A DNA stretch of 62,811 nt, the filler included, from Sphacelaria rigidula (lineage: Eukaryota): NCBI GenBank assembly GCA_964200075.2. It is 10 parts of 10 records of this genome, joined end to end, with 100 filler letters (N's around TTAATTAATTAA, not from the genome) between each part and the next. Parts side by side here need not be neighbours in the genome. Positions count along the whole stretch, not along the records: positions 50,330 to 56,520 come from CAXNAA020021626.1; 9 more parts are not named here. One strand, 5' to 3'. Position numbers and translations under genes: made by a program. Positions 1 through 62,811 of the stretch are shown here, one piece after another. The notes under the pieces are model-generated. The model made no database searches, was not told the DNA's origin, and saw nothing but the letters and a program-made list of their open reading frames with translations. Within the stretch, counting starts at the first letter, position 1. Every line of letters starts with the position of its first letter.

Positions 1-3000
1 CGCCCCCCGCCCCCACCCCCACTTTTCGAGCCTGTGTCGTAAAAAGACTACACATTTACGTCGCCGTCTCGAACAAAAAGCCGTTTTTGTATTTTCAATG
101 AGACCAAAAAATATTCATTTGGTCATGTTTCAGCTTTTTTTTTCGGATGAAAAATCAACATTTTGCCAACGTGGACGCCGTCGGAAATTCAGTCCCGGAA
201 GCGCTTGTTCGTCGGCCACACACGAAGGTTCACCCTTCTCTGCGTTGGTTGCAGCGAGATTTCGGCGATTTTGAACTTTCTCTCACCCTCTTGTATTTCT
301 GATGAGCGAGTGCGACAAGACAATCGGAGTCCCACAAACAAAAACGCGGTATAACGTATTTTCGAGAGGCCAAGCCTTGCCAGTGTCTGTACCGTCGGAG
401 CCCACTCTGCCCGTCAGCAAAACAAAGTGAATAACCTACCTGCGCAGGCAGCAGCACCCTCTCGTCATCGCCCGCAAGCGCTACGATAGCCCGTTAGGCC
501 GCTGATTCGGATCGGTACTCTCGGTGTGGCGTATCCCAACTTTTGGTTAGTCTACTCGAGAGGTTGGCCTGACAACTGTTTTCAACGACAACAGCAGCTC
601 AAAAAAGGGTGATGCCTGCATCACGTTGTGCCACCTAGATAGACTCTCTTGAAGTAATGGTTATTTTTGCTACTGACTGACAGTGCAGTCGGTACATTCA
701 GGAAACAATACTCGTGTACCCTCGGAAAAAAAAAAAGACGGCCATTTACTCCGTCCCAACACAACAAGCAAACTATCGCTACTGGAAATACTGAGGTATT
801 GACGGTCAAACGGGGTGGCGATGGCAGGCGAGCAAACGCGAGCCTTGAGGTTTGTGCACGAGTGCTGGAGATCTATAGTGTCTTTCCCTTGCTCAAAAAA
901 AGAAATCCCTTGCTCAAAAAAAGAAATCAACCATCCAACCATCCATCCTCAAACAATCTTTAATTTAATTAATTAATTATACAACAGAAATTTATGCGCA
1001 TGCCGAAGAAAAATATTTCCCAAGCACATCAAGCTCGAAAGACAGTACGTGTGATTAGATTATTACGTACTCTTCCCAGCAGCAGCAGAGCAAGAGCATT
1101 TTGCTCGGGGCCAGAGCTCGTAACATAGTGGTGTAGTGTACACAGTAACTGCAACGCTGGTGTACAAAGTCGCTGGTACACATGGTGCAAACAACCGTAG
1201 TGGAGTTCATTTTTCAATTTCGCCCCTGGGATTTTGTACTATCGGTCATTATCCAATCTACTGGGTGCTGAAAAACTCTCATCACGAGACGGGATCAAAA
1301 TGGAACTCCAGTGCAGTTGTGCATATCACACGTACCAACATGTGTACAAAGTCTTCGGATCAGGATTCCAAAACTGGGAGAGGGAGCTACTGTGGGGAAT
1401 CATTGGAATCAAATAGCATTTTACGGGACAATTTATATACTTCCGCACGCATCTAACGGAACGTCCAAGGGCACGTATGACTCGACAAGGGGGACAAATT
1501 GCACTAGACATCCAAGCTCGTTTGCAAACCTTTCTAGCGTCTTCAGGGGCCCATGTTGAAGCTTATCACATTCAGAGCCGTCTATGTGATGAAACGAACA
1601 TAGTGCAAATAGTGTCGACAACATTCGCCCTGCATTTCACGGTTACTGTATCACGGTGGATACCATACGCGCGATGTTATTGGAACTCCCGTCGGAGGGG
1701 CTATCGGGAAAATGACCGTATGACACGGCACTTGCATATCGTGGCATCATCGCGGTGAACGGTGTGCGGTACCAAAGTGTGATATGGTACGGGTTGATGT
1801 TCCAAGAGATGATCTTCGAAAATGAGCTTGAACGTTCAAATGAGGTCTAACTCTAAAAACAGTGCTTTCCCTGACCTCAAGTCATGCCAAATGACTTTCA
1901 TATGGACGATCGCATGCTCCTCGATCTTCCTGAAACTATTTTCGGGGGTTTCCCATCTTTCATTCTCCCAAAGGGTATATACGAAATCACCATTTTCGGG
2001 CTGAAAGCGTCCCCTTTTTCACACCAAACTCGAGGCAAAGGGTGCGTCCACATATAATATACCCTCTGGGGGAACGGAAGGCGGGGAACACCCAAAAATG
2101 GGTTCAGGGAGGTCGGGGGGGGGGGGGGGGAAGGGCGGGGGTGAGGTCGTCCATATGAAAGTTAACTGTCATGACTTTGGAGCTGATCCACAGTTTATGG
2201 TTTAACTTCACTCTCGAAGATATTATATTTTCCCGTTTTCTCAGCATCGCTGGTTACCGTGGTCAGAGGTTTTCCGAAATTGCAGTACGATACGGTACAG
2301 AGCCGGGCGACCGCGGTACCTACGCGTTATAAATAAAAGTTCCGCGAGAAATGGAATGGTTGGTATCCCAACCGCGGAAAATCGCGGTTCTGGGCATGTT
2401 TTCACGTATAAGCGTTCAGGTTTACTGTACTACACTGTTTACATTCATGCTCGCGTTGTCAATGGATGAATCAACGGCAATCCCGATAACCATCGTGTAA
2501 ATACAGAAACAGTCCATCGAAAAACACGCGCAGGAAAAAGCAGATACGGTAGGACAACTTCGCTCGACTGTGTCACTATTTTCCGACTACGTTTCTGCAT
2601 TCGCTGCATTGTCCCGAACACGTCGAAATTGACTAGTGAATTACTTTTTATACCTGGTATCTCACATCTAATATTTATTATTTAGAATCTAGATAAGGCA
2701 ACAACACAAAATTGAACGGAACAAAATCGACCAAGTCAGCGTTAATCTTGCGTTGGCGAGCAAGATAAACCGCAAGTTACACAGTTAAAAATAAAAATCG
2801 CCTATCCGGATTGTGTAACCAAGTACAAGAACTACCTTACGAAAAATAAAGCAGGAAAAGGGAGAAAAAGAAGAAATGTCAATTAAATAATTTTCTCTGT
2901 CACGCAGTGTTATTTTTTTATATATTGCAGAGGCATTTTACAGAGGTTACAATTCGCAACCCGCGACGCCCGTTGGAGACGGGTCCTGCTCCAAGGCGTA

Positions 3001-4079
3001 AAACATGCTGAGGCTACAGGGGTAGACGTCCTTGAAAGGGACGGGTCCACATCAGCACGGCAAGGTGGCACTACAGACACTCGCGCAAGCTGAGACGCCC
3101 GGATGAAAAAGGATGCATGTCACTGCGGAGGGCGGAAGCATTCGACACACAATTTGTATCGTGGCCCGGTGAATGATTGGTTGTTAGATTGTCGCACTTT
3201 AACTGATCCCTCCAGTGGTCCGGCTGTGGTCTCATGATAGACGGAATTACACAAAGAAGTTGGCACTGTGTGCTTCTGGCTGTGTGTGCTCCTAGCCGGC
3301 AGTACAACGAGTACTGTATTATTGACTGTACGATGCGAGTCAAGCATGGGCAGCGATGGAATACCCGCATTCCATCATGAAAGTTGCAACTTGCACCTTC
3401 CACTCTGTCCTATTCCGGAACCAAGCAATTCAGTAGAAAAAAACTCGGCAAAAGCGCGATCACGCGCCCGTCAGAGAAAGGCCAAGATATCCACGTGAGA
3501 ACGCTCGCGCCGAGAATTTATAGTTGATGATGATAAAATAATACTAGAGCAACCGCCCCTGTCCTCGTCAGACCGTCGTGGTATACGGCCGGCTACGTCT
3601 GGCACTGTCTGGAAGGAGACGTTGACTCCTCTTCCCGAACAGGTCCACAGTGGTCCTGGGCAAAATACGCTCTTCTCTTCGGCTGCGCTGTACGGCCACG
3701 TCTTGCGGGACACGGCGTATAAAACCTCAAGGCCATCTGCCTCTCACATATGACGGACCCCGACTGGTGGTTATTTCTGGTGCTAGTGCCAGCGTCGACC
3801 GACAAGCGGCCGACCTAAACGACAACGCTGGCAACACCTACCGCTGCCTCCGCGTGGCTTTCACATCGTCCTCCCCCCTACTTGTTACGGATGCGTGGTC
3901 AATGGTCAAACGACTAAGGCAAGCAACACATGAGAACGCCCCCTAATTGTCACTAGCAAGTGATAAAAATGTTTCGAAACACCTCAGCATCGCGCACATG
4001 AATAATTTTCAAGCTACGTAGCACACAAAACGTCTTGGATTGCCGAAACTGCTGCGTCTAAACCTAGTTAATGCTTCAA

Positions 4080-4179
4080 GCCGCATATGCGTGAAGTTTC
4101 AGCATCATCAAACGCTAGTCGTGCCGCATATGCGTGAAGTTTCAGCATCATCAAACGCTAGTCGTGCCGCATATGCGTG
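4080..4179 (+). repeat. 43-bp exact tandem duplication
   Basis: GCCGCATATGCGTGAAGTTTCAGCATCATCAAACGCTAGTCGT about 2.3 copies. Confidence 0.9.
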
Positions 4180-4504
4180 CTGTGTTCGCGGGGCATTGCT
4201 GCGGGGTACTCCGTGATCTGAAGCCCCCCATTTCAGCTGGGAATATATCGAACGCATTTTCAAAAATTGAAACTAAATAATTCAGCTCCCTCGGTCATGT
4301 TCCAAGGCTTTCATCGTTATGCCGGTTGCGTGGTTTTTCAGGGATGTCGGGATGATATTTCTCCTCCCATACGAAAAACAGTATTGTCACGATCACCCTG
4401 ACCTCTTGCACGCTGTGTACGATACGCCCGAGGACGAAACTACCACCGTTGGAAAGCCGCAGTGATTACCTTTCATACGGTGTGCCCAATACATGCACAC
4501 GCCG

Positions 4505-5560
4505 GATAGCTAATTAGGTAGCTCATCTGCGAGCTGTAGCTCACTTGTAGTGAAACATGTACATGCGAGTTACGGGTCGGTAGTTCACCCAGGATGGACG
4601 TGCGTAGCTCATGTAGCTCTCATAGCTCACCCAGGCCGAATATGAGCTGATGAGCTACGGGTTGGTAGCTCACCAAGGGAAAACATGCGTAGCTCATGTA
4701 GCTCTCATACCTCACCCAGGAAAACATGTGGAGTTCACGCAGATCCTATAGCTTATCCAGGGAAAACATATAATTCCTCTGTCCCATAAGTAAAGGTACC
4801 TAAATTTGTACGGGCCCTTAAAGATGTCCGATCGCTTCTTTTTGTTTTTAATGAACTCTACGGTGTTTTCTGGGTTAAGAAAATGTGTTTCAATTTAGCA
4901 GCTTGTGCTGGAACCATGCCGCCGAACGGCTGCAAAAAAGTAGTCGGCCCCCAGATGGCCGTTTTTTGCCCCTTTCCGAGGGGAAAAAAAGTGTAAAAAA
5001 ATACTTCTCAAGATGGGCAATAACGACGTTAGTGTGAAGCACACCGGGGTTAGGGCGCGCCAGAGGGCGGTGACATTGGAAAGGGTGGTAAAATATGATC
5101 AGGAGGCCTTTACGAAGGCGTGGGACTTCCTGGCAGCAAGCTCTAGTGAAGGCGGGAGGGATTTAAAATAAAAAAAATCGAAAACTTTTTTCCACTCGGA
5201 AAGGGGAAAAAAACGGCCATGTTTTGGCCGACTACCTTTTTTGCAGTCGTTCGGCTGCATGGTTCAAGCACGAGCTGCAAATTTTAAACACATTTTCTTG
5301 ACCCAAAAAACACCGTACAGTTCATTAAACAAAAAGGGATCGGACATTGTTGAAGGCCCGTACAAATTTAGGTACCTTTACTTATGGGACAGAGGAAGTA
5401 CGGGTGAGCTACATTCGATAGCTCACCCAACGCAAACATGTGCAGCTCACGCAGCTCTCGCAGCTCACCTAGGGAAAACATGAGTGGTTGAGCTACGCCC
5501 TGTAGCTCACCCCGAGAACAAACTCTCATAGCTCACTCACGCCATGTGCCAGCTAACCCG
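4505..5560. repeat. (GT)AGCTCAC/AGCTCAT-rich degenerate array, split by the MITE at 4773-5398
   Basis: Many AGCT-core units (TAGCTCACCCAGG, AAAACATG) on both sides of the MITE. Confidence 0.75.
4773..5398. mobile_element. Stowaway/Tc1-mariner-like MITE with about 220-bp TIRs and TA target duplication
   Basis: TA|ATTCCTCTGTCCCATAAGTAAAGGTACCTAAATTTGTACGGGCC...GGCCCGTACAAATTTAGGTACCTTTACTTATGGGACAGAGGAAG|TA; inverted similarity extends to about 4992/5185. Confidence 0.88.
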
Positions 5561-6192
5561 GTGGACGGCGCGACATATCATTAGGTTGTGGTTTTCTGCC
5601 TCGCTTTTCGCGGTGGGTAGAAAAGAGCTCAACGCGAATCCTCGTTCGCATGGTCGAATGGTTCGAAACATGATCAATATTCAGTGTCCTTAATAACCGA
5701 CAAATTCATCGCTTTTGACCGCTTGGCCGCGAGGGTACGAGTCTATCTGGCCATGGATACATTTTTCAAGTGAATTTGAACCCGATTCAACAGATAATCT
5801 ATGCGCGCCGTCAAAAGGGTTAACCCTTCGACCGCGAGGGTAGGTGATCTGTGAAGTCAGCATAATTCGTATTTTTTTGGTGTGAACGATGCTGATTCGA
5901 CTGATCGCCCATCCTCGCGGTCAAAGGATTAAGCAATCAATTATTGTATGATCGCCTGTTGCGGAGGATTCAGACCCACGGCATCATCTCCGACTGAAGC
6001 GCTGCTAGAGCTGCTGCCTCCGGCGGTCGCCATGAAGAGCAGGTTGTATGTGTGTGTGGGTGTGTGTGTGTGTGGTGGCTACGGTGGAGATGGCTTCAGA
6101 TGCGGTCGTTGTTGATGTTTAAAAACGAGTGATGCTACGGTAGGGGTACAGAAATAATTTCTGAGGTTAGAATTGTTCGGAGCCCCTTATCT

Positions 6193-6292
6193 NNNNNNNN
6201 NNNNNNNNNNNNNNNNNNNNNNNNNNNNNNNNNNNNTTAATTAATTAANNNNNNNNNNNNNNNNNNNNNNNNNNNNNNNNNNNNNNNNNNNN
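6193..6292. other. Artificial contig linker (44N-TTAATTAATTAA-44N); identical linkers at 12484-12583, 18775-18874, 25066-25165, 31357-31456, 37648-37747, 43939-44038, 50230-50329, 56521-56620
   Basis: Nine identical 100-nt spacers exactly 6291 nt apart; TTAATTAATTAA gives stops in all six frames. Intervening contigs are 6191 nt (first is 6192). Confidence 0.98.
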
Positions 6293-7532
6293 CTCCATTA
6301 GGAGTAGGAACGGTGCTCCGTCTCGAAAGGGATGCGTGGTCAATGGTCAAATAACTAAGGCAAGCAACAAATGAGTACGCCCCCCCCTCAAAACCAGCCC
6401 AAAAGTGTCACGAAAAAAATGGTCATACAGCGCCTGATTTTTGGCTCAGGCTGCATGAAGCGCCTCATATGGACGACATTGGCGAGAACGAACCCAAGCG
6501 TGGCAATTTTCAGCTGCTCGTTGTGCTCGACTTTTTCCCGGTTCGATTCACGTGAAGATTTTGCCTCCCCAAACCAGCTATTATTTTTTTTTTGGGGGGG
6601 GGCTATCGTAGAAACTGTCAAGTACCAAAAAATTTAAGCGCAAGATACTGTCCCGGTGGTGTCGTGTGTAGGAGTACACACCGCGCTCTCCACCTTGGGT
6701 GCATTGTGCGGCTGAACATACAGACGGCAGCACTTATTTTACCTCTTGTATAATGCGTTCTCGGAGTGCACCACACATCAACACACGCACGTAGCGAGAC
6801 GAAGTTACTCCGAGTGAGACCCCTGATGCAACATTTTCTCTAGCCCCCTGTCCGTCTGTGGCTTCTCTTCATTCGGTTTCATTGACGACGGCGGATTGGG
6901 CGCGAGTCTCGTGATAGGGGCGGACTCCCGCCCCTCGTGCTCTATGGCGACGTCTGCGGAACATGCTAAGTGAGCTGCGTGGTGTTCTTCACATGTGAAT
7001 TCATGGGTGTACAACTTCCTCTTCACAGCACGTTCCGCGCCCAGCAAAAACAATCGGATAGTGACAGCATGTTGCAGGTGTTGAGGGTACGCTTTGAAAG
7101 GACTTGAAAAAATGGTCGTATCCCCCTCACTATCAGCGGTTAGGAGGTGCGTACAGCCTCCGATTACGGAGAGTTTCCCCTCAACTCACGACCTAGCCAT
7201 CAAAAGAATGTAGTCTTAAATCGAGTGTACCCGATTCGGCAAACTGGAAAACGAAGACAACTTGTCTATCGTCGGAAAGACATCGTCGAACAGCCTGGAC
7301 AGTTTTCAGAGGCTAACCCCTCCCCCCCCCCCCCCCCTCCCCGATTCACATACCTGAAATTGTTACTCGCGCACATAAAAACGCGGAACACATACTCATA
7401 CGGCAGCAGAAAATAACAAGACTGAAACGTGGCATGGTACACTTTACAGGATCGCCGAACCGTGCGTATGTACAAGCACACCCAAGCACAGACTGGAGTA
7501 TGACACATTGGAATTTATACACTAGACCATGC

Positions 7533-7745
7533 GTGTGTGTGTGTGTGTGTGTGTGTTGTTATCTCATCTAGTCTGGACGCCAGTCTATACCCTTCGATAT
7601 ATGTGGGCGCATCAGCCAAGATCTCACACGAAGGTCAACACAGGATTTTCTATTCCTTATTTCGCTTCTAGTATTTCGCCTTCCGTCTGCGATGCTTGCC
7701 TTTTTATCTTTGTCGCGAGAACGGTTCGGCGGCCCCTTTCCTTGC
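7533..7745 (-). mobile_element. 5'-truncated SINE family 1 copy with (CA)n tail, next to the last visible MRE11 exon
   Basis: Reverse complement of the 21280-21455 body, followed by a (TG)n run. Confidence 0.7.
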
Positions 7746-7775
7746 TAGATTATGACACACTGGAAACACACAGAC

Positions 7776-7954
7776 CTATTTTTGACATTCCCCACGGGTG
7801 GCTTGAAGTTCTGCGACTGCTCGCTGATCACTTGGAAGCTCACAGGTTCCTCGCCCATACAGCGGCGCCTCAGAATATCCATCGTGCGGTACAGCGTGCG
7901 GCGAGATGGCTTGTTTTCGTGGAACAGGTCTCCGCCTAGCAACACCAAATCCAC
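7776..7954 (-). CDS. MRE11: MRE11 exon ([59 protein letters not shown])
   Basis: Motif [14 protein letters not shown] is diagnostic. AAG acceptor ends at 7955; the 3' boundary (AG|GTCTGT) is less certain. The motif III (GNHD) exon was not found in the contig. Confidence 0.93.
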
Positions 7955-7995
7955 CTTGTAGCACAGGTGGAAGGAGGCGATCGGTATATCGTTGT

Positions 7996-7996
<1 letters not shown>

Positions 7997-8041
<45 letters not shown>
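7997..8041. repeat. (GCT)n microsatellite in an MRE11 intron
   Basis: Direct reading; explains the spurious poly-Ala in ORF 7745..8074. Confidence 0.95.
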
Positions 8042-8184
8042 AGACATCGGCAAATTACTGCATTTCATCGGCATTTGCTATTTCCAAGTCATGTCCTCGT
8101 ACTTGTACGTACAGCAGTGCATGCAAAGTGACTGAACGATTGATTTTTTCTTGTTACATAAACGGAAACGTGAAGTATGATGCC

Positions 8185-8250
8185 AGGAATACTGGAAAGA
8201 CGAGCCTATGTCTGTGACCACGGGTTCGAGATATCGGGCTAATGTGCGAC
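8185..8250 (+). repeat. Dispersed repeat, homolog at about 15225-15290
   Basis: TGGAA.GACGAGCCTA.GTCTGTGACCACGGGTTCGAGA.ATCGG...AATGTGCG is shared. Confidence 0.75.
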
Positions 8251-8958
8251 ATAATAATAACAACAATCATCGACAATAACCATAACCATCACGAAAATGA
8301 TACTCCTACTCCTACTCCTACTCCTACACTACCACTCATAATAGTAACTAGCCGAGCAATACGTTGCACCAACTTTCCGATCTTCGCGGAGTAACGAGCA
8401 CCGAAGCCCAATGTGCGACAGTACCACCCCAATATTCTCGCGACAATTGTCAAACCCATCTCTGCTACTTTACGTAGCTTGTTTTCCCTCCTTTTTGTCG
8501 CCATCATACGGGATGTGCCCCCCCCCTCCCCTCCCCTCCTCTCCCTCTTCAAGGATTTTCCGACCAATACCCGGTGTGCTCCGTCCTAGCTTTGTAGGGA
8601 TGCGAGGTCAATGGTAATATGACTACGGCTTGCATAATGAGTACCCCACCTTCTTCCTACATTGTTCCAGTGCCAGTATTACAGCACCTATATTGGACGT
8701 ACCGTTGCGTGCGGTACTACTAACTACCCTGTTTTTGCGCATGTACGCTTTTCAGATGGGTACCCACCGCGCAGAGCTCTTCCCGTATCTATGGTTGTTC
8801 CACAACGCGTATTTATCGGGTACTGTCGAAACGCCAACCCGATACCAAGCACAACAGTACCGTACGTGATGCGTTTTCGTGCATGTACCTTCTCGACGTA
8901 AACCGTACGTTTTGGGCGATATGTATGTATATATAGAAAGAGAGAAAAAGGTGTATAC

Positions 8959-9040
8959 CTTCTTCTCCTTGGCCAGCAGCAACACCTCATCGAAGGCAGC
9001 GAACGAATCCATTCCTCTCACAGGATCTCGCTCCATGTAT
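8959..9040 (-). CDS. MRE11: MRE11 exon (YMERDPVRGMDSFAAFDEVLLLAKEKK)
   Basis: Typical MRE11 segment after motif I; TCAG acceptor, AAG|GTATAC donor; 82 nt = 1 nt + 27 codons, in phase with both neighbours. Confidence 0.93.
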
Positions 9041-12000
9041 CTGATCGTTTCCGGTTGTCGTGTCAACAAATGCCAACACCATTGCATAAGACGATCAGAA
9101 CGAACCGTCCGGGGAGTGATACTGTACGTACATACATACATTCCACGGTTAGGACGAATCAGAGTTCATACGAGTCGCCTCCTCATGATGCGAAAGAAGT
9201 CATGCCGTATGACCTGTTGATCCCGCTGAGTCGAGGGTGGATAACACATATGCAACGCAGTCATCTTGCGCGCATTACAGCTATTAGAAAATTACGCGTG
9301 GTTCAGGGCCCATCGAAAGTGAAGATTCAACCTGTACAGCTTGTTGGCCCCGCATTAACCCGAACGTGGGAAAAATATACGAGCGCTGACCTCAAACGAC
9401 TCGGTCACGCAAGTTGTACATGACGTTCCCGACTCATGGTGATAAGAAGTGCGTGGCATGTACAATCGATGCACTCAAATTTGCAGTGCAGGGTTGACTA
9501 TGTGCCCATCATTTACCCCGGTATTCATGGAAGGTAGCAAGCGGGTACCTTTGGTTTAATACTGCACGACGCACGAGCTGAGAAGCTGTGTGAACTACAA
9601 ATGATGCACGAATAGTATGACTCATTCGTTGAAATGATGAATATGAGTTGAATCACGAGTTTAGTCGTCCTAACCGTGATACATTCACAGGACTCGGTGG
9701 AAAATGACGCCTAACGCGTGCAGAAAAATCTCAACGTGATGTTTCCAAACAACTCGCTTCGGGTGAGATCAACGTTTTCGTGCACTTTCAAAAAAGGCGT
9801 TTCGATCGTTAGATGCAGTCTATCAGATTTTCTGGAGCATGACACGAAAAATGCGCGCCCAAAATATTCCGCACTTGAACTCGCCCAAAGAACGGCCACA
9901 ACGAGCACCAAAGCGTATCACGTATCATAAGTGTAGTTCTGTACGGTAGGGTGAGGTAATGTGCATTCTTACTGTGCTGAGTTGGATACAGAGGCATTAA
10001 TGAAAAAGCGCTGTGCTGGACCTCTGTCCATGTCACTGGCAGTACGAGCAGCGGATACCCGCTGAAAATTTAATATATCCTCCGCTGGGCTATACGGTAC
10101 GGCATCACAGCGCACTGTCATACTGTGACCGCTGCAAGTGTGGTGTGCAGTATGCTGTACATGCAGTACCAGTGAATCCTCGCATGCATACATCACCGAT
10201 CACGCGTGATTCGACAACTCAGCTGGACCAATCACGAAGTCAAGGTGAGCTAACATGCGCCGTGAACCGAACATACAGCTTTGGCGCTTTCGCGCAACAG
10301 ACGAGTGCCTCCATCGTTCCCTCACCCCCGTTTTGGGGACTACCCGAAAGAAACCGTACAAGGCGAAGTCTGCACACCTACAGCCGTACAAGATGGCGAA
10401 TTGGGATGCAAGTCAAAATCAATAAAACCGCACAGTAACGAGTAGCCGGGCCCGGAATCCTCTGTGCTAACCGCACACAACAAAAGCTTTGCACGCGTTT
10501 TGTCACCTGAAAATTCTGCTTTTGCTGTGACTGCTCGCTTCAACCGAATGATGCTCGAACATTTCTCGACAGAAACTAGAAAATCCGCGTGAAGTGTATG
10601 TTTTTTTTTTTAATTACATTATTTTCCTTTTTATTATTTTCGTCACGCTTTTACCCCTTCCTCTTCCCAGGAATGAATCTGTAGTCCCGAGGGATAAACC
10701 CATTCTCACTCCACCGATGCCGTACACCACGCCTTGCATTCCGCTATCGCGGATTGGATCATGACCATCAGCTCTCCCGCACCACTTCGACTCTCGCCCA
10801 ATGACCCCAGTCTAATGACCTCCTTGTGTCACTCACGTCCGTATGCTTTCAACGATGGAAATCGCACACTTCAGAGTAAAGACACACGCATTTGGCGGGA
10901 ATTGAACTCGTGTTCATTCCACCCTGATTGGGTCAAATGTACAAATTTAATTTATACCACCGGGACGAGGCGGCAGTGCATGTGGACGCCAAACTGCGGG
11001 GGGAAGCAAGACGGACGTTGTAATTCTCAAAAATATGTGCAACGAACGGACGAATGAATGATTCGTCTGGAAATCACTTGAGTTTAGGGTAACTGATTCG
11101 TACCGTACGAATCAATCCTTGAGCTTTGTTTTCAGCGTTGCAACCCAGATGCGCGCAGCGCAGCCACATGGCATGGCGCAAAAAATGCGTGGAGTACTTT
11201 TTGACCATCGGTCAACTTTTTTTTCTTTTTCGAGTAACCAGGTCGAAACAATCGTGGATTTGGTGATTCGAACCGGCGATGATTCGTTCGCGACGACCGT
11301 GAACATGTGGTTACCCCGCATTTTAACAGCTATCATCTCCCCCCACTCTTGTTTCTCTTTGAAAACGAATAGCAAGGGAAAACTAGACTAAAAGGAACAA
11401 AGTTGGTTGTCCACGTCGAAGAGCACTGATATTTTATATTTCACATACAGATATATGTATATAAAACAGGGACGAAGTTACGACATCCCCCAAGGAGCTC
11501 TCCAGACTAGCTTCTCGGGGGGGTTCATGCTTGTTTTTTTTGTGTCTTCGTTATTTTTCTTTCTTCTCTTTTCCGTTTTTCAGTCCACTCTGTTGTGTTT
11601 TCTCTCTCTTTCTATCTATCTTTCTCGCTCTCTGTCTGCCTGTCTGTCTGCCTGTGTGTGAGTGCTGTCTCTCTCCACCTCTCTCGCGCGCTCTTCCTTT
11701 CTTTCTCCATTTGTTTGTCTTTTCCCTTGCCCAAGTTTTCTTCAGCGAGGGTTTCCGTTCTGTGTACCTAAGGGTACGTCCATTTGCGGATCATGACCAT
11801 GACTGGATTTGTAGAGCATCACTTCATGTGCTAGCATCAATCGATCAATCAACCAACGCCGCCGCGGCGCTCGGTGGTCTGAATTAAAACAGTACACCCA
11901 AGATGATATCCAGGTGGGGCCGAAGGTTGCCGCTTTGAATCCCGACAACAGACACATTCTTTGTGAGCAGGACCCAGTTCCCGCGTTGGCAGCGTGAGGG

Positions 12001-12383
12001 CGGGCACGAGTAGCGCAACTACGACAGCGGCGACGCTGTGCGGGAGTGCTTAATTCAGTACGTCATGGGGCAAAACATGTCACCTGGGATACCGTAGGAG
12101 TACAGGGGGGGGGGGGGGGGAAATGGGGCTGACTTATCCCTTCAGACAGACTACGCGGACCCGCCCCAAGGAGGGGAGGGGGGAGCAAAAACGGCCCCCG
12201 GGGGAGAGGGAGGGGGGGGGGGGGGGGGGGGGGGAAATGGGGCTGACTTATCCCTTCAGACAGACTACGCGGACACGTCCCAAGGAGGAGAAGGAGGATA
12301 AGAGAATGACGAAAAGGTAAAACGAAAAAAATGGAACATGACGTGTGTGGTCGCGCTGGTGTCGTCAGTGGCTCCTAATTTAC

Positions 12384-12455
12384 CCGAGATGAGTGTCCGT
12401 TGCCACCATGACGCGCAGGATATCCGGCTCCGGCGCTTCCATCAGGGCGGGGTCC
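12384..12455 (-). CDS. MRE11: MRE11 nuclease, first visible exon (DPALMEAPEPDILRVMVATDTHLG)
   Basis: Encodes phosphoesterase motif I (VATDTHLG). TACAG acceptor upstream and GG|GTAAAT donor; the phase-2 junction fits the next exon. In-frame ATG at 12442 could alternatively be the start. Not in the ORF track. Confidence 0.88.
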
Positions 12456-12583
12456 CTGTACACGTGAACGCAGAAGGGGGGGGNNNNNNNNNNNNNNNNN
12501 NNNNNNNNNNNNNNNNNNNNNNNNNNNTTAATTAATTAANNNNNNNNNNNNNNNNNNNNNNNNNNNNNNNNNNNNNNNNNNNN

Positions 12584-12650
12584 CCTGCTTTGTAGGGATG
12601 CGAGGTCAATGGTCTCATGACTATGGCATGCATGATCATGAGTACACCCT
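12584..12650 (+). mobile_element. LINE-like 3' end, subfamily B; others at about 8565-8650, 40986-41035 (+), 50160-50229 (-); related upstream part at 18875-18945 (-)
   Basis: Shared TTTGTAGGGATGCGAGGTCAATGGTC.CATGACTATGGCATGCATGATCATGAGTACA-poly(C). The 18875 copy encodes GDKICKRFLCNAWKKRNE, similar to the subfamily A translation. Confidence 0.65.
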
Positions 12651-14084
12651 CCGTCCATTTATCATGGAGTTGTTACACCCTTCACACCAACAGTGTGGAG
12701 GCGTTCCGTAAACGCCTGGCAAATCCACACGACCCCCTATCCCACAGCCAGGCGAAAGCCTCGCGTACCGCCGACGGAATCTCTTCATCCCCGACCCACA
12801 GGACGGGGTATGCCGCAGTAAAACAGTCCCGCCGAGGTATCTGCGCCCTCCGTCCATGTGCTACGAGCGATTTCCTTAGCCCAAACGCCGTCTGCACAGG
12901 GAGTCAAGAGTTGGAGGCGACGGGCGCGGCACGGACACGGTGAACGCAATAAAATATTGACGACAAAAAAAAAAATCAGCGCAAGTATCGCGTGCATCGC
13001 CGAAGGTGTGCCGCGGATGCAGTGTGCCTGACAGCGGCATGTGCGCCGACCACGACATTATGTCGCCGGAATGGCAGGCATGAACAGATGTTGGTGTGGG
13101 AGATGGGCGCTGAAGTACGGAGGCAAGAGGTAGTGCTCATGCCATACGATGGAAACGGCGACGATGAGATAATATTTGAATGCGAACCCGCGGTTCAACA
13201 GAAAACTACTCGTATCGTAGCACAATACTACTGCCGCGCCCTGCTGGTGTCATGGGACTTCTGTCGCCAGTGTGATGGACGAAATGTGGATTCCATCCCC
13301 CAAGGTTTGTCTTCTTTACTTTGTGCATGTGAGCTCCCAACTTCATTCCGATATCAGTTGTTTCGACGAATACATGGTCCGTTCGCGCAGCTCTACTTAA
13401 AGATACGAGTACTTTCGCACGCAATGGCAGTACTGTACACGGATATGAGGAGCTCTCACTAGGGCTTTCGACAGGAAATACATGTAGAAAACGCCGCAAT
13501 CATCAAACCGTTCAAATCATTATATTTCGTAATTTCCGCACCGCGTTCAAGCATAGGGTCGACGCACTTGGTGGCTGTCTCGACATCGAGAATACGCTTT
13601 CACGGAGGTGCCTATGGCAGTTCGCGCGCCGACGGCATAACGCGCTGAGTGAGTGTTTTACATTCTTCAATCGAAAAAATGGGGCCATTGCATTTCATTT
13701 TAGCGAAATTCGCTCGTTTCCTCTCGAGGTGGGTCGACGGGAATTTTCAAGCGTTCTATCGGAAAAGGACGGGAAAATTCGTGAAGCGGTAGATGGTCGT
13801 TTGTAAACAATACAGACAGTGCGTACTACCTGCACTGTTTGATTGCAGTGTATGTGAAGTTCGTGTCTGCGTTTTTCGTGCAGCAGGATGTAAAAGAGGA
13901 TCGGGCAACATGCAGAACTTCCACGGTAGCACCATCTGTTCCCTCTACCCACAATGATACGTGAAAAGGACTCCGACACCGCGCAGCTTGGTACATGCAC
14001 TGTGTCCGGTACCGCGTCCGCGAGGGGGTAGGGCACCTTACCACGCCGTTCTAACCCTGATCCCGACGATGGAAAACGATGGTT

Positions 14085-14835
14085 AAGTTTTCACACGTCG
14101 GACGAGCACAAGCATGAATCGTGTCTCGCACTCGTTGGGCTGCTTGTATTAAAAAAAAAGTAATAGGGTGAGTACTCGAGTCATTGCTTGTGGTGAAAAA
14201 AATGAACAGGGCGAGTACTCGAGTCGTTGCGCGTGGTGAAAGAAAAACCACACATCAGAGTGTTCATTACTTGGCGAAACGAGTGCACTCGTGGATGTTT
14301 TTTTTCAACACAACGAATAAGCCTCGTGTGCTCGAGTCAAGATTTTATTCTTCAGCGAGCAACGACTCGAGTACTCATCGTCGGATTGCTGACTACTCCA
14401 CTCAAGTCGTTCATCATGAGCAATGACTCGAGTGCTCGCCCTATTACTTATTCCACAACGAGCAATGACTCGAGTACTTCGCCCTATTATTTTTTACCGC
14501 CAACGAGCAGCCCAACGATTGCGAGTGTCACGAGTCATACTTGTGCTCGCCCGGCGTGTTGAAACTATAGAGCGAGTACTTGAGTCATCGCTCGTAGTGT
14601 CAAAAGTTAATACGGCGAGTACTCGAGTCGTTCCTCGTGGCAGAGAAAACTCATAGGTCTAGCACTCTAGTCATTGTTCGTGGCGGAAAGAATCATGACT
14701 CCAGCATACGAGTCATCGATCTTGGTGAAGACTAATGAATAACTCGAGCACACGAGTCGTGCTCGTAGTGGTGTCGAGAAACATCAACGAGTGTACTCGT
14801 TGCGACGAGAAATGACTCGTCCGACGTGTGCAAAT
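14085..14835. mobile_element. TIR element filled with ACTCGAGT (CTCGAG) units
   Basis: Left arm 14085-14148 (TTTCACACGTCGGACGAGCACAAG) is inverted at 14502-14566 and again at 14815-14835; the interior has many GACTCGAGTACTC variants. Confidence 0.68.
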
Positions 14836-17285
14836 TTTCGCCGACAAAATGTTTGCACAGCATACGCAACTACTGCAGTGCATCCATCCTGGTGCTCAAC
14901 TCCTGCTTTATGCTGCAGGGTTGCGACCGTAGCTAACGATGAATGGTGTGTACTAGTTTGCATGATCATTTCAACGGATGGTATGTGGTGTGGTGGTCTA
15001 TGTGTTACGGGCCGAGCGCCTCTTGGTGCTTTTCACCCGTATGTCTGTTGTTAGGAAGAGGTGAGCTTGATTGTTTTTCACTTCTTCTCCGCTCGCCACT
15101 AAGGCCGTGTCTTAGTATATCATTTTTCTATCGAAAACGTGCGATAGAAAACAGAAACTCCGATGAAATAGGTCGTAATTTGAACCGGTTTCTACATAAA
15201 TTACGATGGCTGAATAGCAGAGACGGTATTGGAAGGACGAGCCTACGTCTGTGACCACGGGTTCGAGAAATCGGACAAATGTGCGGAAACGAAAATTTAA
15301 TATAAAATAGCTGAAATTACGGCTTATAAAATCGGAGTGTTCCTGTTCCACCGTACATTTTCCATATAAAAATGAAATGCGAAGGCACGCCATAATGATG
15401 ACACAAGCGTTGATGCCAACTACGAGCAGAATGCGGTTGACAAATGCAATGGCAATTATTTTTTCCGCTGCATTGTTTCGAGCGACATAAAGATATACGA
15501 AGATTTGTCATCTATGGGAGGGTGCTGACGTCGAAATATGATGTTTCACTGCTGGTACACACCACCCCCCTTTGCTTGCTTTGGCGCGAACCCGCGATGG
15601 GCAGGAATCGCTGAACCAAACCTGATTGGCCCCTCTGTACCTCTCCATACATAAGACTCGTCCCCCAGTTGAGACGAACGCCTATTCCGTGGCGACAGAA
15701 AAGGTGAACACCAATCGCTTAGCGGTGTTCACTGACCGCGGAAGGAACAAGTACGAAAGGAACAGGTGCGGTAGGTACTGATATATTGAACTACCGGGGT
15801 ATCGTGGGTATCGTAGGTATGACACTTGAAAATACCCGATTGAGTCGGTATAGGTACGTAGGGTATGAGATGTCCGAAATACCAGTACGGGGTACCTGCC
15901 TTACCCTCTATGCCGATCTCAAGACCGTCATCCGGCAGTGCGGAGAAGCGTTTGAGATCCCTGTGCAAGTTTGGAAGTCAAATTATAGATGTACCCGAGG
16001 TGGGCAGCGCCACCCCCCCGCGCACACTACGCACAACGCTGACCTGCAGACCTCAAAGTACATAAAATCCCATCACGACCACCAGCTGGATTGTTGCAAT
16101 CGGCTGACAGGGCGAGACACCCAATCCATGGATCGATCATGAGTACTGCGTGGTGATTTTCGTGGTTATTGATGAGGGTGCAGAGACGAGAGCACTCTGA
16201 GGATAGAGCAGTGGTGAGGGCAAATTTAAACCTTAATGGGCAGATTTTCATTTCGGGGGGGGAGCGCTGTAAATTGTGGCACTGAGGAATTGCAGTAGTA
16301 CGTAAGAGGAGGTGCAGTAGTGCGCAGGACCAGTGTTTGCCTCTCCATGTGTTTGTACTTTCTCATGTAGAGCACCCGGCAATGGCGCAGTAAAAACAGT
16401 ATATATACATATATATATATATATGTGTGAATACCTGCCTAGCACTCTAGTCATTGTTACGGGCCGAGCGCCTCTTGGTGCTTTTCTCATCCAACTCCAG
16501 TCGGACGGCGGTAGTTTTTGGCACTGTGTGTAGCAGGCGCGTTTCTCGTCCGCTACGAAGTCGTTTGCACCGTGCGATGGCTTGAACGATGACTACGGAC
16601 TGTGTTAGTGCATTGCAGCTGCTGTGGAGTCAATGCAAGGCGCCTGAGACTGATGGTGGGACAAGCGCGAACAGGCATTCCACTCGCTGGAGGCCCATCC
16701 TCCTCCAGTCGGGCGGCGGTATTTTTTGGCACTACTGTGCAGCGTTTCTCGTCCGCTACGAGGCCGTTTGCACCTTGCGATGGCTGCGGATTGTGTGAGC
16801 GTATTCCGAGTGTTGTGGTGTCGATGTAAGGTACATGAGACGAACGCGGGCAAGTAGTCGAATCGTAGCTGGACTTGGACATAGCTGTTTTCAAGTCACG
16901 ACTCGAATATGAGTTATATCCAAGTCGCGACTTGAAAATAGCATTATTACTCGTACTATAGTAGCCGGCAATCCAGCAGCAACTCGTACAACACACGAGA
17001 ACACAGAATAATCGTGGTCATCCCAACCATGCTTCCGTATACCGACGACCACAGCGATGGTACTTGGAAAGGTAGGTTTCTTTGAACGGACATATTTTTA
17101 GCAACACATTCGCCTCTGAGAGCAATGCCACCTCATCATGATGTCGGGAGTCGCGGAAATTACACACCCAAGCTACACAAGTTAGCTGTAAATTCAAAAT
17201 ATTATGCTCCAGTACTCCCTGATGGATGAACATATCGCAACGTGTTAATCCTAAAAACACTATGTTGTATCTTGACAAGAACAAA

Positions 17286-17773
17286 CACTACATTCGTGAG
17301 ATTCAGAGTGTAGTTTCAGATTTACAGTCAGAATTTCAAACGGAGGAACTGTTTTCTTTGTGGTCAATTCTGATGCGAAACAGTTTGCGTCACTAATCAA
17401 CCAACCCGAGTAATGACCGTACGTGTTTTCACAGATCGACAATGTTGGTTGATTATTGACGCGAACTGTTTCGCATAAGAATTGACCACAAAAAAAACAG
17501 TTCTTCCGTTTGAAATCCTGACTCTGAATCTGAAATTACACTCTGAATCTCACGACTATAAGGCATACCACATTCATTTGGGGAGAATCCGAGAAAAGTG
17601 TACAAGATCAACCGAAATTGGAGGCTGTGAAAACACGCACGTTCATTACTTGGGTTGGTTGATCAGTGACGCAAACCGTTTTGCATGAGAATTGACCACA
17701 AAGAAAACAGTTCTTCCGTTTAAAATCCTGACTCTGAATCTGAAACTACACTCTGAATCTCACGAATATATTG
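17286..17773. mobile_element. Foldback element with about 145-bp TIRs starting CACTA (CACTA-like), plus an internal extra right arm at 17443-17556
   Basis: CACTACATTCGTGAGATTCAGAGTGTAG...CTACACTCTGAATCTCACGAATATATTG; an intact right end CTCACGAATGTAGTG occurs at about 25310-25325. No clear target duplication. Confidence 0.68.
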
Positions 17774-18562
17774 TTAACAGCGATGCTACGAGCAAAATCA
17801 GCTTTGCTAGAACGGCCTTATTCTTGGCAATCGTTATTATTTGATAATGATGTCTCCATCCTACTGGACAGAGAGTTTTACGCTCAAACCTTGGCTCAAA
17901 CGACAAAAGGTTAATGAAATAAGGAAGGAAGGGTGAGCTACCAACACCACCTCCCCCGCCAGTGGCCATCGAAGCAGCGAGTCAGAAGTCGGCGCAGACC
18001 ATTGTAATCGAATTTACTTACGCTCCAGGATTGTAACTGTACATCTGCCTGGATGTAAGGGAAATGGATACTGAGATTTGTGACGGTAAACCGTCATCCT
18101 GCGATAGGGGGGGGGGTATTTGGTTTCACAAAAAAGGAGGCTTATAAGTGTGTCAGACGACCTGCCACACTCGCGGTGCGCGTGGATTTGATCCGAAACG
18201 ATGTGAATGAGCGTCACGTATCTATAAAAAGCTAGTTCGAACAACCGTTGCTGCTTTTAACGACGATTTGACCTGGAATCTCGTGCAACAAATGGCCCAA
18301 AATACCCCCCCCCCCCCACCCCTCCACAAGATCCCGCACATCCTCCTATTAACGATTAAGACAATAACAAAAAAAAGCAACAACTCACAATCTANNNNNN
18401 NNNNGCTGCTTTTAACGACGGTTTGACCTGGAATCTCGTGCACCAAATGGCCCAAAATCCCCCCCCCCCCCCTATCGTACCCCCCCTCACCTCTAGACTC
18501 TTGGGTTGGCGTCGAGTGGCAACGGCGCTGTAAAACAAGCCACCAAAACCTAGACAAATGTA

Positions 18563-18774
18563 CAGACTGTAACGAAATAGAAAAGCTAACTAACCTCCTT
18601 CTTATTTAATCTACTATAACACTGCCCGGACCTAGACAGGAAATAGAGAAGCTAACCCTCCTTTTTATTTAACCTACCGTAACACACAGCCCGGACCTAG
18701 ACAGGAAATAGAGAAGGTAACCCCCCTTTTTACTTACCCTACCAGAACACAGCCCGGACATAGACATGGAATAC
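18563..18774 (+). repeat. About 63-bp minisatellite, 3+ copies
   Basis: GCCCGGACCTAGACAGGAAATAGAGAAG.TAACCC...TTTT unit repeated up to the contig end. Confidence 0.85.
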
Positions 18775-19599
18775 NNNNNNNNNNNNNNNNNNNNNNNNNN
18801 NNNNNNNNNNNNNNNNNNTTAATTAATTAANNNNNNNNNNNNNNNNNNNNNNNNNNNNNNNNNNNNNNNNNNNNGTTCCTTCTGTAACTCATTACGTTTC
18901 TTCCATGCATTACACAAGAACCTCTTACATATCTTATCTCCGTCCGCAGGGGGGGGGGAGGGGAAAGCTGAATCTCTTCCACTTTTTCTTCTTTGGTCTA
19001 GATAAGACTCAGAATCACTGTCGCCCTTGGACCGTGTCTCTGCGTATAATTTTTCGATTAAAACAGTGCGGTGGGAAAGAAGAATTCCGATCTGATGAGC
19101 CGTGATTTCAGCTATCGTCAACATAAACTGCGATAGTTGAAATCACGACCTGTCAGATACGAGCTAATTCGATTCCACCGCACATTTTCGGCACTTGTAT
19201 GCTCAAATGGCTTCAAGTTCAGTTTATTATTATTTGCACACGACGGGCAGGGTGACAAACAGGAGAGCTCACAGGCTGCGTCTTATCGAGACCCAATAAA
19301 AGAAGCGTGACAGAGGACAATCGTTGAAAAGCAGTATTTTGATTAGTCGCCGTAACCATGGACCCGCCCGGCGGTCGATCAACATGCCGCCTTGAACGCT
19401 TGATCCCCTTCGCGCTTTTTTTTGGTGTCGAAAAGACACGGCCTCGCGCTTTCCGATGGAAAACACGCGGCTGAAAGAACCAAGAGGCACTTGACTCCCA
19501 TCTTGAAGACCACCACGCTGGATGCCACCCCTATACAGAACGATGCAAACCTCACACATTTTTTTCAAAAATCCAACGCAAGCCGCAGCGTAGACGACG

Positions 19600-20150
19600 A
19601 GTTGAACACAAGATACATACTCTACAGTGACAGGGAACCGGCACTATGACCCTCCAGGCATGATGTTTTCATCTTTTGCAGGCGGAAACTTGAGCATGTT
19701 CTTTTGTTGTAGGGATCAGGGACGGAACCTCGCGGTAGGGTGGGCGACCAACTTGAAAACACGCTGATGGGCAGTACAAGCAGTATATAACTACACGTCT
19801 ATCTGTCTGTATTGCACATTGCCCACTTCCTCACATCCTGCTGTACGAAATACACACGCTGCCTGTTTTTAAGTACAACTGAACAAGTACCGCTTCACGA
19901 ATTCCACCGCCTTTTTTTCGTCAAGAGCGCGCAAATTCGCTCGGATCCAAGCGCAGTCAAACAACAACTTCAATTCCGCAGCACCAATTTGTTCGACATA
20001 ATTTCTTCACGGCCTTCGTGCTGCAAGCCGGTCAGTATCAGCACCTTTTTTGCTACGTCAATATCCCACATCGCTATTATTCCGTCATTTTCCACGCTGG
20101 GACATATGCAAGTTTGTGCGACACGTGGAACTAGTCGGAGACTTTTGACT
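19600..20150 (-). pseudogene. Possible decayed WD40-repeat gene fragments
   Basis: Minus-strand translations NDGIIAMWDIDVAKKVLILTG and CLEGHSAGSLSL resemble WD40 DG.I..WD and L.GH motifs; interrupted by stops. Confidence 0.3.
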
Positions 20151-21109
20151 GGTTGCCAACCGCGTGCCAATCCCCTCCCTCCCCTCCCTCCTCTCCTTGC
20201 CTACGTTATTCGCCTCGCAAACGCCGTCGCGCTGGCCCCCTGGAATGAACATCGGACGTTTTTTCAGAATAATTTATTCGCAGCAACGATACACCGTGGA
20301 AGAGTCGAGCCTCTGCTGTCCATGGAATCTGAGCCGGTGCCCATCCCAACACCTCAGGAGACGGGCAGGACTTACGTGGAGGAGGTCAGTTCCAACCCCT
20401 TGCAGGCGCCCTTCATGTTGATCGGCCGGAGTAGTTGACCGTGAACAAAGACCCGCCAGTCATCGGTGGGAGTACACCTTGTGCCTGCTGTTGCTGGTTC
20501 GAAACGTTGTACTCGTCTTGACAAATAACTTTCATATGGACGACCTCATCCCTCCCGACCCCCCTGAAACTTTTTTGGGGGATTTTCAGCCCTCCGTTCC
20601 CCTAAATGTTATGTGCAGAAGTACATCTTTGCCTCGATTTCGCGGTGAAGAAAATAATGCTTTTTGGCCCTCAAATCGTGCTCTCTCGCACATGCCCTTG
20701 GGGGAAACGAAAGGCTTGAAACCCTCCGGAATAGCTTTGGTGAGGTCGGGGGGGGGGGATAAGGTCCACAGGAAAGTCAGTCGTCATGACTTGAGATCAG
20801 GGAAAGCACTGTCCTGGAGTTGAACCTCATTTTTATGTTCAACTCTATTTCTCAGGATCTTCAGTTACTCAAGTTTTAGTGTTTGGCGCTGGGCTGGCGG
20901 TAACCCTAGCCCTACAGTACATGCATTGGGCAGTTCTTGCCTGGCGTTCTCTATTTCGCGAAATTGGCAACTGTGGACACAGCGTGATTGTCCAGGGAGC
21001 GCTGCAGGAACTTCCGTCTGCGCCCTTTCCTTGTGTGTTGAAGAAACACGAAAATAAACGCTCTGCACAAAGAAGTCTCCATAATCGGGGACCGGGCTGC
21101 GCTTTGACT

Positions 21110-21460
21110 CGTCATTCAACTTTGGTAGCCTCGAAACCTTCAGACGGTTGGGTCGAGGGTTCGAGTCTCGGTGCCCCCACACGGACTGGGATTTTTTCTC
21201 ACACCATGCCCAACAGTGGAGAGCGACCATGTCGTGGGTGCACAAAATTGGACTTCACGGTCGCCGAGGGAACGAGATCGCTGAACCCGTCTCGCGATAA
21301 AAGTAAGGCAAGCACCGCAGAAGGAAGGTGGAGAACTAAAATAACAGACAAAAAAAATCCTGTGTTGGCCTTCCTCCTGTGTGACCCCGGCTGACGCGCC
21401 CACATATACCGAAAGGCGTAGACTAGCGTCCAGAACGGATCGGATGACAATACATCCACA
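21110..21460 (+). mobile_element. tRNA-derived SINE, family 1
   Basis: B-box GGTTCGAGTC near 21157, then a 300-nt body (AACAGTGGAGA..ACCATGTCGTGGGT.CACAAAATT...GCGCCCACATATAC.GAAAGG.GTAG.CT.GCGTCCAGA) shared with 28785-29137 and, inverted, 7550-7745. Confidence 0.75.
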
Positions 21461-24400
21461 CTAAAATTTTGGCTTCCCCGCCCCTTCCCCCCCCCCCCCC
21501 TTCACACACACACGCGAACGCACGCGCGTTTTTGCTCCTGTGCTAGGTTGGTTGGGGCACGCTTTTAAAGTGCGCCCACCTCTACCCCGAAGATGGCGGC
21601 TACAGTCCATCCCCGGATAAGATTATCACTGCCAGCACCATAGCCGGCCGGGCCACCAGCCAAAGAGCGGATGACAAGCCATCTTCACCCATGCTGACAC
21701 CTAAGACTAAAGTACCCACACCCATGCAGCTACCGGGCCCATCACCCGGATACAACTCGTCGGTATTCCGATACCCGCTACCGCAGTCACCGCCGACGGA
21801 TGGGGGTACTCCTCGATGGGTAACCAGTCGCCCTGGGTTGGCATCAGGCAAGTTTGGTGGTATTAGTACAATAGTTCTCCTTGTTGTCGTGATAGCAGCA
21901 GCGGCAGTTGTAGTGGTTCTAGTAGTTGAAACGGACATGCAATGTCTGTGCGAGAAGGAGTGCATGATCGCCCGATGAGTCTCATGCTTGGGTTCGCCGG
22001 CTTTTTGCTCCTGCTCTGCCGCCGGCGCTTGTGCGATCCCGCTTTAAGTGATGGTGGGGAAATAAATGGTCGCTGTACATGATGAAAGCAATGGTTGCAC
22101 AGTATGAGTCAAAATGAACAAGTTGCTGCGTGGTATGATTCGTGTGATGAAGAGAATCTCATGCTTAATGTTGACATCAATGTGCTTTGCCCCCCACCCC
22201 CTCCCAGGTAGGGGAACTACGAGTGTCGTTCGAATTGGGCGGTCCTTCCGAGGAGGCATGACCTGTTGTTCTCCGGATCGTGAAACGGTTTGCGAGCAGC
22301 AACGAACCGGTCCTGCATATTCGGGAGCAGGAGAGGGAACGGCGTCGCAAGAAGCGGAAGGCGGAGGAGACCCGGTTCCAGCCCTAGATTACGACGAATA
22401 CATAGATGATGAGCTCTTCCTAGATGATGACGGTACTACACAGTTCGACTCGGACGGTACTATACAGTTCAACTCGGACGGTTCCACCGCCGATGACATG
22501 GAGTCCTCCCTCATTTTTGAGTTGGAGATGTGAGGACCGGGGCGAATCGCACCGTGCAAGGCACGTACCTACCTTCTTTCGGTGGGACTGATGTGGGAGC
22601 GGTGTACCAGACGTTCCTTTGTCTGGTCCAGGGCGAGCGCTGAGGGACGGACCGACCTGATAACAGGAGAAGGGGGGAGGAGGTGTGTGCAGCGAGTAAC
22701 AGGAGGAGGGGGGGTGGGGTGTGTGCAGCGAGCTACCAGGCTACTCCCGTTTGCCTTGTTGACCGTGACCATGGGACGTGATGTTTGCCACTGGGGTACT
22801 TGCTGCGGGAGTATGAGAAGGCTGTGCAATACGAGGGTGCTGGAAGACCTCGTTGCAGCGAAGTGACGAGAATGTATATATAACTGTATAGCCGAACGAC
22901 CAATATGCTATAATGTTATATATGCATTCTCGTGCCTTTTTGTGATTGAAGTGGTGTTCGTTATCTCGAAGAACAGAATGAAGATGAGGAGGACAAGAAA
23001 AAATGTGTGCAAGAACGACAAAAAAACAGTAACAACGTCGTTCCGTTGCTTCGTTTCTAGATTTTATTTCTTCTTTTTTTTCGTTCGTCGCGTTTTTTTT
23101 TCTCTTTTTTTTTCCCCTCTCTTAGCAGTTTATTTTTTAGTCGTCAGTATTTGGTTTCTTGTATTTGACTTTAATGCCGTGGAGCCGGGAGCAATCGTAT
23201 AACTTAAGGAAATGGATTGAAGGGGTCGGATCTGGGGATAACACGGGGAGGGAGAGAACGAGGCTTGGTGTTACTAATAAAGGTACGGATTATGCACGGA
23301 TTGTGAACTCGTTCAAAACAGAGAAAGCGGGGCGGGGTGGGGCGGTACTTGTGTATCTGCACGCCAACATATTCACGATTATTCTGGTTTGTAACGCGAT
23401 ATCTTAAGAAGTTTTTTTTCGTGTAGATGTGGGTTTCTGGGTGTTCGAATGTGGTGACGGGGCCGACATACCTTTGTCTCCGTGCGGCGCTGCACCTGCA
23501 GCCGATAAGGACGTGGAGGGAAAGCGCTTGGGGGATGTACGAGGCACAACGGGCCGGAGAAACGTCGGTCCAATCTCACATGCACATAAAGCGGTGGGTC
23601 GCGGGCCCTGCATGGCCGCACACGATACGGGTATTATACAATTACTTGGATATTAGTACAGCGAATCGGACTTGTAGAACAAGTGATGTTAACCGCACTA
23701 TGGCGGGGACACCGCACTTTAGAAGACTGCACTTTGGTGGGACCCTCTCTGCTGTATCAAATCATCGATGGCAGGGCGCACTCAGCGTTGCGGACTGGGA
23801 ATAGACGGGACGAGGCGGTGGGAGAGAGGCGTCAGTGGCTCCAAAGGTGTTCTTCATGACGCACCCTGCCGGGTGTGCTATGCGCCGGTCCCCCCCCCCC
23901 CCCCCCCCCCCGGGGGCGGGGGTGTGGGGGGTTTTTCGTTTTTGTTGGGGGTGGGGGGGGGGGTGGTTTGTTGGGGGGGTGGGGGGGNNNNNNNNNNGGG
24001 GGGGGGGGGGGGGTGGGGTCCCAAAGGTGTTTTTTCTGCCCCCCCCCCCCGGGGGGGGTTTGCCCCGGGCCCCCCCCCCCCCCCCCCTCTCCCGGGCTGC
24101 GGTTGTGAGGCATGTATCGTTTCGTTGTGTGCTGTGAGGAGTGGTTCGATTAGTCGGAGGTTGGGGGGGAGCGGGTGGAGTTCTCTCGAGGTCGTTTTGG
24201 CTTATGAAGATTCGGCCGACCGCCTGCATGGTGACGGCATCCGCTCGTCATTCGGGAAGTAGGGGCGGGACGAGGGAGGAGAAACAGAAGGTGGAGAGTC
24301 GGCAGGCGTGTTCCGCGGTCATTTACCGGTCTCTCGTTGACCGCTGCGAACGTTTCATCGTCTTTCTCGACTTCGGGGTAGTAAGTATGCTTCAGCGTGT

Positions 24401-25000
24401 TTTGTTTTAGACAGCGGTACTTTTTCTTTACACTACAACTATAAAGGTATCTATCTATACATACGTATATATGCACATTCGCACGTGGTTGTACAAAGAT
24501 ATGAATGCTTTTTTTTTTTTTCCTTCGGGAGTTGGAACAAAAAATTGCGTCTTTCACGGTCTCATGATGGGTGATGTGTTCTTTTTGTGGGGTGTGTGTG
24601 CGTGTGGTCGAGCGAGAGCTGGGCGAGAGTTTTTTTTTCCTCTTGCTTGAAAGAGGGGAAGGGAAGATTCTGATGATGATGTAAACGTCAACGTTGTAAG
24701 GTGGCGAGTGCTCTGTTGAGATGGTTGCTGTGGCCGCACTCGATTTGTATGTCACGTGCATATTACCGTGTGTAATAGTTTTGTTCCGTGCAGTTTTATG
24801 TGCATGTGTACAATCTCGTGTTTTCTTCGTGCATAGATTTTTTGTCTTGGACTTTCAGGGATTTGGACACGGGCAAGTGTTTCGTAGAACGTGCAGGATG
24901 TTAGTGAAGTGCAGTGTGAGTGTGTGTGTGTGTGTGTTCTCGCTCTTCGATGTGTGTCTTCGTGTCTTGTATCCGTGTGTGCTTTTGTCGAAGGCTCGAC

Positions 25001-25044
<44 letters not shown>

Positions 25045-26635
25045 ACCACCGCCGCAGGCACAACANNNNNNNNNNNNNNNNNNNNNNNNNNNNNNNNNNN
25101 NNNNNNNNNTTAATTAATTAANNNNNNNNNNNNNNNNNNNNNNNNNNNNNNNNNNNNNNNNNNNNAAATTGATCGTGTAGGTGGCAGCTTTCATTAAGGC
25201 CACCGCTTCACCAGTTGGGCGCATTACTCCTCGAACTGTGGCGATGTCAAAATCGACGGGAAAGTCGATTGTTTCGGGTCTCACTCCGAATCCGATGTTA
25301 CACTGTGAATCTCACGAATGTAGTGTGAACAGTACACTACAGCCGCACGCGCCGCTTACAGCACGTATCCCCCCCCCCCCCCCCCTCACCCAATACCCCC
25401 TATTCGTCGTCACTTTTCCAAATAAGTCGCAGGTGGTGTTAAGCGTTCTCTCTTCAATAAAAAAAAATCAATACAGCAAGGGGTCACGATACATACATAT
25501 TTCTACACCCACGTACCCACTTTCTCCTTTTGGACCTCTCAGCCTCTCCAGGGCGGGGCGGGGGGGGGGGGGTAGGGTACCATTGTAGACCACCATCCTA
25601 TCCCCCCTCCCCCACACGCTATACAAAATCCTATATAAACCAATCCCATACTAAACCCAACACGGAATGAGGCGGCGTCGGAGGAGGCGAGGGGGTACAG
25701 CATATGATCCTTTGAGCTAGAAAAGTGCATCCCCTACCGTAGCATCACTCACGTACCCCCCCTGATACATTGGTGTAGAAAACTAAACAAGAAGTAACAT
25801 TAGAGTAACATTTTTTTGATTTATAGAAATAAATCAAATAAAAAGGAAAACTATAACATAGAATAAATGAATTGAATAAAACAAATACAACAAGGCCCAC
25901 TCTGATATGCCTTTTTGAGGGTGACGACGTTCACCACGGTTGTATCAGGCCATCACGGTAATGCACGGTAAATTCTGGATCGTTTCACTGAACACCCTGG
26001 TACTCATCGGTACAGGAACCAGCCCCCGTCGTAATGCGCGGTAATTCGTGGATGACAACAGGCCACCCTGGTACGCATATTGGAGCCAGCCACCACCCGA
26101 TCTTGATGGTGTCTTCGTGTCTATTCCTTCAGTTTGTGGCAACCTACGGCCTTAGCTTATGCCTACAGACATCCGAACAGCACGAAATCGTACGTGAACC
26201 CAAGGGGGGCCTGGTGTTTTCAAAACTCAGATAGATGCAAGCTTGGCCTACTATTATACTGAACACAGCTAGACTGGAGCAAGTATTTATTTTAGCACGT
26301 GTTTGATGAGAGGTCACGTGTAACAACGTTTTCGCGAGACTGAGAGTGAGAATCGGTCAATTAGTGAGTGAATTGTTTCAGTTCCGAAATGCCCCTCCAC
26401 GAGGCCCAAAATACTCTCCATTGTAGTAGCTTGCCAATAAAGCCCTTGATATCCCTGGGTAGGATATCGACGTGTAGTTGTAAGCACACGCCAGTGATGA
26501 GCAAATGAAAGCGCAGACGGAATGAGAAATTGGCTAAGTTAAAGCGAATGATCAAAGCCACTCTCAATCAGCGCTCTACTCTCAAATCTCTCGAAAACGG
26601 TTGTTTTGTGCAGCGAACACACGAATTATACAGAC

Positions 26636-27045
26636 GATCCTGAGAAATGGGGTTGAACATACAAATTAGGCTCAACTCCAACACAGTCCGTTCCCTGCGT
26701 TGAAGACACAGTAGATGACTTTCACATGGACGACGTCATACCCCTCGACCTTTCTAACACTATTTTTGGAGGTTTCCCGCCTTCCGTCCCCCCAAAGGGT
26801 TGCGCGAAATCATGATTTTCGGGCTAAAATGCGTTCCTCTTGCCACCCCGAAATCGAGGCAAAATTGTGTTTTTGCAAATACCCTTTGGGGGAACAGAAG
26901 ATGGGGGACCCCCCAAAATAGTTTCAGGGAGGTCGGGCGGTATGAGATCGTCGATATGAAAGTCGTTTGTCAGGACTTGGTCAGGGAAAGCACTGTTTTC
27001 GAGTCGAAATTCATTATTATACTCAAACCCATTCCTCAGGATTCT
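26636..27045. mobile_element. About 410-bp palindromic (foldback) MITE family; copies at about 1810-2220, 20515-20862 (partial), 44717-45138
   Basis: Ends GATCCTGAGAAATGGGGTTGA / TCAAACCCATTCCTCAGGATT; internal arms CAGT.C.TTCCCTG...TTTCA.ATGGACGA versus TCGTC.ATATGAAAGT...CAGGGAAAGCACTG recur in four contigs. Confidence 0.78.
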
Positions 27046-27277
27046 CAGGATCCTTGGTTATTGGGGGGGGAAACGAGGGGGGGAATGTAAACGGCGGAAT
27101 AAAAATATGTAGTTTTTCGGCCCTCCAGGAGAGGGGGGGGGGGGGGGGTTCCGGCATGATTTATTATGGAAGGAATGAGTTTGGCATGTGAACAGCGCAT
27201 GACGCTTGCGAGGGGTACGGAGCCCCGGGGATCACTGATGTGTCATGCCGGGACGGACCACACAGCATATAATCCTT

Positions 27278-27361
27278 TGTCCAGGAAGCGAACGCTTTAT
27301 ACCCATTGAACAAGTGAGCGCTCACTAGTTCAATGGGGGTAAAGCGTTTGCTTCCTGAACA
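27278..27361. other. 84-nt near-perfect hairpin
   Basis: CAGGAAGCGAACGCTTTATACCCATTGAACAAGTGAGC|GCTCACTAGTTCAATGGGGGTAAAGCGTTTGCTTCCTG: 34/38 Watson-Crick pairs in the core, and two of the four differences are G-U compatible on the + strand. Confidence 0.8.
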
Positions 27362-28689
27362 GGGGGGGGGAGAGGTAGGTAAGTTTGCGGGATACGTTTC
27401 TTCGTGTACCCTTGACTGCGGTACTCTGAACAATCTCCAAAGGGCTGTCCTTTTTTCGGCGTTCAACTATGAAACTACGGGCCAAGGCATCCGAGGGCTT
27501 GTAACGTTATAACCCTTTCGACCACCGCGAGGGGGAGCGGTATTATTGTTGTCTTCATATTTCGATGTGAACATTACACCTTGCCTGGTGGTCAAGAGAT
27601 TCATGCAGCTTCGGTCGGGATAGGCGTTTCCAGATAGTGCCCTCCTATATACCCTCCTTCTGCCATTGGGGCCATCATTGTGACTGAGATTGCGAGGGAG
27701 CGAGGCAACGCCCCTTTTGAAACCGAGCCAATGATTTGAACCCCGTTTCTTCCCGTTTTGTGCACTGCTGTCTCGTACCTCGGATCTACCATCCACTGTC
27801 GCCCGCGTCCTGCACACGGGTATCTCTGTGATGCACTGTGTACATGCTCTATTTCGGCGCACACTTGTGAGAATCTTTCGTCGTTTATATATTGGTGCTC
27901 AGGATACTTGTGGCATTAAACAGCAACTCGTGGGGGGGAGGAGTCAAACCACAACCCAACCCGACACCAACGCCACAACGGTGCGTGCTGTTGATAACTC
28001 CCGTTAGGAAATCGTTAAACCGGTTTCAAGTAGCGTGAGCTGGGAGCAATAACTTTGGGATTGTCTGAACTCACGGCCAATTAGAGCAAACACACGTACA
28101 AAGTATTTCCAAGTCGTTTGTTCTCAAAAACAAAAAACATTGCAACAAACATGCTGCACCAGTGCCAACTCATGTTTAGTTGACAAACACCAGGAAACCT
28201 GCGGAAAGGAAGACAGATCCAAGAAGGTTGCTCGGTGGCAACCCCTGAAAAGCCGACGGGTTTGCTGGTGCGAAGCGAATGCCTCGGCAACGCCGGTATT
28301 CAGGGACACGGAATGAATGCCTACTGCTCTACCACTCGTACTGTTGCAGTTTACATGGAGGCCAGGTGCACAGGGCACGAAAGGACGCACGCAAAGAAAA
28401 GCGCAGTGCAACGTAGAGTTTGCAACATATACACAAGATATTTTAACAATCATTTTAATAATGCCCTTGTATATCATCCACGTAAACGATGGAATGGTGG
28501 ATGGTGCGATCGTCCTGCCTGTCCTCCGCGTGATGAAAATCTCTCCCCCCACCATATGAACGATTCAACGTGTTGGCAAACTGTGCGTTCCGCGCACAGC
28601 TAGGGTAGTGACGCATCTGTACGATCCTGTGTACAAGCAATTATGTGCGCGGATACAAGCAAGTACAAGATCATGCAGCACGGATTGCC

Positions 28690-29137
28690 GGTCTCCTGGT
28701 GGATCAGTTGATGACTTCGACTTCTTCTGGCGGTTGGGTCGTGGGGGTTCGAATTTCGGCGAAGTCACACGATCTCGGATCGGTCGCCCCGGTGACTCAG
28801 TAGGTAACCTCGAATCCTTTCGACGATCAGGTAGAGGGTGGCTTCGAATGTCGGTGTAGTCACACGATCCGTTTTTCTGTTTTCTTTCCTCACACCATAT
28901 CCAACAGTGGAGAACAACCATGTCGTGGGTACACAAAATTCGACTTCACGGTCGACGCCGAATCCCTCTCGCGATGGCAATAAGGCAGGCACCGCAAAAG
29001 GAAGATGATACTTGTACTAACTTAAAACAAAATATTATCTCTTCCTGTGTTCGCTTTTCTCCCGTATGACCCCGGCTGCGCCCACATATACTGAAAGGTG
29101 TAGGCTGGCGTCCAGAATAGATAGGATGACAGCACAC
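28690..29137 (+). mobile_element. SINE family 1 copy with two tandem tRNA-like heads
   Basis: Head 1 about 28690-28770 (TGGATCAGTTGA...GGTTCGAATT), head 2 about 28785-28870 (TGACTCAGTAGG...GCTTCGAATG), both followed by AGTCACACGATC, then the family body. Confidence 0.7.
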
Positions 29138-30822
29138 GCGCGTTTGCAGGGTAATGATTTCACCCGCTTGAAAGCGAGCGAGCAACAAACAGTATAGAGA
29201 CTTGCTATACCACCGTTGGGGGGGGCTTCACCGAAGCGCACGCTACGTGCACTCTGCGCAGGGGCTTGGGATTGCCGTGAGCCCTGTGCACAAGATGCGA
29301 ATATGATGGTCTACACTACAAAGATGTATATACTCACTCGTCGTGTTTTATCGCGGCGCCAGACGAAACTTTCCCGATGTACAGTGCGTGCCGTCTGTTG
29401 ACAAGTATTATTGTAGGTCTCTCTGCGTTTCGCGAGCTACTGTAGTGTTGGGCAAGGTGTTTTCACAAATCATCACAGGTCCGCCAAACCAACAGCCGAC
29501 GTCGTTCACCCCACTCAAACCATCGACATACAGTCGATGCACTACAAAGTTACAGGCAGTACCTACAACAGTACATGTCTACACATACAATTCCACTCAC
29601 AAAGCGCACGCCAGATGTGCGTTCCGGGGTTTCTTCGGCAGCGGGCATCTTGCTTGGATTCTTGAGGGAGATCGAAGGATGAGAGGATGGGATTCTTCCC
29701 TTCTCGTTCGGCTTGCCGTGAAAGTGCTGCTGTGAGGGGGGAGAGTAGGTGGAATGTGAAAGTGCTGCTGTGAGGGACATGAAGAGGGCAGAAAACCTCT
29801 GGTACAACTATGGATCTTCCTGCGGAAGGCGTTTGGCCTTTTGCGCCCTTAGGAAGCTTTTTGGCGGAATGTTCGTGATGAACCCACTCGAATTTTCGTC
29901 GGATGGTACAGTAGAGGTGCGTATTAGACGGCGAGAGTAGGTCATCTATTGAATCGGCATCAATTTCACTTGGAAAAAGTATCTATGATCCACGTAGACT
30001 ACCCTTTCGCGGCCTGAGCGTTGACCCTTAGACCGCGAGGTTAGTCTTCTTCTGTTGAATCAGCATCAATTTCAAGTGAAAAAAAGTATGCATGGTCCAG
30101 AAACACTAATCTCGCCGTCTAACGGTCAAGACAGACAGGCCCTAAGGGCGTGTCTTGATTGAGGTACAGACAGCCAGTAGAGCGAGGCGATCCGAGGATT
30201 TGTACGTAAACAATGGTTGGTACTATGCAGATGCCGCCAACCCTAACGCTAACCCTAACCCTAACCCCGACCAAGGCATCCCGAGAACCCTCGGGCAAGG
30301 GGGTACAGAGTGTTCCCTAGGCAAAGTGTGCGTTGCCAGAGCTCAAATCGACACGCCTTTCAGCCGATTTTGGACCAAAACACGTTCTGGACGAGCTGGG
30401 TCTACTGCCCACCACTGCTCACCTGCCCCAGACCACTAGCTAGCTGAGGATTTGTACGTGAACAATGGTTGCTACTCGATTTTACTTGATTTCAGAGGGA
30501 ACAAAGCTCTGAAGAAATTCATGGTCATATCAAACTCCATATTACAGGTATATTTCGCAGTAATTTACATCGAAAACCTCGAGGTTGAGCTGTGAGATAC
30601 TTCGATTTGTGCCCGTCTCAACAATAACATAATGCTGAAATGATCCATCAAAGATCGGATTTCTCGTTCCCATGCACTTTTTCGGTAGAAAAATATAATG
30701 TTCTAAATTAATCCTTGAACTGCGATGAGGAGGGTAGTCCACCTTCATCATGCACACTTTTTCCACGTGAAATTGATGCCGATTCAACAGGTGGCCTCTT
30801 CTCGCTAAGGAAAGACCCTTAA

Positions 30823-30920
30823 CCCTTAGACCGCGAGGTTAGTCTTCTGTTGAATCGGCATCAATTTCAAGTGAAAGAAAGTATGCATGATCCAGGAAGA
30901 CTAATCTCGCGGTCCAAGGG
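30823..30920. mobile_element. About 100-bp piggyBac-like mini-MITE; relatives at about 5717-5929 (tandem pair), 29930-30125, 30760-30980, 44610-44713
   Basis: TTAA|CCCTTAGACCGCGAGGTTAGTCTT...AAGACTAATCTCGCGGTCCAAGGG|TCAA with core GTTGAATCGGCATCAATTTCA..TG.AAAAAGTATGCA. Confidence 0.78.
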
Positions 30921-31084
30921 TCAACGGCGAGAGCAGGTCATCTGTTGAATCGTCATGAATTTCACTCGAAAAAAGTATGCAAAATAGAGATGGATTACCC
31001 TGGATTGAGGGCGTGATCTCGGGAAAAGTAGTACAGTACGGTATCGATAATAATAATGTACAAGGGCTTCGGACGCGGGGGCCT

Positions 31085-31300
31085 ACGGCCCCCTCGTCCT
31101 TCGGTGTACTGTGGTGTCATGACGTTTAGACTTGTGAGATATGTTACCAAGAAGAGTGACGGTGATGTTGGAAAGGAGGACAGACTTGGCAGGAGGCCCC
31201 CGCGTCCTTTGATGTACTGTAGTCTCATGACGTTGAGACTGGTGAGAAATGTTACGAAGAGTGACGGTGATGTTGGAAAGAAGGAGGACAGATTTGGTGG
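31085..31300 (+). repeat. About 110-bp tandem duplication
   Basis: TGTACTGT.GT.TCATGACGTT.AGACT.GTGAGA...GAAGAGTGACGGTGATGTTGGAAAG twice. Confidence 0.85.
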
Positions 31301-34300
31301 GAGAAGTTTGTGGCGTGTAGATGAACACCTGTCGTGTAAACGGGTGCAGCGTTGTTNNNNNNNNNNNNNNNNNNNNNNNNNNNNNNNNNNNNNNNNNNNN
31401 TTAATTAATTAANNNNNNNNNNNNNNNNNNNNNNNNNNNNNNNNNNNNNNNNNNNNCGTGGTCAATGGTCGAACGCCTAAGGCAAGCAACAAACGAGTGC
31501 CCCCCCCCCCCCCCCCCCCCTCTTCGACGTCTGTTTTTCATCGGAGCAGGCCCACTACCGGTCGATGGCCGGCCCGAGGCAACGGTCATCACTTCGGGTA
31601 CACAATAACCGATTTTCTCGAGAATGAAGAGCGTGTACTCATGCGAAAGGTCCCGTTTATCGACATACAGTAAAGATCCAAAGTTTCCATCAGAGTGCGG
31701 TCATTCGGGTTGGAGAATCTACCGCACCCCGGGAGGACACCAACCGTATATCCAGTGAAGAGATCTTGTCAACCGCAAATCTTGTGTCGGCGTCTCCGCA
31801 GCAGTATTCGAGAAAATCGAGTATGAAACATTACACACCGATGAAAAAAACTTGACATAGCACCTACGGTAGCCTGACATCCATTCCTCGACTCACAGTA
31901 AACCTCGTTTAATGCAACAGTAAAATACTGTAGCGTAGCCAAACTGATGGTCGAGGCCGTAGTGCGCTGCTTTCAAGCGATTTTCTCAAGAAACTTAATT
32001 TCAAAGGCGACATAGCCTTTGTTCGAACGGCAAGTAATTTACGTCCATATACACTGCACAGTCATTCGTCGTTTTGTACGCAAGCCTACTTGATGGGTCC
32101 ACACCCTGGCCGATACAGCTCGACACACCCACATCACCTTAGCCATATCTGGAGGCACCAGGAGGTCGCACACGATGGGGTCATTGGGGTTTCTGATGCT
32201 CCTTGTCTTGAGCACCTGAGCCGCGATTCGCCTTCGCATCTCCTGGCTAACTCTCTGCAGAGCGTACGCCATGTGTTATCGAATGCCCACAGCAAAAACA
32301 ACCATATCCAGCAACCGTCAATTCAGAGGTGCCGGTTCAGGAAACGATAAAAAAAAAGGGCAGCACGGGTGAGCAGTAAAGACACAGACGTCAAGCCCCT
32401 TGGTTGCTAAGGCTTTGAGATCTTCGCTACACGTTCCTGCCCCCGACCGCCACGCGATTTGGAATGTTTGTCTCGCGGTAAGCTGACCACAACCACGACA
32501 CAACCAACGCACAGGAGAGAGTGATATGGCCTTCAGACTAGTCTGTGCTTCGTGTCAGTGGCGACGCAACCCACCCTTTAGGCAGTGACAGTGGGTCATG
32601 CCGACAGTGCTGACCTCCACGCAACCCCGCAGCTGCGGAGTTTTTGCCCCGCAGCGGGAACAAAATCGAACCCCGCAGCTGCAGACTTTTACCCGGGGTT
32701 GGGAACAAAATTTAACCCCGGAGCTGCGAGGGAGTAAGAATAATGCTAGATTACGGTAAATAACACCTGCCTACGATGCAAGTCTTAAACTCGAAAATTT
32801 CACACAGCACGGTCCAACTATACTACTTTTGGGGGAGAAAATAACGATCGGCACCGTTGGGATAAAATCTAGCGTGGAAGTTTGCGGCTAGTTCCCCCCC
32901 CCCCTGCAGCAGCGCACGCGTCTGACGTGTCGCTCGAAACGAAGTCCTCCATTAACCTCCATCCTGTGAGTAAATTGAAACGGTGCTCCATTTTTGCCGT
33001 GTGTACCTACAAAGCACGGTGCAACTGTCTGCCTCGCTTTTTTAGTACGGATCGAACCGAACGCAGTGTCTGCGGGCGGCAGACAGGCCCATGTTGTTGC
33101 CTTCAGCAGGATACTCCTAGCCTGGCCTAAACCTGACCCCAACGATCAAACCTGTGAAACCCCGAACGTGTCTCAAGGGCAAACAAAAAGCACTGCAAGG
33201 CGGTAACATGCTGTGCTGCGCAGTACAGGGGGCACGATCTTGAGGATACATGCTGCGGTGTGCGCCGCCAGAGAACCGATTGATATCCTCGACTCAAGGA
33301 TCACGTAGCGGTCGCCAGGTTTGGTGGTTGAAATGAATGATAGAGGGCGTCACAATCCCACCCACCAACATTTCATCGCTTCTGGTGTGTCTGCGAAGAA
33401 AAACTTGCGTTTGCCGTTTGAGTATCCTGTTCAGTCAGAACAAACAAAAAAAGTGCGGCTTGTTTCTTTCAGTACCATAACGGTGAGTGGATCTTCGGCC
33501 GCGCATCGAAGAGAGGGGCGGAAGTCCTTCCGCCAAAGAGTTGGCAGCGCAACAACAGATCAAGAGAAGCTCGCGCATCCACAGCAGTGCACTACCACCA
33601 GCGCATTCTGCAGGCAACATCAAGTACTGTGCGTGGTGTCGCACAAAAAGAATCGCTGTCGTCGCTATCAGCGAGGAGCATCGAACATTGCACGCTGACC
33701 GTACCGTCCACAGCCGTTCCGTTTTGGTCCGACAACAACAGATAGTCGAGGGTCAACCAACGGAGGCATCAAAACCCATTAGCAACGACCACAGGCTACA
33801 GGGTTGGAGATGGCACGTCATTAATTCTATTCCTGGGAAACCCAATCAACATATATTGAAATCGGTACGAGTGCAGTAGAACAGCAACAGTAGGTACCAA
33901 TCGCTGCCGCCCCAACATGGCGTATGTGAGATGTTGTGCGACTTCCCCCCCAAACCCTGGTCGGGTGCGGCATGATTCGGAGTACTGAATGTCGGTCAGG
34001 TGCTACGTGCGGTGACTGTTGTGACAATTACCTAAACTATGCAAGTACGCGTGCAGGATCGGTGTACTGTACTGTGAAAGAGACGCGGAAAGTAAAGAAA
34101 AACATGCGAAGTTGCGGTACACCCTGCACAGGGCACAAGAAGTTAAGGGGAGGGTAAGGTAGGGTGGGGGGAACGTCATTGTAGAGTACTGGAAAACACT
34201 CGGTTGTCCGCGGCACCATGCCGTAATTGAATTGAAACCCAAGCAATCACGGCTGCACCATTGTAATCTCGATGCGAGAGATACAGAACATGTATACTGA

Positions 34301-35776
34301 ACAGCAGTCGAGAGCCGCATCCTCCCTTCAACCGACATAGGAAAATCGATAGCTGTAGCCGTGACGATATTAAACCAGCGATGCGATATAACAACTAGCG
34401 TTATATTGATCGGCAACCCCCACGCCTGATCCACTTTGCTGTAGGTGCCGTAAACTCAATGCTGTACGTGTCGGACTACTGTTAATCGAACTCCTTGTAG
34501 TTGTTCCCATTGGTTCAAAGAAGGGAACTCAAACATACGAGATTGCACCGCTTTACACAGACAACGGCAGTACAGCAGTACAGTAGACGAAAGTCTAACG
34601 AAACACTCACGTCGCCGAAGTAGCTGCTGCTGCTATCCTCCAATATTTCTTGCGAAGAATGCTGCCGCGTATTGTTGTACTCCACATGATCTACGTCCAT
34701 TTTCATGAGACTCATGACGGTCTCCCTTACCCAAGCAAAGGCTTGCTTTTCCCTGGCAACTTTCCCCAATCAAAGTGTTTCGAACGGCCCCGACTCAAAC
34801 CCAGCAAGTTTGGTCTCATTATATAGGGTTTTAGTATCTCCATATTGTGGTGGAGTTAAATCATGTCAGGTACCACATTTGATCATCGAGATAAAAGTTC
34901 CTGACATCAGCTTTCTTTCTTTCTCTGCTTGTATCCAAGCCGTCCTACCCTCCTTGTGTCCATGGTATGAACATCATCTTACCTTGTCAAATCGCTTTCA
35001 AAATAACCACGATCAGTCACAGGATATACGAGAGAAAGAGATATATGGTCTATTAATATAGAGGTCGATAACCATTCTTGATTCAATATGAAAGTTATTC
35101 GTATTTCAGGTATCTCCAGAATTATTGTTCATCAGCGGGTACTGCCAATTGGTCTAGTATGACGCTCGCCCCACCGGCTTGGCCACCGTGCACCCGTGCT
35201 GTTTGCTGATGCCATGGTGGACCTCTGTGAAGGCGAGCGTGTTGGATGGGCTGTGCTAACAACCGGTGTTGCCTTGGTCACTACAATTCCATGGTATGTG
35301 TGAGAGTACAGAATATATATTCGTTTCGCATTGTGTTATTTTGCGCCCTAATGCAGCGCAGCAGGCCGGCAGAGTCGAGCTCATAGCCGTCCGCTCTCTG
35401 CATACGCCCAAAAGCGTGTGTATATGTAATAGATTCGACCATGAAGCATGGACGTTCTGGAGATATCTGCGCAGTGAAATATGAAGAGCCCATCAGCTTC
35501 GCTTGTTCGTGGGAAACCGGTGTAGTTGTACACGTCGGTTGGCGAGAGGTCATTTCGGAACAGTTACACCATATACTTGCATCTTACTTGGACGTCCCAC
35601 CCGCGCACCCTGGCACCCTGACCTGCATCCATGCAGTCATATCACGAGTATCACCCAGGGTAAATCCTTCAGATAGTCCGTTTAGCGCGTCCAGTTGCAG
35701 GAGTATGTCATGCAAGAGGTCTGCTGGGCCCCGGGGTATTGCAATGCAACCCTGATGGGCAGATGATTAAGATTAA

Positions 35777-36840
35777 CCCTTAGACAGCGACCCCCCGCAG
35801 GTGGGACTATGCCACATTCGGGTTTCAGAAGAGCTCTTTTCTCGCTACAGAAAACGCCTTTTTTCAAAATCATGTGGATTCTGGACATCTATATCGAAAA
35901 CAGTTCCGGAGAACCCCCGACCGGTTTCGACCGTGCCGTCAACAGCGTACAGAGTCAGTGTGTGCGGTATGTCTCCGCTGGATACAACAGCAAGAAACAG
36001 TCAGCGTGCCATCGCTCCCCACTGAAAACAGTTTACTGCATGCTGCTGATGCCTCTGCTTGGTGTTCAATGACACCACACACCAGGTGAACCTATACTGG
36101 CAACAGATGAGGCGTCAGATAGGCGGCGCGGACCTCGAGCAGAGTACAAAACAAGTTATTTGTACACATGCACGATCATCATCTTTGTTCGTGCTTGTGT
36201 TTGTGTTTGTGTTTGTCGTTATTTTGTCGTTATTTTGTTCTTACTGCACTGCTGTTGTTTGCTCCCGTTATTGTTTGTTGTTGTTGTTGGTGGTGGTCGT
36301 GGTCGTGGTGTTTTTTTTTTTTTATGTTATCGCTGCCCCCTTTCTTTCCTTTCTGAGGCCGTTGCTTCTGTCGTTTTCTTGCTCCTTTCTTTATTGTATT
36401 TTTTGTTATTATTATGTTCTATTTTTGCTACTCCTGACCACGGGCTGGATTGTTGCAATCAGCTAATGTGAGATAATCAATCAATCAATCACTCAATGTT
36501 ATCTATGATTGAATTGACATTTCCAAAATGATATATGCCCCTAGACAACGAAGTAGTCCACCTGTAGTTACCTTTTCGGGAACTACGTGGTCATTTTGAC
36601 GTCCGTGATTGGTCAGAATGGTCATTCCGCGCCTCTCGGGCTGTCGTCCCTGGCTTAGAAGCTTCCACGGGAAACTTCCAATATCACATGGTTGACTTGG
36701 TGAGCTTCCCGGCTGCTCTGCGGACAGACCCCCTCCTCTCCCCCCCTCAAAAACTGCCCCTCCGGCCACTGGAAACCCCCGAATGTCTCCGGACTGTCAA
36801 CCTGTGAAATTATTCCGAGGCGACGCTTGCTGTGTAAGGG
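35777..36840. mobile_element. Non-autonomous piggyBac-like element with TTAA target duplication
   Basis: TTAA|CCCTTAGACAGC...GCTGTGTAAGGG|TTAA (11/12 TIR match). An inverted homolog lies at 49451-50165. Confidence 0.82.
36432..36497 (+). repeat. Retroposon-like 3' end with (ATCA)n tail; relatives at about 11792-11856 and 16072-16140
   Basis: TGACCAC...CTGGATT.GT.G...ATCA.CT.ATGTG..A...TCAATCAATC shared; two copies follow a pyrimidine/T-rich low-complexity tract. Confidence 0.55.
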
Positions 36841-37747
36841 TTAACTCCTTGACACACGGCAAAATGGAGTCCATAATATCGATGGACGATTACATGCGTT
36901 GGGTTCTGCTAAAGACTACGCCCGCAGTCGGGTATTCCAAAATCCTCGTGGTAAAAATCTAGAACCCGCTTTGCCCCATACCAGAGCCGAGGGTTGTAAA
37001 AATTATGTCACGTACAAACCGTGGATTCGCACTTCCGCCTGTTTTCCCCAGGGAGATTTTGTTCGTCACTCGTATTGTAGCTGTGGTCGCTATTAATAAT
37101 TCAGGGCATTCACGTGAAAGGTATTTGGAAAATGATGATACCGTGCGGAATGACACTTGACTTCCGCGGGATCGCTGTGGTGCACGGTATTTGATACCTG
37201 CACAGTGCGTACAGACGATACGGGACCGGACGACGGTAGCAGCTCAGCTGCAAAATAAAATTATGGCGGTAATCGCGAGAATCGGAAACCACGGTACCCT
37301 GTCATGGATAATCGTGATAGTTGACATGCTGCACTCAATGAATGCGTTGCGACCCCGATACGACCCCGATAGCCATCTTGCAGGCACATAAAAGAACTGT
37401 GAAAAAATACGACGAAAATCAGGCGCCATGCGACACCGCTCAAGCGAAGGAAAGTGGATATGACCCGTTGCAGAAGACTCTCTCAAACCCCCATCTTAGC
37501 CACCGATATGGCGCCCTTCGCAATCTCCACCTCGTTTCCACATTTCAGCACCTTTAGGTGCCTATCCGTGGGATTGAGCAATGGCCTAGAAAAGTATAAC
37601 TTATCGTTTTCGGCCCAAGAAAGGTACGAAAAATGGCCAGAAACGCGNNNNNNNNNNNNNNNNNNNNNNNNNNNNNNNNNNNNNNNNNNNNTTAATTAAT
37701 TAANNNNNNNNNNNNNNNNNNNNNNNNNNNNNNNNNNNNNNNNNNNN

Positions 37748-37882
37748 GTTTACTCACGTTCTCTCGCTTTCCACGGTGGAAATTATACATTACGGAGAAA
37801 AAACCCAACGCATCGGGAATCGAACCCCCGTTCTGTCCACCCTAATGGCGAGAGTCGGACCATTACACCACCGGGGCGCGGC
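37748..37882 (-). mobile_element. tRNA-derived SINE, family 2 (5' part); body also at 43816-43938 (+)
   Basis: Minus strand GCCCCGGTGGTGTAATGG (A box)...GGGGTTCGATTCCC (B box), then CGTTGGGTTTTTTC..CGTAATGTATAATTTCC.CCGTGGAAAGCG.GAGAACGTGAGTAAAC, which recurs at 43816. Both copies abut contig ends. Confidence 0.75.
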
Positions 37883-38911
37883 AGTACATCTATAAAGTAA
37901 AAAGTGATCAGGACACATTAAACGTCCAACCGAGCCTAAGCAACGGGGAAAATTGAGGTGCATGGGTATTGATTTGCAGTGCCAATGTTGCGGGGGGGGG
38001 GGGGAGAATGCACATAATATACTTGTACTGAAAGATAACCTCTCGGGGAGACTACTACCGTGGCTTGAGAGGATACATAACGCCCCGCCCCGCAGTAAAC
38101 GACATCCGATAACCCCCGTATAAAGCGAACTTGGTTTTTGTTTCTTTCGCGTCAGCAGTACGGTCATTATACTTTCAGCACGCGATGAGCAGCTGCGGGA
38201 ATAACGAAGTGTTGGACAACTGTAGATTTGAAAATGGAACTACTTTTGCGGCAATAATCTGTACGAGCATGCGGCTACTCTTAGCAGGACTCCGTGCCTT
38301 CAAACGTACCATAACCAGAGAGCTCAACTATCAGTACCAGTCGCGAGCACCACAAAAAACCAGACAACCACCGGAACATCGTTGAAGGTTTAAAAGATCA
38401 GCCAGAACAGCAGCAGTAATACTCAGAACTGGAATTTCAACACTGAACTAGCCAGGCATTGCTTCGTGTCATGGTTGTATTTTCATTTCAATACATCTCA
38501 GAATTGTACTATATTAGCTTCCGTAATACTCGTGCCTTGAGCGCTGACTAGGACCCAGTTGAACTACGAGCCTTTCGAAAGATTGCTGTTCACCGATGCA
38601 CGTCCACTGGTTCCCTTACAGGATAAGGGCTGACTACGACAAAAGTACTACGATAATAGTGAAACGAGCCAGGGTCATGATCCAAATCACGGTCTCGCCA
38701 GGGAGAGCATCCACCCCACGACTTCCCCCCTCCGTCACGTAGACAGTACCAAGAACAGGGAGAGGCTCATGAAATACCGCTCCTTTTCTCCGTGTGGGCT
38801 ACGCTATGATTGTTGCACCGTTCTGAGCACCGTTGGAGAACACCAAAAATGATTCAAGACCTGAAGATATTGAACATATCGGGTAATCATATGTATAACA
38901 TACAACACACC

Positions 38912-38979
38912 TACATACATACATACATACATACATACATACATACATACATACATACATACATACATACATACATACA
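38912..38979. repeat. (TACA)n microsatellite
   Basis: Direct reading. Confidence 0.95.
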
Positions 38980-39589
38980 CGGACCAATCTAATATACCAT
39001 ATACGGTTTTGCGTATGATATTTTTTTCGATTCGTCTCTTGTATTATTATGTGAAAGCAATAGAGAAGCTGCGAATATCACAGTATGACAGTATATGAGT
39101 GTCGTCGCATCGACGTTGCACAATTTCAAAATATGCCACAAAGAAAAAGTGCTATAGCGAAACCGCACACGATACTTGGACCCGAAACCCCAATTATCCA
39201 AGGGTCGGGGATATATATACGTATACTTCGTACATAAGATCTTCAGGGCACACGAGAGCGCAGCGACTATATTAAGGAGGCGTCCACGCGATTTTATGCT
39301 GGAATGAGTGTGCAAGTCCCTCCGCGCCCGCGTTGGGGGATGACTGTCCGGGCGAATGCCAATGCTAGGGGTCCAATGCGCGGATTTGTTCCGCGTGGTT
39401 CGTGCTACATTTTAACCACGGTAATATCGTTAAAGTGCGTGGTCACCGATGAGCATCGTTCAACCGATTGTCATTGAATGGATCATGTGTCGATGAGAAA
39501 CTCCTGTGGTTACGGCCACACAGCGCGTGGGGTTCAACCCTCGTGTTCTGTTATGCATGGGCAACGCGCAACGCAACGATGAACTCCCG

Positions 39590-40370
39590 TCGCGAGCTCC
39601 GTCGAATTTCCCGCACGTCCGTATTCTCCATATAAATTTTGAACGGGTGCCGCTAAATTTTGAGCGGGTGCGCAGAGATAGTCTGCCGTCAGCTGAAACC
39701 GTAATCATACGGTGTATTGCATACGGAACCACGCGAGCTCCGTCGAATTTCCCGCACGTCCTTCTTTTCTCTCTCTCTGTATATATATTGAGCGGGTGCA
39801 CAGAGATAGTCTGTCATGAGCTGAAACCGTATCAAAGATAGTCTGTCGTGAGCTGAAACCGTAGTTACACAGTGTATTGCATACGGAACCACACCGGAAT
39901 CATACTCGAGAACACCGGCGAATCATGCCTACACCCTACTCCGTCACAACATCAAACCTCAAGAACCACAACCACACACGGCATGGTCAGCTTTCCCCCA
40001 ACCGAGGAAAAGAAGGAGCGCTCGAAAGACGAGAGAGGATCACCGTCGAGCGGTGACGATCAGTCGTAGCGTCGGGCGCTAAATTTCGAGCGGGCGCACA
40101 GAGATAGTCTGTCGTGAGGTGAAACCGTAATAATGCAGTGTATTGGATACTGAACCACACCCGGATCATACTCGAGAACACCGGCGAATCATGCCTACAC
40201 CTTACTTCGTCATAACATCAGATCTCCTCAAGAACATCAGATCTCCTCAAGAACCACAAAGATAGACGATATGTTCAGCTTTTCCCCAACCAAGAAAAAA
40301 AGATGCGCTCGAACGACAAGAAAGGATCAACCTCGAGCGGTGATAATTAGCCGCAGCGTCGGGCGCGCGA
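39590..40370 (+). repeat. Complex nested tandem duplication
   Basis: AGATAGTCTG.C.TGAG.TGAAACCGTA x4, GAGCTCCGTCGAATTTCCCGCACGTCC x2, ATCATACTCGAGAACACCGGCGAATCATGCCTACACC x2, TCAGCTTT.CCCCAACC block x2. Confidence 0.85.
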
Positions 40371-41399
40371 TTGCGCCGATCCATCGCGCACTGGTACGAT
40401 CATCAAAGAGCACGCCAGGACTAACCCTAACTCTAACCCTAACCATAGGGATGTTCAAATTCCGATGCGGTCGTCTAAGCACGCGGTCCTCTCACGCATT
40501 GCAGGGAGATGAATCTCTCGTGAACCCGGTGAGTTGTTACGTACGATTTTTTCAATATAAATTTAAAGTGGGTGCAGCGTTCGCCGTTATCATGTTATTA
40601 CTGTATATCGTTCGCTGCTATCATTATGACAAAGAGGTATATATCAGATAAACAAGTTTGCGTTTCGAAGCGTTTCGAATAACAATTGAAGTCGTTGGTT
40701 GGGCATAAAACCGTATTAATACACTGTATATTACTACATGCTCTTCCTGCTCACACTCCGGAGGTCGAACAAGTTTCCTTTACACCGAGAATCGAGTTTG
40801 AGTCCTTGCTCGGGATCCCCCCCCCCCCCCCCCACGGCGCCGCACCGAGCGTGAATAAACAAAGCAAAGAGACGCACGTAAACCCACNNNNNNNNNNCTC
40901 CTCCCCCCGCGCGCCAACAAGTTTCCTTCTCCCCAAAAAACGACTTTGGGTCCGTGCCCGGGCCCCCCCCCCCCCCCCCCCCCTTTAATGGTCATATGAC
41001 TATGGCAAGCATGATCACGAGTACACCCCCCCCCCTTTAAACGTTGCTCTTTTAGAACACCGCTTTTCGACACCATTGTGTTTGTTTTTTGCCATGCTGT
41101 GTTGTTCTTTTTTTTAATACTTCGACACAAATTGCATAAAAAAATATAGCGCCGACACTTGATCTCGGGTCTAAGTTTATTACGGGGCACTCGATACCAT
41201 TCCTCACACTCTTCATTTTTTACAATCACACAGTAACGGGCCACTCTCGCTCACGTATTCTTCACCGTCTCCCCGCCGACCCTCCTGCCAAAACCAGCGC
41301 CGAACCTTTCATGCTTCTCGAACAATGATTTTAAACAACAAAACACGAGGATTTGGCTGTTTATTATTCGTCAGCCGTGACGAGCTAAAAAGGACCGCT

Positions 41400-41428
41400 G
41401 CCGGCCGAAGGCCGGCGAGGGACCTTGT
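41400..41428 (+). mobile_element. Helitron-like 3' terminus (hairpin plus CTTGT)
   Basis: GCCGGCC-GAA-GGCCGGC perfect 7-bp stem, 7-nt spacer, CTTGT, then (AT)n. The 5' end was not defined. Confidence 0.45.
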
Positions 41429-42066
41429 ATATATATATATATATATTCAGCCATGTTGATGCCTGCGCACGATCTTCGTCGACAGCAACAGAATTTCTAT
41501 ATGGAACGCGTCAATAGCGGGAGTATACAGCGTGTACCATTCGCTCCGGTCGTTGCACAAGTCTCTCACCTCCTCCGCCTCCTCCACCTTCTCCACCTTG
41601 GCGAGCGGGCTGATAATCGTTCTGAAGGCTCCTCTGCGTGTGTGAACCGTTGCCTCTGCTGACGTCGTCGATTGTCGATGAGATCAAGTCAGTTCCTGTC
41701 CGCATCGAGTAGCGGGTGTCGATATTCATGTGTCAATCATGGCACAACGCGTTGCGGCACCGTAGGACCATACATCTGTTTACGATGCATCATGCGGGGT
41801 TCATCCGAAAGGGATCGATTGGGAACCACAAAAGAAACGGGTAGAACAGGCTGAAGGCAAACGTGCTGCACGATAAATGTGCCATCACATTGTACATTCC
41901 CGTTGAGCGCTATGAAGATGTTACGCCCACACACCTCTTTTCTTTTTCCTTACACAAAGCTCGTCCTGTAACGTCAGATAGATACTTTCGCGAAAGAATC
42001 ACGTATTCACCACGCTCGTTCGTCGTTGCGCCATCGCCCCCGACCCGTACCCCCTCCCTCCCCCGC

Positions 42067-42230
42067 TGTCCTAAAAGGCTCTTGTTTAATGTGTGGAAGA
42101 AGTGTATTGAGCGCCCAAATGTTGGAGATGTCTCTTTTAAAAGTAGAAGCGGTGCTCCATCTCGAAAGGGATGCGTGGTCAATGAGCAAATGGCTGAGGT
42201 GAGCAACAAAATCATTTCTGTCCCCCCTCA
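42067..42230 (+). mobile_element. 3' end of a LINE-like retroelement, subfamily A (longest copy); others at about 3887-3943, 6293-6387, 31457-31520, 44039-44088 (+) and 56453-56520 (-)
   Basis: Shared GGGATGCGTGGTCAATGGTCAAA(C/T)GACTAAGGCAAGCAACAAATGAGTACG-poly(C). Copies share the 3' end and vary at the 5' end. Reads KRLLFNVWKK...RKGCVVNEQMAEVSNK, like an ORF2 C-terminus. Confidence 0.7.
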
Positions 42231-43299
42231 CCCCCCCTACCCCCCGCCGGTCCCCCGCCTGCACCGCAACTCGTCCCATGGAGCTTCACAAGTCAGGTAA
42301 GATAGCGTAGCCTACCTTCAGTGACGTCATTACTTAGGTTATCATCCCCATTGCTGGTTCGGGGTGACAGCTGCAGATCATTCGGGTCTGGAGGAGGCAG
42401 GGCGCCGGTTTCCCTAGCCCACTTGACTTGAGTAGCAACCTGAGGAGTATGACACAGTATAGATGCTGTGAAATCGCGCGAGTAGTACACTGCTGGAGTA
42501 TGACAAGATGGTAGCAGTTGCGCTGATTCTTAAAAGAGACGAAAAAGTACGAGTAGTACTTCCTACTGGAGTGTGACCCAGTGGTAGTGGGCGAAGCGAT
42601 TCTTGAATGATGTAAGAAAGAGCAATTAGTTCAATGCTAGAGTGTAAGGCAGAGGTTGGTTGCTGCACGGATTCCGACGATGTGTAAATACTAAACTGGA
42701 ATATGACAACAAAGTAGTGGTTGTACCGGATGTGAAGAGATAAAAACGGCAACGTGCTTCTACCTGCCGGGTCTTTCCGCATGACGCAACGGGTATAATT
42801 GCTGCAGTAGAACTCATTTGCACGGATAATTCAAGTGAAGGGGTTTTCAATCGTTCACTTGAACCCCAGACGGTTTTCCTTTTTCTATTTGGTGAGATAC
42901 AATGTTCATGCGAATCGTCTTGCGGTAAAGATTCTGATATTTTCCCTCTGGAAATAGAACGGGGCAACTCGAGGTCAAATGAGAGGTATTTCAAGATATC
43001 AAACACGCCTTCAACCTCGTCCGTTCGACACATTCGGGATCTATATTGCAGAGTGGGACATACTAGCTATCTGTGCACACGACGAAACAAAACGTTCACC
43101 ACGGGATATGACGCTCAAAATATATCATTCTTAGGGGTGTAATCATGTTGGTAGTTTGAGTTCAATGTTTTCTCTCTGTGCCTTGCTTGATGCTTGACGT
43201 TGTCACGCCAATCTTCTTGTCTGCTAGTCGACACCGAGCGTCAAACATTCGACATTGGCAGTGAACAAACGTATATCAGCGACACAACAACACGAACGC

Positions 43300-43330
43300 C
43301 ATCATCAACAGCAGCAGCATCAACAGCAGC

Positions 43331-43370
<40 letters not shown>

Positions 43371-43392
43371 GCGGCGGCGGCAACAGCAACAA
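43300..43392. repeat. (CAA/CAG)n microsatellite
   Basis: Direct reading. Confidence 0.92.
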
Positions 43393-43454
43393 ACATCGGG
43401 GAGCCTTGCATTACCGTGTCACCTCTACCTGGAATATCATATTCATCGTGGGCA

Positions 43455-43812
43455 TCATATCCATCTGGGATACCCATTGCAACATCAGATCTATCTGAAA
43501 CGTCCATCTGGGATGTCAACGTCCATTTCGGATCACCGTTTGGTATATGGCCATCCATCTGAGAGATCAATCTGGGATATGGACGTCCATCTTGGATGTC
43601 AACGTCCATCTGCGATCACCGTTTGGTACAGGGCCATCCATCTAAGAGATCAATTTGGGATATGGACATCTATCTGGGATGCCAACTTTGAATGTCCATC
43701 TGGGATATGGGCATTCATCTCGGATGTCCATCTGCAATCTGGTATATCCACATCCCAGATGGACGTCTACATCTCAGATGGATATCTCAGATGGATATCC
43801 ATATTCCAGAGC
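43455..43812. repeat. CCATCTGGGAT/GATGGAC-type degenerate satellite
   Basis: Many ATCT(G/C)GGAT and GTCCATCT units; the orientation inverts near the right end. Confidence 0.8.
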
Positions 43813-44392
43813 GATACGTTGGGTTTTTTCTTCGTAATGTATAATTTCCCCCGTGGAAAGCGTGAGAACGTGAGTAAACAAAATAGTCGACTGGGTTTGT
43901 GTGACGTGAGTTGACGCGGTGCAGGAGGGGTGACCCAANNNNNNNNNNNNNNNNNNNNNNNNNNNNNNNNNNNNNNNNNNNNTTAATTAATTAANNNNNN
44001 NNNNNNNNNNNNNNNNNNNNNNNNNNNNNNNNNNNNNNGGTCAATGGTCAAATGACTAAGGCAAGCAACAAATGAGTACGCCCCCCCCTCTCGTAGGACG
44101 ACTCCTCTCTACTGCTTTGCCACAGGGGGGGAAGCAGCATACAAACCGCGTACCCCTCCTGATACGTGGGTGAAAAAATAAAGTTCGAATGAGATACAAA
44201 AAGAAAAGAAAGAAAATAAAAGAGAAAATGAGAGAGAAAAAAATGAAATTGAATGAAGAAGATAAACAGAAGGAAACGAACTCCACTGAAAAAAACTATC
44301 ATCGAAAAAAGAGAAAATATGTGAAGAGAAGTTGAAATAAATGCAGTGAATATAACAAAGAGTGAAAATACATGGGCTAATAAAGAAAAACC

Positions 44393-44510
44393 AAGGCTCA
44401 CTTCGGTATGGCTTTTTGATGTCAGTGACGTTCATCACGGTATCCAGCCATATCACGGTAATGCCAGGAAAAATTGTCTGGTAACTGATCACCCTCGTAT
44501 TCATCAGTGA
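44393..44510 (+). repeat. Dispersed repeat, homolog at about 25893-26012
   Basis: Shared AAGGC.CACT...TATG.CTTTTTGA...GACGTTCA.CACGGT...ATCACGGTAATGC...CACCCT.GTA.TCATC.GT, each preceded by an A-rich tract. Confidence 0.65.
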
Positions 44511-45544
44511 AGGAATCAGTCACCCTGAGGACATTATTATCTTTGAAAATATGTCTAGTACTGTATCCGATACTGTATCATTTGGAACACCATACACATA
44601 ACGCCCGTCAACCTTTTGATCGTGACGGTAAGTCACCTCCTGAATCGGCATCTGTATTCACTTGGAAAAAGTATGCGTTATCCAGATTGAACACCCGCAC
44701 CGCGGTATAAGGGTTAAGAGGGTCTCGAAAATGAGGTTGAAATCTGATGTGAGGTTCAACTCCACAACAGCGTTTCCCCTGACCTTGAATCTTGACCGAT
44801 GACTTCGACACCGACGATCTCATGCCACCCTACCTCTCCATCTCTTTTGGGGAGAGGTTCCCGTCTACCGTTCCCTCAAAGGTTATGTGCGAAAGCACCT
44901 TTTTGCATAGATTTCAGGGTAGAAAGAGGGTCGCTTTCTAGCCTGAAGAGAGTGCTTTCGTACATACCCTTTTCGGGGGAACGGAAAGTGAGAACCTCCA
45001 AACACAGCTTTATGGAGGTCGGGGGCCATCAGGTCAGCAATGCCAATGTCATTTGTCATGACTTTAGGTCCGGGGATGCACTGTATTGGATTCGAGCCTC
45101 ATTGAAACGTTTTTCAACCTCATTTTCGATGAGACTCTTCTTTGTAGGCCAATCATTAGTTCCTACCGTTACTACTGATATTCAAGAGCTTAAATGGAAG
45201 TTGCGGTTGTTTTTTTGTAACGTTTGTCGAAGGCTGCCGCAGAGGACGATCTTCGTTGGAATCGTCTCCAACCACGACCATCGAATAAACCCAAGTCAAC
45301 CCACAGCAGCATGCAGAGCTCCCAACAAGTAGGTATTTAGCACGTTTTGAGGGGTAGTGTGCGTTGTACACACGATTTCAGAGGGGAGATGCAGAAGGAA
45401 AAAAAGGTGAACATGAAAACAAAACGGCCCTCCGGGGGCGGGGGATGGGGACGGTACGTGAGTGCGCGTTCTTGTTTTCGTGCACCCCTGACGCCGATAG
45501 GGTACCAAGTGACACCGAGTGAGGGCTCGTTATGAAACGATTAA

Positions 45545-45930
45545 AGTGAAATCGGCATTTATCTTCGTTGTTTTTGAAGGATACACGTGCGCTTCTCAGG
45601 CCTCATCTGCCGCAGAGAACTCAACAAGATTGTACTGTTTGGTTATTCGTTGTCCGGGCCTGCTGTGAGCTTCACTTCCCTTCGTTACGTTGCCGCAGCC
45701 CAGGACAGTAGTAGTGAGAGGAGACCTGAAAAAAAACGCGCAGTCAGCATCGAGGGTTCATATTTATCTGTACCGCAAGAAGATTCGCCGAGCCCTACGC
45801 AGCCAGGTTGCACCATGCTTTTCATGTCTGTATAGCACCGATTAACGCGAGCCATCCAGAATAACAGTACGACCGCTTACAAAAAAAGAGCCAGCAGCGT
45901 TGATGCCGCCACAGTCCTTTTCTCGGGTTA
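45545..45930. repeat. Dispersed repeat, inverted homolog at about 50845-51420
   Basis: Shared blocks CAACAAGATTG.ACTGTT.GGTTATT.GT.GTCCGGGCCTG, GCCCAGGACAG, CGCGAG.CATCCAGAA and GCCAGCAGC.TTGATGC. Confidence 0.72.
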
Positions 45931-48900
45931 TGTATTATACTTTCAGCACTATAAGCTGGAACGCCTCGGCTGCCACGCCTCCTTTCGGGACGACATTATT
46001 ACGGAATCTTTCTGGTGCCGAACCCGGCGCAACGCTTACGTGAGTTCAACATAAATGGTACCCTGCAAACGATAGCACGGGCGATGTTGCCATGTACTAC
46101 GGCAGCTTTCATGGGGTGCTGAGGTTCCCACAATGATCACAATGATACTGTTCCCAAAAGAGGCGTGGCAGCCAAGGCAGCGCTACGTGAATTGCATAAA
46201 GTACAACGCACCTGGTGGGAGTGTGGGACTCGTACATGCGGATGACGCAGAACCATCACGTAACGTCACACTGCGTAGACCTTGAGATATTTCATCATCC
46301 CACCAATCCTTTCCACGTGGCCAAACCGCCGCCACTTTTCCCCTGGGGAATATTCTTGGGAGCGTTCTGTATTTAATCTGGTGCTATTGGCACACGAACG
46401 TTTTTTGTCACGCTCTATCGATACACGACGTATCTCTTCTTTCACCGTCTACCCCCCATCCCCCCCCTCCTCGAGTACGCCCCCCCCCCCCTCCTCAGTA
46501 AAGCCTGGTCCGGCGAGAATCCGGCGTGCTCTGTCCCGGCTTTGTAGGAGCGGACCACCGATGGGGTTGGTATCAATTGGCGATAGCGCTAAAAAACACG
46601 TCACTCAGTGCGTAAGCTGTGCAACAAGGTTACCGACTTTGTTTCGCGCGGTAGTAGCCCGTGGTCTCAAGGGATGAACCCATCTCCCGCCACGTCTTCA
46701 TGTTTTCGACGTCGGAATCACATTTTGAGGAAAAACACGCATCTGGCGGAAATCGAAGACGCCTTCTCCGCACCGTGATGGCGACAATCTGACCACTAAA
46801 CCGCGTTCTGTCCTTTACTTAAGCCAGTATATTATCGGCGCACGGATGTTTCCGTCGCATGAACACGATCAGGTACATGAGCTGTCGGAGCACACGCACG
46901 GCGATCTTTCGTCGCAGAGATATGTTTAGTTGGCCTACGTATGTTGCCGCGGATCTTGCGGTGTTCGGTGGAAGCTGTTTCAGCTTCCAGGCCGGCCGCG
47001 CTCGTATGCTGTCTGCATTTACTGTGATACCGTCTGCGCTCTTTGCTGCGCTCTACTGAAGCCGTGCTTGTACAAACAAGCTCGTGGCTGAACCAGAACA
47101 TTAGCACGGGGTGGCGGGGCAAATGTGACGTGGGCCTGCGTTGAATACCCCTGTCCATTTCGGGCTTGGCAAGACGCGTTCATTTGTGTCCAGCCTCATG
47201 ACAAGATGGTGCGCCTGCGATTGGTATAGATGCCAAAAACTGAACATACGAATTATTGCGGGGGGCTTAGAGGGAGGGTACTCATGATTATGCATGCCAC
47301 AGTCATGAGACAATTTACCTCGAGGGGGAGGGGGGGGGCTCTTCACGAAAGTGATGCAGTTGATAGCCGTGGTGAAACCTTTGAAACTCAACTTGGTTCA
47401 TATGCTGAGATTATGGTACTGGACTCGCGGAAAGGATGTACACTGTATTCGATGATAGTCGTACAACCTCACCACGAGTGATAAACCCCTGAGGGATCAA
47501 ACTTGAAAAAACCACTTAGGTGGCCGAGTGTTTGAGTTGCCCGATGACCACGCCGCACGTTTGAAAAAGGTAATAATAGGGGAAAAACACTTCGCCCAAC
47601 AAGGTACCCATTGTAATGCGTGGAAGGAGTGCGTGCTTTTTGGATCCATCGCAGTGTAAACACCCCTAGGGTTAGGGTGAGGGTGAGGAGTGGAGTAAGG
47701 GTCACGGCTGCGGTCCCTGCAGGGACTGGCCCGAGCGACCTCGAGAACAGGTCGGTCCCGGGGTGTTTTGAACTCCGACGCGGTCTTCCCACGTACTACA
47801 CCCACGTTCGTTGCATCACTCCGGCGGCTGATGCGGTTGCGTGCAGAGACCTTCATGCTGCCTTGTCTTCGACGCTCTTCGATACGTCAAGATTTTCATT
47901 ACTGTGTAGCGAAGATCGTCCGAAACTCCGGGGTATCTAGAGTATCACAATCGATCGCAAGACCGCCCGTGAGGGTTAAAAAACCGCTCAAACTACTATT
48001 CTTTGCCATGTTCGACAATTGTATCATCATGAGCGTCCTCTTTCTAAATCAAGGGCGTACACCGGCGTTCGCGGCGAAGAAAGTCGCCAGGAATCTTCGA
48101 TATGCATGCACTGTTGATCATGTGCACGTATTTTTTCCAAAGCGCACCCATCCTTCATTTTCATTGCACCACTCAAAATCGCACAAGCTTGTCCCACCAC
48201 GAGAGGCTAAAAAAGTGTCTGCGGCAATTTCTCGCTCAAACTATGAGGGTTCGGCCCTGATATTTCGAGGGAGCGTCCAAAGCGATCATTCAAAAGTCAT
48301 CACCACTCATGCTCCCTCTTAGGAGGGTTGGGGTGGGGTGGGGGGGTAGAAGGGGCATTATATCGGTTTCGTTTTAGCCCAAGATAGACACATTTCCCGG
48401 AATCATTAAAAGACAGAAATTACTAGTGATGGTCTTTAGCAAATCGAGTTGCACCTCGTGAAGTTGAGGGCCCGAAGTCTCAAAACTGGAAGGAAATATC
48501 CAGCTCCAGTGACTTAGGTACGTTGTAGAACATGAGCCCTACTTGTCGCTATGACGGGAGAATCCCCAAACGTTTCTGCTTCTTACTTTTTTCTTCGGAG
48601 AAACAACCTGAACCCCTGCCTTCTGACATTCGTTGAGCTGCTCCCTTTTTATCTTGATTCCTTGATTCGCGGACACCGAACAAGGCGAGTTGGAAGTTGT
48701 GGCCGATTTTGAGGCAGGCAAAATTGTCTCAATATCTTGATCAACGCCCTCCGCCCCGGTTATTTTTGCAACATTCTTGCCAAATGCTCTGAAGCAGCCT
48801 TCAAAAACCGCAGATGGCGCTCGCATATTCAATGCCCTGCGTGTTAGAAATGAGGGGGCCGAACTCGTGAAACCTGAATGACAAATCGCAGTTTGATCTC

Positions 48901-49450
48901 AAGATGAACGACCTGAAAGTTTGTGGTAGAATGTTCGGCAGGCACGGTGCTCCTAATAACCTGGACAAAAGCATCCTCTCACCCTTCAAACACAAAAAAT
49001 TGTAACGTTTTTACATACAATGCGCCGTCCCGTTCAAAATGTATCGATCCTTACTTCACAAACCCAAGATACGAGTATGAATTTGTGTCACGTAGGGCTA
49101 CTCGGAATTTGCAGCCGACATTTCGGCAAGCAAAGTATTACCAACATGATGGGAAAAAAAAAATCGAAATAACGCTCATGATGGCGTTAATATATCCAAT
49201 GCGTTGTCCTCTTCGAAATGTGAGGTATAAAATCGGAGGCAAACGAGCGAGAAATTTAACTTGATTGACAGTCCAATTTTCGGTAACGAGGAGAGACCTT
49301 GAGGGTAGACGCTTGCAAGCGCGTTGGTCGAAATTGGCCAAAACGTGCCGAGCGCAAAAATATCGAGACGCTCCGCCCTACTGTCCTTCTTTGTATGAGA
49401 CGTCATTCCAATATGAATGTCAAGACTGTCAGATGTCAAGTGGAAATCAA

Positions 49451-50165
49451 CCCTCAGACAGCAAGCGTTCCCTCGCAACAGTTTTACAGGCTGACAGTCC
49501 GGAGGGGGATTTCAGTGGCCGGGGGCGGGGCGTGGGGGAGGGGCTCTGTCTGCGGAGCAGCCGCAAAGCTCACCAAGTCAACAATGTGTCTGTGGAAGTT
49601 TCTCGCGGAAGATCCTAAGCCAGAAGCGAGGCCCGACAGGCGCGAAATGGTCATTCTGACCAATCACGGTCGCCAAAATGAGCACGTAGCTCCCTCTACA
49701 GGTGGACTACTTCGCTTTCTACTGACATATTTCATTTGGGTCAAGGTAATTCAACTAGAGATTACACGGTTACAAATAACTCGTTTCATATTCTGCTCGA
49801 GGTCTGTCCCGCCTGTCTGGCGCCTCATGTGTTGCCAGCATAGCTTCACACTGTCTGTAGTGTTGTTGTTTAACACTAAGCAGACGGCATCAGCAGCATG
49901 CAGTAAATTGTGCCCAGTCTGGAGCAATGGCGCACTTATGCTGTCTCTCGCCGGTGTATCCAGCGAAGACAAACAGCACACATGCATGCTGACTCTGCGC
50001 GCAATTGACTGCAGGGTCAACTCTGGCCAGGAGTTCCCGGGGACTATTTCCTGAATAGATGCCAAATATTCACGTGTTCATGGAAAAGGCGTTTTGTGTC
50101 GCAAGAAACGAGCTAATCTGAATCCCAAATGTGGCATAGTTCAACATAGTTCACCTGCGGGGGGA
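49451..50165. mobile_element. Second, inverted copy of the piggyBac-like element, lacking the 36160-36500 insert
   Basis: Starts TCAA|CCCTCAGACAGCAAGCG; shares CATTCTGACCAATCACGG, TGCTCGAGGTC and CCCAAATGTGGCATAGT blocks (reverse complement); ends where a LINE-like 3' end begins. Confidence 0.75.
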
Positions 50166-51486
50166 GGGGGGGTGTACTCATGATCATGCATGCCATAGTC
50201 ATGCGACCATTGACCTCGCATCCCTACAANNNNNNNNNNNNNNNNNNNNNNNNNNNNNNNNNNNNNNNNNNNNTTAATTAATTAANNNNNNNNNNNNNNN
50301 NNNNNNNNNNNNNNNNNNNNNNNNNNNNNGCCGAAAAGACCCTCCCCACGCCGTACCGACAAGACTGGTCATGGCCTTCGTCGGAGGACGGGGAACGGAG
50401 GTTTTACAGGTACGGGTTTATTTTCATAGTACAAACACTTATTTCAAGTATTTTTACTTTAATAATTGTCCTGTCCCTCTACGTTTTAGAGTACATTTCA
50501 TAGTACAAACTTGATTTTAGTATAGGTTCCGTTACACATGGTTTTGCCGGTCTTCTGGTGCTCGCAGCCGCGGTGCAGCACCGTGCGGAGGTGGGGTGAT
50601 ATCCAAGACTAAGGCAGTCTCACAAGCGGCGCTCTGTCTATTGGTTTTCCGGGTAGTGTACCCAACGTGCGCTATGAGTGTCGCCATGCCCGCGGTATGG
50701 TTGCGGTGGCCTGGGTTGATGTTGCAGTCACCATTATTTGCGCTTAGGTTGCTACTGCATCTGCACGGCCTTGGATACGGCGGACGATTCAAGATGGCTC
50801 CATCGTCGTCGTTGTGGGATGTTTCATGTTACTCGGACGGAACATAAACCGAGAAAAAGACTCCACACGCATCAATGCTGCTGGCCCCCTTTTGTGGGCT
50901 GTCGTGTTGTTGTTCTGGATGACTCGCGTTGATCGATGCCGTATAGACATGCATGGCAATCAAGCACGGTGCCAACTGGCTGGCCAGCGCTGGCGGATCT
51001 TCTTGCGATACAGATACAGTCGGTATCGCGACAGAAATTTGTTGCGGTACAACGCTGGAGACAACCAAGCGCTCTACACACAGGACATCAGACAGCCAAC
51101 GCAATAATGTATCTCTCTCGTGTATACGATTCCGTGTGCTAGAATGCCGCTTCCTTTCGAAGGTGTACGCTTCGCTTACTTTGACATGGTGCCATCTTGG
51201 TGTGTATCAGAATATTATCGATGCTGGCTGCACTTCTTTTTCTTCCCAGCTCTCCTCCTCCTGCTGTCCTGGGCTATAGCAAGCCAACGGAGGAAATTGA
51301 AGTCCAGAACAGGCCCGGACGACAAATAACCGAACAGTGCAATCTTGTTGACCTCTCTGTGGCAATTAGGGTTTGAGTAACGCACGTGTCCAGCGATAAT
51401 CCCGACAAGAATGATGGAAAACAACGAAAAAATCGATGATTTCAGTTTAACTATTTCATAGCGACCCGTACCTATGAACTCAGTGC

Positions 51487-51620
51487 CGACGAGACAGCGA
51501 TGATGAACAGCTTGGTGGGGAATGCGGAGCTTGTGCGCAAGCTGTTGCGATAAGCGCATGAGTCGGACGAGACAGCGATGATGAACAGCTTGGTGGGGAG
51601 TGCGGAGCTTGTGCGCAAGT
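51487..51620. repeat. Tandem duplication of a 52-nt unit just downstream of the transposase-like exons
   Basis: GACGAGACAGCGATGATGAACAGCTTGGTGGG.A.TGCGGAGCTTGTGCGCAAG twice. Confidence 0.85.
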
Positions 51621-51792
51621 GGCCCGGTAAGACCCGTGAGAGAACATTGAACGTAGCGGTCAAGGATACGAACCAACGATGGCGTTGCTCGAAGCAATAC
51701 AGATAGTTCCTTTGACCTTTACATGTGTTCGGCATCCGACATTGCTTCATTACTACTGTACTGTACTGTGCAGACGAGGCGCCCTCGCTTAC

Positions 51793-53280
51793 CTTCTTGC
51801 TTCTCATACACAAATATGTAACCTCTCTGTGAGGCATGTGTTGGCCGCTAGTGTAGGCGATGTGATCGAGAAACGCCACAATGCCCTCGTATCGGTTGCC
51901 TGGGTACACCCCGTCAGTCGTCCTGTTGCAGCACGCTATAATGCAGAAGAAGGGGGGTTGGGGCAGACGGGGGTGAGGGAGAAGCGGCGGGATGCTGTCC
52001 TTGGCACCGCGATGCGGGGATGCGGGTTGGATGTCGGTGCAATATGTTGAACTCATGTCAAACGTGAGTTGAACATGAGCTCAACTCACGCTACAATAAC
52101 AGTGCGCCCAAGATATTACACTGAGTCTTGCGTATGCCGCAGTAGTTGCGTATTTCTGTGCGTGCCTGCATGCAGCCATCATAAATGGGACGACGTGCTT
52201 CCAGCTTACTGGAAACCGCCCCCTTGTCTGCTGCTAGAAATGAGCATCGCGCCGCAAAATAGGCATATCTAACTTAAAATATAAGTCACGACCCCAGCTA
52301 ATGGGCAATAATTAAATACACTCCGATCATGGGCTACGGTAACCGCCTCCGTGCTCGGTGCAGATCTCATAGAACTCGGACAGACATGGTACGGCATACC
52401 TGTTCATTACCGCCGGAGAGCGTGGATTCCTCTTTGCTGATTCGATGGTATTGTGCGACAGGCCAACAGCCATCCTGAAGAACGCGTTGAACACCATATG
52501 TTTCCCCGCCAGCATAGATCCACCGTTTTGGGGAAATTTTACTAGCGGCACCTGCAGGTGCACCCAATCGAGCCGAGCTCGGCATGACCTCAGCTTGGCA
52601 AAATCGCTTTGCTCCGCACGCAGCACGACGACATCATGGGCGCTGCGCGCAAAAGCGTCAACACACCTAAGAGTTGTGCAGCACTGAAAGGACCTCTGTA
52701 CCATATCCGACACATCCGTAGTCGCCGGCCATTTTGTGCGCTTTGAAACGCAAGGGATGGATCGGCTCCCTGATTGTCGGCCTTGACTGCCCAGATGTAG
52801 GGTGCTGTTGCACGAGCCGCCTGGAGACTGGGCTGCGGTGTTTGGGCTGATGGGCTGGAGGGGATGTGGGCTCAATCCGGTGGGAGTGCGGACGTCACCA
52901 CCTCCAGGTGGGGGTATGTTCGGCCGTGGACGTCCACGTTGGGCGGTCACCACCTGGCTTTCCACGTACGCGCTCATCTCGCGGGACTGCGAGGGGAGAG
53001 TTACCCGCTGTGAGCGGATAGGGGGTAGTTTACAAACTGATTCTTGCTCTGGACTTGTATCGTCCCCAACGTACCGAAGGCTGCCGGCGGCGTTTCTCGT
53101 ATGGCTTTTACCAACGGTGGGATAAGCCTTCTGAATCTCCGCCGAATGTTTGCTCATGGTGGATGGTATGGCATCATTCCAATCGACGGTTCTTGTGATC
53201 GCATACAGTCGCATCGCGCTAACTTTCTGATGTGAGTTTTCAATTCCGCTTTCGTGTTCTGATTTATACTGCTCGCACAT
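51793..53280 (-). CDS. Spliced gene resembling the N-terminal region of Sola/DUF7869-type DNA transposases (exons about 53280-52400 and 51922-51793); truncated
   Basis: Longest ORF in the window (317 aa). Donor AACAG|GTATGC joins in phase to acceptor CAACAG|G, then AAG|GTAAGC. Pattern CC.TLRCVDAF...AGKHMVFNAFFRMAVGLS...IVAFLDHIAYTSGQHMPHREVTYL resembles the CC..C..F / G..VC..F....G+S / G+.MPH....+L series recalled for that family. No catalytic domain seen. Confidence 0.5.
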
Positions 53281-53556
53281 TCCTCCGTCCCCGAACGGCT
53301 CTGTACACGCATCCGCGGGTAATTACCGCGCAAAAAAGAACGTTGCGAAGGCGCGTTCTACACAGCAGCGATGTGAACGAACGGTTGGCCATATAAACTT
53401 CTCTTCACATATGAAATAATCGTGCGTGCACACTACAATCAGTTTACCCGTAGCGATATGCCACTGGCACTCGGCACCAATTAGGGAGGAAAATACGCGT
53501 TGTCCGCAGTACGAATTGGAGCACTACTGACAGAGCTGCATCTTCCGACGGCTGCA

Positions 53557-55542
53557 ATGGAGCGACCACCCCGTTCAGGGGCATCCGATCGCCGCGATCG
53601 AACCGCCTCCCCCCTCGCTGCCCACGTCCAACAAAAAGGCACGCTCCCCGCCCTGCCCCCCCCCTGCCCTCTACTCGAATTGGTCAACTCAAACCGCCGG
53701 CGATTAATCACATCCACTGCCGCCGGTGAAATGTCTGGGCCCGCGCCTCGAAGGTTAGACGAAAGCGAGGGGGGAACCCTCGCGAACAGCCTCACGCAAA
53801 ACTTCATCGACTGCTTCGAGGTGCCTCTGAGCCAGATAAGGCTGACCGCGTTCACGCGCCCAATTAACGACAGAGGTCTCGACGTGATGGTAAGTCCATC
53901 ACGGAGAACGGATGGCTCCGTCACGCCGCGCCCGCGCTTGTGGTGCAGAGGGAAGGACTGCCGAACCGCGGATTCACTGAAGACTGCACCCTGTCAATAG
54001 TTCATATAGTACTCGACGGTAACCATCGACTCGCGGCGGCCAAGAAGATCATGAGCAGAGACACGAGACTACGCTGCCGGGTTCACTACGCGTTCGACGC
54101 CGCCGCTATGAGAGTATTGGGCGACTGTGAGTTGCCGCGCGCCTATGTTCGTGCTTGTTGTGTACCCGCCAAAGTCGCCACGATCCAAAGACGTCAGGCG
54201 ACCCACGTTTTCTGTTTCTCAATTAACCTCCGTCTCTGTGTCGCCCCGCTTGTGACGTACAGCAATATTGCCCGTCGTGAGTCGTTTGTCTCATGTTTTT
54301 AAAGTTGAAATCGTGTATGAGTCGAGGTATGCATGCCACGTGTAGACGTAGTCGCGAGTCCCCTGCACCATATTGAGGTGCCCAGCATCTGAGCACCGCA
54401 GGCGTGTGTGTCACATACCTAAGCACAGCCGTCTGTGCAAGTATCACTCATACGACTTCTTTATTTTAGGACATGAATCTCTTGAGGTCGCCCTCGATTG
54501 CCATACCACTAGCTGACGTTTCCCCGGCCCTTCTCATACCTCCCCCCCCACCACCCCCCCTTCCCCTACCTGCATTTGCTCCTTCTGCTGTAATGTTCGT
54601 ATGCCCTCGGCAGCACTCAATGATGCCACGGAGACCATAACCGCGCGGACAACGTATGACACTTTATATCTCCACGCCGAGAACATGAAGGGCATCAAGA
54701 AGAGGAACAAAAAGACGAACGTAACCGCGCAGGAGATGGCCAAAGCTTACCGGACGGTGCGTTCACACGTGATACAAGTGCTGCACTCAGTACATACCCG
54801 GTTGCCCTGAATCCCTCCGTTTTTTTTTCATTTTTTTGTCATGTTTCATTATTTTGCCCTTTTTAGCACGTATCGTTCCATTTTTCTTGTTGTCGAGTGT
54901 CCACTCCTTCCAGTGCTTTGCTTGTGTAATCTTCTATCCCTTTTTCCGACGTCTTGGTCTGTTAAGTCGTCCAGATCGAATTTTTTTGTTCTATCCCCTG
55001 TGCAAGATACGTCTATCATGTCACCACGGCTGAATCCGGGGGGGATTACTTTGCGTGCGGCCATCAGGGAATCAATCGATCAAACAAACACCCCGCTCCT
55101 GATCGCGTGATCTTTGAGCAGTGTTGACGGCAACTTCTTTCGTGCCCGAAATCCTTCCCGCTTGAAATGAGGCGGACGCTTCAGCGCCGCAGCCCGTTTG
55201 ATTCCATGACGCCACGGTGATGGTCGGGTACAGAAATGTTCGCATGATTCACACATACATCCTCCTGTCCGCACGATGCCTTGAATTCCTTTTTGCCACG
55301 GACGTGGGAAACCCACAGGCGGGAATCAATCCACCCAGCGTTCAGACGCTCCGAATCTGGAAGAAGGTAGTGTGTGGTCTATCCCAGGAAGCATTTGAAG
55401 CAGTCCGCGACGTCTTCCAGAGTGCGGAATAAAATACCAACGCCAAGCATGCGTCGCTGAATTTTTTTACACACAAAAACTTCACGACGTTGAAGGCGGA
55501 CGACCCGACGGCCCAAGCTCTGGCCGTGCATATCATGGCGAG
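53557..55542 (+). CDS. Spliced ParB/Srx-domain protein with HTH-like segment; exons about 53557 (or 53731)-53889, 53949-54126, 54614-54756, 55319-55542; in-frame TAA at 55430-55432 (premature or true end)
   Basis: Splice sites ATG|GTAAGT, GCAG|, T|GTGAGT, GCAG|, ACG|GTGCGT, ACAG| are phase-compatible (0,1,0). Joined protein: EVPLSQIRLTAFTRPINDRGLDVMREGLPNRGFTEDCTLSIVHIVLDGNHRLAAAKK...LRCRV...RVLGDSLNDATE...TAQEMAKAYRTAGINPPSVQTLRIWKK. DGNHRLAA matches the ParB/Srx core DGxHR motif. Confidence 0.78.
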
Positions 55543-57754
55543 GTGTGAACCCAGATACATATTGATGCAGCACTTAGACTTTAGTTTCGTATGCGCGTTT
55601 TTTGCTTGAAATTAAGCTCCTCACACTCTTTTTATAAGCTTTTTATTATTTCTTTAAGCCCCACGTAAGGTTTTTGAGCGCAAATTAGGCGCGCTTTATG
55701 CGCCTGATTCCCGTCCTTGTTGTGGTGTTGTGGTAGTACCCCTTCACGAGGCGCATCTTCTAGCACAAGGACAAGACGACTAGTTGGGCATTCAAAGTTT
55801 TGATGCTCATTTTAAATTGAAAAACAAAGCTTTTCATCAGTCATCAGGTTTGAAGGCCACAACCTGCACACCTACACCCTAGCCCACGTACAGAAACAAC
55901 AAATGAGTGCTACTACACTTATGATACATGATGCAGCAGTAGGGCATTGTAGCCTGTAGACACGGGGCATTGCAGCTGTTGGCCTCTCGCCTGGCAAGCT
56001 ACAAGCTACCAACTTTCCCCCCCATCATCTACCGTCGGTCGACATTGAAAATCTTGTCGAACTACGTGAACCGGCTGTACGCTGTACAAGTGTACTACTG
56101 ACTACAGTAGCCTCAGTCACATTTTTGAAAAGAACATAGAACAGCAAATTGTGCGAATTGAGGTTCAACTCTGAGATGAGGTTCAAGTGGGCAACCCGAC
56201 TTGCCAATTATTTGTAGTAGAAGTACCGAGAACAAGCTCTTATTCGGAAGAAGTAACCTGTGGAGGTGAACCCGTAACGCGTCATATTCAGTACGTCGAA
56301 GAACCGAGAGAAGTAAGTCGGGTGAGCACTCTTGTTACTCTACACCACAGGGAAAAGGGTGGCAGCGCACGGATCCCACGTCTTGCGCTAAGCCCCCCCC
56401 CTCGAGCTGCGCCAGCGCGAGGAACAACACCTCGATCGTGCCCGACAGGGTTGGGGGGGGGGGGCGTACTCATTTGTTGCTTGCCTTAGTCGTTTGACCA
56501 TTGACCACGCATCCCTTTCGNNNNNNNNNNNNNNNNNNNNNNNNNNNNNNNNNNNNNNNNNNNNTTAATTAATTAANNNNNNNNNNNNNNNNNNNNNNNN
56601 NNNNNNNNNNNNNNNNNNNNTACCTACGCGTTCCAACAGCTTGGTAAAAAGTACAGCACTTTTGGCCATCTCGTGGAACTCTTGCCGTTTCTCTTCCTTC
56701 TCTAGTTCATCGATTCTCCATTTCTACATCTTCATGCAGGAGGGTGGAGGCTGCTCTTTCGGAATGTGATTCGTGTATATGTGCCGCCCTGATGACGCGT
56801 TCAGTACATGCAGTGATGGTACAGTCCAGAGAAATGATTGAGTGGAAGGGAGTATGACTCCCTGTGGTTGCTTTGCTGTTGGTCGGTGTCGTGCTTTGTC
56901 GGCGTTCTTCAGTCGCTACGGTCTGCGATTGCCGCATCCGCGGCTAAGAGGTTCTTCAGTATGCATGTTCCTACCCGACGGCTGCAACCGCGGCACTGAC
57001 CACCAGTAGTAAATCGCCCCAGAAACATAATTACTGGCGGCCCGCTACTGTGGAGCAGTTTGTCTCCTTTCACCAGCTTCTACAAACAGCGCGGCGGCCG
57101 AGTGCTCGAATCTTTCTCATGTGCTGTGGGCTGCGGAGATTGCTGTGTTCGACGCAAGCGTACAGCAGCGGCAGCAGTACCTCCCGATTCGCATGACAAC
57201 AACGAAGCGGCAGTATTCACTTTAATAGGTAGCCCTGAATTCGAAGCTCCGATCGCAAAGTGTCATGTCTCGCACACCCAGCGGCTCGCCGGTTGCCGAA
57301 GCCACTTCCGCACCCACCAACAGAGCTCCACGGAATCAAAGTAGACTACGGATGTGGATATGGATACGCCCGTTATCTGAATTATCGCGTTCGATTGATG
57401 CCTCGACTACCGCTGCATCTGATGCAGAAGCATAACCGTCCGCACGACCCCTCAAACACTACGCTGCACCTTGCTCTTCACCCTCGACAACAAGCAACAG
57501 GGCAAAGTACGGTTTCAGGCGCACCACCATTTTCGCGGGCGACAGAGACAGCATCCTCCATCGTTGCGGGCTTTGCGCACCCGGCCCCTCGCCCGCTGCC
57601 CTGCGCACGGTTACGAAGAAGGCGGCAACCAGGCAGCACCGATGCGTTCTGCGGCGGCGATAGCACGGGGTCTCTCACCAACATCAGCAGCTTTGGTCGG
57701 GGTTGGGCAGCAGAGAGGCGGCCGCTGCGGGCGGCCCGAGTAGGAATTGTGTCG

Positions 57755-59070
57755 ATGGCTGGCCGGGAGGGCGGTGCGGGGAGAACGGAACCTCCGGCGC
57801 GGCAGAGGAAGAGGGCCGCGCCCGGCGGCGGCAGAGACGCCCAAAGAGCGTTTATGGCGGATCGCAACGGGCAGAACGCTCACTGGGGTGTCGCCTCGAT
57901 CGAGGCGGTGGGGCGAATCGAGGCAGCATGACTGTGTGGTCTAACACGGCCGCGGCGCTGCCGACGCTCCCTGAGGGGGCCAAGGTTCCCGCGATCAAGA
58001 GCGAGTGGGAGGGGGTCTGCATGAGCGGGGTGGAGCGGAAGCTGTGCAAGCCAAGTCGCAAGAGGAGGACTAGCGGAGCGGTGGCGGCAGTGGTAACATG
58101 AGCAGAAGCAGCGGCCGCAGGACCAACGTCGCCGTGGGCTTCTCCGTACCCTACTCGCTTCTTGCCTCCGACGGGTTGGCTGCAGCAGCGGCAGCAGGAA
58201 GAACAACAACAGTAAGGGGAAGGTCTGGCATCGTCCCTATCGCAGTCCGCTGCAACCGCAGCAGCACCTCCACGAACAACCCGGCAAGATGACCAGCAGC
58301 TAGAAGCCCAGGTATCCGGGGACGCGGAGAGGAAAACACCACCTCTGAAATTGGGGTTGCGAGTGTACTGCCGGGGGCTCCGGGAACGGGGATAGATAGC
58401 AACGGGGAGTGAAGAGCATGACACGAAGGGGCTATGGAAGAGCGGTGAAGGAAATGGACACAGCTGTTAGCGAGAGGGCTGGGGGGGGGGCAGCAGGAGA
58501 AGGAACACGAGGAGAAGGGTAGACCCCCCGCCGTTGAAACGCTTGCCCCCGGGAGGACCGTTCGGGGCGAGCAAGGCGGTGGCGTGGCACACGCAGCAGG
58601 TTGTGCAGTCTGCGGTGACCCCTATGCAGGTAAGAGGGTGTTGCGGTGATTTTTTGTGGAGGGGGTTCGTAGCTGTTTACCAAGGCGGGGTGAGGGGAAA
58701 GACTGAAGTTTGAGGCGTAGTATTGAAGAACAGACCTTCTCAGGAGTTTTTTTCTTGCGTTGAGTCATGACCACAGCGGTGGCATGTTACTGCCTCCACG
58801 ATTCTGTCCTGATAGTCTTCAAGTCTCTTTTTCCTTCCCCCTTTTGACTAAATACATACAACGTCACAACATGCTTCTGGCCCCCTTGCTTCTGCTTTTG
58901 TCCTTCGTCGCGGTGCACGTTTTGAAAGGCGATAGAAGCTGTCTTGGATCGCCCCCATCGGTCCAACTTTGTTTCCGTGTCGACGGCCGGGTGGCCAAGC
59001 TCACAGCGGCGCGGCGGTGCGGCGGCGCGGCGGCGGCCTGAAGAGGGAGGAGGAGCTCAATTACCTCGGG
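57755..59070 (+). pseudogene. GC-rich frameshifted coding-like region, probable 5' part of the OPR/RAP gene
   Basis: High-GC overlapping broken ORFs on the + strand, a strong donor CAG|GTAAGA near 58628, and a further fragment (VAKL...LKREEELNYLG|GTAC) near 58990-59070. Confidence 0.35.
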
Positions 59071-59382
59071 GTACTAGTTAATGTGAGAGATGTTGGTGCG
59101 GCGAGTTCTGGCAAGAGTGATGTTGGGACGGTGCAGCCTTGTTGGCATGTGTGCAGCGTACGAGCAAGTAGCTCACGACGAGAAAGGCGGTTTCTTTTGA
59201 GAAGTTCTTCGAGTAGTCTAGCTCCGTTCCCAGAGGGCAATTAATGGTTTGCTTGGTGTGCCTTTTGGAAAAGGCGCTTGCTGCCGTGCGTTCAAACAAG
59301 CACTCCGAAAATTTTCCTTTCAAAACAAGAGAAAGCGTGCAAACGATAACAACTCGCTCGATAAACGCGTGCATGCTCTCAG

Positions 59383-61027
59383 GTCACCGAGGTGCTCGTG
59401 GACGCGGACCTGGTGAACGCGCGCAACCTCGCCCAGCTTCTCTGGTCCGTCGCTAAGCTCGGCAACCCCGAGGCCTGCGACCGAGAGGTGCAGACCCACC
59501 CGGAGAAGGAGAAAGGGCTCCGCGAGATCGGTCCCCTGAGGTTCGGTAGCGGCGCCCGGGAGAAAGGGGGCTCTTCGCTCCCGGCCGAATCTCCTAGCCA
59601 GGTGTGTGTGGTGTTTTGAAGGATTGACGTGGAGCGGTAAACATGGGTGGGAAGTTTGTCGCTGTCCCGGGTCTTTTGTGTTGTAGTTCTAGGCGAGCAA
59701 TACTGGGGCCAACTGAGGTTGTAGTTGCCCGCGGTAGTTCATATGGATTTCTGTTCGGGGTAGGGTTTGGCTTTTTCGAGTGACCTGTTGTGCATTGACC
59801 GAACTGTTTTGCATGGACGCTCGTGTTCATGCGTTCGTGTCGTCCTTGTTTTTGTGTCGTAAGGAAAGTTTTGCTGATGTGACACCATCAGCGCTTAGCC
59901 CAGGCCGGAGTTTCATTTGAGTTCAGGGCCTCCAGGTGTTGCTGCTGCGACCTGCCCCCAGCGCAAAACCAGACGTTTGCCTCCGCTGACCCTATCTAAA
60001 CAACGACGCATTCATTCGGACACGGTTCTCTGTTCGCGTCCCGCTCCCATCCTCTCAAATACAACGCGACAAAAAACAGTTGAAAGTGAATTGCTAGGCT
60101 ACATATGGCTGATACTTGCAGCCCCACGCCCGTGCGTGTGTGTGACGCCTGACGTTTCTGCGCGTGAAACAGAGCTGACTCCCGTCTCTCCTGGTCGAAA
60201 AGCTGTCGGAGAGGGCGATTGAGTCGAACCCGGGGAGCTTGCCATGGCTGCTCGGGCGCTCACAGTGCCCGGAGAGGTAGCCGTCATTCTATGCGTTGTT
60301 TCTAAGCCTCACCACAAACCGCACAATGTAACGCACGCCGGTGACAACGTTTTGGCGTTTGGCAATATCATCACCCGGGTGTATTCTCTGGGGGGGGTGG
60401 GGGTGCTGTTTTGGGTGTGTTTTCTTGTGTGGTTTACGGTAGTCGTTGCCCTCCCGGACACGTAGCTGTTTGCGACGTGGCACGCTTGCGGAGACGACCC
60501 CTTTGCCCTTGCGGCGTGGGCGCAGATCCTCTCTCGGGTGGTGGTATCGGCCCAATGCTATTATTGCGGTACATTTTTTCTCTCTCCTGTTCTTCTCGAA
60601 GTTTGGCCTAATTTGACATAGTTGTTGTCTTGCTTTGTTCGTTTTCATGTAGTGCTACTTTGCGGAGATGCAGGCATGCTGGGAAAGCTTGGTGTCGCGG
60701 CATTCTGTGTATTGGAAATTCGTCTCTTGTTGGCTCGTTGTTGGCACGACGTTAACCTGCTGTGAGACCGATCGCGGAGGAGCTCTCTGCTCGTCTTAAA
60801 CCTTTACGCTATCCCCTTACTCTATCTCCATGCCTAACCTTTACTTTATCCTTGACCCTATGATAACCCTCGCCGTAACCCTTACCTTGCCGCCCCAAAC
60901 CCTTCAGCGAGACGAGAACCTGCTGTCAGCGATCGCGGAGGAGATGTCCCTCGGGGCCCACGAGTTCAAGGGGAAAGAGCCGGGGAACATCGTCTGGGCT
61001 TTCGCGGTGCTGGACTACAGAGATAAG
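59383..61027 (+). pseudogene. OPR/RAP (FASTK-like) helical-repeat RNA-binding protein, disrupted; exons 59383-59601, about 60173-60276, 60908-61027
   Basis: Repeats NARNLAQLLWSVAKLG, EPGELAMAARAL and FKGKEPGNIVWAFAVLDY resemble the F.P.EL.N..WA.A.L consensus; canonical AG/GT sites. The middle exon has a stop with either acceptor and an apparent frameshift. Confidence 0.65.
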
Positions 61028-61810
61028 GTAACGTGATGTGAATCGATCAGAACGTCATTTTTCTGTGCATGACTTTGGTGTCAGGGTGGTATTGTTTGGG
61101 TCCCATAGTCGTGACAGCTTACAGTAAGGGCCGGGGTCACATTCGACCCTTGGATTTGTTGCTGTCGGCCGACAGAGGGTTGCGTGGGTTAAAAACTTTG
61201 GTTGAAAATTGTCGAAACAGCGAAAGCACCTCAACTCATCCGCGAGCAACCGTTTTGCCTTTTCCTGTTCCTTTTCAGCGTTGCGATACCTTTTGGTATT
61301 TGTTTGTTCTGGGGGTCATTTTGTTTTCCCAAACCAGGGTCGTTTTTTTCATGTCAAGCGATAGCGTCGCGCTTGCTCCTATCCGCTTTTCCGCGGGCAA
61401 CTGTTGATGTCCCCACCATAACATTAACGACCATCTTCAATCCAACCCTCATGACCGCATGTCTAGGGAATACTTGGTCCCGTGGTCGAGGTTTTGTCGC
61501 CCGAGCTGCTGCAGTGGCGAGGCAGGGGTTCCTGGGAATGGAAGAAGGGTGCATGGTGAGAAGAAACAAAGACAACATTCAATGTATGGTGAAAAAAGAA
61601 TCAACAACTTTTTCGTGGGAGTAAAAAAAGGCAGAGATGACACAGAGAGAAGATCAGAAAACAGTACCGTGTTCTGTAGAACGTATGTTAACCTTCTACG
61701 GAGCACATGTGATCGTTTTCTTGGGTTGAAATTTGAAATACGGGTCGAAGGCGAGCGTTGAGACAGCAGTAGGATACATATATTTCTTTGTATTTTAAGG
61801 TACCTGGTAC

Positions 61811-62470
61811 TCAGTAACTCGACGTACATGCCCACGACTCTTCAGATTCCTTGGTTGGGCATCGTTTGATCATCAAGTTCAGCCACCGCGTCAACTTCGC
61901 GTCGTTGAGGTACCCACAGTCGATCCCACCATTGGGCGGTGTTGCTCGGACGTGTGCTCTCATCCTTGTATACATCCGTGCTTGGCAGTCCTTACAGCAT
62001 TTTTCTCTCAAATCTTGGCGCCGAAGTATTCGACGCATGCGCACACATCTGACGCTCCCATGATTGTGATGATGAATGCACGCAGAAAACAGATCGAGTA
62101 ATGGCCGCAGGTCCAAGGGCTGCTGGAAGGCCACGATATATCGCAGTTGGGCCATGAAGGTCGACGGGGGCACGCCGCCGCCGCCGCCGCCGCCCCGCCC
62201 GGCCGCCATGGTGATGGCGGAGAAGGCGAAAAAGGCCAAGCTGTTGGCCTAGCAGTAGAACGGAACGGTGGCTGCTGATTCTGCTGCTGCTGTTGATGGT
62301 GGTGCTGGTTTATCCTCTGAGGCTGGTGAGGTGCGTTGGGGTTGGGAGAATGCTCCTGGGATGGCTGTGTGTCGGAGTATGGTGCTGGTTTTGTGAGCGA
62401 GTTTGGTGGAGGTCGTGGTCGCGGGAATGCGATGGTATCGTCAAGGGAATTCGACAACAGGGAATGAATG
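61811..62470 (-). pseudogene. Frameshifted coding-like segment (Pro/Gln-rich, then CxxC...GYLNDAKL), product unknown
   Basis: Two overlapping minus ORFs (169 and 142 aa) with protein-like composition, ending near a CAG|GTACC donor at about 61803. Confidence 0.3.
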
Positions 62471-62711
62471 TCTACGTTCAGGGCGCCCTGAGTCGAAGAT
62501 GAGTTTGCAGGGGTCACCGGGTCGTTAATGTTTTCGTTGAAGCATTATGTTACGCGCGTCATTGTTGTCGTAGGCTCTCCCTTGCCCTCTTACCATGCAA
62601 GTCAATGTTGTTTTGCCTGAATATTCCGCTGTCTCTGTGCAACATGTAGTGCATGGAGTGAGTGCTGAGGAGTGCAGCGGTCGCTAGTTTTTCTTCGTGC
62701 ATGCACCCATA

Positions 62712-62740
62712 TCAGCAACAACAGCAGCAGCAGCAACAAT

Positions 62741-62811
<71 letters not shown>
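62712..62811. repeat. (CAA/CAG)n microsatellite at the window end
   Basis: Direct reading. Confidence 0.95.

Follow-up and report, generated by a model that had tools for sequence, protein, structure and literature searches.

Positions 50330-56520 of the window (the whole stretch of 62,811 nucleotides analyzed here) carry one copy, in decay, of a multi-copy module of two divergent genes that is probably borne by a transposon, and this module resembles accessory-gene modules already published for algal transposons. Both genes are real, and both come from families present in brown algae. Our fuller reading, to which we give roughly even chances, is that the segment covers the middle of a single decaying copy of a multi-copy element of brown algae. 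This element would most likely be a large DNA transposon of the cut-and-paste type, and it carries two divergent genes that overlap at their 5' ends. The copy is not functional as it stands, because the ParB-like exon has undergone a one-base deletion, a near-invariant cysteine of the minus-strand gene is lost, and the plus-strand frame ends at 55430. The window is composed of ten pieces of 6191-6192 bases with spacers between them (N44-TTAATTAATTAA-N44). Since the gene pair lies wholly inside the ninth piece (50330-56520), the preliminary description was right in placing it within one contig. The features are listed in Table 1.

Table 1. Exons and introns of the two genes (positions in the window)
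Feature	Positions	Strand	Remarks
Minus coding exon 1	52400..52977	-	ATG at 52977; 39 relatives, alignment A1, tblastn, AF2
Minus intron 1	51923..52399	-	GT..AG, 477 nt; dinucleotides checked
Minus exon 2	51793..51922	-	43 codons after one shared base; GT next at 51792
Plus 5' exon, probably untranslated	52794..52907	+	Antisense inside minus exon 1; donor CAG/GT at 52907/52908
ParB-like coding exon	53731..54126	+	ATG at 53731, DGNHR motif, 1-base deletion after 53891
Putative plus intron	54127..54613	+	GT..AG, 487 nt; long pyrimidine tract before acceptor
Plus exon	54614..54756	+	47 whole codons and a shared one; phase kept
Plus intron, confirmed	54757..55318	+	GT..AG, 562 nt; X10 joint
Plus exon	55319..55429	+	37 codons; TAA at 55430-55432 in this copy

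The minus-strand open reading frame spans 331 amino acids from stop to stop (53322-52327) and is the longest among the 111 frames of at least 110 amino acids in the window. The frame stays open upstream of ATG 52977, to 53322, and translation had been proposed to start at 53280. That ATG is not conserved; the conserved start codon is ATG 52977, and in alignment A1 the relatives begin at the residue matching M102. By tblastn, residues 1-192 of the database protein P0001 match 52977-52399. The matching of the relatives ends at 52396-52414, and the splice sites are present, with the donor at 52400/52399 (GT) and the acceptor at 51923/51922 (AG). The two exons together encode 236 amino acids without a stop. 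Two relatives, P0024 and P0026, run continuously through the exon junction, bearing out the GT-AG intron predicted at 52399-51923, and residues 63-83 of P0024 match 51894-51832 within exon 2. Further exons past exon 2 were not found in the ninth piece, where the downstream region (50537-51571) repeats at the nucleotide level and shows no frame-specific conservation. Codon 52489-52491 encodes phenylalanine in the window copy and cysteine in 90% or more of the relatives.

The coding exon with the DGNHR motif on the plus strand proved to be real, as P0043, a protein from Sphacelaria rigidula, is 79% identical over 91% of the 86-residue query. P0043 and a second protein, P0044, are the only two relatives found. 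In alignment A4 both read M-V-K-S-I-T through 53890-53948, and the window is without one base of the valine codon after 53891, which shifts the frame; the two tblastn segments abut at 53892 in different frames. A C is inserted behind 53891 in one contig from each of four runs, and record 7 of the contig set X1 is identical to the window. The C-bearing and C-lacking forms coexist (42 of 120 depth in X1 and 18 of 60 in X4; copy number was taken from summed contig depths, and such depths are not copy numbers), and the same organism also has copies that retain the base. The first plus-strand intron of the preliminary description (53890-53948, GT..AG, 59 nt) is refuted by these data, since it covers the one-base deletion and both relatives read through it. 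Of the phase-consistent GT-AG introns claimed for the pair, those at 52399-51923 and 54757-55318 stood, and that at 53890-53948 hides the frameshift.

The intron at 54757-55318 was confirmed by a GT..AG joint from 54755/6 to 55318/9 in one contig of X10 (depth 416.9), a set taken as RNA by guess only, in which stretches without cover carry no weight. P0043 stops at the exon end at 54126 and P0044 three residues beyond it. The join of 54126 to 54614 has no supporting joint among those shown; it has GT..AG borders and keeps the phase, and the X10 depth is raised in bins 54470-54883. Record 15 of X10 (821 nt), from a copy about 89% alike, aligns at its positions 51-161 with 55318-55428, leaves the window after 55428, and continues for about 660 nt. 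The plus frame ends at 55430 in the window, and this related transcript-like contig goes on; nothing supports a last exon reaching 55542, as drawn earlier.

At the other end of the gene, record 13 of X10 joins 52794-52907 to 53743-53991, and residues 26-69 of P0043 align with plus-strand positions 52761-52907, which are antisense to the minus exon (tblastn, E 1.6e-4). The plus 5' exon therefore lies antisense inside the minus coding exon, and the genes overlap. The conserved start codons of the two genes are 753 nt apart, which replaces the divergence region of at most about 450 nt that had been envisaged. The head-to-head layout seems, from sequence comparison, to recur in S. rigidula, where it could be the orthologous locus instead of a second insertion, and it is probably also present on a Logan contig: P0044 and P0056, a member of the minus family that is 55% identical to the window minus domain, each lie on a single contig of 2631 nt, their placement on the same contig being deduced from this equal size only. 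The recurrence expected for a mobile pair was seemingly found for the layout; the terminal inverted repeats (TIRs) and target duplications expected with it were not found in the ninth piece.

The N-terminal domain of the ParB/Srx superfamily (ParB_N clan) is marked by a DGxHR..A motif that follows a beta strand, with an SI..G..P segment ahead of it. The window reads VLDGNHRLAAAKK in the DGNHR region, preceded by KSITENGWL..APALVV, and P0043 and P0044 share the two segments; both parts of the ParB_N-clan motif (DGxHR..A and SI..G..P) are thus found in the window. The ParB-like PHROG families phrog_4715 and phrog_1033 matched both relatives with E of 0.001-0.037, the ParB-like matches extending up to 0.05. 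In a tblastn search of phages, six of the 12 weak matches fell in genes annotated ParB-like, and all three ParB-like phage genes scanned carry Pfam DUF6551. Alignment of A4 with A5, the phage DUF6551 proteins, by hhalign gave 87.5% (E 3.6e-6, 44 columns around DGxHR), against 0.33% for the control of A6 with A5. The Atlas matches include cluster sets with ParB_N (11% of members) and DUF6551 (38%). With P0043 and P0044, Pfam gave no family at E ≤ 5, the ParB_N model included, and no ParB chain was matched in the PDB profile search. The AF2 model of P0044 from a four-row alignment (pLDDT 40.8) was too poor to search with; its order of elements is compatible with ParB/Srx. These weak but convergent lines of evidence suggest a moderate ParB-likeness of the plus product, in agreement with the earlier assignment. 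The helix-turn-helix (HTH) domain said to follow the ParB N-terminal domain, from the exon at 54614-54756 on, did not find such agreement: that exon, which stays unassigned, and the one at 55319-55429 have no match in Pfam or PHROG, and joining them in hhalign did not extend the alignment past the motif region. No methyltransferase or 2OG oxygenase domain was seen in any open reading frame of the ninth piece, but the related transcript-like contig runs on past 55428 into sequence that the window does not include.

Database searches at E ≤ 1e-3 gave 39 relatives for the N-terminal domain of the minus-strand gene, and 24 of these reach E ≤ 1e-10. Thirty-eight are 72-292 amino acids long; the remaining protein, P0025 (520 amino acids), was discarded as a low-complexity match. 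The relatives with named sources are from S. rigidula and Pylaiella littoralis, the Pylaiella gene model being a stand-alone protein of 100 amino acids. The family is uncharacterised and brown-algal, and is known only as short unannotated fragments. The domain is cysteine-rich and helical, is conserved as CC..C...VC, and is possibly HTH-like. Its AF2 model, a confident one (pLDDT 85.2), gave 86 Foldseek matches in the PDB at E ≤ 10, none at ≤ 0.001, and 121 chains at Z ≥ 2 in a wide VIA-align search, none at Z ≥ 5. The best VIA-align match, to the HTH region of Spo0J (Z 3.4, rmsd 3.7, 61 residues), was not above background and was rejected. The top score of an Atlas search (0.84) is a lead only, and PDB sequence searches returned irrelevant matches only. 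A pattern scan with the smaller minus alignment A3 found no relative in metagenome or viral contigs; the sole locus from a scan with P0007 (L004) was spurious, of low complexity.

The minus gene had been taken as a transposase of the Sola/DUF7869 type, an identity to which no tool result links it. Pfam gave no family for the gene and its relatives, only sub-threshold noise for seven local frames (zf-Tnp_2, E 0.046; Lin-15B, E 0.054), and no family for the other 104 frames of the window. No relative of the domain fused to a catalytic domain was found among 1.84 billion representatives, the longest true match being 292 amino acids, and a word search of proteins of 252-2000 amino acids also found none. 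No DDE/DDD or other catalytic domain was found in the ninth piece. We presume that the N-terminus resembles those of animal DUF7869-type proteins; a literature search for DUF7869 found nothing.

Each gene is represented in the same runs by several diverged versions, and both are also found in other brown algae. X1 covers 52050-52313 with two contigs, one identical to the window and the other set apart by 23 differences and three gaps, each at a depth of about 22. In the ninth piece, no TIR or target duplication was found, the sole inverted repeat in its 6191 nt being one 16-nt pair; the ends of an element of about 20 kb would lie outside the piece. Rfam gave no match in the piece at E ≤ 0.1, and Tandem Repeats Finder reported only two trivial 11-nt runs.

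These data have to be weighed against other explanations. It is possible, if rather unlikely, that a transposon carries the pair but the minus gene, instead of being the transposase, serves as another accessory or regulatory DNA-binding gene; the transposase would then sit in a different part of a giant element, or the element would be non-autonomous. The true relatives are all short, none being fused to a catalytic domain, and the Pylaiella protein stands alone at 100 residues, as would be expected of an accessory gene. Such a gene also has precedents: giant Ectocarpus elements often contain genes without transposase homology (PMC12477816), and in red-algal elements three accessory genes come together as a cassette (bioRxiv 10.1101/2025.02.11.637652). 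However, most relatives are open reading frames called on short contigs and ending at the first intron, so that downstream exons cannot show, and exon 2 in the window runs into a GT donor with its frame still open, which leads one to expect more exons. The presumed resemblance of the N-terminus to animal DUF7869-type proteins also favors a transposase. A duplicated, lineage-specific host gene pair that is not mobile, with a pseudogene copy in the window, appears distinctly unlikely. It would agree with the lack of termini and target duplications in the ninth piece and with the finding of only two relatives of the ParB-like gene, and the layout common to S. rigidula could be synteny. Several diverged versions, introns included, are nevertheless present in the same run, the surroundings of the pair are dense in repeats, and the cluster of P0010 comprises 12 variants, located on ENA contigs between 80 kb and 1.7 Mb long, with one variant on 15 contigs; ParB-like genes in algal transposons, moreover, have published precedent.

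We consider it very improbable that the locus is what was originally proposed, an undescribed module in which a Sola-type transposase is paired with an intact, spliced ParB-HTH gene. In favor of it are the DGNHR motif, the divergent arrangement of the two genes, and the GT..AG pair at 53890-53948, which preserves the frame. Splicing at this pair would, however, delete about 20 residues conserved in both relatives, the RNA-like contig of a related copy retains the segment, and other contigs have the base that the window lacks; no search showed Sola homology, and comparable modules have already been published (PMC12477816). Equally hard to credit is a remnant of an integrated giant virus (phaeovirus-like) in place of a transposon. 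Brown-algal genomes do carry giant-virus insertions, and ParB-like domains are common in viruses, but both genes have spliceosomal introns, no viral hallmark gene occurs among the window frames, and IMG/VR yielded no relative of either gene in a pattern scan with P0043 and A3, which finds close relatives only.

We return to the central part of a large cut-and-paste transposon as our working interpretation. The two gene families, the lesions, two introns, the several diverged versions, and a moderate ParB-likeness are observed, and from these we deduce mobility, a transposase identity of the minus gene, and binding to the element's own sequence. The plus gene would then encode a ParB/Srx-type N-terminal domain (DGNHR) whose product, by analogy with published algal transposon accessory proteins, would bind the DNA of its own element and bring to it a further domain, not visible in the window. 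The minus domain, compact, cysteine-rich, helical, and probably DNA-binding, would be the N-terminus by which the transposase of the element recognizes DNA; the catalytic exons of this transposase would lie outside the 6.2-kb piece. A bolder proposal, which we rate as unlikely, is that this domain is a new zinc-linked DNA-binding module marking unclassified brown-algal DNA transposons that captured a ParB/Srx-type gene independently of the Ectocarpus element Sola1-1_Ec32; because the genes would be transcribed through each other's 5' ends, accessory-gene and transposase expression would be coupled antisense.

Only recently have ParB-type proteins been observed on eukaryotic transposons; their supposed role is to allow an element to bind its own DNA and perhaps to mark it. 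The present locus adds a second brown-algal lineage, Sphacelaria-like, with a ParB-like family distinct in sequence and a partner gene family annotated nowhere. The two protein families are usable as queries for classifying brown-algal repeats, and the gene pair is a concrete candidate for self-recognition; since the window copy is broken, its value is that of a pointer to intact copies, not of a functional gene.

The term "undescribed" does not suit the module, as ParB-like accessory genes have been published for Sola1-1_Ec32 (PMC12477816) and red-algal Plavaka elements (bioRxiv 10.1101/2025.02.11.637652). According to the former, Sola1-1_Ec32 is a 21.5-kb Sola-1 DNA transposon of Ectocarpus; opposite its transposase, on the other strand, lies one accessory gene that is ParB-like plus DNA-methyltransferase, and the supplement terms this gene 'Ectocarpus specific'. 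The brown-algal host, a ParB-like gene opposite another element gene, introns, many degraded copies, and nested repeats are common to both loci, a likeness set by the published description and not by sequence; the methyltransferase, the 282-bp TIR (AACCG..CGGTT ends), and the 4-bp target duplication described there were not seen in the 6.2-kb piece. In a word search of the longer proteins, the ParB-like exon had no relative from Ectocarpus. The PAG3 protein of Plavaka (EnSpm) elements in red algae has an N-terminal ParB-like domain and a 2OG-dependent oxygenase, with a best HHpred match at E 0.29 according to its authors (bioRxiv 10.1101/2025.02.11.637652). It is an accessory gene of a DNA transposon, as the window gene probably is, and the ParB-likeness of both emerges by remote homology only (here PHROG E about 0.001 and hhalign 87.5%); it differs in host lineage and element superfamily, no oxygenase domain was seen here, and no tandem array of inverted repeats lies beside the window gene. 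The DUF6551 proteins of Mycobacterium phages align with the window product in the core strand, the DGxHRxAA helix, and the next strand (39% identity over 44 columns). The likeness does not go beyond the motif region, and these are prokaryotic-virus proteins of 265 amino acids, in contrast to the spliced eukaryotic gene. In chlorophytes and chytrids, Dam-type methyltransferases are fused to a ParB-type HTH (PMC4738411). The ParB part is the HTH there and the N-terminal (DGxHR) domain here, where no methyltransferase was seen; the two cases are alike in that ParB-derived DNA-binding modules would have been recruited into eukaryotic, partly transposon-linked DNA-modification proteins.

The exon of the plus-strand ParB-like gene (plus gene) that carries the DGNHR motif has two database relatives: P0043, a partial Sphacelaria rigidula protein of 225 aa (79% identity over 91% of the 86-aa query), and P0044 (146 aa, from Logan). 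Both are uninterrupted (M-V-K-S-I-T) where the preliminary description placed a 59-nt GT..AG intron (53890-53948). In addition, the two reading frames of the window abut exactly at this site, with Val alone absent, and tblastn segments of different frames join at 53892. The supposed intron is thus a frameshift that a GT and an AG happen to flank. In one contig per run, four of the runs aligned to the window have an extra C behind 53891, and the C-bearing share of the depth there is 42/120 in X1, 80/80 in X3, 18/60 in X4, and 5.2/5.2 in X10; one 1490-nt contig from X1 is identical to the window. The window-identical X1 contig and the C-bearing contigs in four runs led us to conclude that the frameshift lesion at 53891 is real, and it is present in Logan contigs of two samples alongside base-carrying copies.

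A new 5' exon of the plus gene was found upstream of this exon. X10 record 13 connects 52794-52907 with 53743-53991, residues 26-69 of P0043 align to the plus strand at 52761-52907 in tblastn, and a GT directly follows the 5' exon at 52908. The joint, the alignment, and the GT together indicate that the plus transcript begins within the coding exon of the facing minus-strand gene (minus gene), in antisense. This overlap is unexpected, and it replaces the gap of at most about 450 nt previously assumed between the genes: 753 nt separate the two conserved start codons, with the plus 5' exon inside the minus exon. Further downstream, X10 (RNA by guess) contains a GT..AG joint, at a depth of 416.9, that confirms the proposed intron 54757-55318. 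For a putative intron at 54127-54613, the dinucleotides, the phase, and the pyrimidine tract are as expected, and no joint for it was seen among those shown. The last exon as first drawn found no support, as an X10 contig of 821 nt leaves the window after 55428 and runs for about 660 nt more outside it; the window copy has a TAA at 55430. The intact plus gene therefore exceeds the length seen in the window. A contig about 89% alike covers this last exon (55298-55504), and its depth is about 1600 in X1 and, in X10, 417. From this much higher depth, a related copy, or another element sharing the exon, is far more abundant or expressed than the ParB exon, with the caveat that contig depths cannot rank genes.

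The ParB-likeness of the plus product is supported by convergent weak matches, although Pfam and PDB sequence searches with the product and its relatives gave no ParB support. The PHROG ParB-like families phrog_4715 and phrog_1033 match P0043 and P0044 in the same region (E 0.001-0.037), and P0044 is matched by additional ParB-like PHROGs. Genes annotated as ParB-like hold 6 of the 12 weak phage tblastn matches, and all three phage ParB-like genes scanned contain Pfam DUF6551. Alignment by hhalign of A4 (the ParB-like exon with P0043 and P0044) to phage DUF6551 proteins gave 87.5% (E 3.6e-6) in a region of 44 columns centred on the DGxHR motif's surroundings, compared with 0.33% for an unrelated control profile. 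Atlas matches include sets of clusters in which a minority of the members carry ParB_N and DUF6551. An AF2 model from four rows was poor (pLDDT 40.8). Judging from these sequence comparisons, the plus product quite probably belongs to ParB/Srx.

The minus gene lies in the longest of the 111 window ORFs of at least 110 aa (53322-52327, minus strand; 331 aa stop to stop). Among 1.84 billion representatives, phmmer found 39 proteins at E <= 1e-3 (24 at <= 1e-10 and 2 at <= 1e-30). Their sizes are 72-292 aa, the sole exception being P0025 (520 aa), which was rejected as a low-complexity match. The relatives cover query residues 103-297 and start at the residue aligned to M102 (ATG 52977), so that the start chosen earlier was not kept; most alignments stop at 284-297, the predicted donor. 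The intron proposed there holds, because its dinucleotides are in place (table), the frame is open, and two relatives, P0024 (an NCBI partial protein of S. rigidula) and P0026 (from Logan), are continuous over the junction. Residues 63-83 of P0024 align to 51894-51832 in tblastn, and exons 1 and 2 give 236 aa with no stop, the next GT being at 51792.

The family shows the pattern F.CC..L.CV ... LR.EQ ... VP ... GSM.A...VCN.FF..AFGVS.N.I..K.NP, in which a Cys kept in at least 90% of the relatives is replaced in the window copy by Phe (TTC, 52489-52491). The pattern presumably resembles the N-termini of animal proteins carrying DUF7869; our literature search found no mention of DUF7869. The AlphaFold model of the domain (36-row alignment) was confident (pLDDT 85.2, pTM 0.72), and it gave no Foldseek match in the PDB at E <= 0.001 and a top Z of only 3.4 in a wide VIA-align search, with no solved counterpart. 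No phmmer relative has a catalytic domain fused to the minus domain, a word search of proteins 252-2000 aa in length turned up none, and no search, Pfam included, linked the gene to a transposase, as which it had been described. The family of this partner gene is unannotated.

Several observations favour the proposal that the divergent pair is a repeated, linked unit. The P0043 alignment implies the same head-to-head layout in S. rigidula, and the location of P0044 and P0056 (the latter a match to the minus gene) each on a 2631-nt Logan contig implies it from equal size only. The intron stretch 52050-52313 occurs in one run in identical and about 90% alike versions of similar depth, and the cluster of one relative holds 12 variants, one of which is on 15 contigs. 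On the other hand, neither TIRs nor target duplications were found within the 6.2-kb piece 9, nor was a catalytic domain, and scans of metagenome and viral contigs recovered no related loci. We consider that the locus is a decaying copy of a repeated, probably transposon-borne gene pair. Its kind is not new, as three sources already describe such modules: in Sola1-1_Ec32 (21,549 bp, 282-bp imperfect TIR, 4-bp duplication), a gene of 1104 aa that faces the transposase from the other strand encodes a ParB-like and a DNA-methyltransferase domain (PMC12477816); the ParB-like PAG3 occurs in red-algal Plavaka elements (bioRxiv 10.1101/2025.02.11.637652); and Dam-type methyltransferases are fused to ParB-HTH in chlorophytes and chytrids (PMC4738411).

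The window is a composite of ten pieces of 6191-6192 bases with spacers N44-TTAATTAATTAA-N44, and apparent features crossing a spacer are artefacts. The context of the gene pair is the 6.2 kb of piece 9 (50330-56520). Three more N10 gaps (18395, 23988, and 40888) lie within homopolymer or low-complexity runs. Pfam gave only sub-threshold noise near the pair and no match at E <= 0.001 among 104 ORFs of at least 110 aa from the remainder of the window; many short repeats are common to the different pieces. Repeats flank the pair on both sides in piece 9, the flanks 56126-56332 and 50330-50536 being very high-copy (summed depths about 1e5 to 4e5, three runs). Stretch 50537-51571 is moderately repeated (summed depth about 1600-3800 versus 22-29 for single contigs) and shares about 75% likeness with a part of piece 8 (45583-45933), with no frame-specific conservation seen; downstream of minus exon 2, it probably represents a nested repeat of unrelated origin. 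A two-copy direct repeat (51488-51541 and 51566-51619; spacing 78 nt) lies within or at this region.

Positions of the minus-gene intron and of the short unit found behind poly-G runs
Feature	Length	Strand	Coordinates
Minus intron	477 nt	minus	GT 52399-52398; AG 51924-51923
64-68-nt unit			56453-56520; 6324-6395; 12584-12649; 31457-31513; 44039-44088; 50162-50229; 3889-3943; 42142-42230

The last unit of the table, of about 64-68 nt, is present in seven of the ten pieces, has two sequence subtypes, and in many cases coincides exactly with the end of a piece; Rfam gave no match in piece 9. Its summed depths reach 1-3 million in the runs aligned to the window, and many contigs jump back 60-68 nt at the unit, which indicates tandem arrays of it elsewhere.

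Follow-up and report, generated by a model that had tools for sequence, protein, structure and literature searches.

Introduction

The ParB/Srx fold is best known from bacterial DNA clamps that act by a CTP switch, from NTPases of defence systems and from eukaryotic sulfiredoxin. The canonical motifs of the CTPase ParB proteins are a GERRxR arginine patch and an ENLQR-type box. Sulfiredoxin is the ParB/Srx-fold protein that has long been known in eukaryotes, and the Cys of its signature motif is catalytic. One report (PMC4619093) describes ParB and Srx as homologous, gives the Srx signature as FG/SGCHR, and places a D-G-x-H/Q-R pentapeptide on the same fold in DGQHR and GmrSD_N proteins. Fusions of ParB-like domains to enzymes appear in other reports: the Ectocarpus element Sola1-1_Ec32 has an accessory protein with ParB and DNA methyltransferase domains (PMC12477816), PAG3 of the red-alga Plavaka elements combines ParB with a 2OG oxygenase (bioRxiv 10.1101/2025.02.11.637652), and chlorophytes and chytrids carry ParB-HTH joined to Dam (PMC4738411). 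DUF3723 is presented, in PMC9156397, as a conserved cargo gene of the giant fungal transposons (Starship), with its function listed as unknown.

Here we describe a locus of the brown alga Sphacelaria rigidula that belongs to a new and unannotated branch of the ParB/Srx superfamily, one that is eukaryotic and has introns. The window, meaning the whole stretch of DNA that was analysed (62,811 nt), is a mosaic of 6.2-kb pieces in which spacers of the form N44-TTAATTAATTAA-N44 repeat each 6291 nt, and the piece holding the gene (50330..56520) is its sole genomic context. The + strand region from 53731 to about 55542 is probably a decayed copy, most likely non-functional, from a nuclear, multi-copy gene family found in brown algae. 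The interest rests with the family, as the locus alone represents ordinary decay and is of little interest.

Gene structure of the locus

Four + strand ORFs (53485..54000, 53868..54302, 54517..54810 and 55202..55432) are present where the original prediction placed them, but they belong to a single gene and are not unrelated to each other, as they appear on the ORF track. The prediction had joined parts of them (53731-53889, 53949-54126, 54614-54756 and 55319-55432) as four exons. These pieces have GT..AG borders, and together they give 594 nt in frame, that is, 197 codons and a TAA, which contain every one of the amino acid strings that were quoted. Two of the three proposed introns are retained in the structure given below; the first is coding sequence.

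Coding segment A (53731..53891, +, frame 1) starts with the ATG and specifies the predicted first strand (VPLSQI) and then the beginning of helix 1, continuing until the frame is broken. Residues 71-147 of the relative P0001 align to 53686-53892 at 58% identity (tblastn), and the segment covers positions 23-57 of the profile of four full-length relatives described below. Coding segment B (53892..54126, +, frame 2) carries the remaining ParB/Srx core, comprising KSITENGW, strand 2, the DGNHR helix and the LRCRV strand, and includes the proposed first intron (53890-53948). It matches residues 148-225 of P0001 at 79% identity and residues 60-138 of P0008 at 40%. The DGNHR motif lies at 54015..54029 (+), and its G, H and R are at least 90% conserved in the family alignment (A1).

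Intron 2 (54127..54613, +) is 487 nt long (GTGAGT..CAG, phase 1). After the aligned D that precedes this point, 71 of 96 relatives continue with [GCRS][EK], as expected of an ORF call entering X|GT(G/A)AG, while six of the 96 are spliced at the same position onto sequence resembling exon 3. Exon 3 itself (54614..54756, +) encodes a predicted long helix (NDATE..R..YD..Y), after which the first helix of a candidate HTH begins, and can be aligned with P0008, P0099, P0077 and P0053. Intron 3 (54757..55318, +; 562 nt, GTGCGT..CAG, phase 0) has a junction that agrees with spliced P0099, P0077 and P0008. Introns 2 and 3 are supported, at the level of sequence comparison, by these spliced brown-alga relatives. 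Exon 4 (55319..55542, +) would provide the second candidate HTH helix (..W.KV) and further helices; it contains an in-frame TAA and is followed by a donor (AG|GTGTGA) at 55543. Judged from its alignments, the gene extends past 55432, where it had been thought to end.

A profile built from four full-length relatives matched the window ORFs in colinear order, with E-values of 0.15, 6e-16 (segment B), 3.4e-11 (exon 3), 1.8e-07 and 0.028, a series that as a sequence match is not due to chance. Searching 55607-56520 with the profile gave no colinear match past profile position 262, and because the piece stops at 56520 the absence of 3' exons is not readable as truncation.

Fold and domain organization of the family

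Clustered at 50% identity, the family falls into at least 97 groups (97 representatives, E <= 1e-3). All of its records are labelled 'unnamed protein product', and all named members come from Sphacelaria, Pylaiella or Ectocarpus; five of 20 clusters that were looked up bear a name, and all five are from brown algae. P0001, P0115 and P0116 are brown-alga proteins. In a within-family tree, from which 11 of the 96 alignment rows were excluded as shorter than 110 aa, the window copy groups as the sister of P0001 (support 100/93), and its end branch measures 0.32, compared to 0.15. The literature searched (ParB in brown algae/Ectocarpus, DGQHR, DUF3723 and algal transposon accessory genes) does not describe the family, and pattern scans of limited sensitivity with P0001 and alignment A3 found no relative among metagenome, viral or prokaryotic contigs.

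Structures were assessed using AlphaFold models of the relatives P0008 and P0116 and not of the window copy. The N-terminal domains are modelled at pLDDT 88-98. That of P0008 matches 6sdk_A with Z 11.1 and an rmsd of 2.3 Å over 94 residues, and that of P0116 matches 7bnr_A with Z 11.3 and an rmsd of 2.1 Å over 90 residues (VIA). All nine Foldseek matches at E <= 0.001 are ParB, Noc, sulfiredoxin or PadC, and in an exhaustive search of 48,161 chains the eight top-ranked entries are without exception of ParB/Srx type. On the basis of these models, the N-terminal domain of the family can be assigned with confidence to the ParB/Srx fold, in agreement with the ParB-like architecture first proposed from the spliced sequence. 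The window copy shares 40% identity with P0008 and about 30% with the P0099/P0116 lineage (40-80% with modelled or close relatives), and the break in its own frame falls within the fold.

An HTH following this domain had also been proposed. Residues 108-199 of P0116 (pLDDT 79-91 for 121-180) resemble winged-helix/HTH proteins with Z 4-5.6, and the central helices match TetR HTHs with Z 2.8-4.0, HTH values that lie below the level deemed specific; the helical module is a candidate HTH. In a two-copy homodimer prediction of P0116 residues 1-200, one control outscored the protein.

The longest relatives, P0099 (454 aa) and P0115 (593 aa), have in addition a helical C-terminal part without a Pfam match. 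Loss of a C-terminal DNA methyltransferase from the window gene, raised in the original prediction, finds no counterpart in these proteins: Pfam searches of P0099, P0115 and P0116 (359 aa) returned no methyltransferase at E <= 10. Nine of 96 members match phrog_498, 'DNA methyltransferase', and the alignment of P0099 to it (residues 65-155) sits on the ParB-like part.

Comparison with described ParB/Srx proteins

The best structural matches of the family are the CTP-binding ParB proteins (Spo0J/ParB, Noc, KorB and PadC; Z 9.6-11.3, rmsd 2.0-2.6 Å, about 90 residues), and the domain order agrees, the ParB/Srx domain being N-terminal and a helical module that may bind DNA coming after it. At the sequence level the two groups differ, as identity is just 9-20% and DGNHR, which 70 of 96 family members have in exact form, stands in place of the ParB GERRxR, as the original prediction had recognised. 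In the window copy LGDSLN takes the place expected of an ENLQR-type box, and the conserved letters of the family after the intron are N-D/E-A-T-E. The central module is no closer to the ParB HTH than to other HTHs, and the gene, unlike those of ParB, is eukaryotic, intron-bearing and multi-copy. DGNHR presumably corresponds in position to the superfamily's phosphate-binding motif.

No Pfam or NCBIfam model reached its cut-off for the family. The nearest curated sequence models are sub-threshold (best E 0.0036-0.0089) and belong to the DGQHR proteins (DndB/DpdB; TIGR03187, PF14072) and to GmrSD_N/DUF262. At E <= 1, TIGR03187 was matched by 14/96 members (best 0.0089), PF14072 by 4/96 (best 0.02), DGQHR_dnd_1 by 7/96, and GmrSD_N/DUF262 (PF03235) by 8/96 (best 0.0036), the first two of these being below cut-off and the last below the gathering score. 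Compared to the DGQHR proteins, the family has N for Q, and the Q of their 'QR pair' is absent, the R being preceded by T, V, C or A; GmrSD_N/DUF262 proteins have DGQQR where the brown-alga family has DGNHR. The family also differs from DGQHR systems in lacking a defence-system context and in residing in a eukaryotic host. PF02195 (ParB_N) does not appear in the list of the 25 families, of 29 at E <= 1, that most of the 96 members matched, and is likewise absent for the window pieces.

Sulfiredoxin shares the same minimal fold (Z 7.0-9.1), and both signature motifs contain an H-R pair. Where that signature has its Cys, 70 of 96 members have Asn, and Cys occurs in none of the variants seen. In addition, sulfiredoxin is a single-domain enzyme that lacks helical C-terminal modules.

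Phage ParB-like families (phrog_1033, phrog_4715, phrog_2159 and phrog_3264) show sequence likeness with weak scores per protein; phrog_1033 was matched by 23/96 members (best E 4e-05) and phrog_4715 by 6/96 (best 5.1e-06). DUF3723 (PF12520) of the fungal Starships is a faint lead by sequence likeness: 3/96 members reached E <= 1, the best of them 0.061, and the Atlas feature score is 0.90. The 86-aa fragment of the window was under every threshold of Pfam, NCBIfam and PHROGs, its best matches being Lin-15B-like (E 0.025) and a ParB-like phrog (E 0.34), and it matched neither TIGR03187 nor PF14072. Single exons gave chance-level matches only to Pfam, and a word-index search with exon 3 gave no match. 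The Lin-15B-like match of single exons (Pfam E 0.012) was set aside because it lay under its cut-off and the list from the family scan does not include this family. Sequence searches of the PDB with P0001 and the A1 profile returned nothing significant; a phycocyanin match (E 0.04) was due to a common DGN-R string.

Predicted function of intact members

Intact members would begin with a variable low-complexity N-terminus, followed by the ParB/Srx-fold domain with DGNHR, a long helix, and a small helical, HTH-like module split by an intron; the longest members appear to have an extra helical C-terminal region of ~200 residues with a basic/acidic tail. The ParB/Srx domain may use the DGNHR residues H and R to bind a nucleotide triphosphate, by analogy with sulfiredoxin, SerK, DndB-type and ParB proteins, and the helical module may bind DNA; intact members would then be nuclear proteins whose DNA binding depends on an NTP. 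It is conceivable, though doubtful at present, that brown algae have a large lineage-specific family of nuclear ParB/Srx-plus-HTH proteins that act as nucleotide-gated DNA-binding switches. These could be accessory proteins of giant transposons, each binding and marking the element that carries it but lacking the enzyme domain seen in Sola1 and Plavaka, or host factors recruited from giant transposons. If so, a ParB-type NTP switch would be in use in a eukaryotic nucleus. A real and active family would mean that NTP-gated ParB-type DNA binding has been taken up and greatly expanded in one lineage of multicellular eukaryotes, and it may connect with the giant transposons that are being described in algae.

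Copy number and possible transposon origin

The contigs suggest that the family has many copies. In sequencing run X1, 106 of 145 contigs are just 90-95% alike to the window, and summed depth over exon bins is 552-1355 compared to 28.7 over introns, although summed depth of contigs does not equal copy number. The P0066 cluster was rejected as a source of copy-number estimates, some of its members not looking ParB-like.

In another reading, a DNA transposon carries the family as an accessory gene and the locus is a dead element. This would be compatible with a decayed copy of a gene family, and we regard it as possible but rather unlikely. The family is multi-copy with decayed members, and similarity to the P0001 locus continues to ~0.8 kb 5' of the start codon (52761-52907, E 1.6e-04). 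In the Ectocarpus gene model P0072 a ParB-like domain is joined to another part, and the Atlas model of that part is similar to DUF4371/hAT-type transposase (TM 0.44-0.53), which is a lead only. Algal transposon accessory proteins place ParB-like DNA-binding domains in algal nuclear genomes, one of these being that of a brown alga, and the accounts of Ectocarpus Sola1 (PMC12477816) and red-alga Plavaka (bioRxiv 10.1101/2025.02.11.637652) transposons include ParB-like accessory genes. Compared by description, however, the longest family members (454 and 593 aa) differ from the Sola1, Plavaka and Dam fusions in having no methyltransferase, oxygenase or other Pfam domain, and the window locus differs from Sola1 and Plavaka in having no demonstrated transposon context. 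None of the 105 ORFs of at least 110 aa in the whole window has a Pfam match, and no further paralogue or transposase was found in it; the non-ParB part of P0072 and the cluster-mates P0126, P0130, P0132 and P0135 gave no more window matches. Among the 25 longest of 66 inverted-repeat pairs, none flanks the gene within 50330-56520. Lastly, the exons are multi-copy at >=90% identity while intron 2 and 55375-55516 are at single-copy depth, a pattern that suits a conserved gene family no less than a transposon.

Frameshift and probable premature stop codon

The preferred reading, a decayed member of the family, rests on two lesions. The first is a 1-nt loss (53890..53894, +). Alignments of P0001 run over 53686-53892 in one frame and over 53892-54125 in the next, base 53892 being common to both, and in alignment A3 all ten relatives are uninterrupted through 53890-53948. 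The 59-nt 'intron 1' (53890-53948) is, as the alignments read, conserved coding sequence that has been frameshifted. It contains the GW motif, the G of which is conserved in at least 90% of the 96 members.

The second lesion is the in-frame TAA (55430..55432, +), probably a premature stop, as the alignments of three relatives pass through it in one HSP each, up to 55543 (P0099, E 2.8e-08; P0008, E 6.8e-06; P0115, E 8.1e-07). Downstream of the TAA, similarity alone is modest (profile E 0.028). The Pylaiella gene model P0077 terminates near the position of the TAA.

It is improbable that the gene is intact in the organism, with the missing base and the TAA representing assembly errors or strain polymorphism. 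Contigs from four sequencing runs (X1, X3 and X4 among them) were compared with the window, and no splice joint was seen in the gene in any of them. Those with an extra C behind 53891 were found in all four runs and are 90-95% alike to the window; they are paralogue-like because they show 7-10 further differences per roughly 110-140 nt. Contigs identical to the window over the site, built independently from two runs, were recovered from X1 (53862-55351) and X3 (53706-53891 and 53862-53941), and they confirm the 1-nt loss at this locus. These contigs may share their strain with the assembly. The site (T-A) is not a homopolymer. In favour of an intact gene is X4, the sole run from a second study, in which the single contig spanning 53891 has the extra C (depth 79.8 of 79.8); this contig could be an intact allele of the locus instead of a paralogue. 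At the TAA none of the four runs lists a variant, including the contigs of X1, X3 and X4 that cover it.

Very improbable is the structure originally proposed, an intact four-exon gene in which a 59-nt first intron is spliced to give a 197-aa ParB-like/HTH protein. Its attractions are three GT..AG introns, an in-frame join and a first donor that is perfect (G|GTAAGT). The 59 nt, however, encode a segment kept by every relative, and are much shorter than the introns of 487 and 562 nt; their removal would delete the near-invariant GW and the next strand of the core fold, and relatives run on through the TAA at which the protein would end. An intact product of 197 aa is not supported. The practical point for annotation is that the 1-nt deletion made a perfect look-alike of a splice donor, and the in-frame 'spliced' model masked a probable pseudogene. 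With the base lost at 53891/53892 shifting the frame within the ParB/Srx core and TAA in frame at 55430, the window copy would therefore yield neither the 197-aa product nor a family-like protein.

Eukaryotic origin of the gene

Bacterial or phage DNA, whether as contamination or by recent horizontal transfer, is extremely improbable even though prokaryotic and phage ParB-like proteins are nearest by sequence and fold, given conserved introns of spliceosomal type in the family, named relatives exclusively from brown algae, scans of viral, prokaryotic-genome and metagenome contigs (of limited sensitivity) that found no relative, and identities of 9-20% to PDB ParBs in structural alignments. The original view of a eukaryotic gene, and not a contaminant, holds with introns 2 and 3 conserved. 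Intron 3 also includes a high-copy repeat (~54949-55090), with a depth of 2575-5124 compared to a baseline of about 29-31.

Gene structure and decay of the locus

The gene at nt 53731 to ~55542 (+) is a decaying copy of an unannotated brown-algal protein family, damaged by one frameshift and by a stop that is probably premature. The four plus-strand stop-to-stop ORFs in differing frames (nt 53485 to 55432) from which it had been assembled are present as originally described, and the pieces 53731–53889, 53949–54126, 54614–54756 and 55319–55432 are all GT..AG-bordered, and joining them yields a 594-nt reading frame (197 codons plus TAA) that contains every quoted string, so the description of the letters was correct. 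In this four-exon structure, introns 2 and 3 stand but the first, of 59 nt (nt 53890–53948), is coding in relatives and reflects the loss of one nucleotide. P0001, a relative from the same species, reads through it: residues 71–147 align (tblastn) to nt 53686–53892 in one frame and residues 148–225 to nt 53892–54125 in the next, and since base 53892 is common to both alignments, one base is missing. All ten relatives in alignment A3 are unbroken across this stretch, which has invariant S, G and W residues, the G being conserved in at least 90% of members in the 96-member family alignment (A1). In AlphaFold2 models of relatives it forms the last part of helix 1 together with strand 2.

Contigs assembled from four public sequencing runs (X1, X3, X4 and X5, X4 alone being from a second study) that are 90–95% like the window have an extra C behind nt 53891 in 4/4 runs, which restores the frame. 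The site is not in a homopolymer. Contigs without any difference from the window span it in X1 (nt 53862–55351) and X3, so the locus has truly lost the base in these samples. The single X4 contig across the site has the extra C and represents either an allele or a paralogue. By chance the loss made G|GTAAGT, a perfect donor look-alike. Paired with the CAG that lies 59 nt further on, it gives a false intron that keeps the frame; it was this look-alike, made by the deletion, that misled the original prediction.

Judged by sequence comparison, introns 2 (nt 54127–54613, +, 487 nt, phase 1) and 3 (nt 54757–55318, +, 562 nt, phase 0) are real, and spliced gene models of relatives back both. Exon-3-like sequence follows the aligned G/A-D in the spliced models of 6/96 members (P0008, P0099, P0077, P0049, P0053 and P0066). 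Another 71/96, mostly ORF calls from short contigs, have [GCRS][EK] at this point, the expected product of reading into X|GT(G/A)AG, while 9/96 stop and 10/96 do otherwise. The exon 3/4 junction agrees with P0099, P0077 and P0008.

The gene had been taken to end at the TAA at nt 55430, but P0099 (E = 2.8e-08), P0008 (6.8e-06) and P0115 (8.1e-07) each cross it in one alignment, reaching up to nt 55543, where AG|GTGTGA follows the exon 4 ORF. No variant of this TAA is listed in the X1, X3 and X4 contigs. This TAA is therefore a probable premature stop, with the gene probably extending beyond it, a reading kept at that level because the post-TAA part alone scores a profile E of 0.028. A profile search up to nt 56520 found no further exon; the piece ends at nt 56520, so truncation is not implied.

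Two segments, nt 54949–55090 in intron 3 and nt 55517–55700 downstream, are high-copy repeats (summed contig depth 590–5124 against a baseline of ~20–30, three runs) with no second copy within the window, and many partial joints occur in contigs at nt 55603–55672. Residues 26–69 of P0001 (its predicted N-terminus) align to nt 52761–52907, ~0.8 kb ahead of the ATG, with 51% identity and an in-frame stop (E = 1.6e-04). The duplicated unit may be larger than the coding region, or else the first exon of P0001 may be mispredicted.

Relatives

A search of 5.8 billion proteins with exon 2 returned one longer match, P0001 (81% identical), which comes from the brown alga Sphacelaria rigidula and is labelled 'unnamed protein product, partial'. 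When P0001 was run in full by HMMER against 1.84 billion representatives, it gave 97 proteins at E ≤ 1e-3, 29 of them at E ≤ 1e-10. Five of the 20 clusters looked up were named (S. rigidula 2, Pylaiella littoralis 2, Ectocarpus sp. CCAP 1310/34 1), the remainder being Logan or ENA records, and the C-terminal part of P0099 as query added two more proteins, from Ectocarpus sp. 12 AP-2014. A tree of 86 rows (A1 members of at least 110 aa plus the window copy, with XX at the frame break) places the window copy as sister to P0001 (support 100/93; 74% identity over 130 columns), its end branch being double that of P0001 (0.32 vs 0.15). The P0066 cluster (P. littoralis) holds 24 mostly partial proteins at 90% identity, in which ParB-like fragments are mixed with the unrelated-looking P0126, P0130 and P0132; a single larger repeated unit may here have been split by annotation into several genes.

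Fold and superfamily position

AlphaFold2 models were made from family alignments for P0008 (Sphacelaria, 301 aa; mean pLDDT 74.9, N domain 88–98 over residues 20–140) and P0116 (Ectocarpus, 359 aa; mean 70.9, N domain 87–98 over residues 1–100, and 79–91 over residues 121–180). All nine Foldseek matches to the PDB at E ≤ 0.001 were ParB, Noc, sulfiredoxin or PadC. By VIA-align, the P0008 model matched B. subtilis ParB-CDP (Z 11.1, rmsd 2.3 Å, 94 residues) and the P0116 model M. xanthus ParB (Z 11.3, rmsd 2.1 Å, 90 residues), and the top 30–32 rows of both lists comprised ParB, Noc, KorB, PadC, pNOB8 ParB, sulfiredoxin, SerK (a serine kinase) and SbnI, together with two structural-genomics proteins. 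An exhaustive structural search of 48,161 chains gave Z ≥ 8 for four chains only and Z ≥ 5 for 11, the best 8 of the 48,161 being of the same ParB/Srx kinds. The predicted ParB/Srx fold of the family is thus well supported; the same fold would follow for the window copy, whose frame is broken inside it, because it is 40–80% identical to the relatives. The original prediction was right in both fold and motif, DGNHR being exact in 70/96 members.

Its HTH is a candidate. The strings TAQEMAKAY and SVQTLRIWKK correspond to two helices of a small helical module (P0116 residues 149–158 and 166–177), and the five spliced members seen all keep the W and the basic residue after it. Matches of the module to winged-helix/HTH DNA-binding domains (Z 4–5.6; Cdt1 WH, PadR, Reb1, Rap1, MarR) and TetR HTHs (Z 2.8–4.0) lie in the unspecific range of Z, although their theme is consistent. 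An HTH in this modelled module is plausible.

Curated models gave nothing at threshold: matches of the window pieces and P0001 to Pfam were at chance level only, and the window's 86-aa fragment and P0001 had none in NCBIfam. Below threshold, the 96 members matched Pfam DUF1015 (9), GmrSD_N (8, best E = 0.0036), DndB (4), DUF3723 (3), DUF6551 (2) and ddrB-ParB (2), most of which presumably belong to one ParB-like clan; ParB_N was absent among the Pfam matches listed. NCBIfam returned, also below threshold, TIGR03187 DGQHR (14/96, best 0.0089) and DGQHR_dnd_1 (7/96). The PHROGs 'ParB-like partition protein' families phrog_1033 and phrog_4715 matched 23/96 (best 4e-05) and 6/96 (best 5.1e-06), the window's own fragment reaching only E = 0.34 against PHROGs, and PADLOC PD-Lambda-5_A models matched up to 7/96 (best 1e-04). 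The D-G-x-H/Q-R group (DndB/DGQHR, GmrS) is nearest by sequence and ParB N domains are nearest by structure, but the brown-algal family lacks the defining features of either. It is a new, unannotated, intron-bearing eukaryotic variant within the ParB/Srx superfamily. By analogy with that superfamily, intact members would bind a nucleotide via DGNHR, and the helical module would bind DNA in a manner coupled to nucleotide binding.

A lost C-terminal methyltransferase had been suggested, but the longest members, P0099 (454 aa) and P0115 (593 aa), carry a helical stretch of ~200 residues plus a basic/acidic tail after the HTH-like module; they contain no methyltransferase and have no Pfam match at E ≤ 10. 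Passages in the respective sources describe a ParB + methyltransferase accessory gene in the Ectocarpus transposon Sola1-1_Ec32 (PMC12477816), ParB + 2OG oxygenase in red-algal Plavaka elements (bioRxiv 10.1101/2025.02.11.637652) and ParB-HTH + Dam in chlorophytes and chytrids (PMC4738411). These fusions have an enzyme domain, whereas the brown-algal family has a form without one.

Copy number and possible mobility

Contigs only 90–95% like the window made up 106/145 in X1, 105/150 in X3, 112/158 in X4 and 32/40 in X5. Summed depth in X1 was 552–1355 in exon bins, 28.7 in intron 2 and 19.4 at nt 55375–55516; many similar exon copies exist, summed depth not being equivalent to copy number. Exons shared more widely than introns would fit a transposon lineage with its protein under selection, but fit a conserved gene family equally. 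A lead towards mobility is the gene model of P0072 (Ectocarpus sp. CCAP 1310/34), in which residues ~60–258, upstream of the ParB-like domain, resemble DUF4371 / FAM200-ZBED5 RNase-like (hAT-type transposase) models (Atlas TM 0.44–0.53) and have no Pfam match. No transposase was found in the piece carrying the gene (nt 50330–56520), however, and the 25 longest inverted repeats listed contain no pair flanking it. We regard carriage of the family by a transposon as possible but less likely than not.

Composition of the window

The spacer N44-TTAATTAATTAA-N44 repeats at an exact period of 6291 nt (nt 6193–6292, 12484–12583, 18775–18874, 25066–25165, 31357–31456, 37648–37747, 43939–44038, 50230–50329 and 56521–56620), and the window is therefore ten joined pieces of 6191–6192 nt rather than one genomic stretch. 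The spacer has stops in all frames. The true neighbourhood of the gene is confined to its own piece, and features crossing a spacer, or 'neighbours' beyond one, would be artefacts. Several pieces start or finish in one common dispersed repeat (~50–110 nt; core GGTCAATGGTC..GGCAAGCA, then a C-run), as is usual for contig ends; the repeat looks MITE-like. Copies occur at nt 3880–3944, 6321–6385, 8589–8653, 12587–12651, 31457–31518, 40987–41035, 42132–42210, 44039–44088, 50163–50229 (−) and 56449–56520 (−). Six piece ends have a copy right at them, as though the contigs had broken within the repeat. Tracts of long poly-C/poly-G and C-rich sequence occur throughout the pieces (e.g. nt 24994–25057, 23872–23921, 40944–40983 and 53645–53692; repeat family D1, 39 copies in the window), and CAA/CAG microsatellites are found at nt 43267–43419 and 62686–62805.
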